DNA of 64,000 bases from Kiritimatiellia bacterium (lineage in GTDB: Bacteria; Verrucomicrobiota; Kiritimatiellia; RFP12; UBA1067). The DNA is taken from the NCBI GenBank assembly GCA_017450695.1, contig JAFSTA010000084.1, positions 34,474 to 98,473 of the forward strand, in the 5' to 3' direction. The position numbers and the translations under genes are program-made. Positions 1 through 64,000 of this stretch are shown one piece after another; the stretch's first letter is position 1; each line of letters begins with the position of its first letter. The notes beneath the pieces were generated by a model. That model searched no databases. It saw only the letters and a list, made by a program, of their open reading frames with translations, and was not told the DNA's origin.

Positions 1-48
1 AATCATCATTACGGGCGGATCTGTCCGCATGTCGTCGCGCTCGGAATC

Positions 49-3000
49 ATGATCATGCGGCGTCTGGCGGATCCGCTGCTGGAACAAAAATACCAAGAGG
101 AAAAGCGGCACTCCTGCCGGATTCAGAACATCGCGAATAGCGAGTATCTGCTGCGCAGTCCCCGCGGGACTCCCATGTTCATCTGCCTCTCCCTTTCCGA
201 AAACTGGCAATCGGAATTCTGGAAACAGAAAGAGATCAAGCTCGGCATTTACCTGATCGAAAAGAAAAATCCACCGGATGGGCAATCTCAATTATTTGCT
301 CCGCAAGCCATCCCCAAAGGCCGTCCGATCAAACTTAGCGACAACAACGAAAACCTTCTTTCGGTGATGGAGGATATTTGCGAAGGACCGGTCAAGGACA
401 GTATCAAGGTATCACAATCCGATTTCCTGAACATCTTGGAAAATGCATCAGGCGCGCGAATCGTATCCGGCAAACAAGCGCAATGGAAGATGGAAGCGGA
501 GGCCGTTCCCGTCGCGCTGATGGTCGATCTCGACCCTGAGACGGGAGAATTTCACATTTTCCCGCGCGCGGACTATCCCGGCTGGGAAGAGAACGATGTG
601 CAGAATTTTCTGGTTTCGGGGAATCGCGGGGTTGTCATCTCCCGTGGCCACATCTGGCGGATAAAAAACTTCCTGCCGCTTCCCTACCACTCCATTTACC
701 AGCGGGATGAAATCATACCGCGCGACCGCGTGGTCAACTTCTTAGACTGGGACTTGAAGGCCCTGCAACAAATCACTCCCGTTATCTTGAAAACCCCGCC
801 GGATCTCGTGGAGCGGATTCCGGGAAAGCCTACATTTACGTTGGAGCTCCACGGTTCACGTGCCTCCCTAAGAGCGGACCTGTACGCGACCTACGTGGAC
901 CACACCGTCACGGCTGGCGTAACGAGCGCGAAGGACGCTTTCGCCGTACCGGATCCGAGTGATATCCTGCGATACTATACCCGTAACCTTCAAGCGGAGA
1001 AGTCCGCCATCAGGCAACTTCTCAAAGCCGGATTTACGTTCCAGGAAGACGGGAAACTGGTCATCACCGAGTCAAGGGGCGTATTGAATTTTTTGGGAAG
1101 CGGGATGGCGCGGCTTCGTCGGATGGACTGGAAAACGAAGTTCTCCCCGAACCTGCAAGAGGTTGTGGATTCCCTGTCCGCGATCACGCCGGTTGTTGAA
1201 ATCCAGAAAGAGCGTCCCGGCTGGTTTGATGTGGGTTTCACCTTCGACCTGCCGAACGGAATGGGAAAAATTCCACCAGCCGAAATCCAATACGCGATCA
1301 ATCGGGGGGATGCGTTTCTGGAATACAACGGATCCACGATCCTGATCGACACCGATTCCATCGAGTCCATGCGTTCCGTTTTCAACGACAGCAACTGCCG
1401 CGAGAGTTCACGCCCCGGCCACTTCCGCATGAGCCAGGTGTACGCGCCGTTCATCCAGTCATCCCTCGAATCGATGGAGGGGATCGATGTCGATCAACCC
1501 GCGGACTGGCGCAAGAAGGCAAGCCTGTACAATCACGACAAGAACACGCGATTCTGTCCGATTCCGCTCGAACACGGTCTTGACCAGATTCTGCGACCCT
1601 ATCAGAAGCAGGGTGTTTACTGGATGCGCTTCCTGGAGGAATCGGGACTGAACGGTCTGCTCGCCGACGAGATGGGACTGGGAAAGACGCTCCAGACATT
1701 GACTTGGCTCAGCCTCAAGCGAATCGATAACGAGGCGAACGGGAAACCGGCGATTGTCATCTGCCCCACCAGCCTGGTCGGCAACTGGGCGCTGGAAGCA
1801 GAGAAATTCGTTCCTCATCTGAAACGGCTAGTCATCAACGGACCTGACCGAAACGCGCTTTTCGAGCAGATTCCACAGCACGACTTGGTCATCACATCCT
1901 ACGCGCTCATTCGCCGCGACATGGAGAACTACCTCCCCTATCAGTTTTCCGTTGCGGTTCTGGATGAAGCACAGCACATCAAGAACCGCACCACGCAAAA
2001 CGCGATCGCGGTCAAACAAATCAACGCCCGCAACAAGCTGGTCCTGACCGGCACGCCGATTGAAAACGGAGTTGCCGACATCTGGTCAATCATGGACTTC
2101 CTGATGCCCGACTATCTGGGTAACTACAATGCCTTCCATGTCAACTACGAACAACCGTTGATGGATAACCCGCAGGAGAACGTGGAGATTCAGGAGAAAC
2201 TGCGGAGAAAACTCCAACCGTTTATCCTGCGCCGCGTGAAGAAGGATGTCGCGAAAGATCTCCCGGACAAAATCGTCAAGGTCCAGTACTGCCAGATGAC
2301 GCAAGACCAGGAGCAACTGTACAACGAAGTGCTGGCGGAATACCGGCAGAAGATCAAGGATATGGTGCAACAGAAGGGATTCGAGAAATCGAAGTTTGAG
2401 ATTTTGGCAATGCTCATGAAACTGCGCCAGATCTGTTGTCACCTGTGGCTTCTCAAAGACCGTACGCGAAAACCAGGAGAGGAGCCATCCTCGAAAATGG
2501 ACTCTTTCTTGGAATTGATGGACGAGGCGATCGACGGAGGGCACCGGATTCTCGTATTCAGCCAGTTCGTCCAGATGCTGCAGCTGATCCGCGACGAACT
2601 GGAGAAGCGTCAGATTTCCTACTGTTACCTCGACGGATCGACAAACAACCGTTTGGAGCAATGCCAGCGTTTCAACCAAACGCCGTCGATTCCCGTCTTC
2701 CTGATCAGCCTCAAGGCGGGCGGAACGGGATTGAACCTGACCGGTGCGGACATGGTCGTACACTTCGATCCTTGGTGGAATCCCGCCGTGGAGGATCAGG
2801 CGACAGACCGTGCGCACCGCATCGGGCAGAAACGGACGGTGTACAGCGTGAAACTGATCACGCAGCACTCAGTCGAAGAACGCGTGTTAGCCATGCAACG
2901 GAAAAAGCAAGCGATTATCAACGCGACGATCGACACGTCGGATGCAGCTGTACTCTCCAAGCTAACCTTCGACGACCTCAAAGACTTGCTCGGACTGTGA
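49..3000 (+). CDS. SNF2/SWI2-family DEAD-like helicase with ~500 aa N-terminal extension of unknown function
   Basis: 983 aa ORF. Helicase motif I LADEMGLGKTLQTL, DEAQHIKN (DExH box), C-terminal helicase motifs LKAGGTGLNLTGAD and DPWWNPAVEDQATDRAHRIGQ typical of the SNF2 family. Confidence 0.85.
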   Translation: MIMRRLADPLLEQKYQEEKRHSCRIQNIANSEYLLRSPRGTPMFICLSLSENWQSEFWKQKEIKLGIYLIEKKNPPDGQSQLFAPQAIPKGRPIKLSDNNENLLSVMEDICEGPVKDSIKVSQSDFLNILENASGARIVSGKQAQWKMEAEAVPVALMVDLDPETGEFHIFPRADYPGWEENDVQNFLVSGNRGVVISRGHIWRIKNFLPLPYHSIYQRDEIIPRDRVVNFLDWDLKALQQITPVILKTPPDLVERIPGKPTFTLELHGSRASLRADLYATYVDHTVTAGVTSAKDAFAVPDPSDILRYYTRNLQAEKSAIRQLLKAGFTFQEDGKLVITESRGVLNFLGSGMARLRRMDWKTKFSPNLQEVVDSLSAITPVVEIQKERPGWFDVGFTFDLPNGMGKIPPAEIQYAINRGDAFLEYNGSTILIDTDSIESMRSVFNDSNCRESSRPGHFRMSQVYAPFIQSSLESMEGIDVDQPADWRKKASLYNHDKNTRFCPIPLEHGLDQILRPYQKQGVYWMRFLEESGLNGLLADEMGLGKTLQTLTWLSLKRIDNEANGKPAIVICPTSLVGNWALEAEKFVPHLKRLVINGPDRNALFEQIPQHDLVITSYALIRRDMENYLPYQFSVAVLDEAQHIKNRTTQNAIAVKQINARNKLVLTGTPIENGVADIWSIMDFLMPDYLGNYNAFHVNYEQPLMDNPQENVEIQEKLRRKLQPFILRRVKKDVAKDLPDKIVKVQYCQMTQDQEQLYNEVLAEYRQKIKDMVQQKGFEKSKFEILAMLMKLRQICCHLWLLKDRTRKPGEEPSSKMDSFLELMDEAIDGGHRILVFSQFVQMLQLIRDELEKRQISYCYLDGSTNNRLEQCQRFNQTPSIPVFLISLKAGGTGLNLTGADMVVHFDPWWNPAVEDQATDRAHRIGQKRTVYSVKLITQHSVEERVLAMQRKKQAIINATIDTSDAAVLSKLTFDDLKDLLGL

Positions 3001-3039
3001 AGTAAGAGTCCGAGTTCTTACCTATCAGGTCAATGTTAG

Positions 3040-3148
3040 CCCGTCGCCCGCACTTACGCGGGAATGTAAATGAAGGTAAGTTTGTCTCACGCAAGGACCC
3101 CAGAACGAAACAAGGCAACAATCGGGGAAGCGACACTCTTGTCGCTTC
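3040..3148 (+). repeat. Intergenic repeat family R2, copy a (gggaatgNaaatgaNggtaa...tttgtctcNcgcaa...caatcggggaagcgacactcttgtcgcttc, ends in 9-bp-stem hairpin)
   Basis: Near-identical ~100 bp segment recurs at 13785..13895. Contains the perfect hairpin GAAGCGACA-ctct-TGTCGCTTC and a cccgc..gcggg hairpin. Confidence 0.7.
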
Positions 3149-3540
3149 ATCCGGTTGGGTGGTTAGGTGTTGTGTCGTTCCCGCGCAAGCGCGGGCAGAG
3201 CGCATGCTTATGGGTTGGCGGGCAAGGAAATGCGGTCGCGAGGGAATGCGCCCCGATTCGGGCAACGAGGACGTTACCCCTCCCATTCGATGTGTACCCT
3301 GTGTTCTCCGCGCCCCTGCGTGAAACAAACTCGCCCGCATGTGCATTTCCATGCCGGTATGAGCGGATGGATGGACTTCGTTCTGTTTTCACGCCGAATG
3401 CAGTTTTGTCTTGCCCTACCCGTTTTTTTTCGCTATTGTCATCGCGTAAGATGTTTTGGGGGTGGATGCATTCGCCAGGGTCGGAGCAAGAGACAAGCTC
3501 CGGGCGGATCGTGTCGGAACCTCCTGATCGAGGAGTCAGA

Positions 3541-4989
3541 ATGCAACCTACAGTTTCTTTGGGAATGAATCGCCGGCAGTTTGTCGGCGCGATGTCGGCA
3601 ACGGCGGCTCTCGCCGGAATGCCCGGAATCCTCCGTGCGCAGGAAGCGCCGGCGGTTGATCCGAAAATCGTCGGAGCGAACAACCGTGTGCGTGTGGCGT
3701 GCGTCGGTTTCTCCGACCGCTTCCGCAGCTCGCTGCTCCCCTGCTTCCTCGGAAACGCCAAGGACCTTAACTTCGATCTCGTCGCCGTGGCGGACCTGTG
3801 GAAGAAGCGCCTGAATGAAGAAGCCATTCCGAAACTGAAGGAGAAGACAGGCCATGACATCGTCGGATACCGCAGTGATGTCGAGCTGTACGAAAAGGGC
3901 AAGGACATCGACGCCGTGATCATTTCAACGGCTGACTTCCAGCACGCGCAGCACGCCGCCCACGCGGTGAACGCGGGGAAAGACGCCTACTGCGAAAAAC
4001 CGCTCGCGGAAGACATGTACTCCGCGAATATGCTGAAGGACGCGGTGGATGCCAAGCGCAACGCGGGCTTCGCCCCCGGCGCCGTCCTCCAGATCGGCTC
4101 GCAACGCCGCAGCGGCAAATCCTATCAGGCTGCCAAGGAGTTTCTCAACTCCGGCGCGTTCGGCGACATCAGCTACGTTGACCTGCGCTGGAATGTCAAC
4201 CAGCCCGGCCGCTGGCGCCGTCCCGAGAAACTGATCCAGTCCCTCAAGAAGGAGGACATCGACTGGGATCTGTGGCTGCTCGACCGCGATCCGAAGACCT
4301 ACCCGTTCGATCCGCGCAAGTATCTGGAGTTCCGCCTCTTCTGGCCTTTCTCCTCCGGAACTCCCGGACAGTGGATGTGCCACCAGATCGACACCGTCGC
4401 CTGGTTCACCGGTTATGCCTACCCGACCAGCGCGGTCTCTTCCGGCGGTCTCTACCAGTGGGTCGATGGGCGTGTGAGCTACGACACCTTCACGACCGTC
4501 CTCGAATATGGTCAGAGCGGTGTCAAGGGGAAGGGCTTCCAATGCGTCTTCCAGAGCCACCAGCACAATTGCGGCGGCGGCTCGAACCCCAACCGTGAAT
4601 CGCCGATCGAGAAATACTTCGGCCCCAAAGGGTGCGTCGATATGGGACGCAAGATGGTCACGAACGAGGGCGTCGAAGGGAAGAAGTGGGAGGAGAAGCC
4701 GCTGCCTGCCCCGCAGGAAGCGGTCGTCACCAGCGCCAATACCGGCGCCGATAACCTGACCAACGCCCATATGCGTAACTGGATGGAGTGCGTCCGCGCC
4801 AGGAAGAACCCGAACGCCCCGATCGAGGCCGGGTACTCCCACGCGATCGCCCTCATCATGGCGAACGCTGCCGCCCGTACCGGATGCCGCGCGACTTTCG
4901 ATGAGTCGAAGCGCGAAGTAATCGCCGGCGGCAAGGTCTTCAAGGGGTACGAGTCCCGCAGCAAGGGCTGGTTCAGCTCCCTCTTCTAG
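3541..4989 (+). CDS. Gfo/Idh/MocA-family NAD(P)-dependent oxidoreductase, Tat-secreted
   Basis: Twin-arginine signal MNRRQFVGAMSATAALAGMPGILRAQEA. Rossmann N-terminus VRVACVGFS, Gfo/Idh/MocA-like core. GAGGAG RBS 8 nt upstream of the ATG at 3541. The 5' 470 nt of the listed ORF 3070.. is repeat sequence, not coding. Confidence 0.75.
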   Translation: MQPTVSLGMNRRQFVGAMSATAALAGMPGILRAQEAPAVDPKIVGANNRVRVACVGFSDRFRSSLLPCFLGNAKDLNFDLVAVADLWKKRLNEEAIPKLKEKTGHDIVGYRSDVELYEKGKDIDAVIISTADFQHAQHAAHAVNAGKDAYCEKPLAEDMYSANMLKDAVDAKRNAGFAPGAVLQIGSQRRSGKSYQAAKEFLNSGAFGDISYVDLRWNVNQPGRWRRPEKLIQSLKKEDIDWDLWLLDRDPKTYPFDPRKYLEFRLFWPFSSGTPGQWMCHQIDTVAWFTGYAYPTSAVSSGGLYQWVDGRVSYDTFTTVLEYGQSGVKGKGFQCVFQSHQHNCGGGSNPNRESPIEKYFGPKGCVDMGRKMVTNEGVEGKKWEEKPLPAPQEAVVTSANTGADNLTNAHMRNWMECVRARKNPNAPIEAGYSHAIALIMANAAARTGCRATFDESKREVIAGGKVFKGYESRSKGWFSSLF

Positions 4990-5018
4990 TCCAATTCCGA
5001 GACGTACGTCCCCTCCCT

Positions 5019-5048
5019 CCGGAAACGTCGGTGTTTCGACGTTTCCGG
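5019..5048 (+). terminator. Perfect 12-bp-stem hairpin (CCGGAAACGTCG-gtgttt-CGACGTTTCCGG) followed by a T-run; probable terminator of the oxidoreductase gene
   Basis: Inverted repeat read directly, 30 nt after the stop at 4989. cgtcgttttt follows downstream. Confidence 0.5.
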
Positions 5049-5094
5049 ATTTCCGCCGGGGCGTCGTTTTTCATTCACAAAACGGTTTCATACC

Positions 5095-5997
5095 ATGACG
5101 CGCAGAACATTTAAGACAACACTTGCCGCCGCCGGCATGACCGGCGCGATGCATCACACCCTCGCCGCCGAGGCGGCGAAACCGAAGTTCCTCTTCGGGG
5201 CTTGCCAGGGACTGGACAAGGCGGCGAGAATGAAGACCGCCGGGTTCGACTTCATCGAACTAGGCGTAGGCGGTACGCTCCGCCCCCGCGATTCGGACGA
5301 GGCCTTTAAGCCGCAGCTTGAGAAATTGCTGGCCAGTCCGCTGCCGATCCGTTCGTGCAACGGTTTCCTGCCCGGCGACCTCAAGCTGACCGGACCGAAT
5401 CCCCGTCAAGACGAGGCTCTCGCCTATGCGGAGAAGGCTTGCCGCCGCGCGGACCTGATCAACATGACCACGATCGTCTTTGGCAGCAGCGGCGCACGCA
5501 ACGCCCCCGAAGGTTTCGACATCGAAAAAGCGAAGGCGCAGTTCATCGACTTCTGCCGGAAGCTTGGCGACCGTATCGCGGATTGCAAGGTAACGGTGGT
5601 GCTGGAGCCGCTGAACAAGAAGGAGGCCAATTACCTCCGGACGGTTCTGGAGGGAGCGGAGATGGTAGATGTCATTAACAAACCCCGTATCCAGCTTCTC
5701 GGCGACTTCTACCACATGCGATGCGAGAAGGAGACCGCCGATTCATTCCGCAAGGCAGGCGCGAAGATTCGTCACTGCCATATCGCGGAGCTGAATGGTC
5801 GCGTCTGCCCCGGAACGCACGGCGAGGACTTCTCGGACTACTTCACCGCACTCCGTGAAATCGGCTATACCGGCGGCATCTCCTGCGAATGCGGGTGGCC
5901 ACAGAAGAAACAGAACGACGGGACAAAGACACCGCCCATTGAGGAGCTGTGGGCCAAAGCCCTCGAAACCATGCGGAAACAGGCGTTGGGCGCCTAA
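5095..5997 (+). CDS. Sugar phosphate isomerase/epimerase (xylose isomerase-like TIM barrel), probable Tat/Sec signal
   Basis: 300 aa. N-terminal MTRRTFKTTLAAAGMTGAMHHTLAAEAA. Composition and length fit the AP-endonuclease-2 / xylose-isomerase-like TIM barrel. Family assignment is from overall pattern, not strong motifs. Confidence 0.5.
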   Translation: MTRRTFKTTLAAAGMTGAMHHTLAAEAAKPKFLFGACQGLDKAARMKTAGFDFIELGVGGTLRPRDSDEAFKPQLEKLLASPLPIRSCNGFLPGDLKLTGPNPRQDEALAYAEKACRRADLINMTTIVFGSSGARNAPEGFDIEKAKAQFIDFCRKLGDRIADCKVTVVLEPLNKKEANYLRTVLEGAEMVDVINKPRIQLLGDFYHMRCEKETADSFRKAGAKIRHCHIAELNGRVCPGTHGEDFSDYFTALREIGYTGGISCECGWPQKKQNDGTKTPPIEELWAKALETMRKQALGA

Positions 5998-6004
5998 TGT
6001 AACC

Positions 6005-6032
6005 TGGTGGACGGGGCTTTCCCCGTCCACCA
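6005..6032 (+). terminator. Perfect hairpin TGGTGGACGGGG-cttt-CCCCGTCCACCA just after stop of 5095..5997
   Basis: 12-bp stem read directly. No strong T-tract, so it may be a stabiliser or a factor-dependent terminator. Confidence 0.4.
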
Positions 6033-6219
6033 AGGCACTACCCACTATCAGCCACCAGCTTGCCGATAAGTTCAAGGTTGGGTGGTTCGGTGGTTGGTTA
6101 GTTAGCTGGTACACTTGGAGGTGACAGTGTTCAGTTTGGACAACGAGTCTCGTTTTTCGGATCTGCTGCCCGCAGCAGATGCTTATGCGGCTCTGTTGCG
6201 GAATGATGTCACCTCTTCC

Positions 6220-7590
6220 TGCATGGAGCCGAATGCTCTGTTCCGTTCCGGTTTCGCCTGGACGGAACGGCACTTGCAGTGCCTCTGGTTCGACTCCCGC
6301 TACCGTCCTTCCTTCTTTCCCCAACCCGGCGGCGAAACCGTAGAAGTGCTGGATCCCGGGGAATGGAATCTGGAAGCGGGACCGGACTTCCTGGATGCCA
6401 CGCTACGAATCAATCCAGGCAATCGCCATCTTCGCGGAGACATTGAGGTACACGTGCGTCCTACGGACTGGGATTCGCATCGTCATGCGAACGATTCCCG
6501 GTACGAACGGGTCATCGCCCACGTCACCTGGTTTTCCGCCCCGCCGGCGCGCACCCTGCCGACACACGTTGTTCAGCTTCCACTGGCGGAACGGATGGCA
6601 TTCCGTCCGGATGTCTCACTAGACGACATCGACCTAAAGGCTTACCCGCATGCGATCCTGCCCGAAACGCCCCGTCCCTGCGAACCGCTTTTGCACGGAC
6701 GGATGGATGAGGCGGCTTACCTGCTCGCATCCGCCGGCCAGTATCGCCTTCGTACCAAAGCCGCGCGTATCGCGCACCGGCTACTCCAAATCGGCGACCG
6801 CGAGCAAGTCTTTTACGAAGAGGTCATGGCCGCGTTGGGATACAAGTACAACCAAGGCCCCTTCCGCGCCATCGCGAAACTCCTGCCGTTTTCGGAAATC
6901 CGTTCCCTCCCGAAGGAAACCCGGTACGCGCGTTTTTTGGGTTGCGGGAAATTGCTGCCGCAACCGGATATCTTGCCCGACGAAGAGGGCAAATCTTGGA
7001 TCCGTTCCCTCTGGGACCAATGGTTCCTAGAAAGTTGCGAAACGATTGCCGATGAAGTCCAGTGGCGCACCAGCAATCTCCGTCCGCAGAATACTCCCGT
7101 GCGGCGGCTCGCGGCAGGTGCCTGCCTTTTCACAGGAACCCCCACCCTGCTGGAGGCAATCGATTTCTTCCGGGACGAACAGGGGGAACGGTGGCAGTCG
7201 CTTGCGCTGGACACGATTGTCGAGCGGTGCGACTGGGAGTTCTTCCGTCACCGACTCGCCTTCTCTTCCCTGCCGAACAACGAACAAAATCACGCCCTGA
7301 TGGGCGCGGCACGGGCTGCCGCCATCGTCACCAATATCGTATTGCCACTCTCCGTGGCGGAAGGTTGGCTTCCGCCCCATGCGATCGATCACATTCCACC
7401 GGAAGACATCTCCGCCCCGATGAGACGTGTCGCCCTGTACCTGTTCGGACGCGACCACAACCCTGCGCTCTACGCCACGAACGGACTCTACCAGCAAGGT
7501 CTCCTCCAAATCTATCTGGACTTCTGCCTCACGGCAAAACCCGATTGTGACGGATGCCCCCTCGTCCAAGCCTTGTTCGACCGAATGTAG
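6220..7590 (+). CDS. DUF2851-like hypothetical protein (C-terminal CDGCP motif)
   Basis: The pattern GETVEVLDPGEWNLEAGPDFLDATLRI...GDIEVHVRPTDWDSHRHANDSRYERVIAHVTWF matches my recollection of the DUF2851 conserved core. ATG at 6220 puts the LQCLWF motif near the N-terminus. An upstream TTG at 6115 is an alternative start. Confidence 0.45.
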   Translation, partial: CMEPNALFRSGFAWTERHLQCLWFDSRYRPSFFPQPGGETVEVLDPGEWNLEAGPDFLDATLRINPGNRHLRGDIEVHVRPTDWDSHRHANDSRYERVIAHVTWFSAPPARTLPTHVVQLPLAERMAFRPDVSLDDIDLKAYPHAILPETPRPCEPLLHGRMDEAAYLLASAGQYRLRTKAARIAHRLLQIGDREQVFYEEVMAALGYKYNQGPFRAIAKLLPFSEIRSLPKETRYARFLGCGKLLPQPDILPDEEGKSWIRSLWDQWFLESCETIADEVQWRTSNLRPQNTPVRRLAAGACLFTGTPTLLEAIDFFRDEQGERWQSLALDTIVERCDWEFFRHRLAFSSLPNNEQNHALMGAARAAAIVTNIVLPLSVAEGWLPPHAIDHIPPEDISAPMRRVALYLFGRDHNPALYATNGLYQQGLLQIYLDFCLTAKPDCDGCPLVQALFDRM

Positions 7591-8182
7591 GTGGACAACC
7601 GGTAGATAGCTGACAGCCTTGAGCTTCTCGCTGTCACCGACAGCATGCCATACGGGAATGTTCAGGAAGGCAAGTTTTGTTTTGTCGCACGCGAAACCGC
7701 CGAGACGAAAAGAAAAAAGTGGCGGGTACTCCGTCGCGACCGCAATGCCTAACACGCTTGACCGACTGAACACGCCTTGCCAACTTATAAACGAGACCGT
7801 GTAAGCGGTTGGGAGTTCGAGGAAATGCCCCGTCCGCTTGCCAAGCAAGCAACTACGCAAAAAAACGGCGATTAAAGGGGGAAACCTTCAATCGCCGCCA
7901 GGGAGGACATATATTATTCAACAGCTATGCTTTTCGCATGAGCAGTCATTGGGGGAATGCTGCTCCAAGCTGCCGGTCCCGCAACCTTTCGGTTGCAAAA
8001 GACGGTGACATTTTAATCTTTCACGAGTTGTTTGTCAAGAGAGAAAAATTAAATTTTTGTAAGAAATCGATAGCAGGTGGAGGGATGGGACAGGAAACGC
8101 ATAAAGGATAAGTTATGTTTTGCCTCACAGGGTGGGACGCACCTGTCGCGTCCGCACTGCTTCACACGCGCAACCGGCCAAC

Positions 8183-8340
8183 TGATAGGCAAGGCAATCT
8201 TAGCAAAAGGACAACAACTTCAACAATGGAGAGACAACATACTTGTGGTCGTCGCGCAACCGTGCGACGTTTCTCATCCGGCTCGCGGTTGCCAGCCGTC
8301 CATTTTGAAGTTGTTCCGAAGTTGTCTGTGTTGTTTTCCA
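8183..8340 (+). repeat. Intergenic repeat family R1, copy a (~150 bp: ctgataggc...aacaac..tggtcgtcgcgcaaccgYgcgac...tcatYcggctcRcggttgcNagccgtcc...ttgttc)
   Basis: Direct repeat of 13578..13760. The two copies flank the CotH giant gene. Reverse-orientation copy at 56748..56845 and partial copies at 57075..57125 and 57405..57462. Confidence 0.75.
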
Positions 8341-8603
8341 ATTCCTTCCATGAATGGTTGGGCGGCCAGGTGGTTGGGGTAAATGGTTAATGGTTAAATA
8401 ATCAAATCGTCGTTGACGCGACTTGAAATCGGCACACCGGATGAACAAAGGTGGACACTGGCGTAAAAGCTACAAGCTGACACCTATAAGCTCCAGGTTG
8501 GGTGGTTAGCCCCAAGCCACACGCAGGTGAATACGGGCGGAGCATTTCCCCTTGCAAGATGTCTCACGAACCGCTATACTTTTTCGTGTTGGGAGTTGTG
8601 GAT

Positions 8604-11600
8604 ATGAAAACACATTCTTCTTTTTTGCCTTTTTTCGTTTGGTCTGTCGTGGTATTTCCGTTTCTCGCATCCGCGACAATCGTCATCAATGAGGTACAGT
8701 CGTCGAACGACTCAACCTGCCGCGATGAATACGGCATGTCTTCGGATTGGGTCGAACTGTACAATACCGGCACTACGAACGTGGATTTGAGCGGATGGGG
8801 TGTAAGCGACAAGACCTCCAAGCCATTCAAATGGATCTTCCCGTCCGGCGCGACAATCGCGGCGCAAAGCCATCTGCGACTCTTCGCATCGGGCAGGGAT
8901 GTCGTGGAGTCGCAGGAGGTGGAGGGAATCGATCCTTCGACCTTTTCGTCCAACCTTGTCCTGTGGCTGAGCGCGGACGACTTCTCGTCCACTGCGAACG
9001 GTACCAGCGTGACAAACTGGTATGACCGGAGCGGCTACGGGAACCACGCCACCCAATGTCTCGCTCGTGCGCCGTCCGTTCAGCTGCAGGCGGTGAACGG
9101 TCATGCCGCGCTCTCCTTCAAGCGTTCTTCCAAGCAGCACTTTTTGTTGCCGAAGGCTTTTCATGGTCTCTCTTCCCTCTCGAACAGCACGATCATGGTG
9201 GCATGCAAGTGGAACGGGGCTGTGACTTCTGGCATTTTCGGTCAGTGGACTTCGGGCACCTCGACGCAGAATGCCCATTTCGAAATCCAATCCGGCGGCA
9301 CCTTGCGGTGGCGGGTTGCGAACAGCGACCTGAAGGTCAACGCAGCCGTCACCTCCGGCACGTGGATGAACCTGGCCGCGATCACCGACTGCGATCGCGA
9401 GACTCCGATGCTCTCGCTCGTAAAGGATGGGCAGCTGTTGCAGAGTCTCGAAAAGTCGATTGGCCAGCAGAACTTTTCGATTGCCGACCTGATTTACCTG
9501 GGTGACTCTTGCGAGGCGTCGGATTCCTCGTCCGGACGGTATTTTGACGGTTCGATCGCGGAGGTCGTCATTCTTAACCGCGCGTTGACCGCAACTGAGT
9601 GGGAACGGCTCTCGCAATACTTCATCGACAAGTACGGCGCGGATATCCGCACGAACTACCATCTCAGTTTCAAGCTGGGGGCGGAAGGCGAGACATTGAC
9701 CGTCACACAACCGGACGGCACGCTCTCCGACCAGGTGACATTCGGGGCGATTCCCTGCGACGCCTCCTACGGGCGTTCCCCCAGCGGCGGCGAGGATTTC
9801 GCTTGGTTCGCCGAACCAACTCCGGGGGCCGCCAATTCGGAAACCGCCTACGACGCGCCGCTGGCCCCCGTCCAGTTCTCCGTCGAGCGCGGATTGTACG
9901 AGGAACCGATTTCGCTGACGCTTTCCCATCCCGATCCAGAAGCCGCAATCTTCTATACCCTGGACTACTCCGAGCCGTCCGTCTCAAACGGAACCCGATA
10001 CGCGGGCGAGACGATCGCCATCAGCCACACAACTGTCGTGAGAGCGTATGCAGACAAGCCCGGCACCCTGCCGTATCGCTCCATCCAGACGCATTCGTAC
10101 ATTTTCCTCTCGGATGTTCCTCAGCAGACAGACATACCGGCGGGATGTCCGTCGGTCTGGACATCAGGCGGCAGCACACCCGCTTCTTACGGAATCAGCA
10201 CACAGGTTGTCGCAACCGCCGAGGACGTGATCAATCTGACGAACGCCTTGCGGCAGCTCCCGATTCTCTCGCTCTCCCTCGCGGCGGAGAAAGTGTTCGG
10301 TTCTTCCGCAGGTGTCTATTCTCACGCGGCGGACAGTTCGCTGGAAGAGGCCGTTTCCGCCGAATGGCTCACCAACGGTGTCGGGTTCGTACAGACAGAC
10401 GCCGGACTGAAGGCGCAAGGCGCCGCCAGCCGGAATTTTTCCAGTACGCCGAAAAAACCGTTGCGCCTCTGCTTCCGGGGACGTTACGGAGCGGGAAAAC
10501 TCAAGACGCCCGTTCTCCAGGATATCGGGTATTCCTGCGACGAGTTCAACACGCTGGTCCTTCGTGCCGAGTACAACAACTCGTGGGTCCACCGCGAAGC
10601 CCCGCAACGCCTCCGAGGTTCGAACGTCCGCGACCAGTGGATGCGGGACACACAAGGCAAGATGAGCGGATACCAGTCCCACGGCAATCACGTCCACCTG
10701 TTCATCAACGGTCGTTACTGGGGAATTTACAATGTCGCCGAACGAATCGACGCCTCTCTTGCAGCCACCCTTTTCGGAGGGGATAAAGAAGAGTATGACG
10801 GCCTTGCCTATGACGGCGACACAGGCTCGATTAAAGCGCGCGATGGCGATACCACATCGTGGAACGCCCTGATGACGCTTCTGTCTGCCGACTTGACACT
10901 GCGCGAGAACTATCAGGCTGTCGCGCAGCGGGTTGACCTACCCGCATTCGCCGACTACATGCTGCTGAACTTCTTTGGTGGCAACCAAGACTGGCCGCAC
11001 AACAACTTCGCGATGGTCTGTTCCCGTTTGGAGGGGGGCAAGTTCTACTTCTGCTGTTGGGATGTCGAACGGACGCTGGAGGGTGTTTCCGACAACCGCC
11101 TCTCCGCCTCCTTCAGTATCGGCCCGAAAAAGTTGCATGACCGTTTGCTGACCTCTCCCGAATACAAGATGCTTTTTGCGGACCGCGCACACAAGCACCT
11201 GTTCAATGGCGGCGCCCTTACCGTCGAATCCATGATTCCCCGATACCGTGCGCTTGCGGACAAGTTGGAACCGGCTATATTCGCCGAAGCCGCCCGCTGG
11301 GGAAGCTATCGGCTTGAAAACGGATCCGCCTCGCAGGGGTATGGCCTGGAGGAATGGATCGCCGAACGTGACCGTGTCCTCAACACATACCTGCCGCAGC
11401 GTCCCGCCCAATTCATCACGCAACTCCAAACCGCCGGGCTTTATCCCACAGTCGAAGCGCCGGAGATTTCGGAAAGCGCGAACGGTTTCCAGAAACAGGT
11501 CACCATTTCAATTCCCGCCGGAACGCAAGTCTATTACACACTGGACGGAACCGATCCCCGCGTGGCTTTCTCCGGCGGCACCTCCGCAACCGCCTTGGCT

Positions 11601-13478
11601 TACACGCAACCGTTCACGGTTTTGACCGAGACGCTGGTTCAGGCGCGCGCCCTTTCGGGCACGACTTGGAGTGCCTTGTCGGAATACACCGTGGAAGTGG
11701 CGCAAGACCATGCTGTCTTCCTTTTGCCCGACGAGGGAAATTGGGACAAGAACGCAAACTGGAGTACGGGAACCTACCCCAACGGTGCGGGTGTTTGGGC
11801 TGAGATTCCCGCGCCGACCACGCTTGATTCGGAAGGAAAGAGAAATGTCCGAATCAACAAGTCCGCCATCACGGTTGGGCGGCTCGACCTCTTCAACGGC
11901 TCGGCGACCAACCGCGTCTGCAACAAGAAGGACGCCGCTGCCGGAACCACGCTGACATTCAACGGCGGAGATGCCCCCGCCTTGGTCACTGTACCAAACA
12001 ATGAAAGCGGCATGGCTGTCATCGAGGTGAATTACGGCGTCATCTTGGCAAACGAGCTACGCCTTGTGGTCAGTAACCTGACGGGAAATGCCGAGTACGG
12101 CGCACTCCGTCTGCAACAGGCGTGGAGCGGTCCGGGCGGTCTCACGAAGGAGGGACCCGGCGTCTGCTCCGTCACCGGCGGAGACAAAACCTATACCGGC
12201 GACACGCGGATTCGCGAGGGTGTGATGACGTTCAGCGCGAAATCCATCCCGACAGCCACGCGCTCCTTCACGGTCGAGCCGGGTGGTCAGCTTCGCCTGA
12301 ACCCAGGAAACGCGACCTACCGTTTTCCCTGTTCGCTGTCGATCAGCGGATACGGGCGTGATCCCGCACTGGGCGCCGGTCTGGATTCGGAGGGAGCCTT
12401 GCGTCTTTCTTCGAAAGATTCCTCCGATTCCATCGTCGGCATTGAAACGCCCGTACTGCTCACCGGAAATGCGGGTATCCACGTCTCTGGCGTCTGCAGC
12501 TCCATGACACTTGCGCAGGGTGTTCGTGGAACGAACGAACTGAGGAAGACGGGAGAAGGAACGCTCACGCTCGCCGGCACCATCGATCTCGGCGACGGTG
12601 CGGCGACAGTTGCCGACGGAGTGCTCGCCTGCTCTGGAACCGGTTCGGTCGCCTCCGTTACCGGTACTGGCACGGTTGCCTGTCTCGCCGGACAGATTTC
12701 GGTACACACGTTCGACAGCCACCTCCGTTTCGCCGCCCGCCTTGTGAATAGCGGTGCGGAAAACGCGACCGGAAACGGCTTCATCTTCCTTTCCGATCCG
12801 ACTTCCCTTCCGCATGAAATCGACGTGTATCTGTCAGATGCGGATGACTTGACAGGTGTGTATTACGGAGGACTCTGCGTACCGCTCCATTCGCAACTTG
12901 CCTCCCGGCTTGCAACAATCCAGACGCACGTCTATGTGCCGGACGTCTCCGGCGGACAACGCTTCGATGGCACCACATGGACAGCCGTCCCCGCCGTCAT
13001 CGCAGCAGAACCGGTTGCCGTCACCCTGAACGGAACCAACTGTCAGGCACGGGTACTCACCGTGACCCGCAATCCGGCTTCGGCAACTTCGTTCTCTTAC
13101 ACGCAATGGAAAGAAACCGTCTTTACACCCGCGCAGAATCAGGATGAACAGATCTCCGGTCCGCTGGTGGAGACGGGAAAAGTTCCGAATCTGTTCCGCT
13201 ATGCGTTCGGTATGACGCTAGAAGACCTGCCCGCAGACTTCTATCCGCGGTTGGAGATTACGGGCACGACTCGCCTGTACCGCTGGCGAATCAACCCGAC
13301 ACGCGACGACCTCCGTTATCTCGTCGAGGCTTCCACCCGCGTCGAGAACTGGAACGATGCCGAATGCCTCTTCGATTCAGACCGACAGATTCCCGAAACA
13401 GAGGATGGCTGGGCGACTTTGACTGATACGCGCAACCTTCCCCAGCGCTTCTACCGCCTCAAAGTATTCCTCAAGTGA
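8604..13478 (+). CDS. Giant secreted CotH-kinase-family protein with lamin-tail (LTD), LamG/concanavalin-like, chitobiase-C/Fn3-like domains and C-terminal autotransporter-type beta-strand repeats
   Basis: Signal peptide MKTHSSFLPFFVWSVVVFPFLASA. LTD: IVINEVQSSND...SDWVELYNTGTTNVDLSGWGVSDK. CotH core: HVHLFINGRYWGIYNVAERID. LamG-like WMNLAAITD...YFDGSIAEVVILNRALTATEWERL. Repeats such as LRKTGEGTLTLAGTIDLGDG (TIGR02601-like). Confidence 0.8.
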   Translation: MKTHSSFLPFFVWSVVVFPFLASATIVINEVQSSNDSTCRDEYGMSSDWVELYNTGTTNVDLSGWGVSDKTSKPFKWIFPSGATIAAQSHLRLFASGRDVVESQEVEGIDPSTFSSNLVLWLSADDFSSTANGTSVTNWYDRSGYGNHATQCLARAPSVQLQAVNGHAALSFKRSSKQHFLLPKAFHGLSSLSNSTIMVACKWNGAVTSGIFGQWTSGTSTQNAHFEIQSGGTLRWRVANSDLKVNAAVTSGTWMNLAAITDCDRETPMLSLVKDGQLLQSLEKSIGQQNFSIADLIYLGDSCEASDSSSGRYFDGSIAEVVILNRALTATEWERLSQYFIDKYGADIRTNYHLSFKLGAEGETLTVTQPDGTLSDQVTFGAIPCDASYGRSPSGGEDFAWFAEPTPGAANSETAYDAPLAPVQFSVERGLYEEPISLTLSHPDPEAAIFYTLDYSEPSVSNGTRYAGETIAISHTTVVRAYADKPGTLPYRSIQTHSYIFLSDVPQQTDIPAGCPSVWTSGGSTPASYGISTQVVATAEDVINLTNALRQLPILSLSLAAEKVFGSSAGVYSHAADSSLEEAVSAEWLTNGVGFVQTDAGLKAQGAASRNFSSTPKKPLRLCFRGRYGAGKLKTPVLQDIGYSCDEFNTLVLRAEYNNSWVHREAPQRLRGSNVRDQWMRDTQGKMSGYQSHGNHVHLFINGRYWGIYNVAERIDASLAATLFGGDKEEYDGLAYDGDTGSIKARDGDTTSWNALMTLLSADLTLRENYQAVAQRVDLPAFADYMLLNFFGGNQDWPHNNFAMVCSRLEGGKFYFCCWDVERTLEGVSDNRLSASFSIGPKKLHDRLLTSPEYKMLFADRAHKHLFNGGALTVESMIPRYRALADKLEPAIFAEAARWGSYRLENGSASQGYGLEEWIAERDRVLNTYLPQRPAQFITQLQTAGLYPTVEAPEISESANGFQKQVTISIPAGTQVYYTLDGTDPRVAFSGGTSATALAYTQPFTVLTETLVQARALSGTTWSALSEYTVEVAQDHAVFLLPDEGNWDKNANWSTGTYPNGAGVWAEIPAPTTLDSEGKRNVRINKSAITVGRLDLFNGSATNRVCNKKDAAAGTTLTFNGGDAPALVTVPNNESGMAVIEVNYGVILANELRLVVSNLTGNAEYGALRLQQAWSGPGGLTKEGPGVCSVTGGDKTYTGDTRIREGVMTFSAKSIPTATRSFTVEPGGQLRLNPGNATYRFPCSLSISGYGRDPALGAGLDSEGALRLSSKDSSDSIVGIETPVLLTGNAGIHVSGVCSSMTLAQGVRGTNELRKTGEGTLTLAGTIDLGDGAATVADGVLACSGTGSVASVTGTGTVACLAGQISVHTFDSHLRFAARLVNSGAENATGNGFIFLSDPTSLPHEIDVYLSDADDLTGVYYGGLCVPLHSQLASRLATIQTHVYVPDVSGGQRFDGTTWTAVPAVIAAEPVAVTLNGTNCQARVLTVTRNPASATSFSYTQWKETVFTPAQNQDEQISGPLVETGKVPNLFRYAFGMTLEDLPADFYPRLEITGTTRLYRWRINPTRDDLRYLVEASTRVENWNDAECLFDSDRQIPETEDGWATLTDTRNLPQRFYRLKVFLK

Positions 13479-13531
13479 CAGCGGATGGATGATCCCCGTC
13501 TTCAGCCGAGTAGCAGGTAACAGAACAGAAT

Positions 13532-13553
13532 GAAGCGGCAGAAGTACCGCTTC
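13532..13553 (+). terminator. Hairpin GAAGCGG-cagaagta-CCGCTTC 54 nt after the CotH gene stop
   Basis: Same stem family (GAAGCGNCA/TGNCGCTTC) as hairpins in repeat families R2 and at 56855..56880. No T-tract. Confidence 0.35.
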
Positions 13554-13577
13554 ACCGAACGTCTCACTTAAAACTCG

Positions 13578-13760
13578 TAGCTGATAGGCGTGTTATCTTT
13601 TGCTTGGAGACAACCGTAACAACGAATCAACAACAAACTGGTGGTCGTCGCGCAACCGCGCGACGGGTATCTATCATTCGGCTCACGGTTGCGAGCCGTC
13701 CCGATTCAAGGTTGTTCTCGATGTTGTTTCTCGATGTTGTTCCTGTTGTTTCCTTTCTAC
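13578..13760 (+). repeat. Intergenic repeat family R1, copy b
   Basis: Aligns with 8183..8340 over ~150 bp with scattered substitutions. Confidence 0.75.
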
Positions 13761-13784
13761 CTTAGCTGTTGGCTTGTTGCGGGT

Positions 13785-13895
13785 AGCTTGTTACCCCGCG
13801 TTGTGCGCGGGAATGAAAATGAGGGTAAATTTGTCTCGCGCAAAGGGAAACAAGTCTCCCAATCGGGGAAGCGACACTCTTGTCGCTTCTACCTA
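13785..13895 (+). repeat. Intergenic repeat family R2, copy b
   Basis: Aligns with 3040..3148, including the terminal gaagcgacactcttgtcgcttc hairpin. Confidence 0.7.
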
Positions 13896-14079
13896 GCAAC
13901 AGAGCAGTGCGAAGCGGCAGGAGTGCCGCTTCCCCGAATGTCTCGCGCCGGACTCGGAACTTATAGGCAGGCTGGTTGGGCGGTTTACGCATCTCAGTCG
14001 CGACACCCTCTCCCATACTAAAGATCACCGTCAAAAAAATATCTTGCACTCGCCTCGAAAATCCCCTATTGTAAACTCA

Positions 14080-15270
14080 ATGAAAATCTTATGGATAGAT
14101 GTTGTTTCGGAGATGGGCGGGGCTCAGTACAGCCTGTTGGATGCATGCCGCAAGCTGGTTGCGTATCCTGATTTGGAAATCGCCGTTGCGCTTCCTCACG
14201 GACCTCTTTTCTCTCATCTGTCGGATGCAGGAATCACCTGTTTCCCGATTGAACCGATCCGTGCCCGGCGTAGAGGAAAGGGATTGTTCTCGACCCTTGC
14301 CAAGTTTTTCCGCGCACCCTCCGCGATCCACAAGATCATTCGCGCTTTCCGTCCCGATATCCTGCACGCGAACGCCCTTCCTTCCCTGTTGACGATTCGG
14401 AAGGAACGGAAGATACCGATTTTCTGGCATGTCCGTGACCTGCGTCAGCCCTACCCTCTCTTCCGCGAAGGCGCCTATCTGGCTACACGTATCATCGCCG
14501 CATCGCAATCAATCGAGGAGCACCTCGTCGAAAGCGTCTCCTCCAAAACTTTCTCCCGCATCAAACTCGTACGCAACGGAATCGACACGGACCGTTACGT
14601 CCCGCGCGATAATCGGGCGGCGCGTGACCGTTTCGGACTGCCGCAGGATGTTCCGCTGGTTGGGATGGTCGCGCACTTCATTCCGTGGAAACGTCATGAC
14701 CTCTTTCTAGAAACGGCCGCGCTCGTTCATGCACGGATTCCAGAAGCCCATTTTGTCCTGGCGGGACAAGATCTCTTCCATGAGAACGCCGCATACATCA
14801 ACACACTCCACAAGCAGGCAGAAACGCTCGGCATCGCAGATCGCGTGCATTTCATCGGGGATTGCCAAGCAACGGAAACACTCTTCCCGGCTTTCACCGT
14901 CCTGCTCCACCCGCCGGTCGGGGAACCCTTCGGGCGCGTGATCTGTGAAGCTCTCGCCTGCCAGGTTCCTGTTGTCGCGGCGGCATCCGCCGGACCGGAA
15001 GAAATCATCGCGGGAACAAACTCCCAAGCGGGAAACACCGGCCATCCGGGAATCCTGTGCGAACGCAAGACACCGGAGGATTTTGCCGACGCCGTCTGTA
15101 AACTGATCGAGGAGCCGCAGACGCGAACGCAAATGGGGACAATGGGGCGGCAAGTGGTCTGCGAGCGGTACAGCATTTCCCGTGTTGCGGAGGAATTGCA
15201 TAAACTCTACCAGACGACCCTGCATGAAATCGCAGAGGATCTCCGTCGCGCCACCAACAGCGACTCCTAG
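14080..15270 (+). CDS. Glycosyltransferase family 4 (GT4, RfaB-like)
   Basis: MKILWIDVVSEMGGAQYSLLD N-terminus (GT4 N-domain). C-terminal EPFGRVICEALACQVPVVAAASAGPEEII (the E-x7-E donor-binding region typical of GT4). Confidence 0.8.
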   Translation: MKILWIDVVSEMGGAQYSLLDACRKLVAYPDLEIAVALPHGPLFSHLSDAGITCFPIEPIRARRRGKGLFSTLAKFFRAPSAIHKIIRAFRPDILHANALPSLLTIRKERKIPIFWHVRDLRQPYPLFREGAYLATRIIAASQSIEEHLVESVSSKTFSRIKLVRNGIDTDRYVPRDNRAARDRFGLPQDVPLVGMVAHFIPWKRHDLFLETAALVHARIPEAHFVLAGQDLFHENAAYINTLHKQAETLGIADRVHFIGDCQATETLFPAFTVLLHPPVGEPFGRVICEALACQVPVVAAASAGPEEIIAGTNSQAGNTGHPGILCERKTPEDFADAVCKLIEEPQTRTQMGTMGRQVVCERYSISRVAEELHKLYQTTLHEIAEDLRRATNSDS

Positions 15271-15332
15271 TGTGCCATCCCGTGTGGTTACCCACCTCTT
15301 GAAACACCGGATCAGAAAAAAGGAAATGAATC

Positions 15333-17345
15333 ATGACGATCTTGTTGACATCCCTTGTCTTGGCAGCCTCTTGGCCACAGCCGACAGCCGAAATGAAACC
15401 GTGGGCATACAACTGGTGGATGGGTTCTGCCGTTGACAAAAAGGGATTGGAGTTCCAATGCTCCGAAATGGCAGACAAAGGGTTCGGAGGTTTCCATGTC
15501 ATTCCGATCTACGGCGCGAACGGTCCGGAAAACTGTTACCGCAAGCAATGGAAGGAACTGCTTTCCCCCGATTGGATCGAGGCATGGAACCTGGCGGCAC
15601 AAACCGCTCGTTCACGGGGTCTCGGCATCGACCTCACGATGGGGGCTGGCTGGTGCTTCGGTGGCCCGTGGATCGACAAGGAACACGCGGCCAGCTCCGG
15701 CATGAAGGTGAAACGTGCGGGCCCCGGCGGACAAGGCTATATGATCGACCCGTTTTCTCCGGCGGCGATGTCCAACCACGTGGCGCGTTTTGACGCCGTG
15801 TTCGGGAAAGGCGGTACGGCAGAACGTCCCCGCGCATTCTACCACGACAGCTACGAATACTACGGCGCGATTCCGAAACACGGGGAAGACGTGGATGAAT
15901 CGTTGCTCGCCTGTTTCCAGGTCTGGACCGACTGGTGCCGCGCAAACGGATACCTCTCGCGTAACGAGGCGCACGGCGCCCCGGCGAACTGGCTCGACTT
16001 CTACGCGCTTGCCGACATCCCCGAAACGGAAATGTTCGGCAAGAAAGACCGCGATATCCTAATCTCCAAATTCGCCTCTTCCGTCGCGCACGTCAAGGGC
16101 ACGAGGCTCGTCAGCGCCGAGAGCTGCACGTGGATCGACGAACATTTCTGCGAACGCCCCTCCGAAATCAAGGTTTTCCTCGACAAGCTTTTCCTCGCAG
16201 GGGTGAACCACGTCTTTTATCACGGGCTTTGTTATTCGCCGGTCGATGCTCCCTGGCCCGGATGGTGTTTCTACGCCTCGCTGGAGATGAACCCGCGCAA
16301 TCCGATCTGGCGCGAAGTCGCCGCAATCAACGCCTATGTGACGCGCTGCCAATCGATCTTCCAGACCTGGACTCCCGCGAATGACCTGCTGGTGGTGTGG
16401 GATCCGACTCGCTACCGCAAAAAGCCCGGCAACGCCTGTAAACAGATGAGCGTACACAACAACGACTGGTTCTACGGGGAACCGATCGGAAAGACCGCGA
16501 AACGCCTCTATGAAGCGGGGTTCTGTTTCGACTATGTTTCGCGGCGGCAGCTGCGCGAACTTTCTCTCGCGCGGTATGCAGAGACAATTGATCCGGAGAA
16601 GAACGAATGGCCGAAGATCGTGAAGCCTTGCCCATTCACAGCCGCGACCGGTATCCAGGCGACGCGCTGGACGAAAGACGGACAAACCCTCTACTTTGTC
16701 GTGAACACCAGTACTCAAGAAAAGGAAATCCATGCCGGAAAATCCTTCACCGTACTGAATCCGCTATCAGGGAAGATCTCGGAACAAACCTCTGTCCTGA
16801 TTTGTCGGAACCATTCCCTCTTCCTGATCGGCGACGGCTTCACCGTCTCCGATGCGACGAACGAGAAGCGGAACGAACGGGAAATCACGGGTGAATGGAC
16901 TGTGACACCTGTCGTCGGCGGCCCCGAAATGCCAACGCAGAAAACGCTTTCCTCCCTGGTCGGATGGGAGTCGTGGGACGATGCTTTCTCCGGCACGATG
17001 CGGTATGCCATCACCTTTGACGCATCCTCCACGTTCCAGAACCTTTCGCTCGGTGATGTCCGTGAAATCGCGCGGGTACGCCTCAATGGTCAAGACCTCG
17101 GCGTCTGTTTCATGCCGCCGTACCAATACGACATTCCTTCTGGCGCACTGAAGCGAAGCGGAAATCGTCTCGAAATCGAGGTCACGAACCTAGGCGCCAA
17201 TCGTCTGCGCTGGAACGACAGGAACGGCGTAAACTGGAAATACTTCTCCGACATCAACATCGTCGGAAGCAATTACAAGAAGCTCGACGCCTCCACCTGG
17301 CGTCCCCTGCCGTCCGGGCTGCTCGGCCCTGTCACAATCTGGTGA
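15333..17345 (+). CDS. Secreted putative glycoside hydrolase (family not assignable; galactose-binding-like C-terminal domain)
   Basis: Signal peptide MTILLTSLVLAASWPQP. N-terminal KPWAYNWWMG motif. C-terminal RLNGQDLGVCFMPPYQYDI resembles GH sugar-binding beta-sandwich domains. Possibly GH106-like, but that is only a weak recollection. Confidence 0.45.
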   Translation: MTILLTSLVLAASWPQPTAEMKPWAYNWWMGSAVDKKGLEFQCSEMADKGFGGFHVIPIYGANGPENCYRKQWKELLSPDWIEAWNLAAQTARSRGLGIDLTMGAGWCFGGPWIDKEHAASSGMKVKRAGPGGQGYMIDPFSPAAMSNHVARFDAVFGKGGTAERPRAFYHDSYEYYGAIPKHGEDVDESLLACFQVWTDWCRANGYLSRNEAHGAPANWLDFYALADIPETEMFGKKDRDILISKFASSVAHVKGTRLVSAESCTWIDEHFCERPSEIKVFLDKLFLAGVNHVFYHGLCYSPVDAPWPGWCFYASLEMNPRNPIWREVAAINAYVTRCQSIFQTWTPANDLLVVWDPTRYRKKPGNACKQMSVHNNDWFYGEPIGKTAKRLYEAGFCFDYVSRRQLRELSLARYAETIDPEKNEWPKIVKPCPFTAATGIQATRWTKDGQTLYFVVNTSTQEKEIHAGKSFTVLNPLSGKISEQTSVLICRNHSLFLIGDGFTVSDATNEKRNEREITGEWTVTPVVGGPEMPTQKTLSSLVGWESWDDAFSGTMRYAITFDASSTFQNLSLGDVREIARVRLNGQDLGVCFMPPYQYDIPSGALKRSGNRLEIEVTNLGANRLRWNDRNGVNWKYFSDINIVGSNYKKLDASTWRPLPSGLLGPVTIW

Positions 17346-17538
17346 TCCGCGGCTTCTCGCCCCGGAAAACTCAATCAGTGGCACTCGCAATTCCCCTGTT
17401 GATACTCTTAGCCGAAAAGATCACAAAGGCTGAATGGCTTTTGGCTTTTAGCCCCCGCTCACGCCATGCGCGAGTGATTCGATTCATGCTGTACGCACGC
17501 CGGAGGTTGAAGTTTTAGCCGAGGTTGAAATGGCATTG

Positions 17539-17589
17539 TGATTTGTGACATTGTTGGCATTTGTGAACATTTGAGATTTGTGAACAATG
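17539..17589 (+). promoter_or_regulatory. Three direct repeats of ATTTGTGA(A)CA spaced ~17 bp, ~170 bp upstream of the FGE-paralog cluster
   Basis: gtgATTTGTGACAttgttggcATTTGTGAACAtttgagATTTGTGAACAatg read directly. The TGTGA half-site resembles CRP/FNR-type operators. Confidence 0.3.
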
Positions 17590-17756
17590 AAGTTCTAGAC
17601 GAGCTGGTAGCGGGTAGCTGTCGGATGAGAGCTACCGACCACAGCAGCTAGACTTCCCGCCGCTATGCGTTTGACAAGAGCGGCGCAAAAATGATATGGT
17701 AGATACGTCCATTTGATCAACTGTATCTTCGCTTTGAGGCGAAAGGAACATACCGT

Positions 17757-19088
17757 ATGAACAGAACGATCCTGATCCCGACGTTCATGATGCTATTCAC
17801 CGCAACGGCGTTCTCCGTCCCCGGTGTCTCCGCTGTCGAGGTGTTTCCGCCCGACCCTGCGCTGGGCACGGTACGGGTTACCTACTCTCTCGCAAACCCG
17901 CCCGCCATTGTCACCGCCGAACTTTTCGAGAACGGCGTCGCACTGCCGGACGAGGCGCACACCTATCTCGACGGTGATGTCAACCGTTACGTCACCAACA
18001 CCGCCTGCTCCTTCACCTGGGATCCGCGTCACGCGTGGCCGGGACACAGGATGGACGGTACTCTCACGGTACGCGTCACGGCGCATACCTTAGCCGATCC
18101 GCCTCTCTATTGCGTGGTGGATCTCTCGCACGGTTCGGAAGGCGACGCATTCCCCCTGGAGTTCTACACCAGTTCCAACGCCGTGCCAGACGGCGTGACC
18201 GCCGAGTGTTACAAGCGGCAGAAACTCATCCTCCGCAAAATCCCACGCACGGGAGCGGATGGATTTCTGATGGGCGCCCCCGAGTTCGAGGGAAGCAGGG
18301 ACGCGATCCGCGAAAAACAGCATCGTGTGATTCTGACGCGAGATTTCTACATGGGCGTCTTCGAGGTGACACAAGAACAGTTCCGCCGCATCTGCGGCGA
18401 ACAAATCTTGGGCACGAGATTTCAGACGATACACACGGAAAACGCACCCGAAAACTACACCTCGATGAATCCCGTTCTGCCGATGGACACCAACAATTTC
18501 GCCATGATCCGCGGTTCGGTCGCCGACGGAATCGACTGGCCAGCGACCGGATACACGGTCAAGGAAAATTCTTTTATGGATATCCTGCGTCGCAAGACGG
18601 GCAATCTTCTGTTGTTCGACCTGCCGACTGACGCCCAGTGGGAATACGCGGCTCGCGCAGGTAACATGGGATCCTACCCTTCGGGTGACCTATGGATGTA
18701 CACGCAGGCGAACGGGGAATCCTGGAACGACGTGATTGAAAGGGGCAACTCGAACTACGTGGGGAAAATCGGCGCGTTTGTCAATTTTCAAGGATCCCAC
18801 ATCGGGTATCCCCTGCCCGTCGGATCGTTGCGTCCGAACGCATGGGGACTCTACGATGTCTGCGGCAACATCTACGAGCGTGTGCTAGACTGGGTGGATC
18901 GGCAAAACAGTCTGACGAATGCGGTGGATCCCGTCGGAACCGACGCGGAACATGTTTACCGCGTCTTCCGTGGAGGATCCTACAATTACAGTCTCGCCGA
19001 TATCCGCCTTCCCCGCCGTTCCGCCGAATCGCCCGACCGTTGCACCGGCTATATCGGATTTCGTATCGCCGCGACCATCGTTGAATGA
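17757..19088 (+). CDS. Secreted FGE-sulfatase-fold (SUMF1/PF03781) domain protein, paralog 1, with N-terminal ~130 aa beta-rich domain
   Basis: Signal peptide. FGE-fold motifs RTGADGFLMGAPEFEGSRDAIREKQHRVILTRDFYMGVFEVTQEQF, LPTDAQWEYAARAG, NAWGLYDVCGNIYERVLDW, RVFRGGSYNY, GFRIA. Only one Cys where active FGE has the CxxxxC pair. Confidence 0.75.
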   Translation: MNRTILIPTFMMLFTATAFSVPGVSAVEVFPPDPALGTVRVTYSLANPPAIVTAELFENGVALPDEAHTYLDGDVNRYVTNTACSFTWDPRHAWPGHRMDGTLTVRVTAHTLADPPLYCVVDLSHGSEGDAFPLEFYTSSNAVPDGVTAECYKRQKLILRKIPRTGADGFLMGAPEFEGSRDAIREKQHRVILTRDFYMGVFEVTQEQFRRICGEQILGTRFQTIHTENAPENYTSMNPVLPMDTNNFAMIRGSVADGIDWPATGYTVKENSFMDILRRKTGNLLLFDLPTDAQWEYAARAGNMGSYPSGDLWMYTQANGESWNDVIERGNSNYVGKIGAFVNFQGSHIGYPLPVGSLRPNAWGLYDVCGNIYERVLDWVDRQNSLTNAVDPVGTDAEHVYRVFRGGSYNYSLADIRLPRRSAESPDRCTGYIGFRIAATIVE

Positions 19089-19100
19089 GGAGAACGTGAC

Positions 19101-20402
19101 ATGAAAAAATGTGAAATCATCTTCCTTTGCCTCTGCGTAACCAGTCTTCTTGCCAACACGCCTTCGATTGAAACCGTGGAGCTTTCTCTCTCCGCCCGTC
19201 CCGGCGAAGTGGTCGTCAACTACACGCTCGCCAACCCGCCAGCCATCATCACGGCCGCGTTTACGGCAAACGGCGAACGACTCCCCGACACCGCGAGCTG
19301 GTACATGTTGGGTGATGTCAACACGATCGTCACCAATTCCTCCGGTTCGTTCACCTGGAATTATCGGAACACGGTCACGAACCTGGAGACACCCAACCTC
19401 TCCGTCACGCTCACGGCGTGGACACTTGAGGCACCTCCGTTATACTGCTGCATCGATCTTTCCGAGGGACCGAACGCAACGGCCTATCCGTTGGAGTTCT
19501 ACACCAGTTCCAACGCCGTACCGGGAGGTGTCCCCTCCGACACGTACAAAACGGGCAAGATGCTTTTCCGGCGAATTCCGCGTAGCAGCGACGACGGGTT
19601 CACGATGGGATCGCCCGCCAGCGAATCGGGACGCAACGCCGCACGAGAGGCCCAGCGCAACGTGGTACTGACACACGACTTCTACCTGTCCGTCTATGAA
19701 TGTACGCAAGAGCAATGGCAGCGCATCACGGGAAGTTACGGGTTTTCCCACCTTGTGGATGAGATCTCCACCTGGCCGTTCTCTCCGCGGCGTCCGGCGG
19801 AGAATGTGAGCGTCGTCAACATTCGGGGATCTCGCGGCGAGGGCGTCAACTGGCCATCCACAACCAACCATGTCGCATCCGGATCCGTTGCGGGAAAGCT
19901 ACGCGCACGAACCGGCAACATCTACCTTTGGGACCTGCCGACAGAGGCGCAGTGGGAGTACGCCTGCCGCGCCGGCACGACGGGCAGCAGTTACGACGCC
20001 ACGCTTTCCCTCTCCGAAATGGCGGTGTACGGCAGGAATCAGGGCCTCGACAAACCTCCGTCCGTCGATGGCACCCAGATCGTCGGCACCAAGGTTCCCA
20101 ACGCATGGGGACTCTACGACATGCTTGGTAACGTAATGGAATGGTGTAACGACTGGCGTCAGGAAGACACCTCCAACCTACCCCGCGTCAACCCCGTCGG
20201 TCCCAACGAGTTCACGGACGCACAAGGAGTCTATTACCGCATCGCGCGCGGCGGTGGACACAATTACAGCAGCGGTTCCGTGCGTCCCGCGCACCGGAAC
20301 TCTTGGGATGACACCAAATGTAATCAGGCATGGGGATTCCGCTTCTCCGCGACGCTCGGTGCGCACTGGGACACCTCCACCACGCCCCCCACTCTCTACT
20401 AA
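19101..20402 (+). CDS. Secreted FGE-sulfatase-fold domain protein, paralog 2
   Basis: Same architecture as 17757..19088 (VVNYTLANPPAIITAAF N-domain; NAWGLYDMLGNVMEWCNDW; RIARGGGHNY; GFRFSATL). Starts 12 nt after paralog 1. Confidence 0.75.
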   Translation: MKKCEIIFLCLCVTSLLANTPSIETVELSLSARPGEVVVNYTLANPPAIITAAFTANGERLPDTASWYMLGDVNTIVTNSSGSFTWNYRNTVTNLETPNLSVTLTAWTLEAPPLYCCIDLSEGPNATAYPLEFYTSSNAVPGGVPSDTYKTGKMLFRRIPRSSDDGFTMGSPASESGRNAAREAQRNVVLTHDFYLSVYECTQEQWQRITGSYGFSHLVDEISTWPFSPRRPAENVSVVNIRGSRGEGVNWPSTTNHVASGSVAGKLRARTGNIYLWDLPTEAQWEYACRAGTTGSSYDATLSLSEMAVYGRNQGLDKPPSVDGTQIVGTKVPNAWGLYDMLGNVMEWCNDWRQEDTSNLPRVNPVGPNEFTDAQGVYYRIARGGGHNYSSGSVRPAHRNSWDDTKCNQAWGFRFSATLGAHWDTSTTPPTLY

Positions 20403-20413
20403 GGACCTCCGAC

Positions 20414-21655
20414 ATGAAACACCCGATGATGATTTTCCTCTGTGCGGTAACCTTCTCCGCGTCCGCACTTGATTTACCCGAAATCCTCGATGTTTCCCTC
20501 GGGCACAAACTTCCCGCTTCCCGATCGCTGGTGGTGGACTACACCCTGACGAACGGCCCGGCCATCGTCACAGCCACCTTCTTTACCAACAACATCCCTT
20601 TGCCGGACAACGTTGTCACCTCGCTCACCGGAGACATCTGCCGGATCGTGACGAACGGCGCATGCCGTTTCGTCTGGGACGCGCCGACGGACTGGCCCGG
20701 GCATCAAGGTATCCTCCCGCTGACGAAGGTAACGATTGCAGCGCACCCACTCTACTTTCCGCCGCGTTATTGTCATATCGACCTCTCTGGCGGAACAGGG
20801 GCAACCAGCTACCCGCTTTATTTCTACGAGTCCAGCAACGCCATTCCAGGCGGCGTCGAAAGCGACCGCTACAAAACGACGGATCTGCTGCTGCGCAAGA
20901 TCGACCGCACGGGATCGGGCGGCTTCCTGATGGGGTCGCCCCCGTGGGAGTCCAACCGCAACTCCAGACGCGAACGCCAGCACACGGTTGTCCTGACGCA
21001 AGACTACTTCATGGGCGTCTATGAGGTGACCGTCGGGCAGTGGCAGCGCGTGATGGGAACCAGCGTACAGCCCAACCACACGGGCGACGAACGATACCCG
21101 ATGGAGAAAGTGACCTACGGCGAATGTCGCGGGGCGCGTTCGGAAAACATCGACTTCCCGACCACGGGCTTGCGCGTCTCACCCTCCTCCTTCGCGGGCG
21201 TCCTCAGGCAAAAGACGGGTAACATCTATCCCTTCGACCTGCCGACCGAAGCGCAGTGGGAGTATGCGGCACGCGCCGGTATCCTCGATTCTTTTTCCGA
21301 CGGTTCCACGATGGGCTGGCGATCCGCCACACAGCAGAGGGGAAAAGTGCATTTCAACACGAACTCGACAATCGTCGTCGGCAGTTACCTGCCCACGCAA
21401 TGGGGACTCTACGATGTACAGGGGAATGTGGTCGAATGGTGCCGCGACTGGCTGCTGGACGAGAACCTCCCCGACGCGACGGATCCGGTCGGTCCGTATG
21501 AACAGCAAACCTATCGCTCCGCGCGCGGCGGGCATTGGGATCACGCCATCTACGAGCTTCGCTTCGCGCGACGCAATGCGTGGAACGACACCTCGCGGTA
21601 TAGCACGTTCGGGTTCCGTCTCAGCGCCACCATCATCCCCATCCCGTCCGAATAA
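20414..21655 (+). CDS. Secreted FGE-sulfatase-fold domain protein, paralog 3 (no Cys in the catalytic-loop position)
   Basis: Signal peptide MKHPMMIFLCAVTFSASA. LVVDYTLTNGPAIVTATFF N-domain. TQWGLYDVQGNVVEWCRDW; RSARGGHWDH; GFRLSATI. Starts 11 nt after paralog 2's stop; an upstream in-frame ATG at 20330 overlaps paralog 2 and is unlikely to be the start. Confidence 0.7.
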   Translation: MKHPMMIFLCAVTFSASALDLPEILDVSLGHKLPASRSLVVDYTLTNGPAIVTATFFTNNIPLPDNVVTSLTGDICRIVTNGACRFVWDAPTDWPGHQGILPLTKVTIAAHPLYFPPRYCHIDLSGGTGATSYPLYFYESSNAIPGGVESDRYKTTDLLLRKIDRTGSGGFLMGSPPWESNRNSRRERQHTVVLTQDYFMGVYEVTVGQWQRVMGTSVQPNHTGDERYPMEKVTYGECRGARSENIDFPTTGLRVSPSSFAGVLRQKTGNIYPFDLPTEAQWEYAARAGILDSFSDGSTMGWRSATQQRGKVHFNTNSTIVVGSYLPTQWGLYDVQGNVVEWCRDWLLDENLPDATDPVGPYEQQTYRSARGGHWDHAIYELRFARRNAWNDTSRYSTFGFRLSATIIPIPSE

Positions 21656-21689
21656 GAAAGCAGCAGACCGCAGTTATCCCATCACGCAA

Positions 21690-22010
21690 TGCCCCCGAGA
21701 TTGGGAGGGGCAACGTCCTCGTTGCCCGAATTGGGAGGGTCGCGCCCCGTCGCGACCGCACTGCCCTTGCCTTCGCTGCGGGGAGTCTCGGAGTTGGGGA
21801 GGGTCGCGCCCCGTCGCGACCGCACTGCCCTTGCTTTCGCTGCGGGGAGTCTCGGAGTTTGGGAGGGGCGCGCCCCGTCGCGACCGCACTGCCCTTGCTT
21901 TCGCTGCGGGGAGTCTCGGAGTTTGGGAGGGTCGCGCCCCGTCGCGACCGCTACTGCCCTTGCTTTCGCTGCGGGGAGTCTCGGAGTTTGGGGCGCGCTC
22001 CGTCGCGACC
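21690..22010. repeat. Tandem repeat: ~4.5 copies of a 61-62 bp unit (tgggagggtcgcgccccgtcgcgaccgcactgcccttgctttcgctgcggggagtctcggagtt) with a leading GGGGCAACG..CGTTGCCC hairpin
   Basis: Units read directly and differ by 1-3 SNPs. Each contains the palindrome GTCGCG-cccc-gt-CGCGAC. Related copies (family R3) at 56917..57050. The ORFs listed on both strands here are repeat artefacts. Confidence 0.85.
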
Positions 22011-22102
22011 GCATTGCTTAACCACCTAACTACCACCTAACCAGCCCCCCCTCCCTCAACACCTCTCTTGCGGTCTGTGGTAAAATTCAGTATAATGCCG
22101 CC

Positions 22103-22588
22103 ATGTTTTTCCGAAACAAGAAACGACTACCCCACTCCGTGGAGAAACGGCTGTTCCTCGTTTTGGTTTGCGCGTGCAGTTGGCTTGTACCCGGATGCCA
22201 TTCGCGTCCGACGCCGCCACCGAACCGCAAGCCCATCACGATGACCGTGGTTGTCACGGGATATTGCAGTTGCGGCGAGTGCTGTAACTGGCACTATTCG
22301 TGGTGGGGATTCGGTCCGGCGACAATTTCCAAAGGACCGAACGCGGGAAAACGGAAGAAGGTCGGGCTGACCGCCAGCGGAGTCCAAGCGAGTCCTGGAA
22401 CGATCGCCGCCGACACTTCCGTCATCCCGATGGGATCGATTCTGTACGTCCCCGGATACGGATACGGGAAAGTGCAGGATCGGGGTGGTTCTGTGATCGG
22501 AAAGCACATTGACCTTTGGTTTCCCTCCCATGACCAGGCGAAAAAATGGGGGAAGAAAACATTGACGGTGAAAATCTGGAAACCGTGA
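22103..22588 (+). CDS. 3D-domain (MltA-like) lipoprotein
   Basis: Lipobox-like LVLVCACSWLVPGC. 3D-domain signature VVVTGYCSCGECC...ADTSVIPMGSILYVPGYGYGKVQDRGGSVIGKHIDLWF. Confidence 0.75.
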   Translation: MFFRNKKRLPHSVEKRLFLVLVCACSWLVPGCHSRPTPPPNRKPITMTVVVTGYCSCGECCNWHYSWWGFGPATISKGPNAGKRKKVGLTASGVQASPGTIAADTSVIPMGSILYVPGYGYGKVQDRGGSVIGKHIDLWFPSHDQAKKWGKKTLTVKIWKP

Positions 22589-22616
22589 CACGTCGTTGCG
22601 GAATTAGGACAGCGAG

Positions 22617-24335
22617 ATGAACGAAGAGAAAAAGTTGGAAGGGTCGGACACGAGCCGGCATTTTTTGAAGCAGTGGATTGCGGAGGATGTCGCAGCCGGA
22701 AAAAACGGTGGCGCCGTCGTCACCCGTTTCCCGCCTGAGCCGAACGGATACATCCACATCGGACACGCCAAGGCTGTGAGTATCGATTTCGGCATGGCCA
22801 GCGAATTCGGAGGTGTCTGCCACCTGCGCATGGACGACACGAACCCGGCGAAGGAATCAGACGAATACGCGGAGAATATCCAGCGGGATATCCACTGGCT
22901 GGGATACGACTGGAAGGAGTGCCTCTACAGCGCCTCAGAGATGTTCGAGCAGATGTATTCGATCGCCGAGAATCTGATCCGCAACGGGCAGGCATACTGC
23001 TGCAACCTGACGCAGGAAGAGTGGAAGGAGTATCGCGGCGTCCCGGAACGTCCCGGTACGCCCAGCCCTTCCCGCGACACCCCGCCCGAACGGAATCTGG
23101 AGATCTTCCACCGGATGAAGGCGGGCGAGTTCGCGGATGGGGAATGGTGCGTTCGCGCGAAGATTGACATGGCCTCGCCAAACATCCATTTCCGCGATCC
23201 CGTCATCTACCGTATCCGCCACGTTCCGCATTACCACAAAGGCGACGAATGGTGCATTTATCCGATGTACGATTTCGCGCACCCGATTGAAGACGCGCTC
23301 GAAGGCGTCACGCACTCCATGTGTACGCTTGAGTTCGAGGTTCACCGTCCCCTGTATAACTGGGTGATCGACCGCATGGACGAGATGGGGCTGTTGCGCG
23401 AACACAACGGCGTGAAAATCCGTCCGCAGCAGCGCGAGTTCGCACGGTTGAACTTGAACTACACCGTGATGAGCAAGCGCAAGCTGTTGCAGCTGGTTGA
23501 GGAAAAACGTGTTTCCGGCTGGGACGACCCGAGGATGCCGACGGTCTGCGGATTGCGTCGGCGCGGCTACACGCCCAAATCCATCCGCGATTTCTGCGAA
23601 CGGATCGGTGTTTCCAAATACGAAAGCGAAACGGATCTCTCCCTGCTGGAATACTGCGTGCGCGACGACCTCAACAAAACCTCGCAGCGCCGCATGGTCG
23701 TGCTCGACCCGGTCAAGGTCGTGATCGACAACTGGCCAGCCGGGAAAGTGATCGAGGTGGAAGTCGCGAACAACCCGGAGAATCCAGAGGACGGAACGCG
23801 CAAAATCCCCTTCAGCGGAGAGGTGTGGATCGAACGCGCCGATTTCATGGAAGTGCCGGAAAAGAAATTTTTCCGACTCGCCCCGGACCGTGAGGTGCGT
23901 CTCCGCGCCGCCGCGCTCTTCACCTGCAAAAGTCTGGTCAAGGACGAGAACGGCAAGATCATCGAGATTCACGGAACCTACGACGAATCCGCCGAGTACG
24001 GGAATCCCGCCGACGGCAGGAAGATCAAGGGGACGATTCACTGGGTCAGCGTCCAACACGCGAAGCCGATTGAAGTCAGGCTTTATGATCGGCTCTTCAC
24101 CGTCCCGAATCCTCTCGACCAGGGAGATCAGGACTTCATCCAGTTCTTGAATCCAGATTCGTTGAAGGTCGTCACCGGATACGCGGAACCGTCCGTTCTC
24201 GATGCGAAGCCAGGTGAACGCTTCCAGTTCGAGCGTGTCGGTTACTTCTGCGCCGACAGCGAAGACTCGAAGCCGGGGATACCGGTCTTCAATCGGACAG
24301 TCACCCTGAAAGATTCCTGGGCAAAGGGCAAGTAA
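22617..24335 (+). CDS. glnS: Glutaminyl-tRNA synthetase
   Basis: Class I HIGH motif FPPEPNGYIHIGHAKA, VMSKRK (KMSKS), GlnRS-specific regions (RIRHVPHYHKGDEWCIYPMYDFAHPIEDALEGVTHSMCTLEF). Confidence 0.9.
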   Translation: MNEEKKLEGSDTSRHFLKQWIAEDVAAGKNGGAVVTRFPPEPNGYIHIGHAKAVSIDFGMASEFGGVCHLRMDDTNPAKESDEYAENIQRDIHWLGYDWKECLYSASEMFEQMYSIAENLIRNGQAYCCNLTQEEWKEYRGVPERPGTPSPSRDTPPERNLEIFHRMKAGEFADGEWCVRAKIDMASPNIHFRDPVIYRIRHVPHYHKGDEWCIYPMYDFAHPIEDALEGVTHSMCTLEFEVHRPLYNWVIDRMDEMGLLREHNGVKIRPQQREFARLNLNYTVMSKRKLLQLVEEKRVSGWDDPRMPTVCGLRRRGYTPKSIRDFCERIGVSKYESETDLSLLEYCVRDDLNKTSQRRMVVLDPVKVVIDNWPAGKVIEVEVANNPENPEDGTRKIPFSGEVWIERADFMEVPEKKFFRLAPDREVRLRAAALFTCKSLVKDENGKIIEIHGTYDESAEYGNPADGRKIKGTIHWVSVQHAKPIEVRLYDRLFTVPNPLDQGDQDFIQFLNPDSLKVVTGYAEPSVLDAKPGERFQFERVGYFCADSEDSKPGIPVFNRTVTLKDSWAKGK

Positions 24336-24349
24336 AGCTTCGCCTTTGC

Positions 24350-24441
24350 GTTGCTTTCCCTCCCTTTTTGTCTCTTCTTATCGCTTTTTATCCCTTCTTT
24401 CCCTTCCTGTCCCTTTTGATCGCTTCCTATCCCTTCCCCAT
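24350..24441. repeat. ~90 bp polypyrimidine (CT-rich) tract with reiterated tatcccttc units between convergent glnS and pgk
   Basis: ttgctttccctccctttttgtctcttcttatcgctttttatcccttctttcccttcctgtcccttttgatcgcttcctatcccttcccc read directly on the + strand. Confidence 0.8.
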
Positions 24442-24458
24442 TCAAAAGACAAAAAAAC

Positions 24459-24489
24459 GGGGACAGCTGAGCGTCCCCAGCTGTCCCCG
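24459..24489. terminator. Bidirectional rho-independent terminator (GGGGACAGCTG-agcgtcc-CCAGCTGTCCCC) with an A7 run on the + strand side
   Basis: Perfect 11-bp stem. On the minus strand the stem is followed by TTTTTTT, so it terminates pgk and probably glnS too. Confidence 0.7.
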
Positions 24490-24540
24490 TTCAAGGTTCT
24501 CACACGTCGAGAGGGGTGTTTCCCGGTGTGCGTTCTTCAC

Positions 24541-25830
24541 TTATTTGTCATTCAGGGCAACAACGCCCGGAAGCTGTTTTCCTTCGAGGTATTCGAGGGA
24601 GGCACCGCCGCCCGTGGAGATGTGCGACATCTTCTCGGCGAGACCGGATTTCTTGACTGCGCTGACGCTGTCGCCACCGCCGATGATGGACATTCCGCCG
24701 TTTGCCTTGACCTCGGCGACCGCCTCGCAAATCCCGAACGTGCCCTTGGCAAGAGGCGGGAATTCGAAGCAGCCCATCGGGCCGTTCCACACGACCGTCT
24801 TGGCGGACTTGATCGCGTTCGAGAAAAGCTCCACCGTCTTCGGTCCGATGTCGAGTCCCATCCAATCGCCGGGGATGTCGCCCTCGGAAATGCGGATCTG
24901 GATGTCAGAGGCATCCTTCTCGGCGGGGAACTTGTCGGCGATCGCGGCATCGACCGGCAGCAGGAACTGGATGCCTTTTGCGGCAGCCGTCTCTAGCATC
25001 TCCTTCGCGTAGGCGATCTGCTCGTCTTCGCAAAGCGAGGTGCCGATTTTCTGCCCCTTCGCCTTCAGGAATGTATAGGCCATACCGCCGCCGATGATGA
25101 TCGTATCGACCTTCGTGAGAAGGTTCTTGACCACGGCCAGCTTGTCGGAAACTTTCGCACCGCCGAGAATGGCGACGAACGGACGAACCGGATTTTCCAC
25201 CGCATCGCCCAGGAACTTGATTTCCTTTTCCAGCAGGAAACCGGAAACCGCGACAGGGAGGTACTGTGCGATCACGGCCGTCGAGGCGTGCGCACGGTGA
25301 GCCGTGCCGAACGCATCGTTGCAGAAGATGTCGCCGTAAGAGGCAAGCTTCTTCGCCATCGCTTCGCGATCCGCCTTCAGCTTCGCCTTCTTCTCCTGAT
25401 ACTCTTCCTCGGTCAGGTGGATGTCCTTCTTCGGATCGTCCTTCTTCACCTTGCCGTCTTCCGCCTTGTAGAAACGGGTGTTTTCCAAGAGCAGAACTTC
25501 GCCGGGGCGCAATGCCGCAACCGCGTCGTCAGCCGCCATGCAGTCAGGAGCGAACCCGACAGTCTGCCCAAGGCACTTGGAGAGATGATCCGCGACCGGC
25601 TTCAGGGAGAATTCGGCTTCGTACCCCTTTCCCTTCGGACGACCGAGGTGGGACATCAGCACCAGACTCGCGCCCTGATCCAACACGTACTTGATGGACG
25701 GCAGAGCCGCCTGGATGCGCGTGTCATCCGTAATCGTCCCGCTTCCGTCTTTCGCCATCGGCACATTGAAGTCCACGCGCATCACAACGCGCTTCCCTTT
25801 CAACTCAACATCTCTCAATGTCTTTTTCAT
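24541..25830 (-). CDS. pgk: Phosphoglycerate kinase
   Basis: N-terminal LKGKRVVMRVDFNVPM, hinge/C-domain motifs GGGMAYTFL, NGPMGCFE, SIIGGGDS. At 429 aa it is slightly long, with an internal insertion (KEEYQEKKAKLKADREAMAKK). Confidence 0.9.
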   Translation of the reverse strand: MKKTLRDVELKGKRVVMRVDFNVPMAKDGSGTITDDTRIQAALPSIKYVLDQGASLVLMSHLGRPKGKGYEAEFSLKPVADHLSKCLGQTVGFAPDCMAADDAVAALRPGEVLLLENTRFYKAEDGKVKKDDPKKDIHLTEEEYQEKKAKLKADREAMAKKLASYGDIFCNDAFGTAHRAHASTAVIAQYLPVAVSGFLLEKEIKFLGDAVENPVRPFVAILGGAKVSDKLAVVKNLLTKVDTIIIGGGMAYTFLKAKGQKIGTSLCEDEQIAYAKEMLETAAAKGIQFLLPVDAAIADKFPAEKDASDIQIRISEGDIPGDWMGLDIGPKTVELFSNAIKSAKTVVWNGPMGCFEFPPLAKGTFGICEAVAEVKANGGMSIIGGGDSVSAVKKSGLAEKMSHISTGGGASLEYLEGKQLPGVVALNDK

Positions 25831-26172
25831 CGACCTGTTCCTTTCAAAAAAGTTCTTGTATCATAGCGAATCCAGCACTCTCTGTCCAGTATGGAATTTC
25901 AAGAAAAGAAGAACCGCACCTGTTCCCCAACCACTGTACCCGGTGTGCCCCGCCCCCTCAAAAAAAGTCGTCCGGGGATCAATCGGATGCCACTTGAATC
26001 GGTGCTTCAAAAATAACTTGTCAGATGCGCAAGGATACGCGATATTATTCTTGTTGTAAGATTATTCTTGTTGTAAGTACGTATGCCCCATCCCCAGATG
26101 GCGTCAGGCGCGGGTGCGCTTGACGGTCAGAGGCGAATGGGTTTTGCAAAAACCTCACCGGAAAAACAAGCC

Positions 26173-27240
26173 ATGAATATCATGAACCTTCTCCCAGGCT
26201 GCGGCAACGAATACAAGGCCTGTCTGCACACCCATACGACAGTCTCCGATGGCGATTACTCGCCGGCGGAAATCAAGAAAATCTACCGGAAAGCCGGCTA
26301 TTCGGTTGTCGCCTTCACCGACCACGAGCTGCTGCGCCGCCACGATGACTTGGCCGACGATTCATTCCTCCCCCTCGCGGGGCATGAAGTCGCCCTATGG
26401 TCGCACAAGTACGACCGGGGGGAGCCAAAGCCGTACGACCGCGTCCATTTGAACCTGATTGCCACGAGGCCCGGTCTTGACGCGCAGCCGTGGCTGGACG
26501 CCCGCCAGTGCGCCCGCTACGCGAAGCGGGACGACGGCAGCTACACACCGCGAAAACCCGAGAAATGCACGGACGCGGAGGTGGCCGCCGCGAGGCTGGA
26601 GAAGCACGTCAGGGAGCATCCCGACAAGTCGCGCTACTTCGACGCGGAGACAGTCCGCGCCCTGGTCCGTGAAGCCCGCGAGGCAGGTTTTCTCGTCGCG
26701 CTCAATCACCCGGTATGGTCGTACCTGTCCCTTGCGGACGCTGACGACTTCGAGGGGCTGTGGGCCGTCGAGGTTTACAACCGCAACAGCGAACTCGCCC
26801 CACCGTACGACAGCGAGCGCGACGACTTCTACGACGCGCTGCTGCGGGGCGGACGGAATCCGGGGGTTTGTTGCCTCGCGACCGACGACGCGCACACGAA
26901 AGGACATCTTTTCCACGGCTGGGTTGTGATTCGCGCGCCGCAACTGGACCTGCCGTCCATCGCTGCGGCACTGGAGAAGGGGTGTTTCTACTCCTCAACT
27001 GGCCCGACGCTGCAGTCGGCCCGGTTGGAAGGGAATGTCGTGCGCGCGGAGACCTCACCGTGTAAAACCGTCCGCATTATCGACGCGCAGGGCGTCGTTG
27101 GCATGCAGACGGCATCAGTGGACGAACAAAGCGACTGGGAGTTCAAGCTTGGCCGTGAACCTCACGGCTATGTCCGCATGGTCGCAGAGGCCTTACATGG
27201 AACCAAGGCGTGGACAATGGCCCGACCGGTACCGGCCTGA
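26173..27240 (+). CDS. PHP-domain (polymerase/histidinol-phosphatase-like) metal-dependent phosphoesterase
   Basis: CLHTHTTVSDGDYSPAEIKKIYRKAGYSVVAFTDHE (PHP motif I/II), later LNHPVW and DDAHT motifs. Start chosen at MNIMNLL (26173). An upstream ATG at 26083 is possible. Confidence 0.6.
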   Translation: MNIMNLLPGCGNEYKACLHTHTTVSDGDYSPAEIKKIYRKAGYSVVAFTDHELLRRHDDLADDSFLPLAGHEVALWSHKYDRGEPKPYDRVHLNLIATRPGLDAQPWLDARQCARYAKRDDGSYTPRKPEKCTDAEVAAARLEKHVREHPDKSRYFDAETVRALVREAREAGFLVALNHPVWSYLSLADADDFEGLWAVEVYNRNSELAPPYDSERDDFYDALLRGGRNPGVCCLATDDAHTKGHLFHGWVVIRAPQLDLPSIAAALEKGCFYSSTGPTLQSARLEGNVVRAETSPCKTVRIIDAQGVVGMQTASVDEQSDWEFKLGREPHGYVRMVAEALHGTKAWTMARPVPA

Positions 27241-27746
27241 CTCTACTTCCCCTACCCGTCGGCATGAGCGGCAGAACACTACAACCATGAAGGGAACGTG
27301 AACGACCGTTGCGTGTGGATATCGCGCCGTTGCGGCGTCCACGCCCTCGCAATGTCCGCACCGACGCCGAAATTTACCCTTTATGGACAGACACGAACTA
27401 CCAGTTAACGGCACTCGGTTCCGTCGCTCTGGGACTTTCTGGAAATTTGTGTCGCCACCGGATGGTTACGCTTCGCCCTCGTCTGTATAGGTCACGTCCG
27501 TTCAGGGTATTTCGGAACGGTAGCCGTGACCGCCTGATTCCGTGTATTCCTATTCCGTGGTTTCACCCGGAAAAAGATTTCCGAATCCCGTCACACACGG
27601 CGTTGCCATGAGCGGGGAATAACGGTCAACAGCTCAAGAGATAGACGAGGGAGTTCTCGACTTTCCAGACGGTGAGGGTGCCTGTGTCACATCACCTCTT
27701 CACCGTTTCCTCGTTTTCCCGATGGCGGAGACAGCCGTCCTTTGGG

Positions 27747-28688
27747 TTACTTTTTCCCGGCGCGGAATTCGTCCGCGAGCTTGAACAGCGTCTCCGGATA
27801 ATCCGTGGTGAAGTGGTCGAAGCCCAAATCCCAGAGCTTGCGGTAAACCTCTTCGTTCGTACCCTCGGTCCACGTGACCGTCTGCGCGGAAACACCATGC
27901 TTGTGGAGCAGTTCCACCGCACGTTTCAGGAACGGGGTGGTCGGGCAGAACGGATCCTGTCGGCGCAGATCTGTACGAACATGAATCTGCACCTGGTCGA
28001 TGCCATCAAATCCAGTCGCCGCCATTTCATCCAGCCGCTGCTGCACAAACGCCTCGGTCTTCTGGATGTTCGCCTCATCGACCACTCTCGGGAAGTTTCC
28101 GAGCCAGACCATCGAACGCCCCTTCGGCGCGACCGTGCGCCAACGGGGAATCAGTCGCCAGTTGGAGGAACAGTAATAAACCTGCTCGATCACCCCGAAC
28201 TGGTTCGCGAGCTTGGCGATCAATTCGGGTGGCGCACCTTTCTCATCGACGTACAGCAGACGCTCGGGACGTCCTTTCATCGAGGCGAAAATCGCCTCCA
28301 TTGTCGAAAGGCGCGTCGAGGCGTATTCTTTTCCAAGGTACGATCCCGTATCGACATCGCGAACTTGATCCCACGTCAGATCCTTGATCTTCGTGTTGGC
28401 AAGTTCCGGCGTGATTCCGCGTCCGATCCGACGAAGGTTATCGTCATGCATCGCAATCGCAACACCATCCTTCGTCAGGCGTGCGTCCGCCTCCGGGGCC
28501 ATCCCGTGCCCCCAGCACCAGAGGAAAGTCTCCAGCGAATTGTCGGGTTTCGACTTGGCGCCGCCGCCACGGTGAATCTGGCAGCGGTAGAGTCCCTTTT
28601 CGCGGGGAATCCACGCGGGCTTTTCCCACTGTCCAGCAAACGCAGCAACCGTCGCGGCGAAGAAAGCCGCTATCATCATCTTCTTCAT
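27747..28688 (-). CDS. Glycerophosphodiester phosphodiesterase (GDPD) family protein, secreted
   Basis: Signal peptide MKKMMIAAFFAATVAAFA. GDPD catalytic N-terminus QIHRGGG...PDNSLETF, later DGVAIAMHDDNLRR. Confidence 0.75.
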   Translation of the reverse strand: MKKMMIAAFFAATVAAFAGQWEKPAWIPREKGLYRCQIHRGGGAKSKPDNSLETFLWCWGHGMAPEADARLTKDGVAIAMHDDNLRRIGRGITPELANTKIKDLTWDQVRDVDTGSYLGKEYASTRLSTMEAIFASMKGRPERLLYVDEKGAPPELIAKLANQFGVIEQVYYCSSNWRLIPRWRTVAPKGRSMVWLGNFPRVVDEANIQKTEAFVQQRLDEMAATGFDGIDQVQIHVRTDLRRQDPFCPTTPFLKRAVELLHKHGVSAQTVTWTEGTNEEVYRKLWDLGFDHFTTDYPETLFKLADEFRAGKK

Positions 28689-28784
28689 GTTTCTTCTCCT
28701 TCATTGAGTCCGCCCGAATGAATCGGAGCGTTCGTGTTGATTGAAAGTGAGCTGTCGTTTTCCCGTGACTTCTGACGGTGACGG

Positions 28785-30704
28785 TCATGGGAGAAACAGC
28801 CCGACAACCTCCAGGTGCGCGTCGCGCATCTCCTTCCACAAATCGCGGTAGGGGCGGTCCGTCACCGAAAGCAACCCCGTGTTGTAGCTCTCGCCGCCTT
28901 TTCCCTGGAAGAAGCGTCCCGTCGCCGACTGGTCAACGAGGGTGAACCATTCCGTGCCCACGACAAAGCCGAGAGACGCGGCGGTCTTCACATACCGGCG
29001 GTACGTCATTCCCCTCTCCCGTTGCGTCGGCAGGTCGAAAGTGAAGGGTCTCGTATTCGCCTCCTTTCCCGCCGAATAGAAGAACTCGCTCCAAATCTGC
29101 GGCTTGCCCCCGCTCCACTCGTAGATTCGGCGTGCAAAAGCCGGATCCACTTCGCGCGTATAGTAGTTGATGCTGATCGCATCCAAGTACCGTCCGGCCA
29201 CGCGGCAAAGCGCCTCGCGGTCGGCTGTAGATGGCATCCAGCGGTTGCCGATCAACAGGTGGTGTGGATCACAGGCCCGAAAGGTTTTCACGATCAGGGA
29301 GTAATACTTTTCCAGAAACTCGACGGCAAAATCCTCGGGGGACTTGCCGGACGCTTGAAACGCGCGTTTCGCCGCCCAGCTGTCATCCAGCGCGGGAATC
29401 GCCCGGGGAATCGCCTCCATCGCCTGTTCATTCTCCAGGAAATACCCGATCAGCAACGCGCTGTTCACGTCTGTGCGCACGGATTCCATCGCCCCCTCCA
29501 CAGCACGAACCGTCTCCGGATCGTACGGATCGAAGACACCGCGGACCGTCGGGATTTTCCTCACGCCGGAGAGCGGAAGAATCTTCACATACGGAAAGTA
29601 CGCCTGCCGCGCCGCATCCGGAACTTCGCCGAACGCGCCCATCGAATTGAATCCCGCCTGACGAACCCGCGCGATGTTCCGCAACGCAGTCGCCGTGATG
29701 TCGAACGAGCCGTACTTGCGGACAAGGTTCGCGCGATAGTGGGAAACGGCCCGCGTACTCCAGTACGATTCATCCGTCTTCCACGCGGCGGCGAAGGCGC
29801 CCTCATGCGGCGGAATCCACTCGTAGGCGTCCTCGCGTCCGGTCACGTCCGTCAAATCGTCGCCCCCGCCGAAGACGCAGACACCCAGATGGAAAAACGC
29901 ATTCCCGGCTGGATCAACCAGGAACCAGCGCGTACCGCCGCCAGCCAGGACAAGTTTCTCCAGATGGAAATACCCCGTGTGTTTCAGGCCGAACTTCATT
30001 CCCGTCCCCAGAATCCCGCCGAAGGCGTCCAGCTTATACCCCTCCGCAGCGAGCTTTCCCGCAAAGTCCAGCGAACGGTAATACCCGTCCTCCGACTTCA
30101 CATCCGCCTTCAACTCCGACTCTTCCGAGATTTTCCCCGGGAAATCACGAGAGACTTGCCCGAAGCGATCCAGCAGGCGAGCCTTTCCTGCCGCCGGCAC
30201 GAACGAATAGGTCATCTCCCATTCCATCATCCCGGCGGGCAGGAAGATGCGATACTCGAAGGTATTCCAGTTCCACTTGCGGTTGTCCTGCACCTCGAAG
30301 TACGTACCGACAGGGAAACCGAGCGCCAACGACTCCTTGTTGAGATCCCGGACGGCGATCTCGCGTCCGTTTCCTTGAAACAGCTTTTCACTTGCGCCGA
30401 GCGCGAACGGGAACGCCCCCTCCCGTTCATCGACGCGCCAGCCGCCGCCGGAAATAAAACTGGTCGGCACCAGCATGGACAAGAGCATCTGATTCGGCTT
30501 GGCGTCCGCAACCTGAAACCGGACCCTCCCCTCGGAAACGGACAACGTCGCGTTTCCGCGCTGGCACTCGATGCGAAATGTCCCAGCAGACGGGCAATCG
30601 AAGACGACGCAACGACCGTCGATCTTGGCTTGAAATGCGGCTGCCGTCCCACACACGAACACACACGCAAACGCGCACACTCTAAGAATCATCCGTCTCA
30701 TCAC
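28785..30704 (-). CDS. Secreted hypothetical protein, possible TIM-barrel glycoside hydrolase
   Basis: Signal peptide MMRRMILRVCAFACVFVCGTAAA. Internal NYY / IWSEF-type motifs suggest a GH clan-A-like barrel. No family can be named from sequence alone. Confidence 0.35.
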   Translation of the reverse strand: MMRRMILRVCAFACVFVCGTAAAFQAKIDGRCVVFDCPSAGTFRIECQRGNATLSVSEGRVRFQVADAKPNQMLLSMLVPTSFISGGGWRVDEREGAFPFALGASEKLFQGNGREIAVRDLNKESLALGFPVGTYFEVQDNRKWNWNTFEYRIFLPAGMMEWEMTYSFVPAAGKARLLDRFGQVSRDFPGKISEESELKADVKSEDGYYRSLDFAGKLAAEGYKLDAFGGILGTGMKFGLKHTGYFHLEKLVLAGGGTRWFLVDPAGNAFFHLGVCVFGGGDDLTDVTGREDAYEWIPPHEGAFAAAWKTDESYWSTRAVSHYRANLVRKYGSFDITATALRNIARVRQAGFNSMGAFGEVPDAARQAYFPYVKILPLSGVRKIPTVRGVFDPYDPETVRAVEGAMESVRTDVNSALLIGYFLENEQAMEAIPRAIPALDDSWAAKRAFQASGKSPEDFAVEFLEKYYSLIVKTFRACDPHHLLIGNRWMPSTADREALCRVAGRYLDAISINYYTREVDPAFARRIYEWSGGKPQIWSEFFYSAGKEANTRPFTFDLPTQRERGMTYRRYVKTAASLGFVVGTEWFTLVDQSATGRFFQGKGGESYNTGLLSVTDRPYRDLWKEMRDAHLEVVGLFLP

Positions 30705-31122
30705 AGGCTATCCTTTCCCAGCAACAATTCACCTTACGGGAGTAAATTATAGCAAACCCAAGCCCATCCTGCAATTTGTTGTTTTCGGGGCAAGAGGAAG
30801 TGGGCGCATCTGCGTTTTTCACCGTGATCCATGTAGATACCTGCGATACCGAACGCGGAGATTGAACCTCACGCAAAGTCCGCAAAGTTCGCAAAGGGAA
30901 GGAAGGCGGCCACTTCGCGTACTTGGCGAACTTGGCGTGAGACCATGACATGAAAACTTCTGGGTTTAAACACGGCAGACCTTTGTTGAATTATACAGAT
31001 GCGCCCAGAGGAAGTTCTGAGTTGCCGCGTCCCCGTTCGGTTGTACGGCATGGTATGTCGCGCCACAGGACGAACCGCGAAAAATAAGACGGAAAAATAC
31101 GCCGCCAACCGACCGCTACCAG

Positions 31123-31755
31123 CTACTCCTGGTAGGTTTGAAAAACGAGGAGCGGACCGCCGAGGAAGGTGATGCGGAATTCGTTGGCGAACGACTCGTT
31201 CAAGGCGGCCTGCCACCAGCGCGTGAACGCCACGTTCTCCACGGAGTACTTTAACCCTTCCGTATAGACGCGCAGGCCCGGCGTGAATGAAAACAGGGAG
31301 ACCTGTTGTCCGGGGAAGGACGGAAAGACGGTTGATTTTCGAATGGCGGTGAAGACACCGGTGTCCGTGTAGAGCCGCACAGTCGCCTTTTCCTGAAAAT
31401 CGGCCAGCAACGATAGATTGCCCAGCGTGTGGTCCTCACGCCCGCCCGTCGCGCCGAGAATCGCGAGGTCCCGCCAATTTCGCTTGACGCAAAAGCGAAA
31501 CGCCTTCGACAGGTCATTGGTATTCTGATCCGTGTCGGATACGATTCGCTCCGCGTACTTCTCGCGTAGGGTTTCGTCCAGGCTATCCAGATCCCCGACG
31601 ATTCGGGTTGGCTCCAATCCGAACGCGCGCAGTTTCGCGGCGGAGCCGTCGCAACAGACGATGCGGATCGCGCCGCGCAACAGGCCGAGCGGAATGGGAT
31701 GACGCGGGAAATCCCCGTTAGCCAAAATCACGGTCTCACTTGGAACGATCATCAT
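31123..31755 (-). CDS. Thiamine diphosphokinase (thiamine pyrophosphokinase)
   Basis: ILANGDFP...IVCCDGSA...IVGDLDSL...DTDQNTNDLSKA...ILGATGGREDHTLGNL is the canonical TPK catalytic-domain motif set. Overlaps the upstream ArnT-like gene by 20 nt. Confidence 0.8.
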   Translation of the reverse strand: MMIVPSETVILANGDFPRHPIPLGLLRGAIRIVCCDGSAAKLRAFGLEPTRIVGDLDSLDETLREKYAERIVSDTDQNTNDLSKAFRFCVKRNWRDLAILGATGGREDHTLGNLSLLADFQEKATVRLYTDTGVFTAIRKSTVFPSFPGQQVSLFSFTPGLRVYTEGLKYSVENVAFTRWWQAALNESFANEFRITFLGGPLLVFQTYQE

Positions 31756-33337
31756 GGCGTCTCCGGTAAATCTGAAGCGGCGTTTGGTTCTGCCCGAAGT
31801 CAGGTACGGTCTTCACCAACTCGTACCGTTCCCGAATCGCGTTCAGAAAAACCTGCCGCTCGTCATCCGGAACCGGATCGGTCACGGGAGAGCGGATCGA
31901 CCAACTGTAGCCGCTGAACGCGCAGACGGCGGCGGGTGACGACTTCAAGAGCGACAACAGCGTTTCGGTATTCACGACGTGGTTCGACGCCGCTTCCTCC
32001 ACATTCAACTCGGGAAAATACGAAAACGGTCCCATTTCCAGACCGCGAGGCAACGAGAGCCCCGTCTCCACAGCCAGATAGGCGTCTTGCGTCAGCAACT
32101 CACCTTTCGCGTCGGCGAGCGCCGCGATCTCCCTGCCGGTCTCCCGCAACAGGGACAAATCCGACTGTTTGCGCATCACCGTCCAGAAGCGGTCTTGGCG
32201 GATAACGAACCAATCCTGCAACAACGGCGATCCGAAGGAGACAAGCAGAACGGTCGCGACGGAAACCAGAGAGACCCAGGAACGTCCCGTTCGCGTCTCG
32301 GCCATCTCTGCCAGCCAGGTGGCAGCGGAAATACAAAAGAGTCCCATCACGGGAACCTGATAATCGTCATACGGATGCGGGCTGCACAACTGGAAGGTGA
32401 AGACAACCCCCGCCGCAAGGAAGCAACCCCAACGCCAGAAAGACCGCGCCCCCGAAGAATCCGATTCGGATGTCCCCTGTCCGCTTCCCTTCCCTTTCGA
32501 CGCGTGCCACAGCAGAACCGCCAGCGACAGGATCGCCAGCGCCGCATACCCGCGCACAATGCGGGAAACGGAACCCGCCATCAGCATCAGATTACGCCCG
32601 CCGCGCGAGACATGGAAGGTTTGGGCATAGAGAAGCTCCTCTTTCGCAACGAGCAACGGGATCCCGTACACCAGCGCGACGCCGAGCGTCCCTCCGATCC
32701 CGAACCAGAACCACGACATCCCGCCAGCCCTGCGTCGCTGGAAGAGGAGGACGAATGCCACCACCGGCAAAATCAAAATGAGCGAGATGCGTGTACCCGC
32801 CGCCAACGCCAGCAGAAAACCGCCCAGGAAAGAACAACAGATCGAGCGCACCGAATTTCCATCGCACCAAGTCAGCGCGAGAAAACCCGCGAGAATCAAA
32901 AGCGCACCGAGTGAATAAGTCTTGGGAATCGTGGTGAAATAAACATGGTAGAGGTTGCAGGCGGTCAACGCAAAGGCGATGACCCCCGCCACGCAACGGC
33001 ATTCGCGACGCACCAGACGGGAAGCGAGAACCCCCGTAACCACGGCGCCAAAAATTCCCAGACACGCCGTCAGCACCCGTCCGCCCAACACGCCAGCCTG
33101 TCCCCAAAGGCCATGCAACGAACCATACACGGTCGGCAGAACAGGTCCCTGCGTGAAGAAGAAATCACGGTAGGGAAAGCGACCGTTCGCGACCATCCGC
33201 GAGGCGTACAGATACCAACCCTCGTCTTGATTCAGCGCACCGAACCAGACTGAAAAACCGTACAGGCAAAAGGCGGCAGCCACGGAAAGCGTCCCCGCGA
33301 TCCAAACACCCTTTTCAGACAAAAAACGGGAAATCAT
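31736..33337 (-). CDS. ArnT/PMT-family (GT39/GT83-like) integral-membrane glycosyltransferase
   Basis: N-terminal LNQDEGWYLYASRMVANGRFPYRDFFFTQGPVLP (the DE..Y / periplasmic-loop signature of the dolichyl-phosphate-mannose / undecaprenyl-phosphate-sugar transferase family). ~12 predicted TM helices. Confidence 0.65.
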   Translation of the reverse strand: MISRFLSEKGVWIAGTLSVAAAFCLYGFSVWFGALNQDEGWYLYASRMVANGRFPYRDFFFTQGPVLPTVYGSLHGLWGQAGVLGGRVLTACLGIFGAVVTGVLASRLVRRECRCVAGVIAFALTACNLYHVYFTTIPKTYSLGALLILAGFLALTWCDGNSVRSICCSFLGGFLLALAAGTRISLILILPVVAFVLLFQRRRAGGMSWFWFGIGGTLGVALVYGIPLLVAKEELLYAQTFHVSRGGRNLMLMAGSVSRIVRGYAALAILSLAVLLWHASKGKGSGQGTSESDSSGARSFWRWGCFLAAGVVFTFQLCSPHPYDDYQVPVMGLFCISAATWLAEMAETRTGRSWVSLVSVATVLLVSFGSPLLQDWFVIRQDRFWTVMRKQSDLSLLRETGREIAALADAKGELLTQDAYLAVETGLSLPRGLEMGPFSYFPELNVEEAASNHVVNTETLLSLLKSSPAAVCAFSGYSWSIRSPVTDPVPDDERQVFLNAIRERYELVKTVPDFGQNQTPLQIYRRRHDDRSK

Positions 33338-33710
33338 CGTTCATCCTTTCTTGTCCCAGTATAACAAAAATCCGCCTCTCTGAACAGTCCCCAGATTCCG
33401 TGTTGAGCCGAGTAAGCGCATTGAGCCGGACATTCTGGATATGCAATGCGGACGCGACGCTTTTGAAAAATGAAATCATGATGAAACCAAACGATGCCAT
33501 CCCCGATTGTTGGCTTGACCCTAAAAGGTTGAAATGATAGATTGGGGTGGATTTTGGAAGTCACAGGTATTTCCCGTCATTTGCGGAGGAGTCCGGCACG
33601 GGCGGATAACCGATTCGCTTGGGTACTGCTCCGTGATGTGGGGATAGTAGATTGGTTTTGGGAGAAGCCTCGGCTTTCTCTCTTGGGTGTTGCCGGAAGG
33701 ATAAGGTGGT

Positions 33711-36700
33711 ATGTCATACAAATTGTTTGCGCAGGTGTTTGCGGCGGTTGCGGGAATTTGCATCTCGACGACGCCGTCGTTCGGCGGGCTGGTGGCGAAG
33801 TGGGACTTCAACAACTACGATCCGACGAACCCGACGGCGACGAACATCCTCGCGGCGACTGTCGGCGACGCGGGTAAGCCTTGTTATTATTACGTGAACA
33901 ATTCACCCAAGTGAACCGCGCTCGTGACGGATGGCACGCTCGGGCAGATGTACGTGGTTGCGCCCGACTATACCGGTTCTGATGCGGTCGTCACCAATGC
34001 CGCCGCAGGTCTCGGGGAAGGCAACTACGCCATCGCGATTCCGAAGTACTCGCATGTCGCCCTGCCGATTCCCGATGCCGTGAAGAACCACGTCTGGACG
34101 ATGAAGATACGCTTTTACCGGGCGGACTCGTCCTTCGAGACCCTGTTCAACCGCAACGGTAACACGACCGACGGGGATCTCTTCATCCGCAACAACAGAA
34201 CCGTCAGCGGAAAACTGGCGGACAGCGTCGGCGGCGGCAAGTTCGCCGGGTCCAACAATTACAAGACTCCTGTTTCGAGCGGTGTCTGGCACACGCTGAC
34301 GATCTCCGTCGGCGAGCAGCGCTGGGACGTGTACCTGGATGAAACGACGTTGTGTACGTACAATAACAGCGGAGAGCGGAAAACCTATTTCGCCGACAGC
34401 GACGAACCCCTCAAGGATATCGACGGAGTCGGCCATCTTCTCCTGTGCGCCGACGACGACGGCGAGGACGGGCTTCTGTACATCGACTACGTGGAGCTGT
34501 ACGACGAGGCGTCCGTTTACGAGGGCAAGCTGCCGCACTACTCGAAGGCGGGCTTGATGGGCGAGTGGACGTTTCCCGTCGCCAATCCCGTCAAGGCGAC
34601 AGTCGGGCGCGACCTCGTGAAGCATACGCATGACGGACAAACCGTCAGCTTTGCCGAGGCGACAGACGGCGTTCTTCCCGGCGACGGGTACGTCCGCGCC
34701 GGGCGGTACAACGACTTCATCTGCTACCACGGACTTCCGGCCAACAGCAGTTACACCGTGGTGATGGACGTTCGCGTGCCGCGCAATCCCAACGGTACGC
34801 AACAGTGGCATTCCCTGTTCTCGGCGAACGATTCGCAGGACGCATCCGTCTTCATTCAGTACAAGAACAGCAAGCTCAACATCCGCTCCTCCGGCGACAA
34901 GACCGTCGCAATGGGTGTCGCGTTTGACGAATGGCGCGCGTCGCCATCGCGTACACGAACAATATCAAAAAAATCATGTACGTGAACGGCAAGATGAACC
35001 ACGAAAGCACCGTGCGCCAGGACCGCATGAAGACAACCAAAGGCGGACACTTCTCCCTTCTCGGCGACAATGACGGCGAGGATTTCGAAGTCGATATCTC
35101 CTACGCGGCAATCTACGACCGCATGTTGACGGCAGCCGAGATCGCTGAACTCCATTCGCGTCCGCTCGCGCAACGCGCAGACGAGTCGTTCGTGCCCACG
35201 CTCGCCCCTGCGGGCGTGTGGGTGGCCGACGGCAACGGCGGCCTGGCGACCTCGAAGGGGATGCCGCTCACAGCGGTGGGCAACGGCTACACCTGGACGC
35301 GCACAGCGGTGACGAATGTCGCCACGTATGTCGCCGACATCACGCTTCCCGCCGTGCAGACGGACGGCGGCGTGCTGGCCATGAACGTGAGCGGCGTCGC
35401 CTCCGGCATCTACGGCACGGGCAGCACCTACTCCGGCAGTTTCACCACGACGACCTCCGCCGGCAATTTCCTCGCCAACACCACGGTGGGCAAGTGGGGT
35501 TACTGGACCGAGAACGCACTCGACCGCACGTACCCGCACCGTGTGGCGGTAACATGGGCGGCGAACGGACGCGTCCACTACTATGTTGACGGACGTCCGT
35601 GGGGACAGATCACTCCCACGGACGGCGACACTTCGCTCCAGCCATCGGACACGATGACGTTCCTGGACGGTCTCGCGTCGGGCGTGACGAGGTTCGCCGC
35701 CTACGACGCGACGTTGACGCCAGATGAGGTGGCCGCGCTCGGCGGCGCGGGCACGTCTTTCTCCGGCAACGCGCCCAACGCGCCGACGGTTTCGGCGACG
35801 GTTCCAGCCGATCCCGTGAAGGCGCTCGTCGATCCCGTGACGTTCACCGTGTCGGGAACGCATCCGGACGGCGAGTACATCTCGTTCGCGATCGACTTCG
35901 GCGACGGCACGGGAGACTGCACGTCCGAACTCGTCCCCTCCGGTTCGTCCGTGACGTTCTCGCACAAGTACATCGCCGTCGGGACGATGACGCCCCGCGT
36001 AAAGACGATCTCGCAGAACGACGTGGAAAGCGCGTGGACATCGCTGGCGACGCCGTTCGAGGTCGTGAGCGTCTCCGTCGCGGCTCGCGACGTACTGCTC
36101 ACCTGGCCGTGGCAGCAGAACGTCTATACGAACCGCTTCACGATTATGTGCGAGGGCGTGAAGGACACGGAGGACGCGACGCGCTGGGACGGCCTGGAAG
36201 TGCAGTACGGCGCGGGCTACGCGCAACATGCAACGATGTCGCGCGTGGAGGGGAACGGAACCACATGGATCTACACCGCGCACATCACAATCGACGGCGC
36301 GGACGGACAGACCATCCCCTACCGCCTCGGATACTATGGTCTTCCGCTCACATTCGACGACCCGGCAGACGACACCGCCGGTACGGTGAAGTTGTGGTCG
36401 CAAGACGAGAACGAGTCTTTCACATGCGCCATTTGGGGTGACAACCAGCAGGGTGGAAATACCTACGACTGGGGTTCCGACAAGTTTCTCTACGTGACAC
36501 GCCTTTTCGAACACATGGTTTCGCAAGACGTCGATTTCGGCATCTCGACGGGCGACATGGCGTCCAACGCAAACTACGCGAACGAGATACGTCCCTGTAT
36601 CCTCGACCGCACGGACGCGATCTTCGGCCGCACGCGTCCCTACTATGTGGCGTGGGGCAACCACGACACGGGCTTTCCCGCGAACAAGCCGTACTTCGAG

Positions 36701-39700
36701 ACGGGCGCCGTGGACGAACCCGCCTACGGCACGAGCGCATCGGGCAACTACTACCTCTATCGCGGGAACGTTCTCTTCATTTTCATCGACAACGGTCTGA
36801 TGACCGCCGCCGCCACGCAGACCTGGCTCGCGGACCTGCTCGCCACGGATCGCGCCCGCGCGGCGAAGTTCCGCATCCTCGCGCAGCACGTCCCGTTCTG
36901 GCTTGAGTGCTGGGGCGGACACAACAGTATCGCGCTCCTCGAAACCGCGAAGGCGGGAGGAATCGACCTGGTACTCTCCGGCCATATGCATGGATACGAA
37001 CGTATCCACAAGGACGGCATCGTACAGCTCACGAACGGAGGTGCCGGGTATCTCGACCATCTCGAATCCGTGTCCGTCAGCTACGGCGACGCCACGTTCA
37101 TCGGCGGGCACAGGGACGTGCCCTACCTTTGGGCGCGGCAAAAGAGCACGGACGAGACGAACGTGATCGGACCGGCCGAGCCCGTGCGAATGGGTTGCAT
37201 CCAGAGTTACGGCGAGCTGAAGGTGGACGGCGCGACGCTCACCTACACCGCGCACGGCTTCCACGCGGACGGCAGCTACATCGGCGTGTTCGACGAATTC
37301 TCCCTCACCTCGCGCACCGTCATAGCGACGGCGCCCTCGCCGTCCTCTTCCATCACCTGCGCCGATCCCTCGACCTTCGCGCAGTTCACCTCCGCGTCCG
37401 TCACGAACGCGAAGTGGAAGGAGTACAAGGACGCGGTCGGCGAAGCGTTCACCTACGCGGAAGGCGCGGGCGCCGATCCGGTCGTGAACGTCTCGAAGAA
37501 CGAAATCGAGAAGTTCCTCGTCTGGCTCAACGGCGCAAACGGAGACTACCGTCTGCCGACCGCAGGCGAACTCGAGACGGTGTTCGGCGGTGAACTGCGG
37601 CGTGATGTCGCGGAGTGGACCTCGTCCGTCGATCCCCGCACGGGGTGGTGCCGCATTCTCGGTTCTCCCTTGTGCGCGGCGGACGGCACGTGGTGCCGCG
37701 AAGCAGACAAGCCATCCATCGCGACGGCGGGCTGCCATGCGAACTACCTCGGTTTCCGTCTCGCCACCGGTGCGGCTCCGGCGGAACCGGCGGCGCCCGG
37801 CGCGTCGCTCGCGCCCGCACTCGCGTCTCTGGAACAGATTGCCGCCCCCGCTGCCGTCTATAAGTGGCAGAATAATACCCTCGTCGATATTACGGCGGAG
37901 TGGACGAATCCCGCATCCGACCTCTCTTACCAGGTTCCGGTAATCTTCACGGGCAAGGGCGTGATCTCGAACAACCCGACGGCATTCAACGTCACGTTCC
38001 ACGCCGGACTGGCCGCGCCATATTCGACACAACTCGTCAAGAGCGGCGAAGGCGCACTTACGGTCAAGGGCGTGGTCAAAGGCGGCGTGTGCGACTCCGA
38101 GGGCGGATGGGTAATCGCCTCCGAGGGACCGCTCTCGTTCGAGGATGTCGTGTTCGCCGGGCAGGGCGTACAGTTCCGTTCGGGCGACCGCGCACTGCTG
38201 CTGAAGGGCGACAACGACTTCTCCGGCGCGGACATCTTCCTCAACGGCGCGAACAACAACTGCACGAACTACGTAGCCTCTTCAACGCCAGCGACATTCC
38301 GTGCGCGGCGCATAACGAACAAGGGCGCGAATCCGTCTGGCATTGGCGAGAACCTCTCTCTGATCCTCTCCAAGGACATTCGGTTCAGTGGCGGGTACAC
38401 GATGCACATCGATGGTTCGCTGGACGCGGAGGCGTTCAACATGTTCACCAATAACGACCCGTGGCTGTTCGGAGCCGGCACATTGCGCGTCGGGTATTTC
38501 GGGACGTACGACCACTCGTGGATTCGGCTCGCCGTGTCGAACGCCGTATTCACCACGGCGCGTCCGCTCCGCTCCAACCATGAGAAATACTATTCAGGCG
38601 TTCTTCGTGGCAGGGGATGTCGTGCGCCTGTCCTCCACCTGCGACTGGGAGATCGGCGAGAAAGACAACTTCGGAAAACCCGTTTACATTCTTGCGAATA
38701 CCACGCATGCCGCCCGTCCTAAGCTCGTGATCGAGGGGACGCACGACGTCCTCTATGCGCCTACAGCATCCGTCGGATCCTACGACACCACGAGTAGTTA
38801 CACCGCCCCCTGGGACGTAGAAATGGCCGGAACAGGGACCGTAACGGTCAAGACGCCGACGCAGGGCGACATCAACGTGTCGAACGGCACGGTGAAGATT
38901 TCCGCCCTGCCGTGTGCAGGGATTACCTCGACCTCCGGCACCGGCAATTGGTCGATCGACGAAACGCTCTCACTTTCGGCGGGGCAGATCGTCCACGGCG
39001 CGTTCGCGACGGGCGGTACCCTCTCCTTCGACTTCGGCGCGAACGGTGCCGGCGAATATGCCGTGCTGGAGGGGTGCGGGCTTTCGGAGGGAGACATCAC
39101 GGTGACGACCTCACTCGACGGCGACAACCAATACACCGTGAGCCGCGACTGGTCCGGCGGGAACCTCACACTGACACTCATGCCCGTCGGCGCTCGGATC
39201 GCCGAATGGACAGGCGGCGGCACGGCCGAGAATCCGTTCGACACGGCGAACTGGCGCGTGACGGACGGAACAGGAACGGAGATTCCAGGCGCCGTGCCGA
39301 ACGCCTCCACGTTCATCCGCCTCGCCGGCGCAACGGCGCTCAGCTTCCCGCAGACGGAGGGATTCACCTACGCCGGGCTGATGCTCACGGATGGCGTCTC
39401 GCTCGTGGCCGACTGCGACTGGAGCGGACTTGGCACGGTCGCGTTCCGCGACGGCACGTGGATCGACCTGCTGGGGCACCGTCTGGACATCACCGGTTTC
39501 ACGGGCGTGACGGCGGGCATGGCAGGCGTGACCGATTCGACGATGGACGCGGAGCATCCGGGCGAACTTCACATCCGCGTCGCGGAAGATGCGACCTTCA
39601 CAAATGACAAAGTCGCGCTGAACGGCAATCTTCGCCTCGTGAAGGAAGGCCTGGGCACGTTTGTGGCGACCAAGGCGAACCAAAAATACACCGGAGGCAC

Positions 39701-40562
39701 GGAAATCGTTGCGGGGACTTTGAAATGCGGGGCGAAGTCGTCTTCCTGGCCTTTTGGCGGAGACGGCAACAAGAATGAGGCGTCGCAGATTATTACCGTC
39801 GATAGAGGAGCCACGCTCGACATCAACGGGATGACGGCTTTCGGCTACATAACGATCGTGTTCAACGGCGGAACGGTGAAGGGTGCCTCGACGCAGTTCA
39901 ACTGCGCAAAGCGGCTTACCGACGATTCGTATCTTGAAGTGACGGGGGACATGAAGTTTCAGACCCATCCGCTCGTCTTGGACAGGCATACCCTCGAAGT
40001 GTCGATAACCTCGGCGAAAAACCTCATATTCGACTCGTGTTCACCAGAGGGCCCCGGCAAGATCGACATCAAGTCCGGCGGTTATCTGCTGATGCAGAAC
40101 ATTGAACATGTTGCGACGAACGTGGACTTCGTCGTCGGCAGCGCGTTGAAAATCAACACCGCATCGAGCGTACACGACTACGAGGCTGTATTCAACGGCA
40201 ACTACAACCTCGGGGCTGCGGCGCTGAACGTACACGGTACTTTCAAGCCGTCCGCGCACGACTGCTTCTACGGCTGCACGATGATGGACGGCTCGACCAT
40301 CGACCTGACAAACCGCACCACGCCGCTTCCGCTCACGTCCGCGTTCACCGACAGCGGCTTGAAGACGCTCTCGTTCGCGAACGGCGCGACCATCCGGGTG
40401 AAGGTGGACGGCAGGTCATTCTCCGGACGGACCGTGAAGGTCATGTCGTGGAATGAACCACCGGCGAACGTCACGTTCGTTTCCGCTGGCAACGGTACGG
40501 TCAAGGCGGAAGCAGACGGCCTCTACTTTGTCAAGGGTGGCACCGTCTTGAGTATCCACTAG
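33711..40562 (+). pseudogene. ~6.8 kb giant surface-protein gene (LamG x2, calcineurin-like metallophosphatase, FGE-fold domain, autotransporter-type beta-strand repeats) interrupted by an in-frame TGA (33912..33914) and two frameshifts (~34935..34945 and ~38560..38600)
   Basis: ORFs 33711..33914 (signal peptide MSYKLFAQVFAAVAGICISTTPSFG) and 33924..34985 are in the same frame, separated by one TGA. A LamG domain is split between frame 0 (..AMGVAFDEW) and frame +2 (RVAIAYTNNIKKIMYVNG..) at a gcgcgcg run. Metallophosphatase motifs GDMASN / GNHD / GHMHGYER. FGE-fold motif DYRLPTAGELETVFGG...GFRLATG. The last segment, 38578..40562, carries repeats such as LVKEGLGTFVATKANQKYTGGTEIVAGTLKCGA. It may alternatively be 3-4 separate genes, or reflect assembly indels. 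Confidence 0.5.
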
Positions 40563-40564
40563 GG

Positions 40565-40715
40565 CAGTGCGGCGCGTTCGGTTGTGCGGCATATCCGCCC
40601 GCACCGCAAAGCGAGCCCCCCACCCTCACGTGTGGGCGGGCAGTGCGGCGCGTTCGGTTGTGCGGCATATCCGCCGCACCGCAAAGCGAGCCCCCCACCC
40701 TCACGTGTGGGCGGG
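40565..40715. repeat. Tandem direct repeat, 2 x ~75 bp, immediately after the giant gene stop
   Basis: cagtgcggcgcgttcggttgtgcggcatatccgcc(c)gcaccgcaaagcgagcccccaccctcacgtgtgggcggg occurs twice. Each unit has the GTGCGGC..GCCGCAC and CCCAC..GTGGG hairpins. Confidence 0.8.
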
Positions 40716-42101
40716 GGAGCGGTCGCGGGTGAGTACCTGCGAGCGGTAGATTGTCCAGCCGTTTCCGAGCCAGTAGGTCATGCCGCACACCCACATGGTC
40801 GGCAGCAGCAACTGGTGATTGCCGGAAATCTCGCTGACCATGATGATCGCCGCCAGTGGCGTTCGAACGGTCGCGGCAAGGAATCCCGCCATCCCGACCA
40901 GCGCGAAAGCCCCCGGATGGATGCCGATCATAGGGAATATCTTCTGCATGACCAACCCGAACGCAGCCCCCAGCGTGGAACCGGACACCAGCGCGGGACC
41001 GAACAATCCGCCGCTCGCGCCGGAACCGACGGTAAACGAGGTCGCTACAATCTTTCCCAAAAAGATCAGCAGGAGCGTCCCCAGCGTCATCGCGCCGTAC
41101 TGGTTCACCAAGGGGCTATCGACCACCAACGCGCCCTGGATCACGCCGTATCCCGCCCCCAGGATCTCCGGAACAAAGTAGCCGATGATCCCCGTGACGA
41201 GCCCGCCGAATCCCGGCTTCAGCCAGTCCGGCATATCCCAGCGACGGAACGCCTGTTCCGTCTTTCGGAAAATCAGGATGTAGAGTTTCGCGCCCAGCGA
41301 GACCACCAGCGCCAGCAACACAAAGAGAACCAGCTTGATCGGGTTGTCAAATCCCCAGTCCGGCATCGCGAAGAAAGATTGCCAGCCGAAGAAAAAGCAG
41401 AAGATCGCATACGCAATGGTCGAGGCCATCAGCGACTGGATGACGACCTCATACTCGATGTCCAGTCCGCTGTAAAGAATCTCCGCACCAAAGAGCGCCC
41501 CCGCCAACGGCGCACGGAAGATTGCGCCGACACCGGCAGAAAGTCCCGCCACCATCAGGACTCTCCGTTCCGCCGCCTTTACGTGAAAGAGGTTTCCGAG
41601 CAAAGAACCGCACGCGCCCGCGATCTGTGTAATCGGGCCTTCCGATCCCGCAGAACCGCCCGAACCGATCACGATGGAAGAGGAGACCGCCTTGACCGGG
41701 ATGATCTTCCACGACATGTCCCCTTCCTTGTGGTGGAACGAGAAGATGCAGGAGTCCGTGCCGTGTCCGGCGGCATCCGGCGCAAACCACTTGATGAGGA
41801 TCGAGCTGATCACGCCGCCGAAAATCGGGAGGATGACCAGCATCCAGCGGATCGGTTCACCGGGATCCTTCACTTCTGGAAAGCAGCTCCGCTCGCCCGC
41901 CACGGGAATCGAATAGAGGTTTCCGAGCGATTCCATCAGGTAATGGCGGGAAACGTCGAGCAGCCAATAGAAGCCGGAGGCGGCAAGTCCCGAAGCGACG
42001 CCTACAACCGCGCAGAGGACGAAAATACGCCCGGTCTTGACGGAGATGCCTCCGCCGCCGACCCAAAACTTCAACCACTCGAAGGTAAAACGCTTGAACA
42101 T
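40701..42101 (-). CDS. ClC-family voltage-gated chloride channel / H+-Cl- antiporter
   Basis: ClC selectivity motifs GSGGSAGSEGP (GSGIP/GREGP region) and GGLFGPAL (GxFxP). ~10 TM helices. Confidence 0.85.
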   Translation of the reverse strand: MFKRFTFEWLKFWVGGGGISVKTGRIFVLCAVVGVASGLAASGFYWLLDVSRHYLMESLGNLYSIPVAGERSCFPEVKDPGEPIRWMLVILPIFGGVISSILIKWFAPDAAGHGTDSCIFSFHHKEGDMSWKIIPVKAVSSSIVIGSGGSAGSEGPITQIAGACGSLLGNLFHVKAAERRVLMVAGLSAGVGAIFRAPLAGALFGAEILYSGLDIEYEVVIQSLMASTIAYAIFCFFFGWQSFFAMPDWGFDNPIKLVLFVLLALVVSLGAKLYILIFRKTEQAFRRWDMPDWLKPGFGGLVTGIIGYFVPEILGAGYGVIQGALVVDSPLVNQYGAMTLGTLLLIFLGKIVATSFTVGSGASGGLFGPALVSGSTLGAAFGLVMQKIFPMIGIHPGAFALVGMAGFLAATVRTPLAAIIMVSEISGNHQLLLPTMWVCGMTYWLGNGWTIYRSQVLTRDRSPAHT

Positions 42102-42119
42102 TGGCTCGCGACCGAAAGC

Positions 42120-43529
42120 CTACTCGTCGCCCCCGTCCGTCGCGCGCCTTCTGCGCGGCATTTTTTCAGGACGCGAACGAGCCTTGAGGAAAATCACGAC
42201 GGGAGCCCCCTCCAAACCGAACCGTTCGCGGATGGCCCGGCGCAGGAACTCCAGATAATTCTGCGTCATCAGTTTCGGATCGTTGACGAACATCCGAATC
42301 GTCACGGGGGCGACACAGACCTGCAGCGCGTAGTAAATGCGGAGGCGTTTCCCGAACCGCATCGGCGCGACCGCGCGTTTGGTCGCCTCCTCGATCGTCC
42401 GGTTCAGCATCCCCGTCGGCAACTTCATCCGCGTCTGCGCCGCCACATGGTCGATCACCTCGATACTCTTGCGCACATTCTGTCCAGACTTGGTGGAGGT
42501 GAAGACGAGCGGGCAATAGGACAAGAACGGCATCATCGTCCGAATGACCTCTTCCGCTTTTTTCTGGGCAATCCCTTTCGCAATCGCCAGATCCCACTTG
42601 TTCATCAGGACCACGCATCCCTTGTTGTTGTCGGAGATCAGTCGCGCGATTCGCTTGTCCTGCACCGTAGGACCGATCTCGGACTCCATGACCAGCACGA
42701 CGATGTCCGCCTTCTTCACGCTCTCCTCGGCGCGGAAGAGGCTGAACCGCTCAACCGCGCTGTCGCACTTGTGGCGGTTCCGCATTCCCGCCGTATCGAC
42801 AAAGACGTAGTGGCGCGCCTGGGGGCCCTCCCCGATCGCGAACGGGACCTCGATCGAGTCGCGCGTGGTTCCCGCGATGTCGGAGACGATCAGGCGTTCG
42901 CCATTCAGCAGTCGGTTGATGTACGAGGATTTCCCCGCGTTGGGGCGTCCCACGACCGCCACGCGCAGCGGTTGCACCACTGTCTGGTTGACCTCCTCCG
43001 GAAGATACGGCAACACGGCGTCCATCAACGCGCCGACTCCCGAACCGTGCGCGGCGGAGATGTTGAAAGTCGGTAACCCCAGCTTCGAAAACTCCAGCGC
43101 GTTCGCCTCATGGCTCGGCAGGTCGCACTTGTTCACCGCCAGCAGCAGCGGCACGTCCGCCTTGCGCAACATGCCGGCCACTTCCTCGTCCAGCGGCTGG
43201 ATCCCGGTCTGAACATCCACGACAAGCACCGCCACGCTGGCATCCTGAAGCGCGGCCGCCACCTGGTCGCGGATCTCCTGTCCGAATGAGGACGGCTGCG
43301 ACGTAAGCATAATCCCGCCCGTGTCGATCAAGTGGAAACGGTTGTTGTTCCACGACACCTCGAGCATCAGCCGGTCGCGCGTCACGCCGCTCTCATCATG
43401 CACAATCGCAATCCGACGCCCGGCAATCCGGTTGAACAGCGCGGACTTGCCGACATTGGGGCGTCCCACGATGGCGACCACCCTGCCCTTCTTCGTTTTG
43501 GGCGTCTGTATTTCTTCTTGCGTTTCCAT
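42120..43529 (-). CDS. der: Ribosome-biogenesis GTPase Der (EngA), tandem GTPase domains + KH-like domain
   Basis: Two G-domains: VAIVGRPNVGKSALFNRI..DTGG and VAVVGRPNAGKSSYINRL..DTAG. C-terminal KH-like domain. Confidence 0.9.
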   Translation of the reverse strand: METQEEIQTPKTKKGRVVAIVGRPNVGKSALFNRIAGRRIAIVHDESGVTRDRLMLEVSWNNNRFHLIDTGGIMLTSQPSSFGQEIRDQVAAALQDASVAVLVVDVQTGIQPLDEEVAGMLRKADVPLLLAVNKCDLPSHEANALEFSKLGLPTFNISAAHGSGVGALMDAVLPYLPEEVNQTVVQPLRVAVVGRPNAGKSSYINRLLNGERLIVSDIAGTTRDSIEVPFAIGEGPQARHYVFVDTAGMRNRHKCDSAVERFSLFRAEESVKKADIVVLVMESEIGPTVQDKRIARLISDNNKGCVVLMNKWDLAIAKGIAQKKAEEVIRTMMPFLSYCPLVFTSTKSGQNVRKSIEVIDHVAAQTRMKLPTGMLNRTIEEATKRAVAPMRFGKRLRIYYALQVCVAPVTIRMFVNDPKLMTQNYLEFLRRAIRERFGLEGAPVVIFLKARSRPEKMPRRRRATDGGDE

Positions 43530-43536
43530 AACTCCA

Positions 43537-45291
43537 CTAGTCCTTCAAAGCCCGGAGAATCCGGTGACGAATCATGCGGCGAAGGCAGAAGAACGCCAAA
43601 ACCAGCAACGTGATGCAGAGGCAGAAAAGGACGAGCGAACCGATCGCCGTCACGCCGCCGGCCGCAAAACCTTCCTTCATCCACTTGTTCAGATTGGCGA
43701 GGAACAACTCGAAGACCGCCGTGCCGCTGGTCACCAGCATGAAGACCATCGGCAACAGGCAGATCCAGAAGTTCCGGTGGTTCTTCAGGAGCCAGAGCGA
43801 AGCGGTCAATAACGTCAGCGCCGCCAGCATCTGGTTGGCGGACGCGAACATCGTCCACAGGTTCCCCGCCATCGACGGATTGAGCACCAGCAGGTAAAAA
43901 CCGATGGCGATCACCACGCCCGTCGCGAAGTACATGTTCTTGTTCAGACGAACCAGCAGACCGCTCTTCTCCGTCTTCTCTTTCTGGGCCGCATCGGTCG
44001 TAGAGGCTGTGGACCAAATTTCCTGCCAGACGAACCGCGCCAGACGGGTACAGGCGTCAACGGAGGTCATCAGGAAGGCCGCCACCGCCAACAGCATGAA
44101 ACTCTGCGCCGTGTTTTCGGGAATGCCGAGTTTCCCGCAGAACGAAGCGAGTCCCTTGGCGAAGAGGACAACCGGCTTGCCCTCGGCAAGTCCCGCCATC
44201 AGCTGATCCTGCGAAAGCCACGCCACGGAGATCAACGCGAGGAGCGCGACGACACCTTCCAGCAACATGCAGCCGTACCCGACGGGACGGATATGCGCTT
44301 CGGAATCCAGTTGCTTGGAAGTCGTGCCGCTCGCCACCAGCGCATGGAATCCGGAACACGCGCCGCACGCGACGGTCACGAACAACAGCGGGAACAGGTT
44401 CTGCGTCACGCCCTTCGCGTTCACGACGGAGACACCCGAAAACGCATGGATGTGGAAGGTCGGACAGACGATCAGGACACCGACAAGCCCCAGCGCGAGC
44501 ATCGCGTAGAGCAGGTAGCTGTTCAAGTAGTCGCGGGGCTGGAGCAACAGCCAGACCGGCAGCGTCGAGGCGACAAAGCAATACACGAAGAGGATCATCA
44601 CCCATATGTTCTTGCTGACTTCAGGCGTGACACCGAAGAGCTGGGTCAGATCGCACGGGAAGATCACACCGATCCACACCAGGAAGAAGAGCAACGGCAC
44701 GAAGACGAAACTCGCCGCGAAGACATTCCAGCGGAACTTATAGACACAGATGCCGAAAAGTGCGGCCTCGAAAATTCCAAGCAGCGATGAAGTCGCGACT
44801 TCGGGATTGGAGACGAACGCGTCGGCGACCTGCCCCGTGAAGACCGCCATCACCAACACCAGTGCCGCGAAACAGAACATGAGGAAGATCATCTTGCCGG
44901 GACGCCCCAGCACCTCCTCGATCACAGAACCGATCGATTTTCCCTGATGACGAACCGAGAGGAAGAGCGTCACCATGTCATGCATCGCGCCGATGAAAAT
45001 ACACCCCAGCACGATCCAGAGAACGACAGCAGCCCATCCGAACTGCGCCGCCAGCACAGGACCGATGATCGGTCCGGCACCCGCAATCGCGGCGAAATGA
45101 TGACCGAACAGCACCATCGGGTGCGCCGGCACATAGTCGATCCCGTCCCGCATCGCGTGGGCGGGCGTCGGAATTTTCGGATCCACGCCCAGTTTCCTCG
45201 CGACGAAACTGGAATAAAAAAAGAAAGCCAACAGAAAACACGCACAACCAAGCAGCAACAACACAGCACCGTTCATTTTCCAAATCTCCAT
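43537..45291 (-). CDS. cstA: Carbon starvation protein A (peptide/pyruvate transporter family)
   Basis: N-terminal LGVDPKIPTPAHAMRDGIDYVPAHPMVLFGHHFAAIAGAGPIIGPVLAAQFGW is the conserved CstA signature. 584 aa polytopic membrane protein. Confidence 0.85.
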   Translation of the reverse strand: MEIWKMNGAVLLLLGCACFLLAFFFYSSFVARKLGVDPKIPTPAHAMRDGIDYVPAHPMVLFGHHFAAIAGAGPIIGPVLAAQFGWAAVVLWIVLGCIFIGAMHDMVTLFLSVRHQGKSIGSVIEEVLGRPGKMIFLMFCFAALVLVMAVFTGQVADAFVSNPEVATSSLLGIFEAALFGICVYKFRWNVFAASFVFVPLLFFLVWIGVIFPCDLTQLFGVTPEVSKNIWVMILFVYCFVASTLPVWLLLQPRDYLNSYLLYAMLALGLVGVLIVCPTFHIHAFSGVSVVNAKGVTQNLFPLLFVTVACGACSGFHALVASGTTSKQLDSEAHIRPVGYGCMLLEGVVALLALISVAWLSQDQLMAGLAEGKPVVLFAKGLASFCGKLGIPENTAQSFMLLAVAAFLMTSVDACTRLARFVWQEIWSTASTTDAAQKEKTEKSGLLVRLNKNMYFATGVVIAIGFYLLVLNPSMAGNLWTMFASANQMLAALTLLTASLWLLKNHRNFWICLLPMVFMLVTSGTAVFELFLANLNKWMKEGFAAGGVTAIGSLVLFCLCITLLVLAFFCLRRMIRHRILRALKD

Positions 45292-45372
45292 TCCCTGCCT
45301 TGAGCGGCAAGCGCAAGAATTTAGCTTACTCTTTTATTCCTTCGGTGTCAATTGCATTCGCCCGGCGGTGGG

Positions 45373-45420
45373 TAATCGGTCAGTGAGCGGGGCTGGCGCC
45401 CGCGCTCGCTGACCGATTAC
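45373..45420. promoter_or_regulatory. 18-bp-arm inverted repeat (GTAATCGGTCAGTGAGCG-N12-CGCTCGCTGACCGATTAC, one mismatch) ~80 bp upstream of the cstA start
   Basis: Read directly. It lies in the divergent region between cstA (-) and the Type III mod gene (+). Confidence 0.4.
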
Positions 45421-45799
45421 AAGTTGTGCTTGAAAAGACAACAGCTTCTGCTATGATAAGAGCGTTCTTTGGCGGTTGACCGCCGAGGAAAGACAAAATC
45501 CGGAAACTGACCGGGGTCGTCAAGCGACGTATGGAAGCCGACACCCCTCTCCACCTCCGGAGGTTAAGATTGTGGCATCAACGCTACATCGTCGTTCAGC
45601 AGAAATACGACCAATGTTTTTAATCCAGAACGACGTGTAAGTGATGATGCGTCCGTAAGGGCGCATTATCTTTATATGTATTCTGGATGGGCCTTTGGTC
45701 GGGCTTCTGCTGAGTGCATGAAAGGAAATGCGCTCTTTTTATGTATGTGACCAGGGGGGGTCCACGGCATTCGCAAGCGCACTATGCTGGAGGGGCGGG

Positions 45800-47871
45800 A
45801 TGGTTGCCGCCGGAATGGACATGGCGCAAAAAAGTTTGATCGGCGAACTGCCGAAGATTCTGGAAGAGGGTAAACGCGAGGCAGGAAGAATTCTGGAGCG
45901 ACTCTCGGACAACGTGAAAGTCGGACTTCAAACAAACGAGCTGGTACTCCCCGCGAAAGATGTGGACGGTCTCTTCAAGGGGCAGATGCCGACACTGGGT
46001 TCTTCGACAGGATTTACAGGATTAACAGGATTTGAGGCGGCCTCCCCTATGCCCGAAAATCCTGTCAAGAACAGTCCCTGGATCAACCGACTCATCTACG
46101 GAGACAACCTCCTCGTGATCCAGGCGTTGCTGGCGGGTGATGAAAAGACAAGTCTCCCTTCCTTGCGCGGCAAGGTCGATCTCGTCTATATCGATCCGCC
46201 CTTCGACTCCAAGGCCGACTACCGCACGAAAATCCACTTGCCCGGCACGGACATCTCGCAGAAACCGACTGTCATCGAGCAGTTCGCCTACTCCGACACG
46301 TGGAAGGACGGAACGGCAAGCTACCTCCGCATGATCTGCCCGCGCCTCATCCTCCTCCAGGAACTCCTCGCCGACACTGGATCCATCTACGTTCACCTCG
46401 ACTGGCACGTCGGCCACTACGTCAAAATCCTGATGGATGAGATTTTCGGGAAGGAGAATTTCAGGAACGAGATAGTGTGGTATTACAATAATAAAATGAG
46501 TGGTGCGGTTGTGAGTCATGATTTTGTATGTGAGCATGACACATTGTTTTTCTACTGCAAAACAAAGCAAAACCATTTTAATGAAATAAGGGAAGATAGG
46601 GATATACCAGTGAAACAAAGCAAGCGGGTGAAGATCGACGGGAAAAATATGAGGGCAAGAGATGCTGATGGAAACATGATATATGAAATCTCATTTGACA
46701 AGAAAGTCAAAGATGTTTGGACTATTCCATATATCGCATCAACCTCTAAAGAGCGTGTGGACTATACCACCCAGAAACCCGAGGCCTTGTTGGAGCGCAT
46801 CATCAAGGCATCATCGAACGAGGGAGATTTGGTGCTGGATGTCTTCGCGGGGAGCGGGACGACAGCGGCGGTGGCGGAACGGCTGGGGCGACGTTGGATT
46901 TCGGTGGATATCGGGAAGCCGTCGGCGTTGATCCAGCGAAAACGCTTCATCGACAATGAGGTGAAGCCATTCCTCTACCAGTCGGTCGGCGACTACCAGA
47001 AGGAGGCCTTCGGTGCATCGCGGCTGTTCCGTCGGATCGGCGACTTGTGTGAGGTCGTACTGAAACTCTACGGCGCGGAACCGTTTCCGGTGGAAAACTG
47101 CCCGACGCGCAACGCGGGGCAGATTCGCGAGTCGCGGACGCTCGTCCTGGTCGATAGCCCGAACAAACTCACGAATGCGGCAAGCGTGAAACGGGCGGCG
47201 GAAGCAAAGAACACGGCACTCGGCGGCGGCTGGTCGAAGGTGGTTCTCTTGGGCTGGAATTTCGCGTGGGACATTTCACAGGCAGCGCAGATGTACAAGG
47301 ACGTCGAGGTACTGGTGATTCCGCCAGATCTGATGGACGCGCTGAAAAAGCGCGGTTTTGCAGATCTCGCGGCAAACGGCAAGGTTCGTTTCTCCTCACT
47401 GCAGTATCTGTCGCTCAAGGATGTGCGGAGAGAGAGAGGATCGCATCTCACGCAGAGGCGCGGAGAGGTGGGGAATGCAAGGAAATTAACGGATTGGAGG
47501 TCTCGGCGGACTCTGCGCCTCAGCGTGAGGAAAATATGGAACGCATCATTGTCGAACTGGGCAACTACGTGCTGTTGTCACCGGACAACATTCCTTTAGA
47601 CGATAAGGACAAGGAGATCTTGGCGAAAATCGCGAAGGAAGACCCGCTGGCACTCATCGAATACTGGAGCGTCGATCCGGACTACAACGGCGAAACATTC
47701 CGCAGTCTCTGGCAGGACTACCGTGAGAACACGGGGAATGACGACGATCCCGACCATTGCGTATTCACGGCGGAGATTGTCGTGCCGAAAAAGCCGAAAG
47801 GTACTCGTGTCGTATGCGTAAAGGCTGTCGATGTCTTCGGCTTCGAGAGCGTGGCAACGGTGAGAGTGTAA
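45800..47871 (+). CDS. mod: Type III restriction-modification Mod subunit (beta-class N6-adenine/N4-cytosine DNA methyltransferase), frameshifted near 47427..47440
   Basis: Motif IV DPPF in [12 protein letters not shown]. AdoMet motif [15 protein letters not shown]. The reading frame switches from +2 (ORF 45728..47599) to +1 (ORF 47266..47871) at a (GA)5 run, ggAGAGAGAGAGga. The C-terminus continues in the other frame (..[20 protein letters not shown]). Central 46440..46760 is markedly AT-rich, a probable target-recognition domain. Confidence 0.7.
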
Positions 47872-47883
47872 GGAGAACTGGCA

Positions 47884-50830
47884 ATGGCGAAGAAAAGCAC
47901 GGCAATGAACACAGGACGGATTCCGTTGGAGTTCGCGAAACGAGTAAGCGAAGCAGCGGAGGCGGCATACGGAAACGGTTCGATGGCGCACGCGGTCTCA
48001 CCCGTCACGCGAGAACTGCTGAAATACTGGTTCGAGGAACCGTTCACGGATCGTCCGCTCAACTTCCACGAAGGACAGAAGCGGGCTATCCTGAACGCCA
48101 TCTACCTGCACGAGGTCATCGGCGCGGCGAACATGACGGATGCCTGGGCGAAAATCGGTCCAGAGCTACTGGAAACGGAGAACGGCGCGGTGATGGCGGA
48201 ACTCTCCAAAGACAAATACGCCTACCCGAAATACTGCGTGAAGATGGCAACGGGAACGGGGAAGACATGGGTAATGCATGCACTTCTGATCTGGCAGTAC
48301 CTGAACGCACGATATCCCGTCAAGGGGGCGGTGACGCCGTCCCCGTCGTTTGTGAAAAACTTCCTCTTCGTGGCACCGGGGCTGATCGTCTATGAGCGGC
48401 TGCTTGACGCCTTTTGCGGCAAGCGAATCGACGGCGGCGAGATGCGGGATTTCACGACGAGCGACATCAAAAGCTGCGAGTCACTTTTCGTGCCTCCGCA
48501 GTATCGTGATGCGCTGTACGCTTTCCTCCAAAACTCACTGGTACGCAAGGAGGATTTCGGTCGCAAAGTGACAGGTGACGGAACGTTGGCGGTCATGAAC
48601 TGGCATACGTTTCTGGGCGAGGAGGAAGGTTCGCCTTCCGAGGATTCGGGGGCGGAGTCCCCATCCGTTTGCACCGATGACGGCAAGGGAATTCTCGACG
48701 AGCTCCTTCCCGCGAAGCCGGGAATAGCGGCTGGTAACGCCCTGGAGTCGCTGGACGCCTCATTCCTGCGCGGCGGAAGACTTGATTTCCTAAAGGACTT
48801 GCCCGATCTGATGCTCGTAAACGACGAGGCGCACCATGTGCATGGAGGAACAAAAGACGAGGAAGAAGTCAAGTGGCAACAGGGAATCGACGCGTTGGCG
48901 AAAGGGAAACGGTTCATTCAGCTCGACTTCTCGGCGACACCATACGAACCATCCGGGAGCGGGCGCAACGCGCAACAAGCGCGAGGACTATTTTCCGCAC
49001 GTAATGGTCGATTACGACCTCCCCGCCGCAATCCGGGCGGGGCTTGTGAAGACCATCATCATCGACGAACGCAAGGAGTTGGCGAACGAGCTTGTCGATC
49101 TGGACTACAAAGCCGTCCGGGACGGGCGGCACGTAGTGGGACTGAGCGATGGACAACGGCTGATGTTACGGGCCGGGTTGGCAAAACTCCGGTATCTCGA
49201 AAAGGAGTTCGCATCGTTAGATGAAGCGAAGCGGCCGAAGATGATGGTGGTCTGCGAGGACACGGGCGTAACACCGCTCGTCTCCGATTTTCTGCGAGAG
49301 GAAGGACTTTCCGACGACGACATTCTGACGGTTGACAGTAACAGGCAGGGAGATGTCGGAGAGAAGGAATGGAACAAGATGAAGGGAAAACTCTTCGCGG
49401 TTGACAAGCGCGAAAAGCCACGCGTCATCATCTCCGTTCTCATGCTCCGTGAGGGATTCGATGTCAACAACATCTGCGTCATCGTGCCACTCCGAGCATC
49501 CAACGCGCAGATTCTGTTGGAGCAGACACTAGGACGCGGGCTACGCCTCATGTGGCGGGAACCGGAATACAGAGAAACCAAGGATAAGGCGAGGGATCAA
49601 TTAATCGTAGAAAAGGTCGAGCCTTGCGCGGTGTTAGACTTCCTTTACATCATCGAGCATCCGGCGTTCAAGGAATTCTACGACAATCTCGTTGCACAGG
49701 GACTCGTTGGAACGCAGAAAACGAAAGACAGAGACGGTGGCGGGAAAGACGACCTCGTTCATTCCGTCCTCAAGGAAGACTACGAGAATTGGGACATCTT
49801 TTGGCCGCTGGTGCGGAGAGAAAGCGAGGAAATCCTATCTGATGAAGCCCTTCCCCAAGAAGGCTTGGAACCTTTCACACTCTATCCGCTGTCGCGGTTA
49901 CGTGAAATCTTCGCGAGACCGGGCGAGGTATTCGTGGGGAAAGAACTACTTGTCCGGACGACATTCGGCGAGTACCGGGTTCATGCGAATCTCTTCAATG
50001 CCACATGCTACAACGAGTACATTCAAGGCATCGTCGATTCGATTTCTCGCCGATTCATGCGTATTGCAGGAAAGCAGACAAGTGCAATGCCCGCCTTGCA
50101 GATACACTTAGCAAAGATTGCCGCGGTGGTGGACAGGTTCATTCGGGAACGGCTGTTCAATGAGCCGTTCGACCCATTTAGCGGAAATGACTGGAAGATT
50201 CTCCTCTGTCGCAATGGAACCATCACCAACCATATCGTCAAGCAGGTGGGTGAACTGGTTTATTGGATTGAAAACAAAACGCTCAAGACTCAAGCAGATG
50301 TCGATCGACTTTGGTTCTCCAGCGTGCGCGACTTCGTCGTTCGGAAAGGTGCGTCGCTTGAACTGACGAAAACGATCTACACGCGCACCGGTTATCCGAC
50401 GAAGGGGGGCGGGCTGGAGAAGGATTTTATGGAGTTCATCGACCGCGACGGCGGAGTGGAGAGGTTCGTCAAAGTCAACGAGGCAAAACACATCTTCGCA
50501 CGGATTGCCTATCTTCGCACAGATGGACTGATGGGCGAGTACATTCCCGATTTCCTTGTCGTGACGGAAAAACACGTCTGGCTGGTGGAAACAAAGGCTG
50601 AAAAGGACAAGGATGATGGAAACGTGCAGGCAAAGCGAAACGCAACAGTACAGTGGTGCAAGGGTATCAATGCTCTGGAGAAAGAAGATCGAATGAACCG
50701 AACATGGAGTTATCTGCTTCTGACGGACAAGGATTTCTATGCCTATCAAGATGGAAATGCCACATTCCATGATTTGTGCAGGTTTTCTGAAGTCACGGAG
50801 TCGGGGTTAAAGGGCGAGTTTACGTTCTGA
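47884..50830 (+). CDS. res: Type III restriction-modification Res subunit (SF2 helicase/endonuclease), frameshifted near 48945..48985
   Basis: Walker A ATGTGKTWV, DEAH box LMLVNDEAHHV, motif III FSATP in frame +1 (ORF 47884..49224). The rest (KREDYFPHVMVDYDLPAAIRAGLVKT ... to 50830) is in frame +2 (ORF 48836..50830). Starts 10 nt after the mod stop. Confidence 0.7.
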
Positions 50831-51002
50831 TTCACGAAATCCACTTCCCCGTTGATGATCTAACTCTGTGATAATCTCGAAACCGCAGATTACAGAGTGC
50901 TTGGCGCTTCGCGCCAGCTGAAAAGCTGAGAAGCGAAAGGAGGGCAATAGGATTACCTCGCGTAAAGGCGTCGAGTCGCCCAATCGAGAAGAGAGAACGC
51001 GC

Positions 51003-51050
51003 GGATTAGGTCGATTTAAAGCCTCCGAAGGAGGCGATTTAACCATTTCA
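51003..51050. repeat. Intergenic repeat family R4 (gatttaaaGCCTCCgaaGGAGGCgattNaaccatttca), copy a
   Basis: Second copy at 57234..57282 with the same GCCTCC-gaa-GGAGGC hairpin. Confidence 0.7.
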
Positions 51051-51259
51051 CCTAAGTTCCTCAGTTGGACACTTTGAAATGAATCATGCTGCTTTGGATT
51101 TTTCAGACTTTCACCATTTGGATGAATCGTTTTTCTGTGTGTGCGGGGGGGCGAAAAGCCCTGTTTACGGTACTTTCTCTGTGTACTCTGCGCACTCAGC
51201 GGCTCTGCGTGAGAACCCAAACGAGGAATCGAGGTTTAATCCGTTCTTGTGCCAAGTCC

Positions 51260-53347
51260 TCATGCGTTCACGCTTGTTCCGAAGAGAAGCAAGCCGAGTG
51301 AGGAGACGGTCGCTTCTTTCGCGATGGCGTCGGGTTCCCTCCCCGCCTTTCGCAATGCGGTCGCTGTCGGGTTTCCGAGAACGACAACCTTCTTTCCGGT
51401 CAACCGATCCGCCCCGAATTGGTTCAGGAAGGATTCGACTGCCGAAGCGCTTGCGAAAAATACGGCATCGAATCTCGGCAGGTTGTCATACCGAACCTCT
51501 TCGTTGCGATAGAGGATGCAGTCGGTAACGGTTGCGCCTCGTTCACGCAGTGCGCCCGCCACGCTCTCCCCCGCCTTCTCGGAACGGAAACGTAAAATCC
51601 GCTGTCCGTTCCAATAGCCGTCTGACAATGTGGCGATGAGTCCTTCCGCGCTAAAGGATTCCTTCGGCATCCAGTCGGCGTGCAAGCCCGCCGTTTCCAG
51701 TTCCGACGCGCATCCGGGACCACAAACTATCAATTTCGGAACCTGGCGCAGATCGAACGATTCGGATCGCAACAGTTCCAGAAAGATCCGTACCGCGCTT
51801 GGGGAAGTGAGCACAACCCAGTCGTACGAATCCAGCGAACGGATCTCCTCACGCGCACGGGATTCGGCCCGGAGACGGATCAACGGACGCGCAAGCGGGA
51901 CGCCTCCCAGATCGCGTACCGAAAGTTCGGCTTTGGGCAGAATGGATTCGCTACAGGTCAACAGCACGCGCATCCCGTCCAGACCACCCGCTGCGCTTCG
52001 ATATCCGCCCGCGGCTGGAGAACCGATCAGGATCAGTCCCGGAGCCTCTTCCCCTTCACTCGGATGCAAGGTAGCCAAAGTTCCGCGAACGATTTTCTCC
52101 TCCTCGCCGCCTGCCTGATACACGATGGCGGCAGGTGTCTCCGGTGACCACCCCTCACCGATCAGACGACGCGCGACGTCCTCCGCGAGCTTGACGGACA
52201 TGAAGAGAACGAGCGGGAAACGACTCCGTTCCTCGATCCCGACATCCGCATTCCCGCCCCCTTCCGCACGAGGCGTCATCACGGTGAACCCGCGTGACTC
52301 GCCGCGTTTGGTCAAGAGCATCCCCGTGCCGGTCGTGGCCGCAACCAGCGCGCTGACACCGGGAAGCACACGATACGGGATCTGTAATTCATCGAGCCTG
52401 CCGATCTCTTCGGACAAACGCCCGAAGAGGCCGGGATCGCCGCCCTTCAACCGAACGACGCGAAGCCCCTGCCGCGCGTACTCCGCGATCAGCTCCGTAA
52501 TCTCGGACTGCGGCATCGAATGTCCCCCGCAACGCTTCCCCACAAAGACTGCCTGTGCCTGCGGCGGCAACTCGCGCAACAACCGTTCGTCCATCAGCTG
52601 GTCGTACAGGCAGACATCCGCCTGACGCAGCTCTTTCAGTCCGTCCCATGTGATCAGTCCGGCGGAACCGACCCCCGCGCCAACGAAACGAACCGCCTTG
52701 ACGAAGCAAGAACGAAGCCGCATCCATTCCGGGTTCCCTTTGCGGAAGGTGACTGCCAACCGGCCTTGCGCCAGAGGCGTCGGCAACCGGTCAAGCGGAA
52801 TCCATTCTGTGATGCGCTCGGAAAGCCCCAGTCGTTTCAGTGCGGCGCCCGCCATAATCACGACATCGAAATCCCCCGCGTCGAGTTGTGCAATCCGAGA
52901 AGGAATGCTGCCGCGAATGGGACGGATCACGGCATCGGGGAACTCGGAATTGACGTATGCTTCCCGGCGGTCGCTGCTAACGCCGATGACCGGGCGCGAC
53001 AACGAGGCGCGGGATTCCCCGGAACGCAGCACAAGGCAATCGCGCGCGTCCTCGTACCAAGGGAGCCAGAACCAATCAAGCCGCGGATTCGGCAACGGGT
53101 AGGAAAGGTCCTTCGCGCTGTGGACGGCAAGGTCGATCATACCTGATAAAACCGCCTCGTCCAAATCACGCGAAAAGAAATCGGCCGGGGCGGTACGGAG
53201 ACTGCTCGCCAAATCACGGTCCCCCGGCGAAGAGAACGGGATCGTTTGGAAAGAGAGGAACGGAAAGAGACCGATGATGCGGTTCAAGGCATCTTGCGTC
53301 TGCGCCAGAGACAACGCGCTTCCGCGCGTGCCGACTTTCCACTGCAT
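51260..53347 (-). CDS. Tetrapyrrole triple fusion: HemC-like (hydroxymethylbilane synthase domains 1-2 only) + uroporphyrinogen-III C-methyltransferase (CobA/SUMT) + uroporphyrinogen-III synthase (HemD)
   Basis: N-terminal WKVGTRGSALSLAQT...AVHSAKDL...VIMAGAALKRLGL...PLAQGRLAV (HemC domains 1-2; the domain-3 cofactor Cys region is absent). Middle VRFVGAGVGSAGLITWDGL...VVRLKGGDPGLFGR...LPGVSA (SUMT). C-terminal DWVVLTSPSAVR...AVFFASASAVE (HemD). Confidence 0.75.
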   Translation of the reverse strand: MQWKVGTRGSALSLAQTQDALNRIIGLFPFLSFQTIPFSSPGDRDLASSLRTAPADFFSRDLDEAVLSGMIDLAVHSAKDLSYPLPNPRLDWFWLPWYEDARDCLVLRSGESRASLSRPVIGVSSDRREAYVNSEFPDAVIRPIRGSIPSRIAQLDAGDFDVVIMAGAALKRLGLSERITEWIPLDRLPTPLAQGRLAVTFRKGNPEWMRLRSCFVKAVRFVGAGVGSAGLITWDGLKELRQADVCLYDQLMDERLLRELPPQAQAVFVGKRCGGHSMPQSEITELIAEYARQGLRVVRLKGGDPGLFGRLSEEIGRLDELQIPYRVLPGVSALVAATTGTGMLLTKRGESRGFTVMTPRAEGGGNADVGIEERSRFPLVLFMSVKLAEDVARRLIGEGWSPETPAAIVYQAGGEEEKIVRGTLATLHPSEGEEAPGLILIGSPAAGGYRSAAGGLDGMRVLLTCSESILPKAELSVRDLGGVPLARPLIRLRAESRAREEIRSLDSYDWVVLTSPSAVRIFLELLRSESFDLRQVPKLIVCGPGCASELETAGLHADWMPKESFSAEGLIATLSDGYWNGQRILRFRSEKAGESVAGALRERGATVTDCILYRNEEVRYDNLPRFDAVFFASASAVESFLNQFGADRLTGKKVVVLGNPTATALRKAGREPDAIAKEATVSSLGLLLFGTSVNA

Positions 53348-53454
53348 GGGTCACCTCCTCAGATTGGCGTTGCCGAAAGTATGGGGAAAAGAAAAAGGGA
53401 GACACGGATTTTGAAACAAAATTCGTGTCCCCCACAAAACAGGAACGAGAGGAA

Positions 53455-53664
53455 CTACGCCATCTCGCGCATCAGACGACGGGAGCGATTGCGGATACGG
53501 GCACGCGCGGACTTCTTGCGCGCCTTTTCGCACGGCTTCTCGTAGTAGCGGTTGTTCCGCAACTGCTTGAGCAGCCCTTCCTTATCCATGATTTTCTTCA
53601 GACGCTTGAGCGCGCGCTCAACCGTCTCACCCTTCTTCAACCGGATCTGGATCACGTCATTCAC
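53455..53664 (-). CDS. rpsU: 30S ribosomal protein S21
   Basis: 69 aa, MNDVIQIRLKKGETVERALKRLKKIMDKEGLLKQLRNNRYYEKPCEKARKKSARA, a close match to the bS21 consensus. Confidence 0.9.
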   Translation of the reverse strand: MNDVIQIRLKKGETVERALKRLKKIMDKEGLLKQLRNNRYYEKPCEKARKKSARARIRNRSRRLMREMA

Positions 53665-53837
53665 CCCCTTTCAGTCACAAAGTGAAAAGTTAGTATAGAG
53701 AAAATACAGCCTGGAGTCAACCCGAATTTTTTTGAATTTTCGCACGGATTCCCATGCTTTCTCCTTTGATTTCGTGATTGTCTATGCTAAAATAACCCTG
53801 TTGTTCGGTAGTGTATCCATCAGCAAAGGAGGTTGCC

Positions 53838-54311
53838 ATGCCCGAGACCGCCAACAAGATTTTATTCTGTACAGATTTTTCGCAAAATGCGCTTCAGTCG
53901 TTTTCCTATGCGATTCGCGCCACTAAGGAGATTCCCGACGCGCAGCTGGTTCTCTTCCACACGATGCCGGAACCAGACGCGCAATTCTGGAAAGGGTACA
54001 TCTTGGATTCGGATGACGCCATGACGGAGATGAAGCAAAAGATCCACGAGAAGATCGATGCGGAGTATCGCCCGCTCCTGCCACCAGACTGCCCGATGGA
54101 AGTCGTGCTGACCACCGGCGACGCACCGGAGGAGATTCTGCATTACGCGAACCGGGAGAATGTCCGGATGATCGTACTCGGCAGACAAGGGAGCGGCATG
54201 ATCTCCCAATGGCTGATGGGGAATGTCACAGCCCGCGTCGTCCGCAAGGCGAACTGCCCCGTCCTCGTCGTCCCCTTCTCCTTCATCGAAAAACAGAAGC
54301 AGGCCAAATGA
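53838..54311 (+). CDS. Universal stress protein (UspA family)
   Basis: ILFCTDFSQNA...LVLFHTM and C-terminal MIVLGRQGSGMISQWLMGNVTARVVRKANCPVLVVP (Usp ATP-binding tail). AGGAGG RBS upstream. Stop overlaps the next start (ATGA). Confidence 0.75.
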   Translation: MPETANKILFCTDFSQNALQSFSYAIRATKEIPDAQLVLFHTMPEPDAQFWKGYILDSDDAMTEMKQKIHEKIDAEYRPLLPPDCPMEVVLTTGDAPEEILHYANRENVRMIVLGRQGSGMISQWLMGNVTARVVRKANCPVLVVPFSFIEKQKQAK

Positions 54312-55501
54312 TCGGAATCTCGAAGCTTTATCTAGGTACCGTCGAAGTATCCGACCCGTTGCGGTACGGACGTGCGTCCGGCAAACTTCCGAGTCACCTG
54401 CTCCAGTTCTCGAAGGACAAGAAACCTGTCGTCGTGTGGAATGTCACTTCGCGCTGCAACCTGAAATGCGAACACTGTTACGCCGCAGTCCCGAAAGTCC
54501 AGCCGGAGTTGACCGCCGAACAGGCGTTTGCGGTTTTGGACGATCTCGCCGGGTTCGGAGTTCCTGTTGTGTTGTTCTCCGGTGGCGAGCCATTCACCCG
54601 TCCCGATATCCTCGACCTCGCCCGTTATGCGGCCTCGAAGAAGTTACGCGTCGTGTTCTCGACCAACGGGACGCTGATCACGCGCGAAGTCGCGGAGGAA
54701 ATCCAGAAGATCGGCGTTTCGTATGTCGGCATCAGCATCGACGGCGGGCAAGCGGTTCACGACCGTTTCCGTCGCATGGAAGGAGCCTTCCAAGCCGCGC
54801 TCAACGGGATCCGGAACTGCCGCGACGCAGGAATCAAGATCGGTCTCCGCGTCACGATCACTCGTGACAACGTGCAGGAAATCCCGGCGGTGTTCGACCT
54901 CATGGAAACGGAGAAGGTGCCGCGCCTCTGCCTCTATCACCTTGTCTATTGCGGACGCGGCGCGGAAATCGCCGACCATGACCTCACGCCTGAAGAACGT
55001 CGCGCCACGGTGGATCTCATCATCGACCGGACAAAACGCCTGCACGACCTCGGATTCCAGACCGAAGTGTTGACAGTCGATAACCATTGCGACGGTCCCT
55101 ATCTCTATCTGCGGATGTTGCGCGAGGCAAACCCGCGCGCCGGCGATGTATTGTCGCTCCTCCAGATGAACGGCGGCAACAGCACGGGACTCGGGATCGG
55201 CTGCATCAGCTGGGACGGAACCGTCTATCCCGACCAGTTCTGGCGCAACAAACCGCAGGGCAACGTGCTGGAGAAACCATTCAGTGAAATCTGGGGAAAA
55301 CCGCCGGAGGATTCCCTCCTCTGGCAGTTGCGCCACCGGAAGGAACGGATCACCGGACGTTGCGCGAACTGCCGCTTCCATTCCGTCTGCAACGGCAATT
55401 TCCGCGCACGTGCGGAAGCCGCCACGGGTGACATCTGGGCAAGTGACCCGACATGCTATCTAACGGATGAAGAAATCCGAGAACAAGCAACAACCATGTA
55501 A
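54308..55501 (+). CDS. Radical SAM / SPASM-domain enzyme of the NirJ/AhbC/AhbD (heme d1 / alternative heme biosynthesis) family
   Basis: CX3CX2C cluster VVWNVTSRCNLKCEHCY, FSGGEP, STNGTLI, SPASM-like GIGCISWDGTVYPDQFW and CANCRFHSVCNGNFRARAEA, C-terminal DPTCYL. This set matches my recollection of NirJ/Ahb-type proteins rather than anSME. Confidence 0.6.
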   Translation: MIGISKLYLGTVEVSDPLRYGRASGKLPSHLLQFSKDKKPVVVWNVTSRCNLKCEHCYAAVPKVQPELTAEQAFAVLDDLAGFGVPVVLFSGGEPFTRPDILDLARYAASKKLRVVFSTNGTLITREVAEEIQKIGVSYVGISIDGGQAVHDRFRRMEGAFQAALNGIRNCRDAGIKIGLRVTITRDNVQEIPAVFDLMETEKVPRLCLYHLVYCGRGAEIADHDLTPEERRATVDLIIDRTKRLHDLGFQTEVLTVDNHCDGPYLYLRMLREANPRAGDVLSLLQMNGGNSTGLGIGCISWDGTVYPDQFWRNKPQGNVLEKPFSEIWGKPPEDSLLWQLRHRKERITGRCANCRFHSVCNGNFRARAEAATGDIWASDPTCYLTDEEIREQATTM

Positions 55502-55515
55502 CAGGAGACAACACG

Positions 55516-56598
55516 ATGACACAAGACAGAATCCGTGGATCCTTGATCGGCGGGGCGATCGGGGACGCACTCGGATATTCCGTGGAATTCGACTCACTCG
55601 GTTCCATCCGGTCCAAGTACGGCGAACGCGGCATCACGCGTCTGGATACGACATACTCCCTGCATTCGGGCGCGAACGGCAAGGCGGTGATTTCCGATGA
55701 CACGCAGATGACTCTCTTCACCGCGTGCGGTCTGCTCAACGCCAAACGACAGGACCTCCCGTTTCTGGAAGCGATCAAGCAAGCCTATCTGGAATGGTTC
55801 GAAACGCAAACAAGCCGGAATACAAGCCATCAACCGGAATGCTGGATCCGCGATGTGCCCGAACTAAACCACCACCGCGCCCCCGGTTTGACCTGTATGT
55901 CCGCCCTCCGCGAAATCGCACAAGGTGCCCCGCACGGCAACAACGACAGTAAGGGGTGCGGCGGCGTCATGCGTATTGCCCCCATTCCTCTTTTCGCCGT
56001 TCCAGAACGCCGCATGGACATTTTGGAGTCAGACCGCTTGGCCGGAGATGCCGCCGCCCTCACGCACCGCCATCCCCTTGGGTACCTCTCGGCGGCGATG
56101 GCCGCGCATGTCATCTATCTGCTCGTCCAGGAATCCTCCCCGACACGCCAGACGCTGGAGGACGCGATCGCCGATGCGAATCTGGCAATGCGTACTCTCT
56201 ACCCGAAACAAGCCCGTTACGTGGAAACACTGGAAGGCCTCTCCAAGCAGGCGGTCGCTCTCGCGGCAAACGCCGCCCCCGACATCGAGAACATCAACGT
56301 GCTGGGCGAAGGCTGGGTCGGCGAGGAAACGCTGGTAATCGCACTGTATTGCTCACTCCGTCATTTTGACAGTTTCGAGAATGCGATGATCGCCTCCGTG
56401 AATCATGGAGGAGACAGCGACAGCACCGGCGCCGTTGCGGGGAACATCCTGGGCGCCGCACTCGGATACCAAGCCATCCCCTCCTTCTACACGGATGATG
56501 TCGAGTTGCACGATCTGATTCTTCAGATGGCCGACGACCTCTATACCGGCACAATCTCCGGCAACGGAAAAACGGGGAGTGGTGTAGCCAGCAGCTAG
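55516..56598 (+). CDS. ADP-ribosylglycohydrolase family protein (DraG/ARH-like)
   Basis: N-terminal RIRGSLIGGAIGDALGYSVEF (ADP-ribosylglycohydrolase signature). Later GDSDSTGAVAGNILGAALG (metal-binding motif). 14 nt after the radical SAM gene. Confidence 0.8.
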   Translation: MTQDRIRGSLIGGAIGDALGYSVEFDSLGSIRSKYGERGITRLDTTYSLHSGANGKAVISDDTQMTLFTACGLLNAKRQDLPFLEAIKQAYLEWFETQTSRNTSHQPECWIRDVPELNHHRAPGLTCMSALREIAQGAPHGNNDSKGCGGVMRIAPIPLFAVPERRMDILESDRLAGDAAALTHRHPLGYLSAAMAAHVIYLLVQESSPTRQTLEDAIADANLAMRTLYPKQARYVETLEGLSKQAVALAANAAPDIENINVLGEGWVGEETLVIALYCSLRHFDSFENAMIASVNHGGDSDSTGAVAGNILGAALGYQAIPSFYTDDVELHDLILQMADDLYTGTISGNGKTGSGVASS

Positions 56599-56747
56599 GA
56601 TACGCACGATCCACCGTACGAAGCGGCACCGGGACTCGTCTCATATCCCGCATGTCGCTTGTCCTTTGCCTCACACGGAGGCGCGAAGAATGGGAGGGGC
56701 AACGTCCTCGTTCCCCGAATTGGGATGGTCACGTTCGCCTCTCCTCC

Positions 56748-56845
56748 TTGAATCGGGACGGTTCGCAACCGCGAACCGGATAAGAACCGTCGCGCGGTTA
56801 CGCGACAACCGCCAGCGTGTTGTTGTCGTTGTTGTCCTTGCCTAT
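56748..56845 (-). repeat. Intergenic repeat family R1, reverse-orientation copy c, embedded in a ~700 bp repeat-dense region (56660..57470) that also holds R3 and R4 units and gaagcggcactcctgccgcttc hairpins
   Basis: cttgaatcgggacggttcgcaaccgcgaaccg...accgtcgcgcggttacgcgacaacc...cttgcctatcag is the reverse complement of the R1 consensus. Confidence 0.7.
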
Positions 56846-56916
56846 CAGTTCCGAGCAAACCGTTCGGGGAAGCGGCACTCCTGCCGCTTCACGGAGGTGT
56901 AATTGTCTTTTGTCTC

Positions 56917-57050
56917 ACGCGGAAAATGGGGAGGGTCCCGCCCCGTCGCGACCGCGTAGGCAGAGCGGATATTGCTTTCGCTATGGGGAGTCTCGGAGTT
57001 TTGGAGATAGGGTGTCGCGAAGAACGGGAGGGTCGCGCCCCGTCGCGACC
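56917..57050. repeat. Repeat family R3 (gggagggtcNcgccccgtcgcgaccgc ... ctttcgctNNggggagtctcggagtt), two units
   Basis: Shares the 27 bp core and the gggagtctcggagtt tail with the tandem array at 21690..22010. Confidence 0.7.
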
Positions 57051-57233
57051 GCGTAGGCAGGGCAGGAAGGATTAGGAAACAACAGGGACAACATCGAGAA
57101 CAACTTCAATCGAGACGGCTCGCAACATTCCAAATTCCGAGTTCTGGGTGATCCGTTCGGGAAAGCGGGGAAAGTTAAATCGCTTCGCTTTGAAATGGTT
57201 ACATGGTTAAATGGACGAGCCGCCGAAAACGGG

Positions 57234-57282
57234 GCGGATCAGGCTGATTTAAAGCCTCCGAAGGAGGCGATTGAACCATTTC
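57234..57282. repeat. Intergenic repeat family R4, copy b
   Basis: ctgatttaaagcctccgaaggaggcgattgaaccatttca, matches 51003..51050. Confidence 0.7.
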
Positions 57283-57557
57283 ATCTTTTAACCATCCAAA
57301 GCCGCGCCGCGTCAGGCTTTCGTGGTCGCGCCCAGCGCCCTATTCCGTGTGTTCCGTATATTCCGTGGTTTTGTCCAACAGAGGAATCCAGGTTCAAGGA
57401 AGGGATGGGGAAACAACGGGACAACATCAAGAACAACTTGAATCGGGACGGCACCAGCATAACTCGCTTCCCTACGCATCTCGTTCAAGATTGACGCGGC
57501 TGGCGAAAACCGATAGACTAAAGTTCGCATTTTGAAACTGTACCTGAACCAGAAAGG

Positions 57558-58580
57558 ATGATTCACATGACTCGCAAAATGTTTTTAGGCTCTCTTTCCG
57601 CAGATGCCGCCTCCGTGGCAATTCCCGACATCTCGTTCGCGAAACCGACGAAGCTGGAGGACATCCGCGCAATCCTGCTTCACCTCGGGTCGAACATGTG
57701 GGACACCTACTCCACCAAACTGAAACTGGACGAGACGATCTGGCGGAAAGCGACCGAGTACATCAAGAACAAGGGCATGAACCTCTTGCTCATCGATGTC
57801 GGCGAAGGTGTTGTTTATCCGAGTCATCCGGAACTGGCGGTCGCAGGATCCTGGTCGCCCGACAAGCTCAAAGCGGAACTCGCGCGACTACGCGGCATGG
57901 GACTGGAACCGATCCCGAAACTCAATTTCTCAGCGACGCACGACGCCTGGCTCAAGGACTACCAGCGTATGCTTTCAACCAAACCGTACTATCAGGTCTG
58001 CCAAGATGTCATCCGTGACCTTGCGGAGCTTTTCGACCATCCGCGTTTCATCCATCTTGGATACGACGAAGAAACGGCCGGTCACCAATGGGCGCAACAG
58101 TATGTGGCTATCCGCAAAGGCGAGTTGTGGTGGCACGATTTCCTTTGGTTTGTGAGCACGACGGAAAAGGCGGGAATGCGTCCGTGGATCTGGAGTGACT
58201 ATGGATGGCATCATCCCGAATTCATCTCCCGTTGCCCGAAAAGCGTCCTGCAAACCAACTGGTACTATGACGAGGACGGAGAAGGATTCGATCTCGCCAC
58301 AGTCAAGAAGCCCTACTTGAGACTCTTCGTGGAACTCGAAAAGGCGGGTTTCGACCAGCTTCCCGGCGGATCGAACTGGGCAAGTTCCTACTGGCGCAAC
58401 AAGGGACTGAAAACCAACACCACTTCGATCGGTGGATTGGTCAAGTTCTGCCGCGAGCACATCAGCCCGGAATTGCGCAAGGGATTCCTTCTGGGATCTT
58501 GGGTACAATGTGACAATGAAAAGAATCTAGGCATCATCCAAGAAGGCGTCGATCTCCTCGCCGCCGCGCTGAACTCCTGA
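57558..58580 (+). CDS. Hypothetical secreted protein, possibly TIM-barrel hexosaminidase-like
   Basis: N-terminal hydrophobic segment. The FIHLGYDEE motif vaguely resembles the GH20 H-x-GGDE catalytic motif. Otherwise no assignable family. Confidence 0.3.
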   Translation: MIHMTRKMFLGSLSADAASVAIPDISFAKPTKLEDIRAILLHLGSNMWDTYSTKLKLDETIWRKATEYIKNKGMNLLLIDVGEGVVYPSHPELAVAGSWSPDKLKAELARLRGMGLEPIPKLNFSATHDAWLKDYQRMLSTKPYYQVCQDVIRDLAELFDHPRFIHLGYDEETAGHQWAQQYVAIRKGELWWHDFLWFVSTTEKAGMRPWIWSDYGWHHPEFISRCPKSVLQTNWYYDEDGEGFDLATVKKPYLRLFVELEKAGFDQLPGGSNWASSYWRNKGLKTNTTSIGGLVKFCREHISPELRKGFLLGSWVQCDNEKNLGIIQEGVDLLAAALNS

Positions 58581-58624
58581 TTCCCGGTTGCCGTCCCTGT
58601 CAGAAACAAAACGAGGCTTGAAGG

Positions 58625-59506
58625 ATGAATGACTCACCCGTGAACGAGATACAAAAGCAAAAGCAGATTCAACAGTCGAACGACAAACGGCTGGTACGTC
58701 GGATTGTTCTCACGTTTGTCGTGCTGACACTGGTGATCTTCCTCGCATTCGGGTTCCTGCTACGGGGATATCTGAAGTCTGCCGACAACGTCAACGGACT
58801 TCACGCCGCCTACGAAACGCGCCTCACCGAGTTGCGGCAGGAACTGGTGCAACAACGGAACACCTACGAGCAGAAAATCGCGAGCGATATCGATCTGCAC
58901 CATCGCCAAACGGAAGCGCTGGAACGCCAGGCATCCGAACTGATCGCGAATCTTCAACGCCAGCACTCCAACGCTCTCGCCGAATGCGGGACGCAGATCG
59001 AGGATCTTCGGTTGGAAAACAACCGGCAACGCGACAACGCACGCGCCCGCCTGAACCGGTTCGCGGAAAAGTTTTCCGTGATGGAGGAGAATCTGCGCGG
59101 GTATGAACAGACAATCGAAAACCAAGAGGCGCGTCTGGCGGCGCAGGAAAAACAAATCGGTTCCTGGAATTTCCTTTCCAATCAAGTGACCGAAGCCCGA
59201 CGGAATCTAGTCGAGCTTCAGAAGTCAACGCTTGAATCAAACGACGCACTGGCCCGTACCAAACAGGAACAAGCCGATCTTTCCGCCGCCATCGAAAAAC
59301 TCAAGGTCGAAAAGGCGGAATGGGAGAAACAGACCCGTGACGCACAGGCTCAAACCGAAAACGTCAAAAAATCACTGGACGATTTGCGCCGGGAGGAACG
59401 GGAACTACTGCAAAAGGTAGATCAACTGCGCAACGAGGTCAAACGCATCCAAGACAACCAACTCATTCCCCCCGTCACTCCGGTCGTCCCCCCGAAAGTT
59501 CCATAA
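58625..59506 (+). CDS. Membrane-anchored coiled-coil protein (single N-terminal TM helix, ~230 aa heptad-rich region, Pro-rich tail)
   Basis: TM helix IVLTFVVLTLVIFLAFGFLL, then Q/E/R/L-rich heptad sequence (ENLRGYEQTIENQEARLAAQEKQI...), ending PPVTPVVPPKVP. Confidence 0.5.
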   Translation: MNDSPVNEIQKQKQIQQSNDKRLVRRIVLTFVVLTLVIFLAFGFLLRGYLKSADNVNGLHAAYETRLTELRQELVQQRNTYEQKIASDIDLHHRQTEALERQASELIANLQRQHSNALAECGTQIEDLRLENNRQRDNARARLNRFAEKFSVMEENLRGYEQTIENQEARLAAQEKQIGSWNFLSNQVTEARRNLVELQKSTLESNDALARTKQEQADLSAAIEKLKVEKAEWEKQTRDAQAQTENVKKSLDDLRREERELLQKVDQLRNEVKRIQDNQLIPPVTPVVPPKVP

Positions 59507-59639
59507 GGGGCGTGTTAAGCGTGTCAAGCCGAGAAGCGGGGAAGCTGATAGGATGAGAAGGAAGGCGGTAGGGAGGAGTGTACAATCAATAGCTATCGAT
59601 GGCAATCGACTGCAATCGATTGCCGTACCACCTAACCAC

Positions 59640-59712
59640 CAGCTTCCCAGCCTCTCAGCCTCTCAGCTGGCGGCGTTAGCCGTCCCGCCTCTCAGCCTCT
59701 CCGCTGGCGGCG
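59640..59712. repeat. 2 x ~38 bp tandem repeat with GGCGGC-gtta-GCCGCC hairpins downstream of the DUF2723 gene. The ctcagctggcggcg motif recurs at 62660..62700
   Basis: gcctctcagctggcggcgttagccgtcc / gcctctccgctggcggcgttagccgccc read directly. Probable terminator region for 59713..61287 (-). Confidence 0.5.
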
Positions 59713-61287
59713 TTAGCCGCCCGGCACAATACGATACAGTACGCCTTCCGGACGGAAACGGTAGCGTCCGGAAAGAAGCACCTCTTCACAGGGCGTATAA
59801 CCGGAAACGGGTGAAACGATGTATGCCTTGCGCCCATTGGGAATCTCTTCCAAAAGCGACTTCATCTCATCCGGGGAAATACGATCTTGGAATGAAATGA
59901 TCCGTCCGCAAAGCGAACGCCCACCCGCCTCAGCAGCCTGTAAAGGTGCCGCAGCCGTGTTGTCCGCCACGATGATATCGTTCGATCCCAACCGCATGTC
60001 GGCAACCGATTGAACGAACCGACGCACGGAGTTTTCCGTGTGCTTCCACGGGAGAATCCAGTAGGAGACCTCCTGACGGAACGGTAGCTGGCGCAAACGG
60101 TTCATCCCGAAATCGTGAAGTGTCAACGCCTTCGTCAGAACCAGCGGAACGAGGATGGCGAACGAGAAGGAAAGTAACGCATACTGGATGCCCCGCGTTC
60201 GGGAAAGCTCCAAACGATCCACGCCAAGTCCCACCCAGACACTCAACAACCCAGCCGTCGGGAGAATGAAGGTGGCCTGATCGGGAACGAAGTAACGAAT
60301 CCAAAAGAGCAGATGCAGAACGGTCAGGCACCCCAGAACAATCCGAAAGGTATGCCCCTCTACCCTGTCCTTTTCATTCGCGCCCTTTTTCCGTGTCAAC
60401 GGTGCGATAGCGAACAGCCACGCCGGATTCAGAAAGCCGATTCCCGCCAACGCAAAGTTGGAGAGAACCAATCCCCAGCGGATCGGTCCCGTCCCCATGA
60501 CGACAAACTCGAATTCACGCCCGAACAGCAGACTCTTGACCGTCTCCCAAAACATTCCCGTCGTACGCCACTCTTCTCCGAAGAGAAAGAGCAACGGGGC
60601 GGCCCCGATACACCAGCCGACCGCCATCGGCAACATCCCCTTCCACAACCCGATACGGGTGCGGAGAAGAAACCAGATGGCGAAGGGCGCAAGTACCGCC
60701 AAATCCAAAAAGGCGAAATCGTGAATCGAGGCATGCATCCCGTTCACGAGGAAAAGAATCGACAGCCACCGGAACGGTCTGGACGTCTCCAGCAACCGGA
60801 CAACGCAGTACAGTTCAACCGCAAGGCTGGCGAGGGACCAGGTATAAACCTCGGCCATGCAAGACATCCACCAGACCATCTGCGAAAATCCGAGGAGTGT
60901 GACCGAAATCCACGCGCCCGCGTATCGTCCCGTCACGCGACGAATACACGAAAAGATAAACGAAAGCGCAAGAGCCATTCCCAGACCGCTGGTGAAATTG
61001 ATTGCATAGACCCGCCCGGAAAAGACGGTTTCCGGATTCGCGCCGAAGAGGTTTAGCAGCCAGGCAGTTCCAACCGACAGTCCCTGAGCAATCGCGATAT
61101 ACAGTGGATGGGCGCGCGCGATACCCGATGACCAGCGGTAATCACCTGACAACACGCGGAACTGGAATTCGCCGCTATCCTGCCAGCTCAACCCTCGTTG
61201 CGCGGTAAGAGAGTAAACCAAGAGAAAAAACGCAAACACGCCCCAAGCACAAGCGAAACAGATGCGCTGATTGTTTTTCTCTGTCAT
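59713..61287 (-). CDS. DUF2723/TMEM260-like polytopic membrane protein (GT-C-fold glycosyltransferase-like)
   Basis: N-terminal LSWQDSGEFQ motif characteristic of the DUF2723 family. ~11 TM helices in the first 400 aa, soluble C-terminal domain. Confidence 0.5.
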   Translation of the reverse strand: MTEKNNQRICFACAWGVFAFFLLVYSLTAQRGLSWQDSGEFQFRVLSGDYRWSSGIARAHPLYIAIAQGLSVGTAWLLNLFGANPETVFSGRVYAINFTSGLGMALALSFIFSCIRRVTGRYAGAWISVTLLGFSQMVWWMSCMAEVYTWSLASLAVELYCVVRLLETSRPFRWLSILFLVNGMHASIHDFAFLDLAVLAPFAIWFLLRTRIGLWKGMLPMAVGWCIGAAPLLFLFGEEWRTTGMFWETVKSLLFGREFEFVVMGTGPIRWGLVLSNFALAGIGFLNPAWLFAIAPLTRKKGANEKDRVEGHTFRIVLGCLTVLHLLFWIRYFVPDQATFILPTAGLLSVWVGLGVDRLELSRTRGIQYALLSFSFAILVPLVLTKALTLHDFGMNRLRQLPFRQEVSYWILPWKHTENSVRRFVQSVADMRLGSNDIIVADNTAAAPLQAAEAGGRSLCGRIISFQDRISPDEMKSLLEEIPNGRKAYIVSPVSGYTPCEEVLLSGRYRFRPEGVLYRIVPGG

Positions 61288-61467
61288 TCCCTGAACCCTG
61301 TCTATCCGTTCTGAGTTCCCGGCTTGGGCTGTTACCGGTACCGTGCGTTCCGGGCTCCGCTACCGCCTCGACCAAGTTCCCCTCCATTACATTCCCGTGC
61401 ATGACGCGGGCGGCGGGTCAAAAAGAAGGGGGCGCGACCGAAACCGCGCCCCGAGAGCCTAGGAAAA

Positions 61468-62187
61468 TCAGACAGATCTCTTCGCATAGCGGAAGGATGC
61501 CTTGCCCCAGTTCAGCAACTTTTCCGTAACGGCCTGGGTGTAGGCGGCACGACGATTCTGGTAGTCCAGATAATAGGCGTGCTCCCAGACATCGACACAC
61601 AGCAACGGCGTCACGCCTTTCTCCGTCAAAGGGGTGTCCGCATTGGAGGTTGATTCAATCACCAGTTTATTGTCGCGCACCAGCAGCCAAGCCCAACCGC
61701 AACCGAACCGCTTGTTCGCCGACTCGGCCAAGAGCCGCGCGCAATTTTCCACGCTTCCAAACGTCTTCGACAACACCTCGCCCAACGCCTTCGACGGCTT
61801 GCCACCGCTTCCGGCCGGCGCCAGTGAATCCCAGTAGAACGTGTGGTTCCAGATCTGCGCGGCGTTGTTGAAGAAGGGGGCCGCATTGTCGGCCTTGGAA
61901 GCCACAATGATTTCCTCCAGCGTCATACCCGCGTATTTCGATCCCGGCAACATCGCATTCAACGCGGCGACATAACCGGTATGGTGCTTGCCATAGTGAA
62001 AACCGATCGTTTCCGCTGAAATGATCGGCGCGAGCGAATTCTCGGCAAAAGGAAGTTTCGGCAACAAGATGATACGGTTCGCCGGTTTCGGCGCCGTCTC
62101 CTGCTTCGTCGCATCAGCACCAACCACGCTCGCAGCTGCCGCCACGGTCGCCGTCTCGATAAAGTTCCGTCTTGAGATTGTATCCAT
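61468..62187 (-). CDS. Fe/Mn-family superoxide dismutase with twin-arginine signal peptide (periplasmic)
   Basis: Tat motif SRRNFIETATVAAAASVVGA. SOD motifs LPKLPFAENSLAPIISAETIGFHYGKHH and DVWEHAYYLDYQNRRAAY. Start set at MDTIS (62187); the upstream ATG at 62283 is less likely. Confidence 0.85.
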   Translation of the reverse strand: MDTISRRNFIETATVAAAASVVGADATKQETAPKPANRIILLPKLPFAENSLAPIISAETIGFHYGKHHTGYVAALNAMLPGSKYAGMTLEEIIVASKADNAAPFFNNAAQIWNHTFYWDSLAPAGSGGKPSKALGEVLSKTFGSVENCARLLAESANKRFGCGWAWLLVRDNKLVIESTSNADTPLTEKGVTPLLCVDVWEHAYYLDYQNRRAAYTQAVTEKLLNWGKASFRYAKRSV

Positions 62188-62696
62188 AACACCACTCTCC
62201 TTTTCTGGCAACTCGTCACAAGTCCGATTCCAATTGCCGTAACGCCAATTAGCATAGCGTTTTCCATCCCCGTCCTCAACCACAAAAATCAGTTTTCTCA
62301 GATTTGGGGCGCATCACCGTTTTTCACCCATGCTTGAGTGGAATTTGGACACAACCACAGACAACTTTGTTCTGTCGCCCCTTCAGGGCTTGGTGGATGA
62401 TTGTGCCGTTGCCGGGGTTGTGCTTCGCTTACCCCGTCTGTACAGTTCACGCCCTTTCAGGGCTTTCCTCCACCACCTCGAAGACCGATCGCGTAAGGAC
62501 AGTCGGCGCACGACAGCCGACAGCATTCCACCTAACCACCCAACTAAACCGCAGACCTACACGGACGCGCCTCGCTGACGCTTGCGCATTTCCAAACCAG
62601 GGCGGGCGTGAGCGATGCCTGTCTGTGAACGTCCGTGGTTCCTTTTCCTACCCCCCAACCCGCCAGCGGCTTCTCAGCTGGCGGCGACAGCCGCGC

Positions 62697-63791
62697 CTAC
62701 AAAATCAGCATGCAGTCGCCATAGCTGAAAAACCGGTAGCGTTCGCGAATCGCTTCCTGATAGGCGCGGAAGATCAAATCTTTTCCCGCCAGTGCGCTGA
62801 CCATCATGATCAGGGTGGATTGAGGCAGATGGAAATTCGTCAGCATCGCATCGATCGTCTGGAAACGGTAAGGGGGATAAATGAAAATCGAGCTAGAGCC
62901 GCTTTCCGCGACCACCTCTCCTCCATGCACGGCTGCAACCGTTTCAAGCGTCCGTACGCTTGTGCTGCCGATGGCGACCACTCGACCGTGCCGTTCCCGA
63001 CACGCGCGAATCGCCTCCGCTGTTTCACTCGGCACCTGATACCGCTCCGCATCCATTCGATGTTCTTCCACGGTATCCGTCTTGACCGGTTTGAAGGTGC
63101 CGGGACCGACATGCAACGTCACCGCTACGCGGCGCACGCCTTTGCTGTCAAGCCGCTGAAAAATTTCTTCGGTGAAATGGAGTCCTGCCGTCGGGGCTGC
63201 CACCGCACCGACTTCCCGTGCGTAAATCGTCTGGTAACGTTCGCGGTCAAGCCTTGCCTGTTCCGGGTCGTTCCCATCCCGATGGATATAAGGCGGGACC
63301 GGCGTCAAACCAATCTCGTCCAGCACTTCCATCAAAGGCCGATCCGAAGCGAAGACAATCGACCACACGCCGTCGTCCTGCCGTTGCGAAACCTCCGCAT
63401 ACAATTTTCCATTCCCGAAATCGGCGAGCAATCCTTCGCGCACACGCCGTCCCGATCCGCTGATGCACTTCCAACACACTTGTTCAGACGCGCGCCGAAT
63501 CAGCGGACTCGCGACCCGCTCCGGCATCGGCAACGGTTCCAGCAAGAGGAATTCGACAAAGCCCCCCGTGTCCTGCCATGCGCCCTGCAGACGCGCGGGA
63601 AACACCTTGGTGTCGTTCACGACCAGCAGATCGTCGGGTGTCAAATAATCCACGATATCCGCGATATGGCGGTGGCAGATACTCCCGTCGCGACGATCCA
63701 CGACCATCATCCGCTCGGTGCCCCGCACGACGGGCGGCTCCTGCGCAATCAACTCTTTGGGAAGATCGTAATCGAATTCGGATGTCTTCAT
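62697..63791 (-). CDS. queA: S-adenosylmethionine:tRNA ribosyltransferase-isomerase
   Basis: MKTSEFDYDLPKELIAQEP N-terminus, later VAAPTAGLHFTEE and AVTLHVGPGTFKPV (QueA signatures). 364 aa. Confidence 0.9.
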   Translation of the reverse strand: MKTSEFDYDLPKELIAQEPPVVRGTERMMVVDRRDGSICHRHIADIVDYLTPDDLLVVNDTKVFPARLQGAWQDTGGFVEFLLLEPLPMPERVASPLIRRASEQVCWKCISGSGRRVREGLLADFGNGKLYAEVSQRQDDGVWSIVFASDRPLMEVLDEIGLTPVPPYIHRDGNDPEQARLDRERYQTIYAREVGAVAAPTAGLHFTEEIFQRLDSKGVRRVAVTLHVGPGTFKPVKTDTVEEHRMDAERYQVPSETAEAIRACRERHGRVVAIGSTSVRTLETVAAVHGGEVVAESGSSSIFIYPPYRFQTIDAMLTNFHLPQSTLIMMVSALAGKDLIFRAYQEAIRERYRFFSYGDCMLIL

Positions 63792-63812
63792 CTGCGTCCC
63801 TGAAGTCCGTCA

Positions 63813-64000
63813 CCGCTTCAAAATCGTGTCACGCGCAATCCGCTTGGTCTCCGGATAATCGAGCGTGTAATGCAAGCCGCGGCTCTCTTTGCGCTGCCTC
63901 GCGCTGCACACGATGAGTTCCCCGACCAACGCAATATTCCGCAACTCCAACGTATCGGGCGTCACCAGATAGTCGAAATAGTACTCGCGGATTTCCTTGC
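63813..64000 (-). CDS. nadB: L-aspartate oxidase, C-terminal fragment (gene continues beyond window end)
   Basis: The reverse-complement translation ends ..[43 protein letters not shown] is the conserved C-terminal motif of NadB / fumarate-reductase flavoproteins. Confidence 0.6.

Follow-up and report, generated by a model that had tools for sequence, protein, structure and literature searches.

Three tightly packed genes in the 64-kb stretch of Kiritimatiellia DNA analysed here (the window) raise two questions: which reaction does the radical SAM enzyme encoded in the middle catalyze, and do the universal stress protein (Usp) and ADP-ribosylglycohydrolase (ARH) on either side work with it as a functional module? 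We found that the radical SAM protein is, by sequence, a clear orthologue of AhbC, with the corresponding enzymatic activity predicted. Because AhbC is a known enzyme and the usp and ARH neighbours look like recent gene-order accidents, we regard the locus as largely ordinary. In the reading we hold to be probable, this is the AhbC of a siroheme-dependent heme pathway, and its association with usp and the ARH gene is evolutionarily shallow and best read as gene-order drift. The features on which we draw are collected in Table 1.

Table 1. Features of the usp-ahbC-ARH locus, with positions in the window
Feature	Position	Strand	Description	Basis
usp	53838-54311	+	157-aa universal stress protein, MJ0577/TeaD type	PF00582, E=4e-26
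ahbC	54308-55501	+	397-aa radical SAM/SPASM protein, 12,18-didecarboxysiroheme deacetylase (Fe-coproporphyrin III synthase) orthologue	TIGR04546, 623 bits
ADP-ribosylglycohydrolase-family gene (ARH)	55516-56598	+	360 aa	PF03747, E=4e-66
HemC'(domains 1-2)-CobA-HemD fusion gene	51260-53347	-		PF01379 + PF00590 + PF02602; NCBIfam uroporphyrinogen-III C-methyltransferase, HemC and HemD models
Candidate sigma-70-like promoter	53766-53793	+	TTGATT-16-TAAAAT with TG extension	Consensus scan
CX3CX2C radical SAM [4Fe-4S] motif codons	54455-54478	+	Cys50, Cys54, Cys57	ahbC translation
CX2CX5CX21C auxiliary-cluster codons, SPASM region	55361-55456	+	Cys352, Cys355, Cys361, Cys383	ahbC translation
Non-coding repeat-rich spacer, 959 bp	56599-57557	.	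3' of ARH gene	

We confirmed on the plus strand every coordinate and spacing of the three co-directional genes described in the initial annotation: the ATG of ahbC overlaps the usp TGA as ATGA (-4 nt), ahbC ends in TAA, and a 14-nt spacer (CAGGAGACAACACG, which contains AGGAG) leads to the ARH gene. Pfam assigns a Usp domain to the first product, Radical_SAM, Fer4_12 and SPASM to the second and ADP_ribosyl_GH to the third. The usp ATG is preceded by a strong Shine-Dalgarno sequence (AAAGGAGG) 7 nt upstream, and the same protein of 157 aa emerges when genes are called independently on metagenome contigs. Identical gene order was found on 8 independently assembled metagenome contigs and in a second, sister species (L087), of which nucleotides 7-1791 match window positions 53,696-55,479 in one 1787-nt alignment at 84.5% identity that includes the rpsU-usp intergenic region. 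Gaps this small (-4 and +14 nt) between genes that share a strand are what one expects in an operon, and co-transcription of usp, ahbC and the ARH gene is therefore probable. Upstream, the HemC'-CobA-HemD gene starts 490 bp from usp and ~960 bp from the start of ahbC, with the rpsU (S21) gene in between; rpsU is divergent from usp across a 173-bp intergenic region. The candidate promoter ahead of usp has 9 of 12 consensus matches, but it counts as weak evidence because the scan found 3 such sites against 1.4 expected; an Rfam search found no riboswitch upstream of usp. After the ARH gene the tight packing stops. The spacer that follows is a mosaic of short intergenic repeats that recur in the window (families D2, D3, D8, D11 and D13; inverted pairs I1 and I3-I5), with a weak terminator-like hairpin at 56,885-56,899; Rfam gave no matches at gathering thresholds, this spacer included, and a tRNA scan found none.

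The family assignment rests on several comparisons. Among NCBIfam models, AhbC (TIGR04546) scored best, with a colinear, full-length match (2-390 of 390), ahead of NirJ1 (491 bits), a further model (402), NirJ (390) and AhbD (232), so that the NirJ/Ahb-type claim of the initial annotation can be narrowed to AhbC. The score lies 27 bits below the curated equivalog cut-off of 650. PVC orthologues fall at 614-629 bits, among them one beside an AhbD-like gene (L008), while L060 reaches 700 and the Methanosarcina orthologue 774; because AhbD-adjacent PVC orthologues score in the same 614-629 range, we take the sub-cut-off value to be a lineage-wide property. Among the matches listed, the protein is 60-62% identical to AhbC of Methanosarcina and Methanoperedens, and 60-65% with Desulfobacterota included, and JGI annotates homologues at 72-79% identity as 12,18-didecarboxysiroheme deacetylase. 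In an NJ tree it falls within a PVC AhbC clade, and the sister group of that clade has AhbD adjacent.

The residues of the enzyme tell the same story. The protein keeps 150 of the 152 near-invariant columns (those at least 97% invariant in 44 AhbD-adjacent AhbCs), the exceptions being V178I and L358H, and between the window and the sister species ahbC has a dN/dS of 0.033, a degree of retention and constraint that speaks for unchanged chemistry. All three signatures that had been pointed out earlier, the N-terminal Cys cluster, the SPASM-type C-terminal Cys cluster and the DPxCYL tail, are present: the radical SAM motif is VWNVTSRCNLKCEHC (C50-NLK-C54-EH-C57), the PF04055 match covers residues 45-198 (E=3e-31), and the tail reads SDPTCYL. 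The C-terminal spacing, CX2CX5CX21C, agrees with the CX2CX5CX20-21C motif described for NirJ, AhbC and AhbD (PMC10114771). By family knowledge, the [4Fe-4S] cluster at Cys50/54/57 would cleave SAM reductively to give a 5'-deoxyadenosyl radical, and the auxiliary cluster at Cys352/355/361/383 would serve electron transfer. Neither AhbC nor NirJ is represented in the PDB, where the protein matched SkfB and PqqE best, in both cases across just the radical SAM core; PADLOC likewise gave only a generic viperin-like match to this core, and placed neither Usp nor ARH in any defence system.

Besides ahbC, the window has a single tetrapyrrole gene, the HemC'-CobA-HemD fusion. Its product, precorrin-2, is the branch-point precursor of siroheme. 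In 14 of the 80 relatives listed, across phyla, AhbC has genes for HemC, CobA or HemD no more than 10 kb away; two PVC MAGs (L027 and L060) carry full AhbC-AhbD-AhbAB clusters together with HemL, a SirC-like gene and HemCAD, and in one of them, the Verrucomicrobia MAG L027, a 49%-identical HemC'-CobA-HemD fusion lies 3 kb from AhbC-AhbD-AhbAB. Clustering of early hem genes with nir-like genes has been described (PMC3942049). The position of ahbC beside the fusion gene matches the linkage in these 14 relatives. Of the two pathways that had been suggested for this locus, siroheme-dependent heme or heme d1-like, the d1 side is disfavoured, with NirJ at 390 bits against 623 for AhbC. The divergent fusion protein would supply precorrin-2 upstream of AhbC, which would convert 12,18-didecarboxysiroheme to Fe-coproporphyrin III in the siroheme-dependent (alternative) heme pathway. 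The siroheme decarboxylase AhbA/B and the coproheme decarboxylase AhbD would then be encoded elsewhere in the genome, as in Methanosarcina.

Might AhbC instead be an orphan or repurposed enzyme? This gut clade could have lost AhbD, and perhaps AhbA/B, leaving an AhbC that ends the route at coproheme, supplies a hybrid one (for example through ChdC) or uses a scavenged or different tetrapyrrole. An AhbD-like gene lies downstream of AhbC in 45 of the 80 relatives listed, in the position that the ARH gene occupies in the window, and the whole clade to which the window belongs (with L087, L095, L097 and L099) is without the adjacent AhbD-like gene of its sister clade. In a tblastn search of the window, queries from PVC relatives (AhbD, an AhbAB fusion, SirC and HemL) matched nothing except AhbC itself, and the TIGR04546 score slightly under the equivalog cut-off also fits a divergent role. 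Nonetheless, AhbD-adjacent orthologues score equally low, and the retained near-invariant residues and low dN/dS argue for unchanged chemistry. Unlinked ahbC and ahbD are, moreover, the norm in Methanosarcinales, the validated M. barkeri system included, where the locus number of AhbC (Mbar_A1793) is distant from those of ahbD (Mbar_A1458) and ahbAB (Mbar_A1459/1460) (PMC3942049), and our view spans 64 kb of genome. A literature search gave nothing specific on heme biosynthesis in Kiritimatiellae. We consider an orphan AhbC unlikely.

We next considered the two flanking genes, for which the initial annotation had raised control of the enzyme by DraG-like reversible ADP-ribosylation or, failing that, an unrelated stress module. 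The ARH protein matches PF03747 at 224 bits, with the di-metal site motifs GDALG, DDT and GGDSDSTG intact and aligned with those of DraG (2woc), although it scores only 79.8 bits with the DraG model TIGR02662 (cut-off 337) and 58 with Tri1 (cut-off 490). Among the relatives examined, ARH adjoins AhbC only in the window species and its sister species. The nearest ARH homologues (60% identity) adjoin relA/spoT and occur with NUDIX, PARG, NADAR and RtcB genes, that is, NAD/ADP-ribose genes. Between the two species with the trio, dS is 0.69-1.09 for usp, ahbC and ARH, all three under purifying selection, and the ARH gene has been retained at its position under such selection since they split (dS about 1). 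A separate evolutionary history for ARH, which its 77% identity against 94-97% for its neighbours might suggest, was rejected, dS being the same in all three genes; the lower identity arises because ARH is less constrained (dN/dS 0.149). In sister lineages AhbD holds the position that the ARH gene would have taken over.

The Usp has a different background. Its domain scores 92.6 bits with PF00582 (cut-off 24), its ATP-binding motif is near-canonical (G-x2-G-x9-G-N; GRQGSGMISQWLMGN), its best PDB relatives are MJ0577, PH0823 and TeaD (E=5.5e-6 for TeaD), and usp has a dN/dS of 0.024 between window and sister species. Homologues at 46-59% identity lie directly after the TRAP gene dctM in 6 of 6 contexts examined, whereas in the window dctM is absent upstream of usp and rpsU is the neighbour. 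Usp and AhbC adjoin each other only within a narrow clade of Kiritimatiellae in which AhbC identity is 80% or higher: relatives at 80-81% have DctM-Usp-AhbC without ARH, and a 78% relative has AhbC alone. This usp would thus be a TeaD-like TRAP-transporter accessory gene stranded beside ahbC. Within the clade, rearrangement of both flanks left the pair intact, its codons overlapping or 3 nt apart, where identity is 80% for AhbC and 59% for Usp, and this persistence is some evidence of selection on the pairing.

These observations allow the module itself to be weighed. We think it quite unlikely that the locus holds something new in either of two forms. In the first, ahbC would be translationally coupled to an ex-TRAP Usp and in two species also co-transcribed with an ADP-ribosylhydrolase, and these small proteins would control anaerobic heme synthesis after translation in a new way, by sensing ATP or stress and through reversible ADP-ribosylation that acts on AhbC or one of its partners. 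In the second, the siroheme-dependent pathway of the clade would be truncated or hybrid and do without AhbD. Narrower still, and very unlikely, is a functional module in which Usp (by ATP sensing), ARH (by ADP-ribosyl removal) or both would control AhbC and heme synthesis post-translationally, on the analogy of DraT/DraG and nitrogenase. Its appeal lies in the operon-like overlap and 14-nt gap, the co-inheritance of the trio under purifying selection in two species, the survival of the usp-ahbC pair through rearrangement on both flanks and the intact ARH metal site. Conservation tells against it: ARH is not beside AhbC in the closest Usp-AhbC relatives, and in a profile search none of the 80 relatives listed had a Usp or ARH gene at 10 kb or less from AhbC. 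The Usp subfamily belongs elsewhere to TRAP operons, and the ARH homologues keep their unrelated context. A Pfam search of the window found no ADP-ribosyltransferase domain, DraT or nif genes, so the 'writer' of the analogy is absent there, and the DraG equivalog score is far under its cut-off (80 against 337). Because the window has no transferase and the ARH adjacency is not conserved, we rejected the DraG-like switch as the main reading. The fallback of an unrelated stress module fits better than this switch, given the different conserved contexts of usp and ARH elsewhere. A module that ties the pair to the enzyme is not supported: ARH sits next to AhbC in just two sister species, and Usp in the clade at or above 80% AhbC identity.

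Two further readings concern the radical SAM protein itself. A NirJ-type heme d1 enzyme, removing propionates from didecarboxysiroheme, would be a close homologue of AhbC acting on the same substrate, and the NirJ1 and NirJ models do match. We nevertheless hold this highly improbable: the AhbC model is ahead by 130-230 bits, TIGR04051 stays at 390 bits against a cut-off of 515, identity is 60-65% to the methanogen and sulfate-reducer AhbC lineages among the matches listed, a Pfam search of the window found no nirS-, nirF- or nirN-like genes, and the sister clade couples the AhbC orthologue to an AhbD-like heme b synthase. The chance that the protein is anSME or another SPASM peptide or protein maturase with no tetrapyrrole role, the case that the initial annotation had named as refuting its reading, is negligible, since beyond the generic radical SAM and SPASM architecture common to both, maturase and PqqE/MftC-type models reach at most 157 bits against 623, anSME falls outside the top 25 NCBIfam families, and no sulfatase or precursor-peptide gene adjoins ahbC.

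The preferred reading, a siroheme-pathway AhbC with neighbours brought together by gene-order drift, has two consequences. In reviews, the siroheme-dependent heme route is presented as characteristic of archaea and sulfate reducers. The MAGs in which we found clear orthologues of AhbC carry the labels Kiritimatiellota, Lentisphaeraceae, Verrucomicrobia and Planctomycetaceae, and ruminant-gut Kiritimatiellae are among them. For uncultured gut anaerobes, the presence of AhbC bears on whether heme is synthesized by the organism itself or has to come from others, although the point is only incremental because annotation pipelines already name close AhbC homologues correctly. The locus also carries a caution: close spacing of the kind found in operons, with even an ATGA overlap, has here brought together three genes whose conserved contexts elsewhere differ from one another, and for that reason neighbouring positions in a single genome should not be taken for a functional module.

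Set against known systems, the window protein resembles AhbC of M. barkeri (Mbar_A1793) and Desulfovibrio in its full-length colinearity, both Cys motifs, the N-terminal MIGISKLY...LRYG extension and the DP.CYL tail, and its gene is linked to early tetrapyrrole genes as in other AhbC systems. It differs from the AhbC of archaea and sulfate reducers in its host, an uncultured bacterium of the Kiritimatiellae (PVC) found in metagenomes of the ruminant gut, and in being flanked by usp and an ARH gene with no adjacent AhbD or AhbAB. NirJ (TIGR04051) and NirJ1/NirJ2 share with it the superfamily, the predicted substrate didecarboxysiroheme and the two-cluster architecture, but their models score 390-491 bits against 623 and the window has no denitrification or d1 context. 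TeaD of Halomonas elongata and the window Usp are both small single-domain ATP-binding-type Usps, and just as teaD follows teaABC, the homologues of the window Usp are the last gene after dctP-dctQ-dctM; the similarity is weak, however, and no TRAP genes accompany usp in the window, where it overlaps ahbC instead. The ARH protein, finally, shares the PF03747 fold family and conserved di-metal site motifs with DraG, ARH1, ARH3 and Tri1, but is only distantly related to DraG and Tri1 and has no DraT-like transferase nearby.

The initial annotation had described three tightly packed, co-directional genes, usp, a radical SAM gene and an ADP-ribosylglycohydrolase (ARH) gene, and both the ORF listing and direct reading of the sequence bear this out: the ATG of the radical SAM gene lies within the usp TGA, giving an ATGA start/stop overlap, and a 14-nt spacer, CAGGAGACAACACG, precedes the ARH gene. 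Eight independently assembled metagenome contigs encoding the identical protein have the same gene order. With a weak sigma-70-like site 5' of usp, no convincing terminator within the trio and a weak hairpin only after ARH, these signals make co-transcription of the three genes plausible, as judged from sequence.

Features of the window and their positions
Feature	Position	Strand	Remarks
usp	53838-54311	+	AAAGGAGG 7 nt 5' of ATG; Pfam Usp, E=4e-26
ahbC (radical SAM)	54308-55501	+	Pfam Radical_SAM, Fer4_12 and SPASM
ARH gene	55516-56598	+	Pfam ADP_ribosyl_GH, E=4e-66
rpsU (S21)	53455-53664	-	Upstream of usp, opposite strand
HemC'(domains 1-2)-CobA-HemD fusion	51260-53347	-	Upstream of usp; 695 aa
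Sigma-70-like site, weak	53766-53793		5' of usp
Spacer 3' of ARH gene			959 bp; built of short repeats shared with intergenic regions elsewhere in the window
Hairpin, weak	56885-56899		After ARH gene
Type III-like restriction-modification pair	45728-50830	+	
N6/N4 DNA methylase	45728-47599	+	Intact
ResIII-family restriction subunit	47884-49224, 48836-50830	+	Two overlapping ORFs
Short intergenic repeat family	21726-22030, 56687-57286, 3119-3290, 13610-13954, 51001-51053		
64-nt repeat unit	21726-22030, 56922-57063		Four tandem copies at the first position; copies also at the second
FGE-sulfatase (sulfatase-modifying-factor-like) domain paralogues	17757-21655	+	Three in tandem, ~1.3 kb spacing
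Middle FGE-sulfatase copy	~19100-20330	+	No clean long ORF; may be disrupted
Fe/Mn superoxide dismutase	61468-62187	-	N-terminal extension MDTISRRNFIETATVAAAASVVGA

The radical SAM protein, annotated initially as NirJ/Ahb-type, can be placed more exactly: its top NCBIfam model is AhbC, the 12,18-didecarboxysiroheme deacetylase (TIGR04546), at 623 bits with end-to-end alignment. The curated cut-off of 650 is missed by 27 bits, a shortfall that on these scores is a lineage effect, because PVC-superphylum orthologues score likewise (614-629 bits, among them L008, whose immediate neighbour is AhbD-like); an orthologue from a complete Kiritimatiellota ahb cluster reaches 700 bits and a Methanosarcina orthologue 774. 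The motifs cited initially, VWNVTSRCNLKCEHC, a C-terminal cysteine cluster and SDPTCYL, are all present, and the cluster cysteines are Cys50/54/57 (CX3CX2C) and Cys352/355/361/383 (CX2CX5CX21C), the latter being of the auxiliary-cluster type of NirJ, AhbC and AhbD (PMC10114771). Of the 152 alignment columns with ≥97% invariance across 44 AhbCs that have an AhbD-like gene next to them, 150 are unchanged in the protein (exceptions V178I and L358H). Scanning one genome per species, we found at least 547 relatives among the matches listed, the best of which (72-76% identity) come from PVC MAGs, among them Kiritimatiellia and Lentisphaeraceae; those from Desulfobacterota, Methanoperedens and Methanosarcina, the last a genus with demonstrated AhbC activity (PMC3942049), share 60-65% identity. 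In NCBI the identical sequence is called 'MAG: radical SAM protein [Kiritimatiellae bacterium]'; JGI's label for 72-79% identical homologues is '12,18-didecarboxysiroheme deacetylase'. Some pipelines already annotate close homologues correctly. The contig names (XIEF21-1...) fit a survey of ruminant gastrointestinal MAGs, a putative origin of this genome.

Across related loci, an AhbD-like paralogue (30-35% identical) lies at most 6 kb downstream of AhbC in 45 of 62 informative cases. In a PVC sister clade (L007-L012) it begins just 57-139 nt past AhbC, the place held in the window by the ARH gene; for the L008 paralogue, AhbD is the sole model at E ≤ 1e-100 (346 bits, cut-off 500). HemC/CobA/HemD genes occur within 10 kb of AhbC in 14 of 80 loci. 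The Verrucomicrobia locus L027 carries AhbC-AhbD-AhbAB(fusion) followed by a HemC-CobA-HemD fusion that shares 49% identity with that of the window, and the Kiritimatiellota locus L060 carries HemC, CobA-HemD, AhbC, AhbD and AhbAB, then putative HemL and SirC ORFs called from N-terminal sequences only. This cross-locus comparison makes HemC'-CobA-HemD the one neighbour with broad linkage to AhbC, and its proximity holds up as the pathway clue it was first taken to be. The HemC portion of the window fusion matches PF01379 only (residues 4-207; N-terminal porphobilinogen deaminase domain family), with no match to the C-terminal HemC domain family; a second HemC match, to PRK01066 (a 241-position HemC model), is below cut-off. 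In canonical HemC, the dipyrromethane-cofactor cysteine sits in the C-terminal domain.

It is unlikely that AhbC is orphan or repurposed here, in a clade without AhbD. Besides the fusion and ahbC the 64-kb window holds no tetrapyrrole gene (AhbD, AhbAB, SirC and HemL included). For ahbC to stand apart from the other ahb genes is nothing unusual: among the 17 loci that have no AhbD-like gene downstream are Methanosarcina, Methanoperedens and bacterial ones, and the validated M. barkeri AhbC, Mbar_A1793, is numbered far from ahbD (Mbar_A1458) and ahbAB (Mbar_A1459/1460) (PMC3942049).

The unusual neighbourhood is genuine, but its evolutionary depth is small. Usp-AhbC-ARH recurs in L087 (GCA_017544725.1; AhbC 93.9%, Usp 96.8%, ARH 76.6% identity), DctM-Usp-AhbC without ARH in L095 and L097/L098 (GCA_017962315.1; AhbC 80-81%, Usp 59%; Usp-AhbC gap 3 nt, unrelated downstream genes), and AhbC alone in L099 (78%). 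A neighbour-joining tree placed L099 outside ((window, L087), (L095, L097)), and the AhbD-adjacent clade L007-L012 outside all of these. Since one alignment (84.5% identity) covers both the 143 nt upstream in L087 and the rpsU-usp spacer of the window, L087 also lacks an upstream dctM. Nei-Gojobori estimates between the window and L087 (dS: Usp 0.69, AhbC 1.09, ARH 0.97; dN/dS: 0.024, 0.033 and 0.149) indicate that the trio was co-inherited and that purifying selection acts on all three genes, least strongly on ARH.

Functional coupling of usp and ARH with ahbC is very unlikely; we retain it at low weight because the usp-ahbC pair outlasted rearrangement on both flanks and ARH was kept over dS ~1, but tblastn and profile searches found no Usp and no ARH within ±10 kb of AhbC in 80 species, and elsewhere Usp follows dctM and ARH homologues lie near relA/spoT. 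The DraG-like regulatory link first suggested fares no better, with ARH beside AhbC only in the window and L087 and no ADP-ribosyltransferase in the 64-kb window. The ARH family is very large (thousands of proteins at ~60% identity, one named Prevotella sp.), and homologues sit one gene upstream of relA/spoT in two distinct contexts, surrounded by NUDIX/NrtR, PARG, NADAR, RtcB and PP2C genes. At L089-L094, 60%-identical homologues occupy variable islands, also with a PARG-LRR protein and DUF1810, which points to a stress- or conflict-type neighbourhood related to NAD/ADP-ribose in other gut bacteria. Neither Usp nor ARH matched known defence systems. A NirJ/heme d1 enzyme, as in the heme d1-like pathway first offered, and an anSME-type enzyme are both effectively excluded by the NCBIfam comparison, in which NirJ1 (491 bits), a haloarchaeal pseudo-SAM family (402), NirJ (390) and AhbD (232) trailed AhbC, peptide-maturase SPASM models scored at most 157 bits and anSME fell outside the top 25.

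Elsewhere in the window, the ResIII-family subunit is probably split by a real frameshift or is a pseudogene, because gene calls of the independent assembly L001 are fragmented likewise. The 64-nt repeat unit holds a hairpin (GGTCGCG-CCCCGT-CGCGACC), and several further 30-55-nt repeats are common to intergenic regions in both orientations, suggesting a REP/MITE-like element family; no Rfam family matched anywhere in the window. The superoxide dismutase extension is twin-arginine signal-like, which would make this SOD an exported enzyme, in an organism presumed to be a gut anaerobe.

With 262 database proteins at E ≤ 1e-10, the subfamily of the Usp is small, and its named members are all Kiritimatiellae/Kiritimatiellia or Verrucomicrobiota. 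In each further context (46-55% identity) its gene lies directly 3' of a TRAP membrane component gene, never with AhbC, in the order DctP-DctQ-DctM-Usp (L100, L102, L103, L104/105, L106/107) or DctM-Usp-NfeD-Band7 (L108). The TRAP operon looks degraded in some lineages, with Usp intact in all: L101 has no DctP and a DctQ shortened to 69 aa, L108 has a split DctM, and L095/L097 have DctM without upstream DctP/DctQ.

Taken together, we consider it likely that the ahbC product does the same job as AhbC elsewhere, that usp is a TeaD-like TRAP accessory gene left stranded beside ahbC, that the ARH gene is a lineage-specific arrival and that drift in gene order, not an established regulatory circuit, accounts for their tight packing with ahbC. 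The radical SAM reaction would take both ring A/B acetate side chains off didecarboxysiroheme to give coproheme, following precorrin-2 supply by the adjacent HemC'-CobA-HemD enzyme, with the AhbA/B and AhbD steps presumably encoded elsewhere in the genome. The family assignment places an AhbC member in a lineage beyond the textbook range of 'archaea and sulfate reducers'. DraG, ARH1/3, Tri1 and MJ1187 are only distant relatives of the window ARH, whose metal-site motifs are intact. TeaD, the Usp that modulates the TRAP transporter of Halomonas elongata teaABCD, is among the PDB matches of the window Usp and occupies the same place after TRAP genes as the homologues of that Usp.
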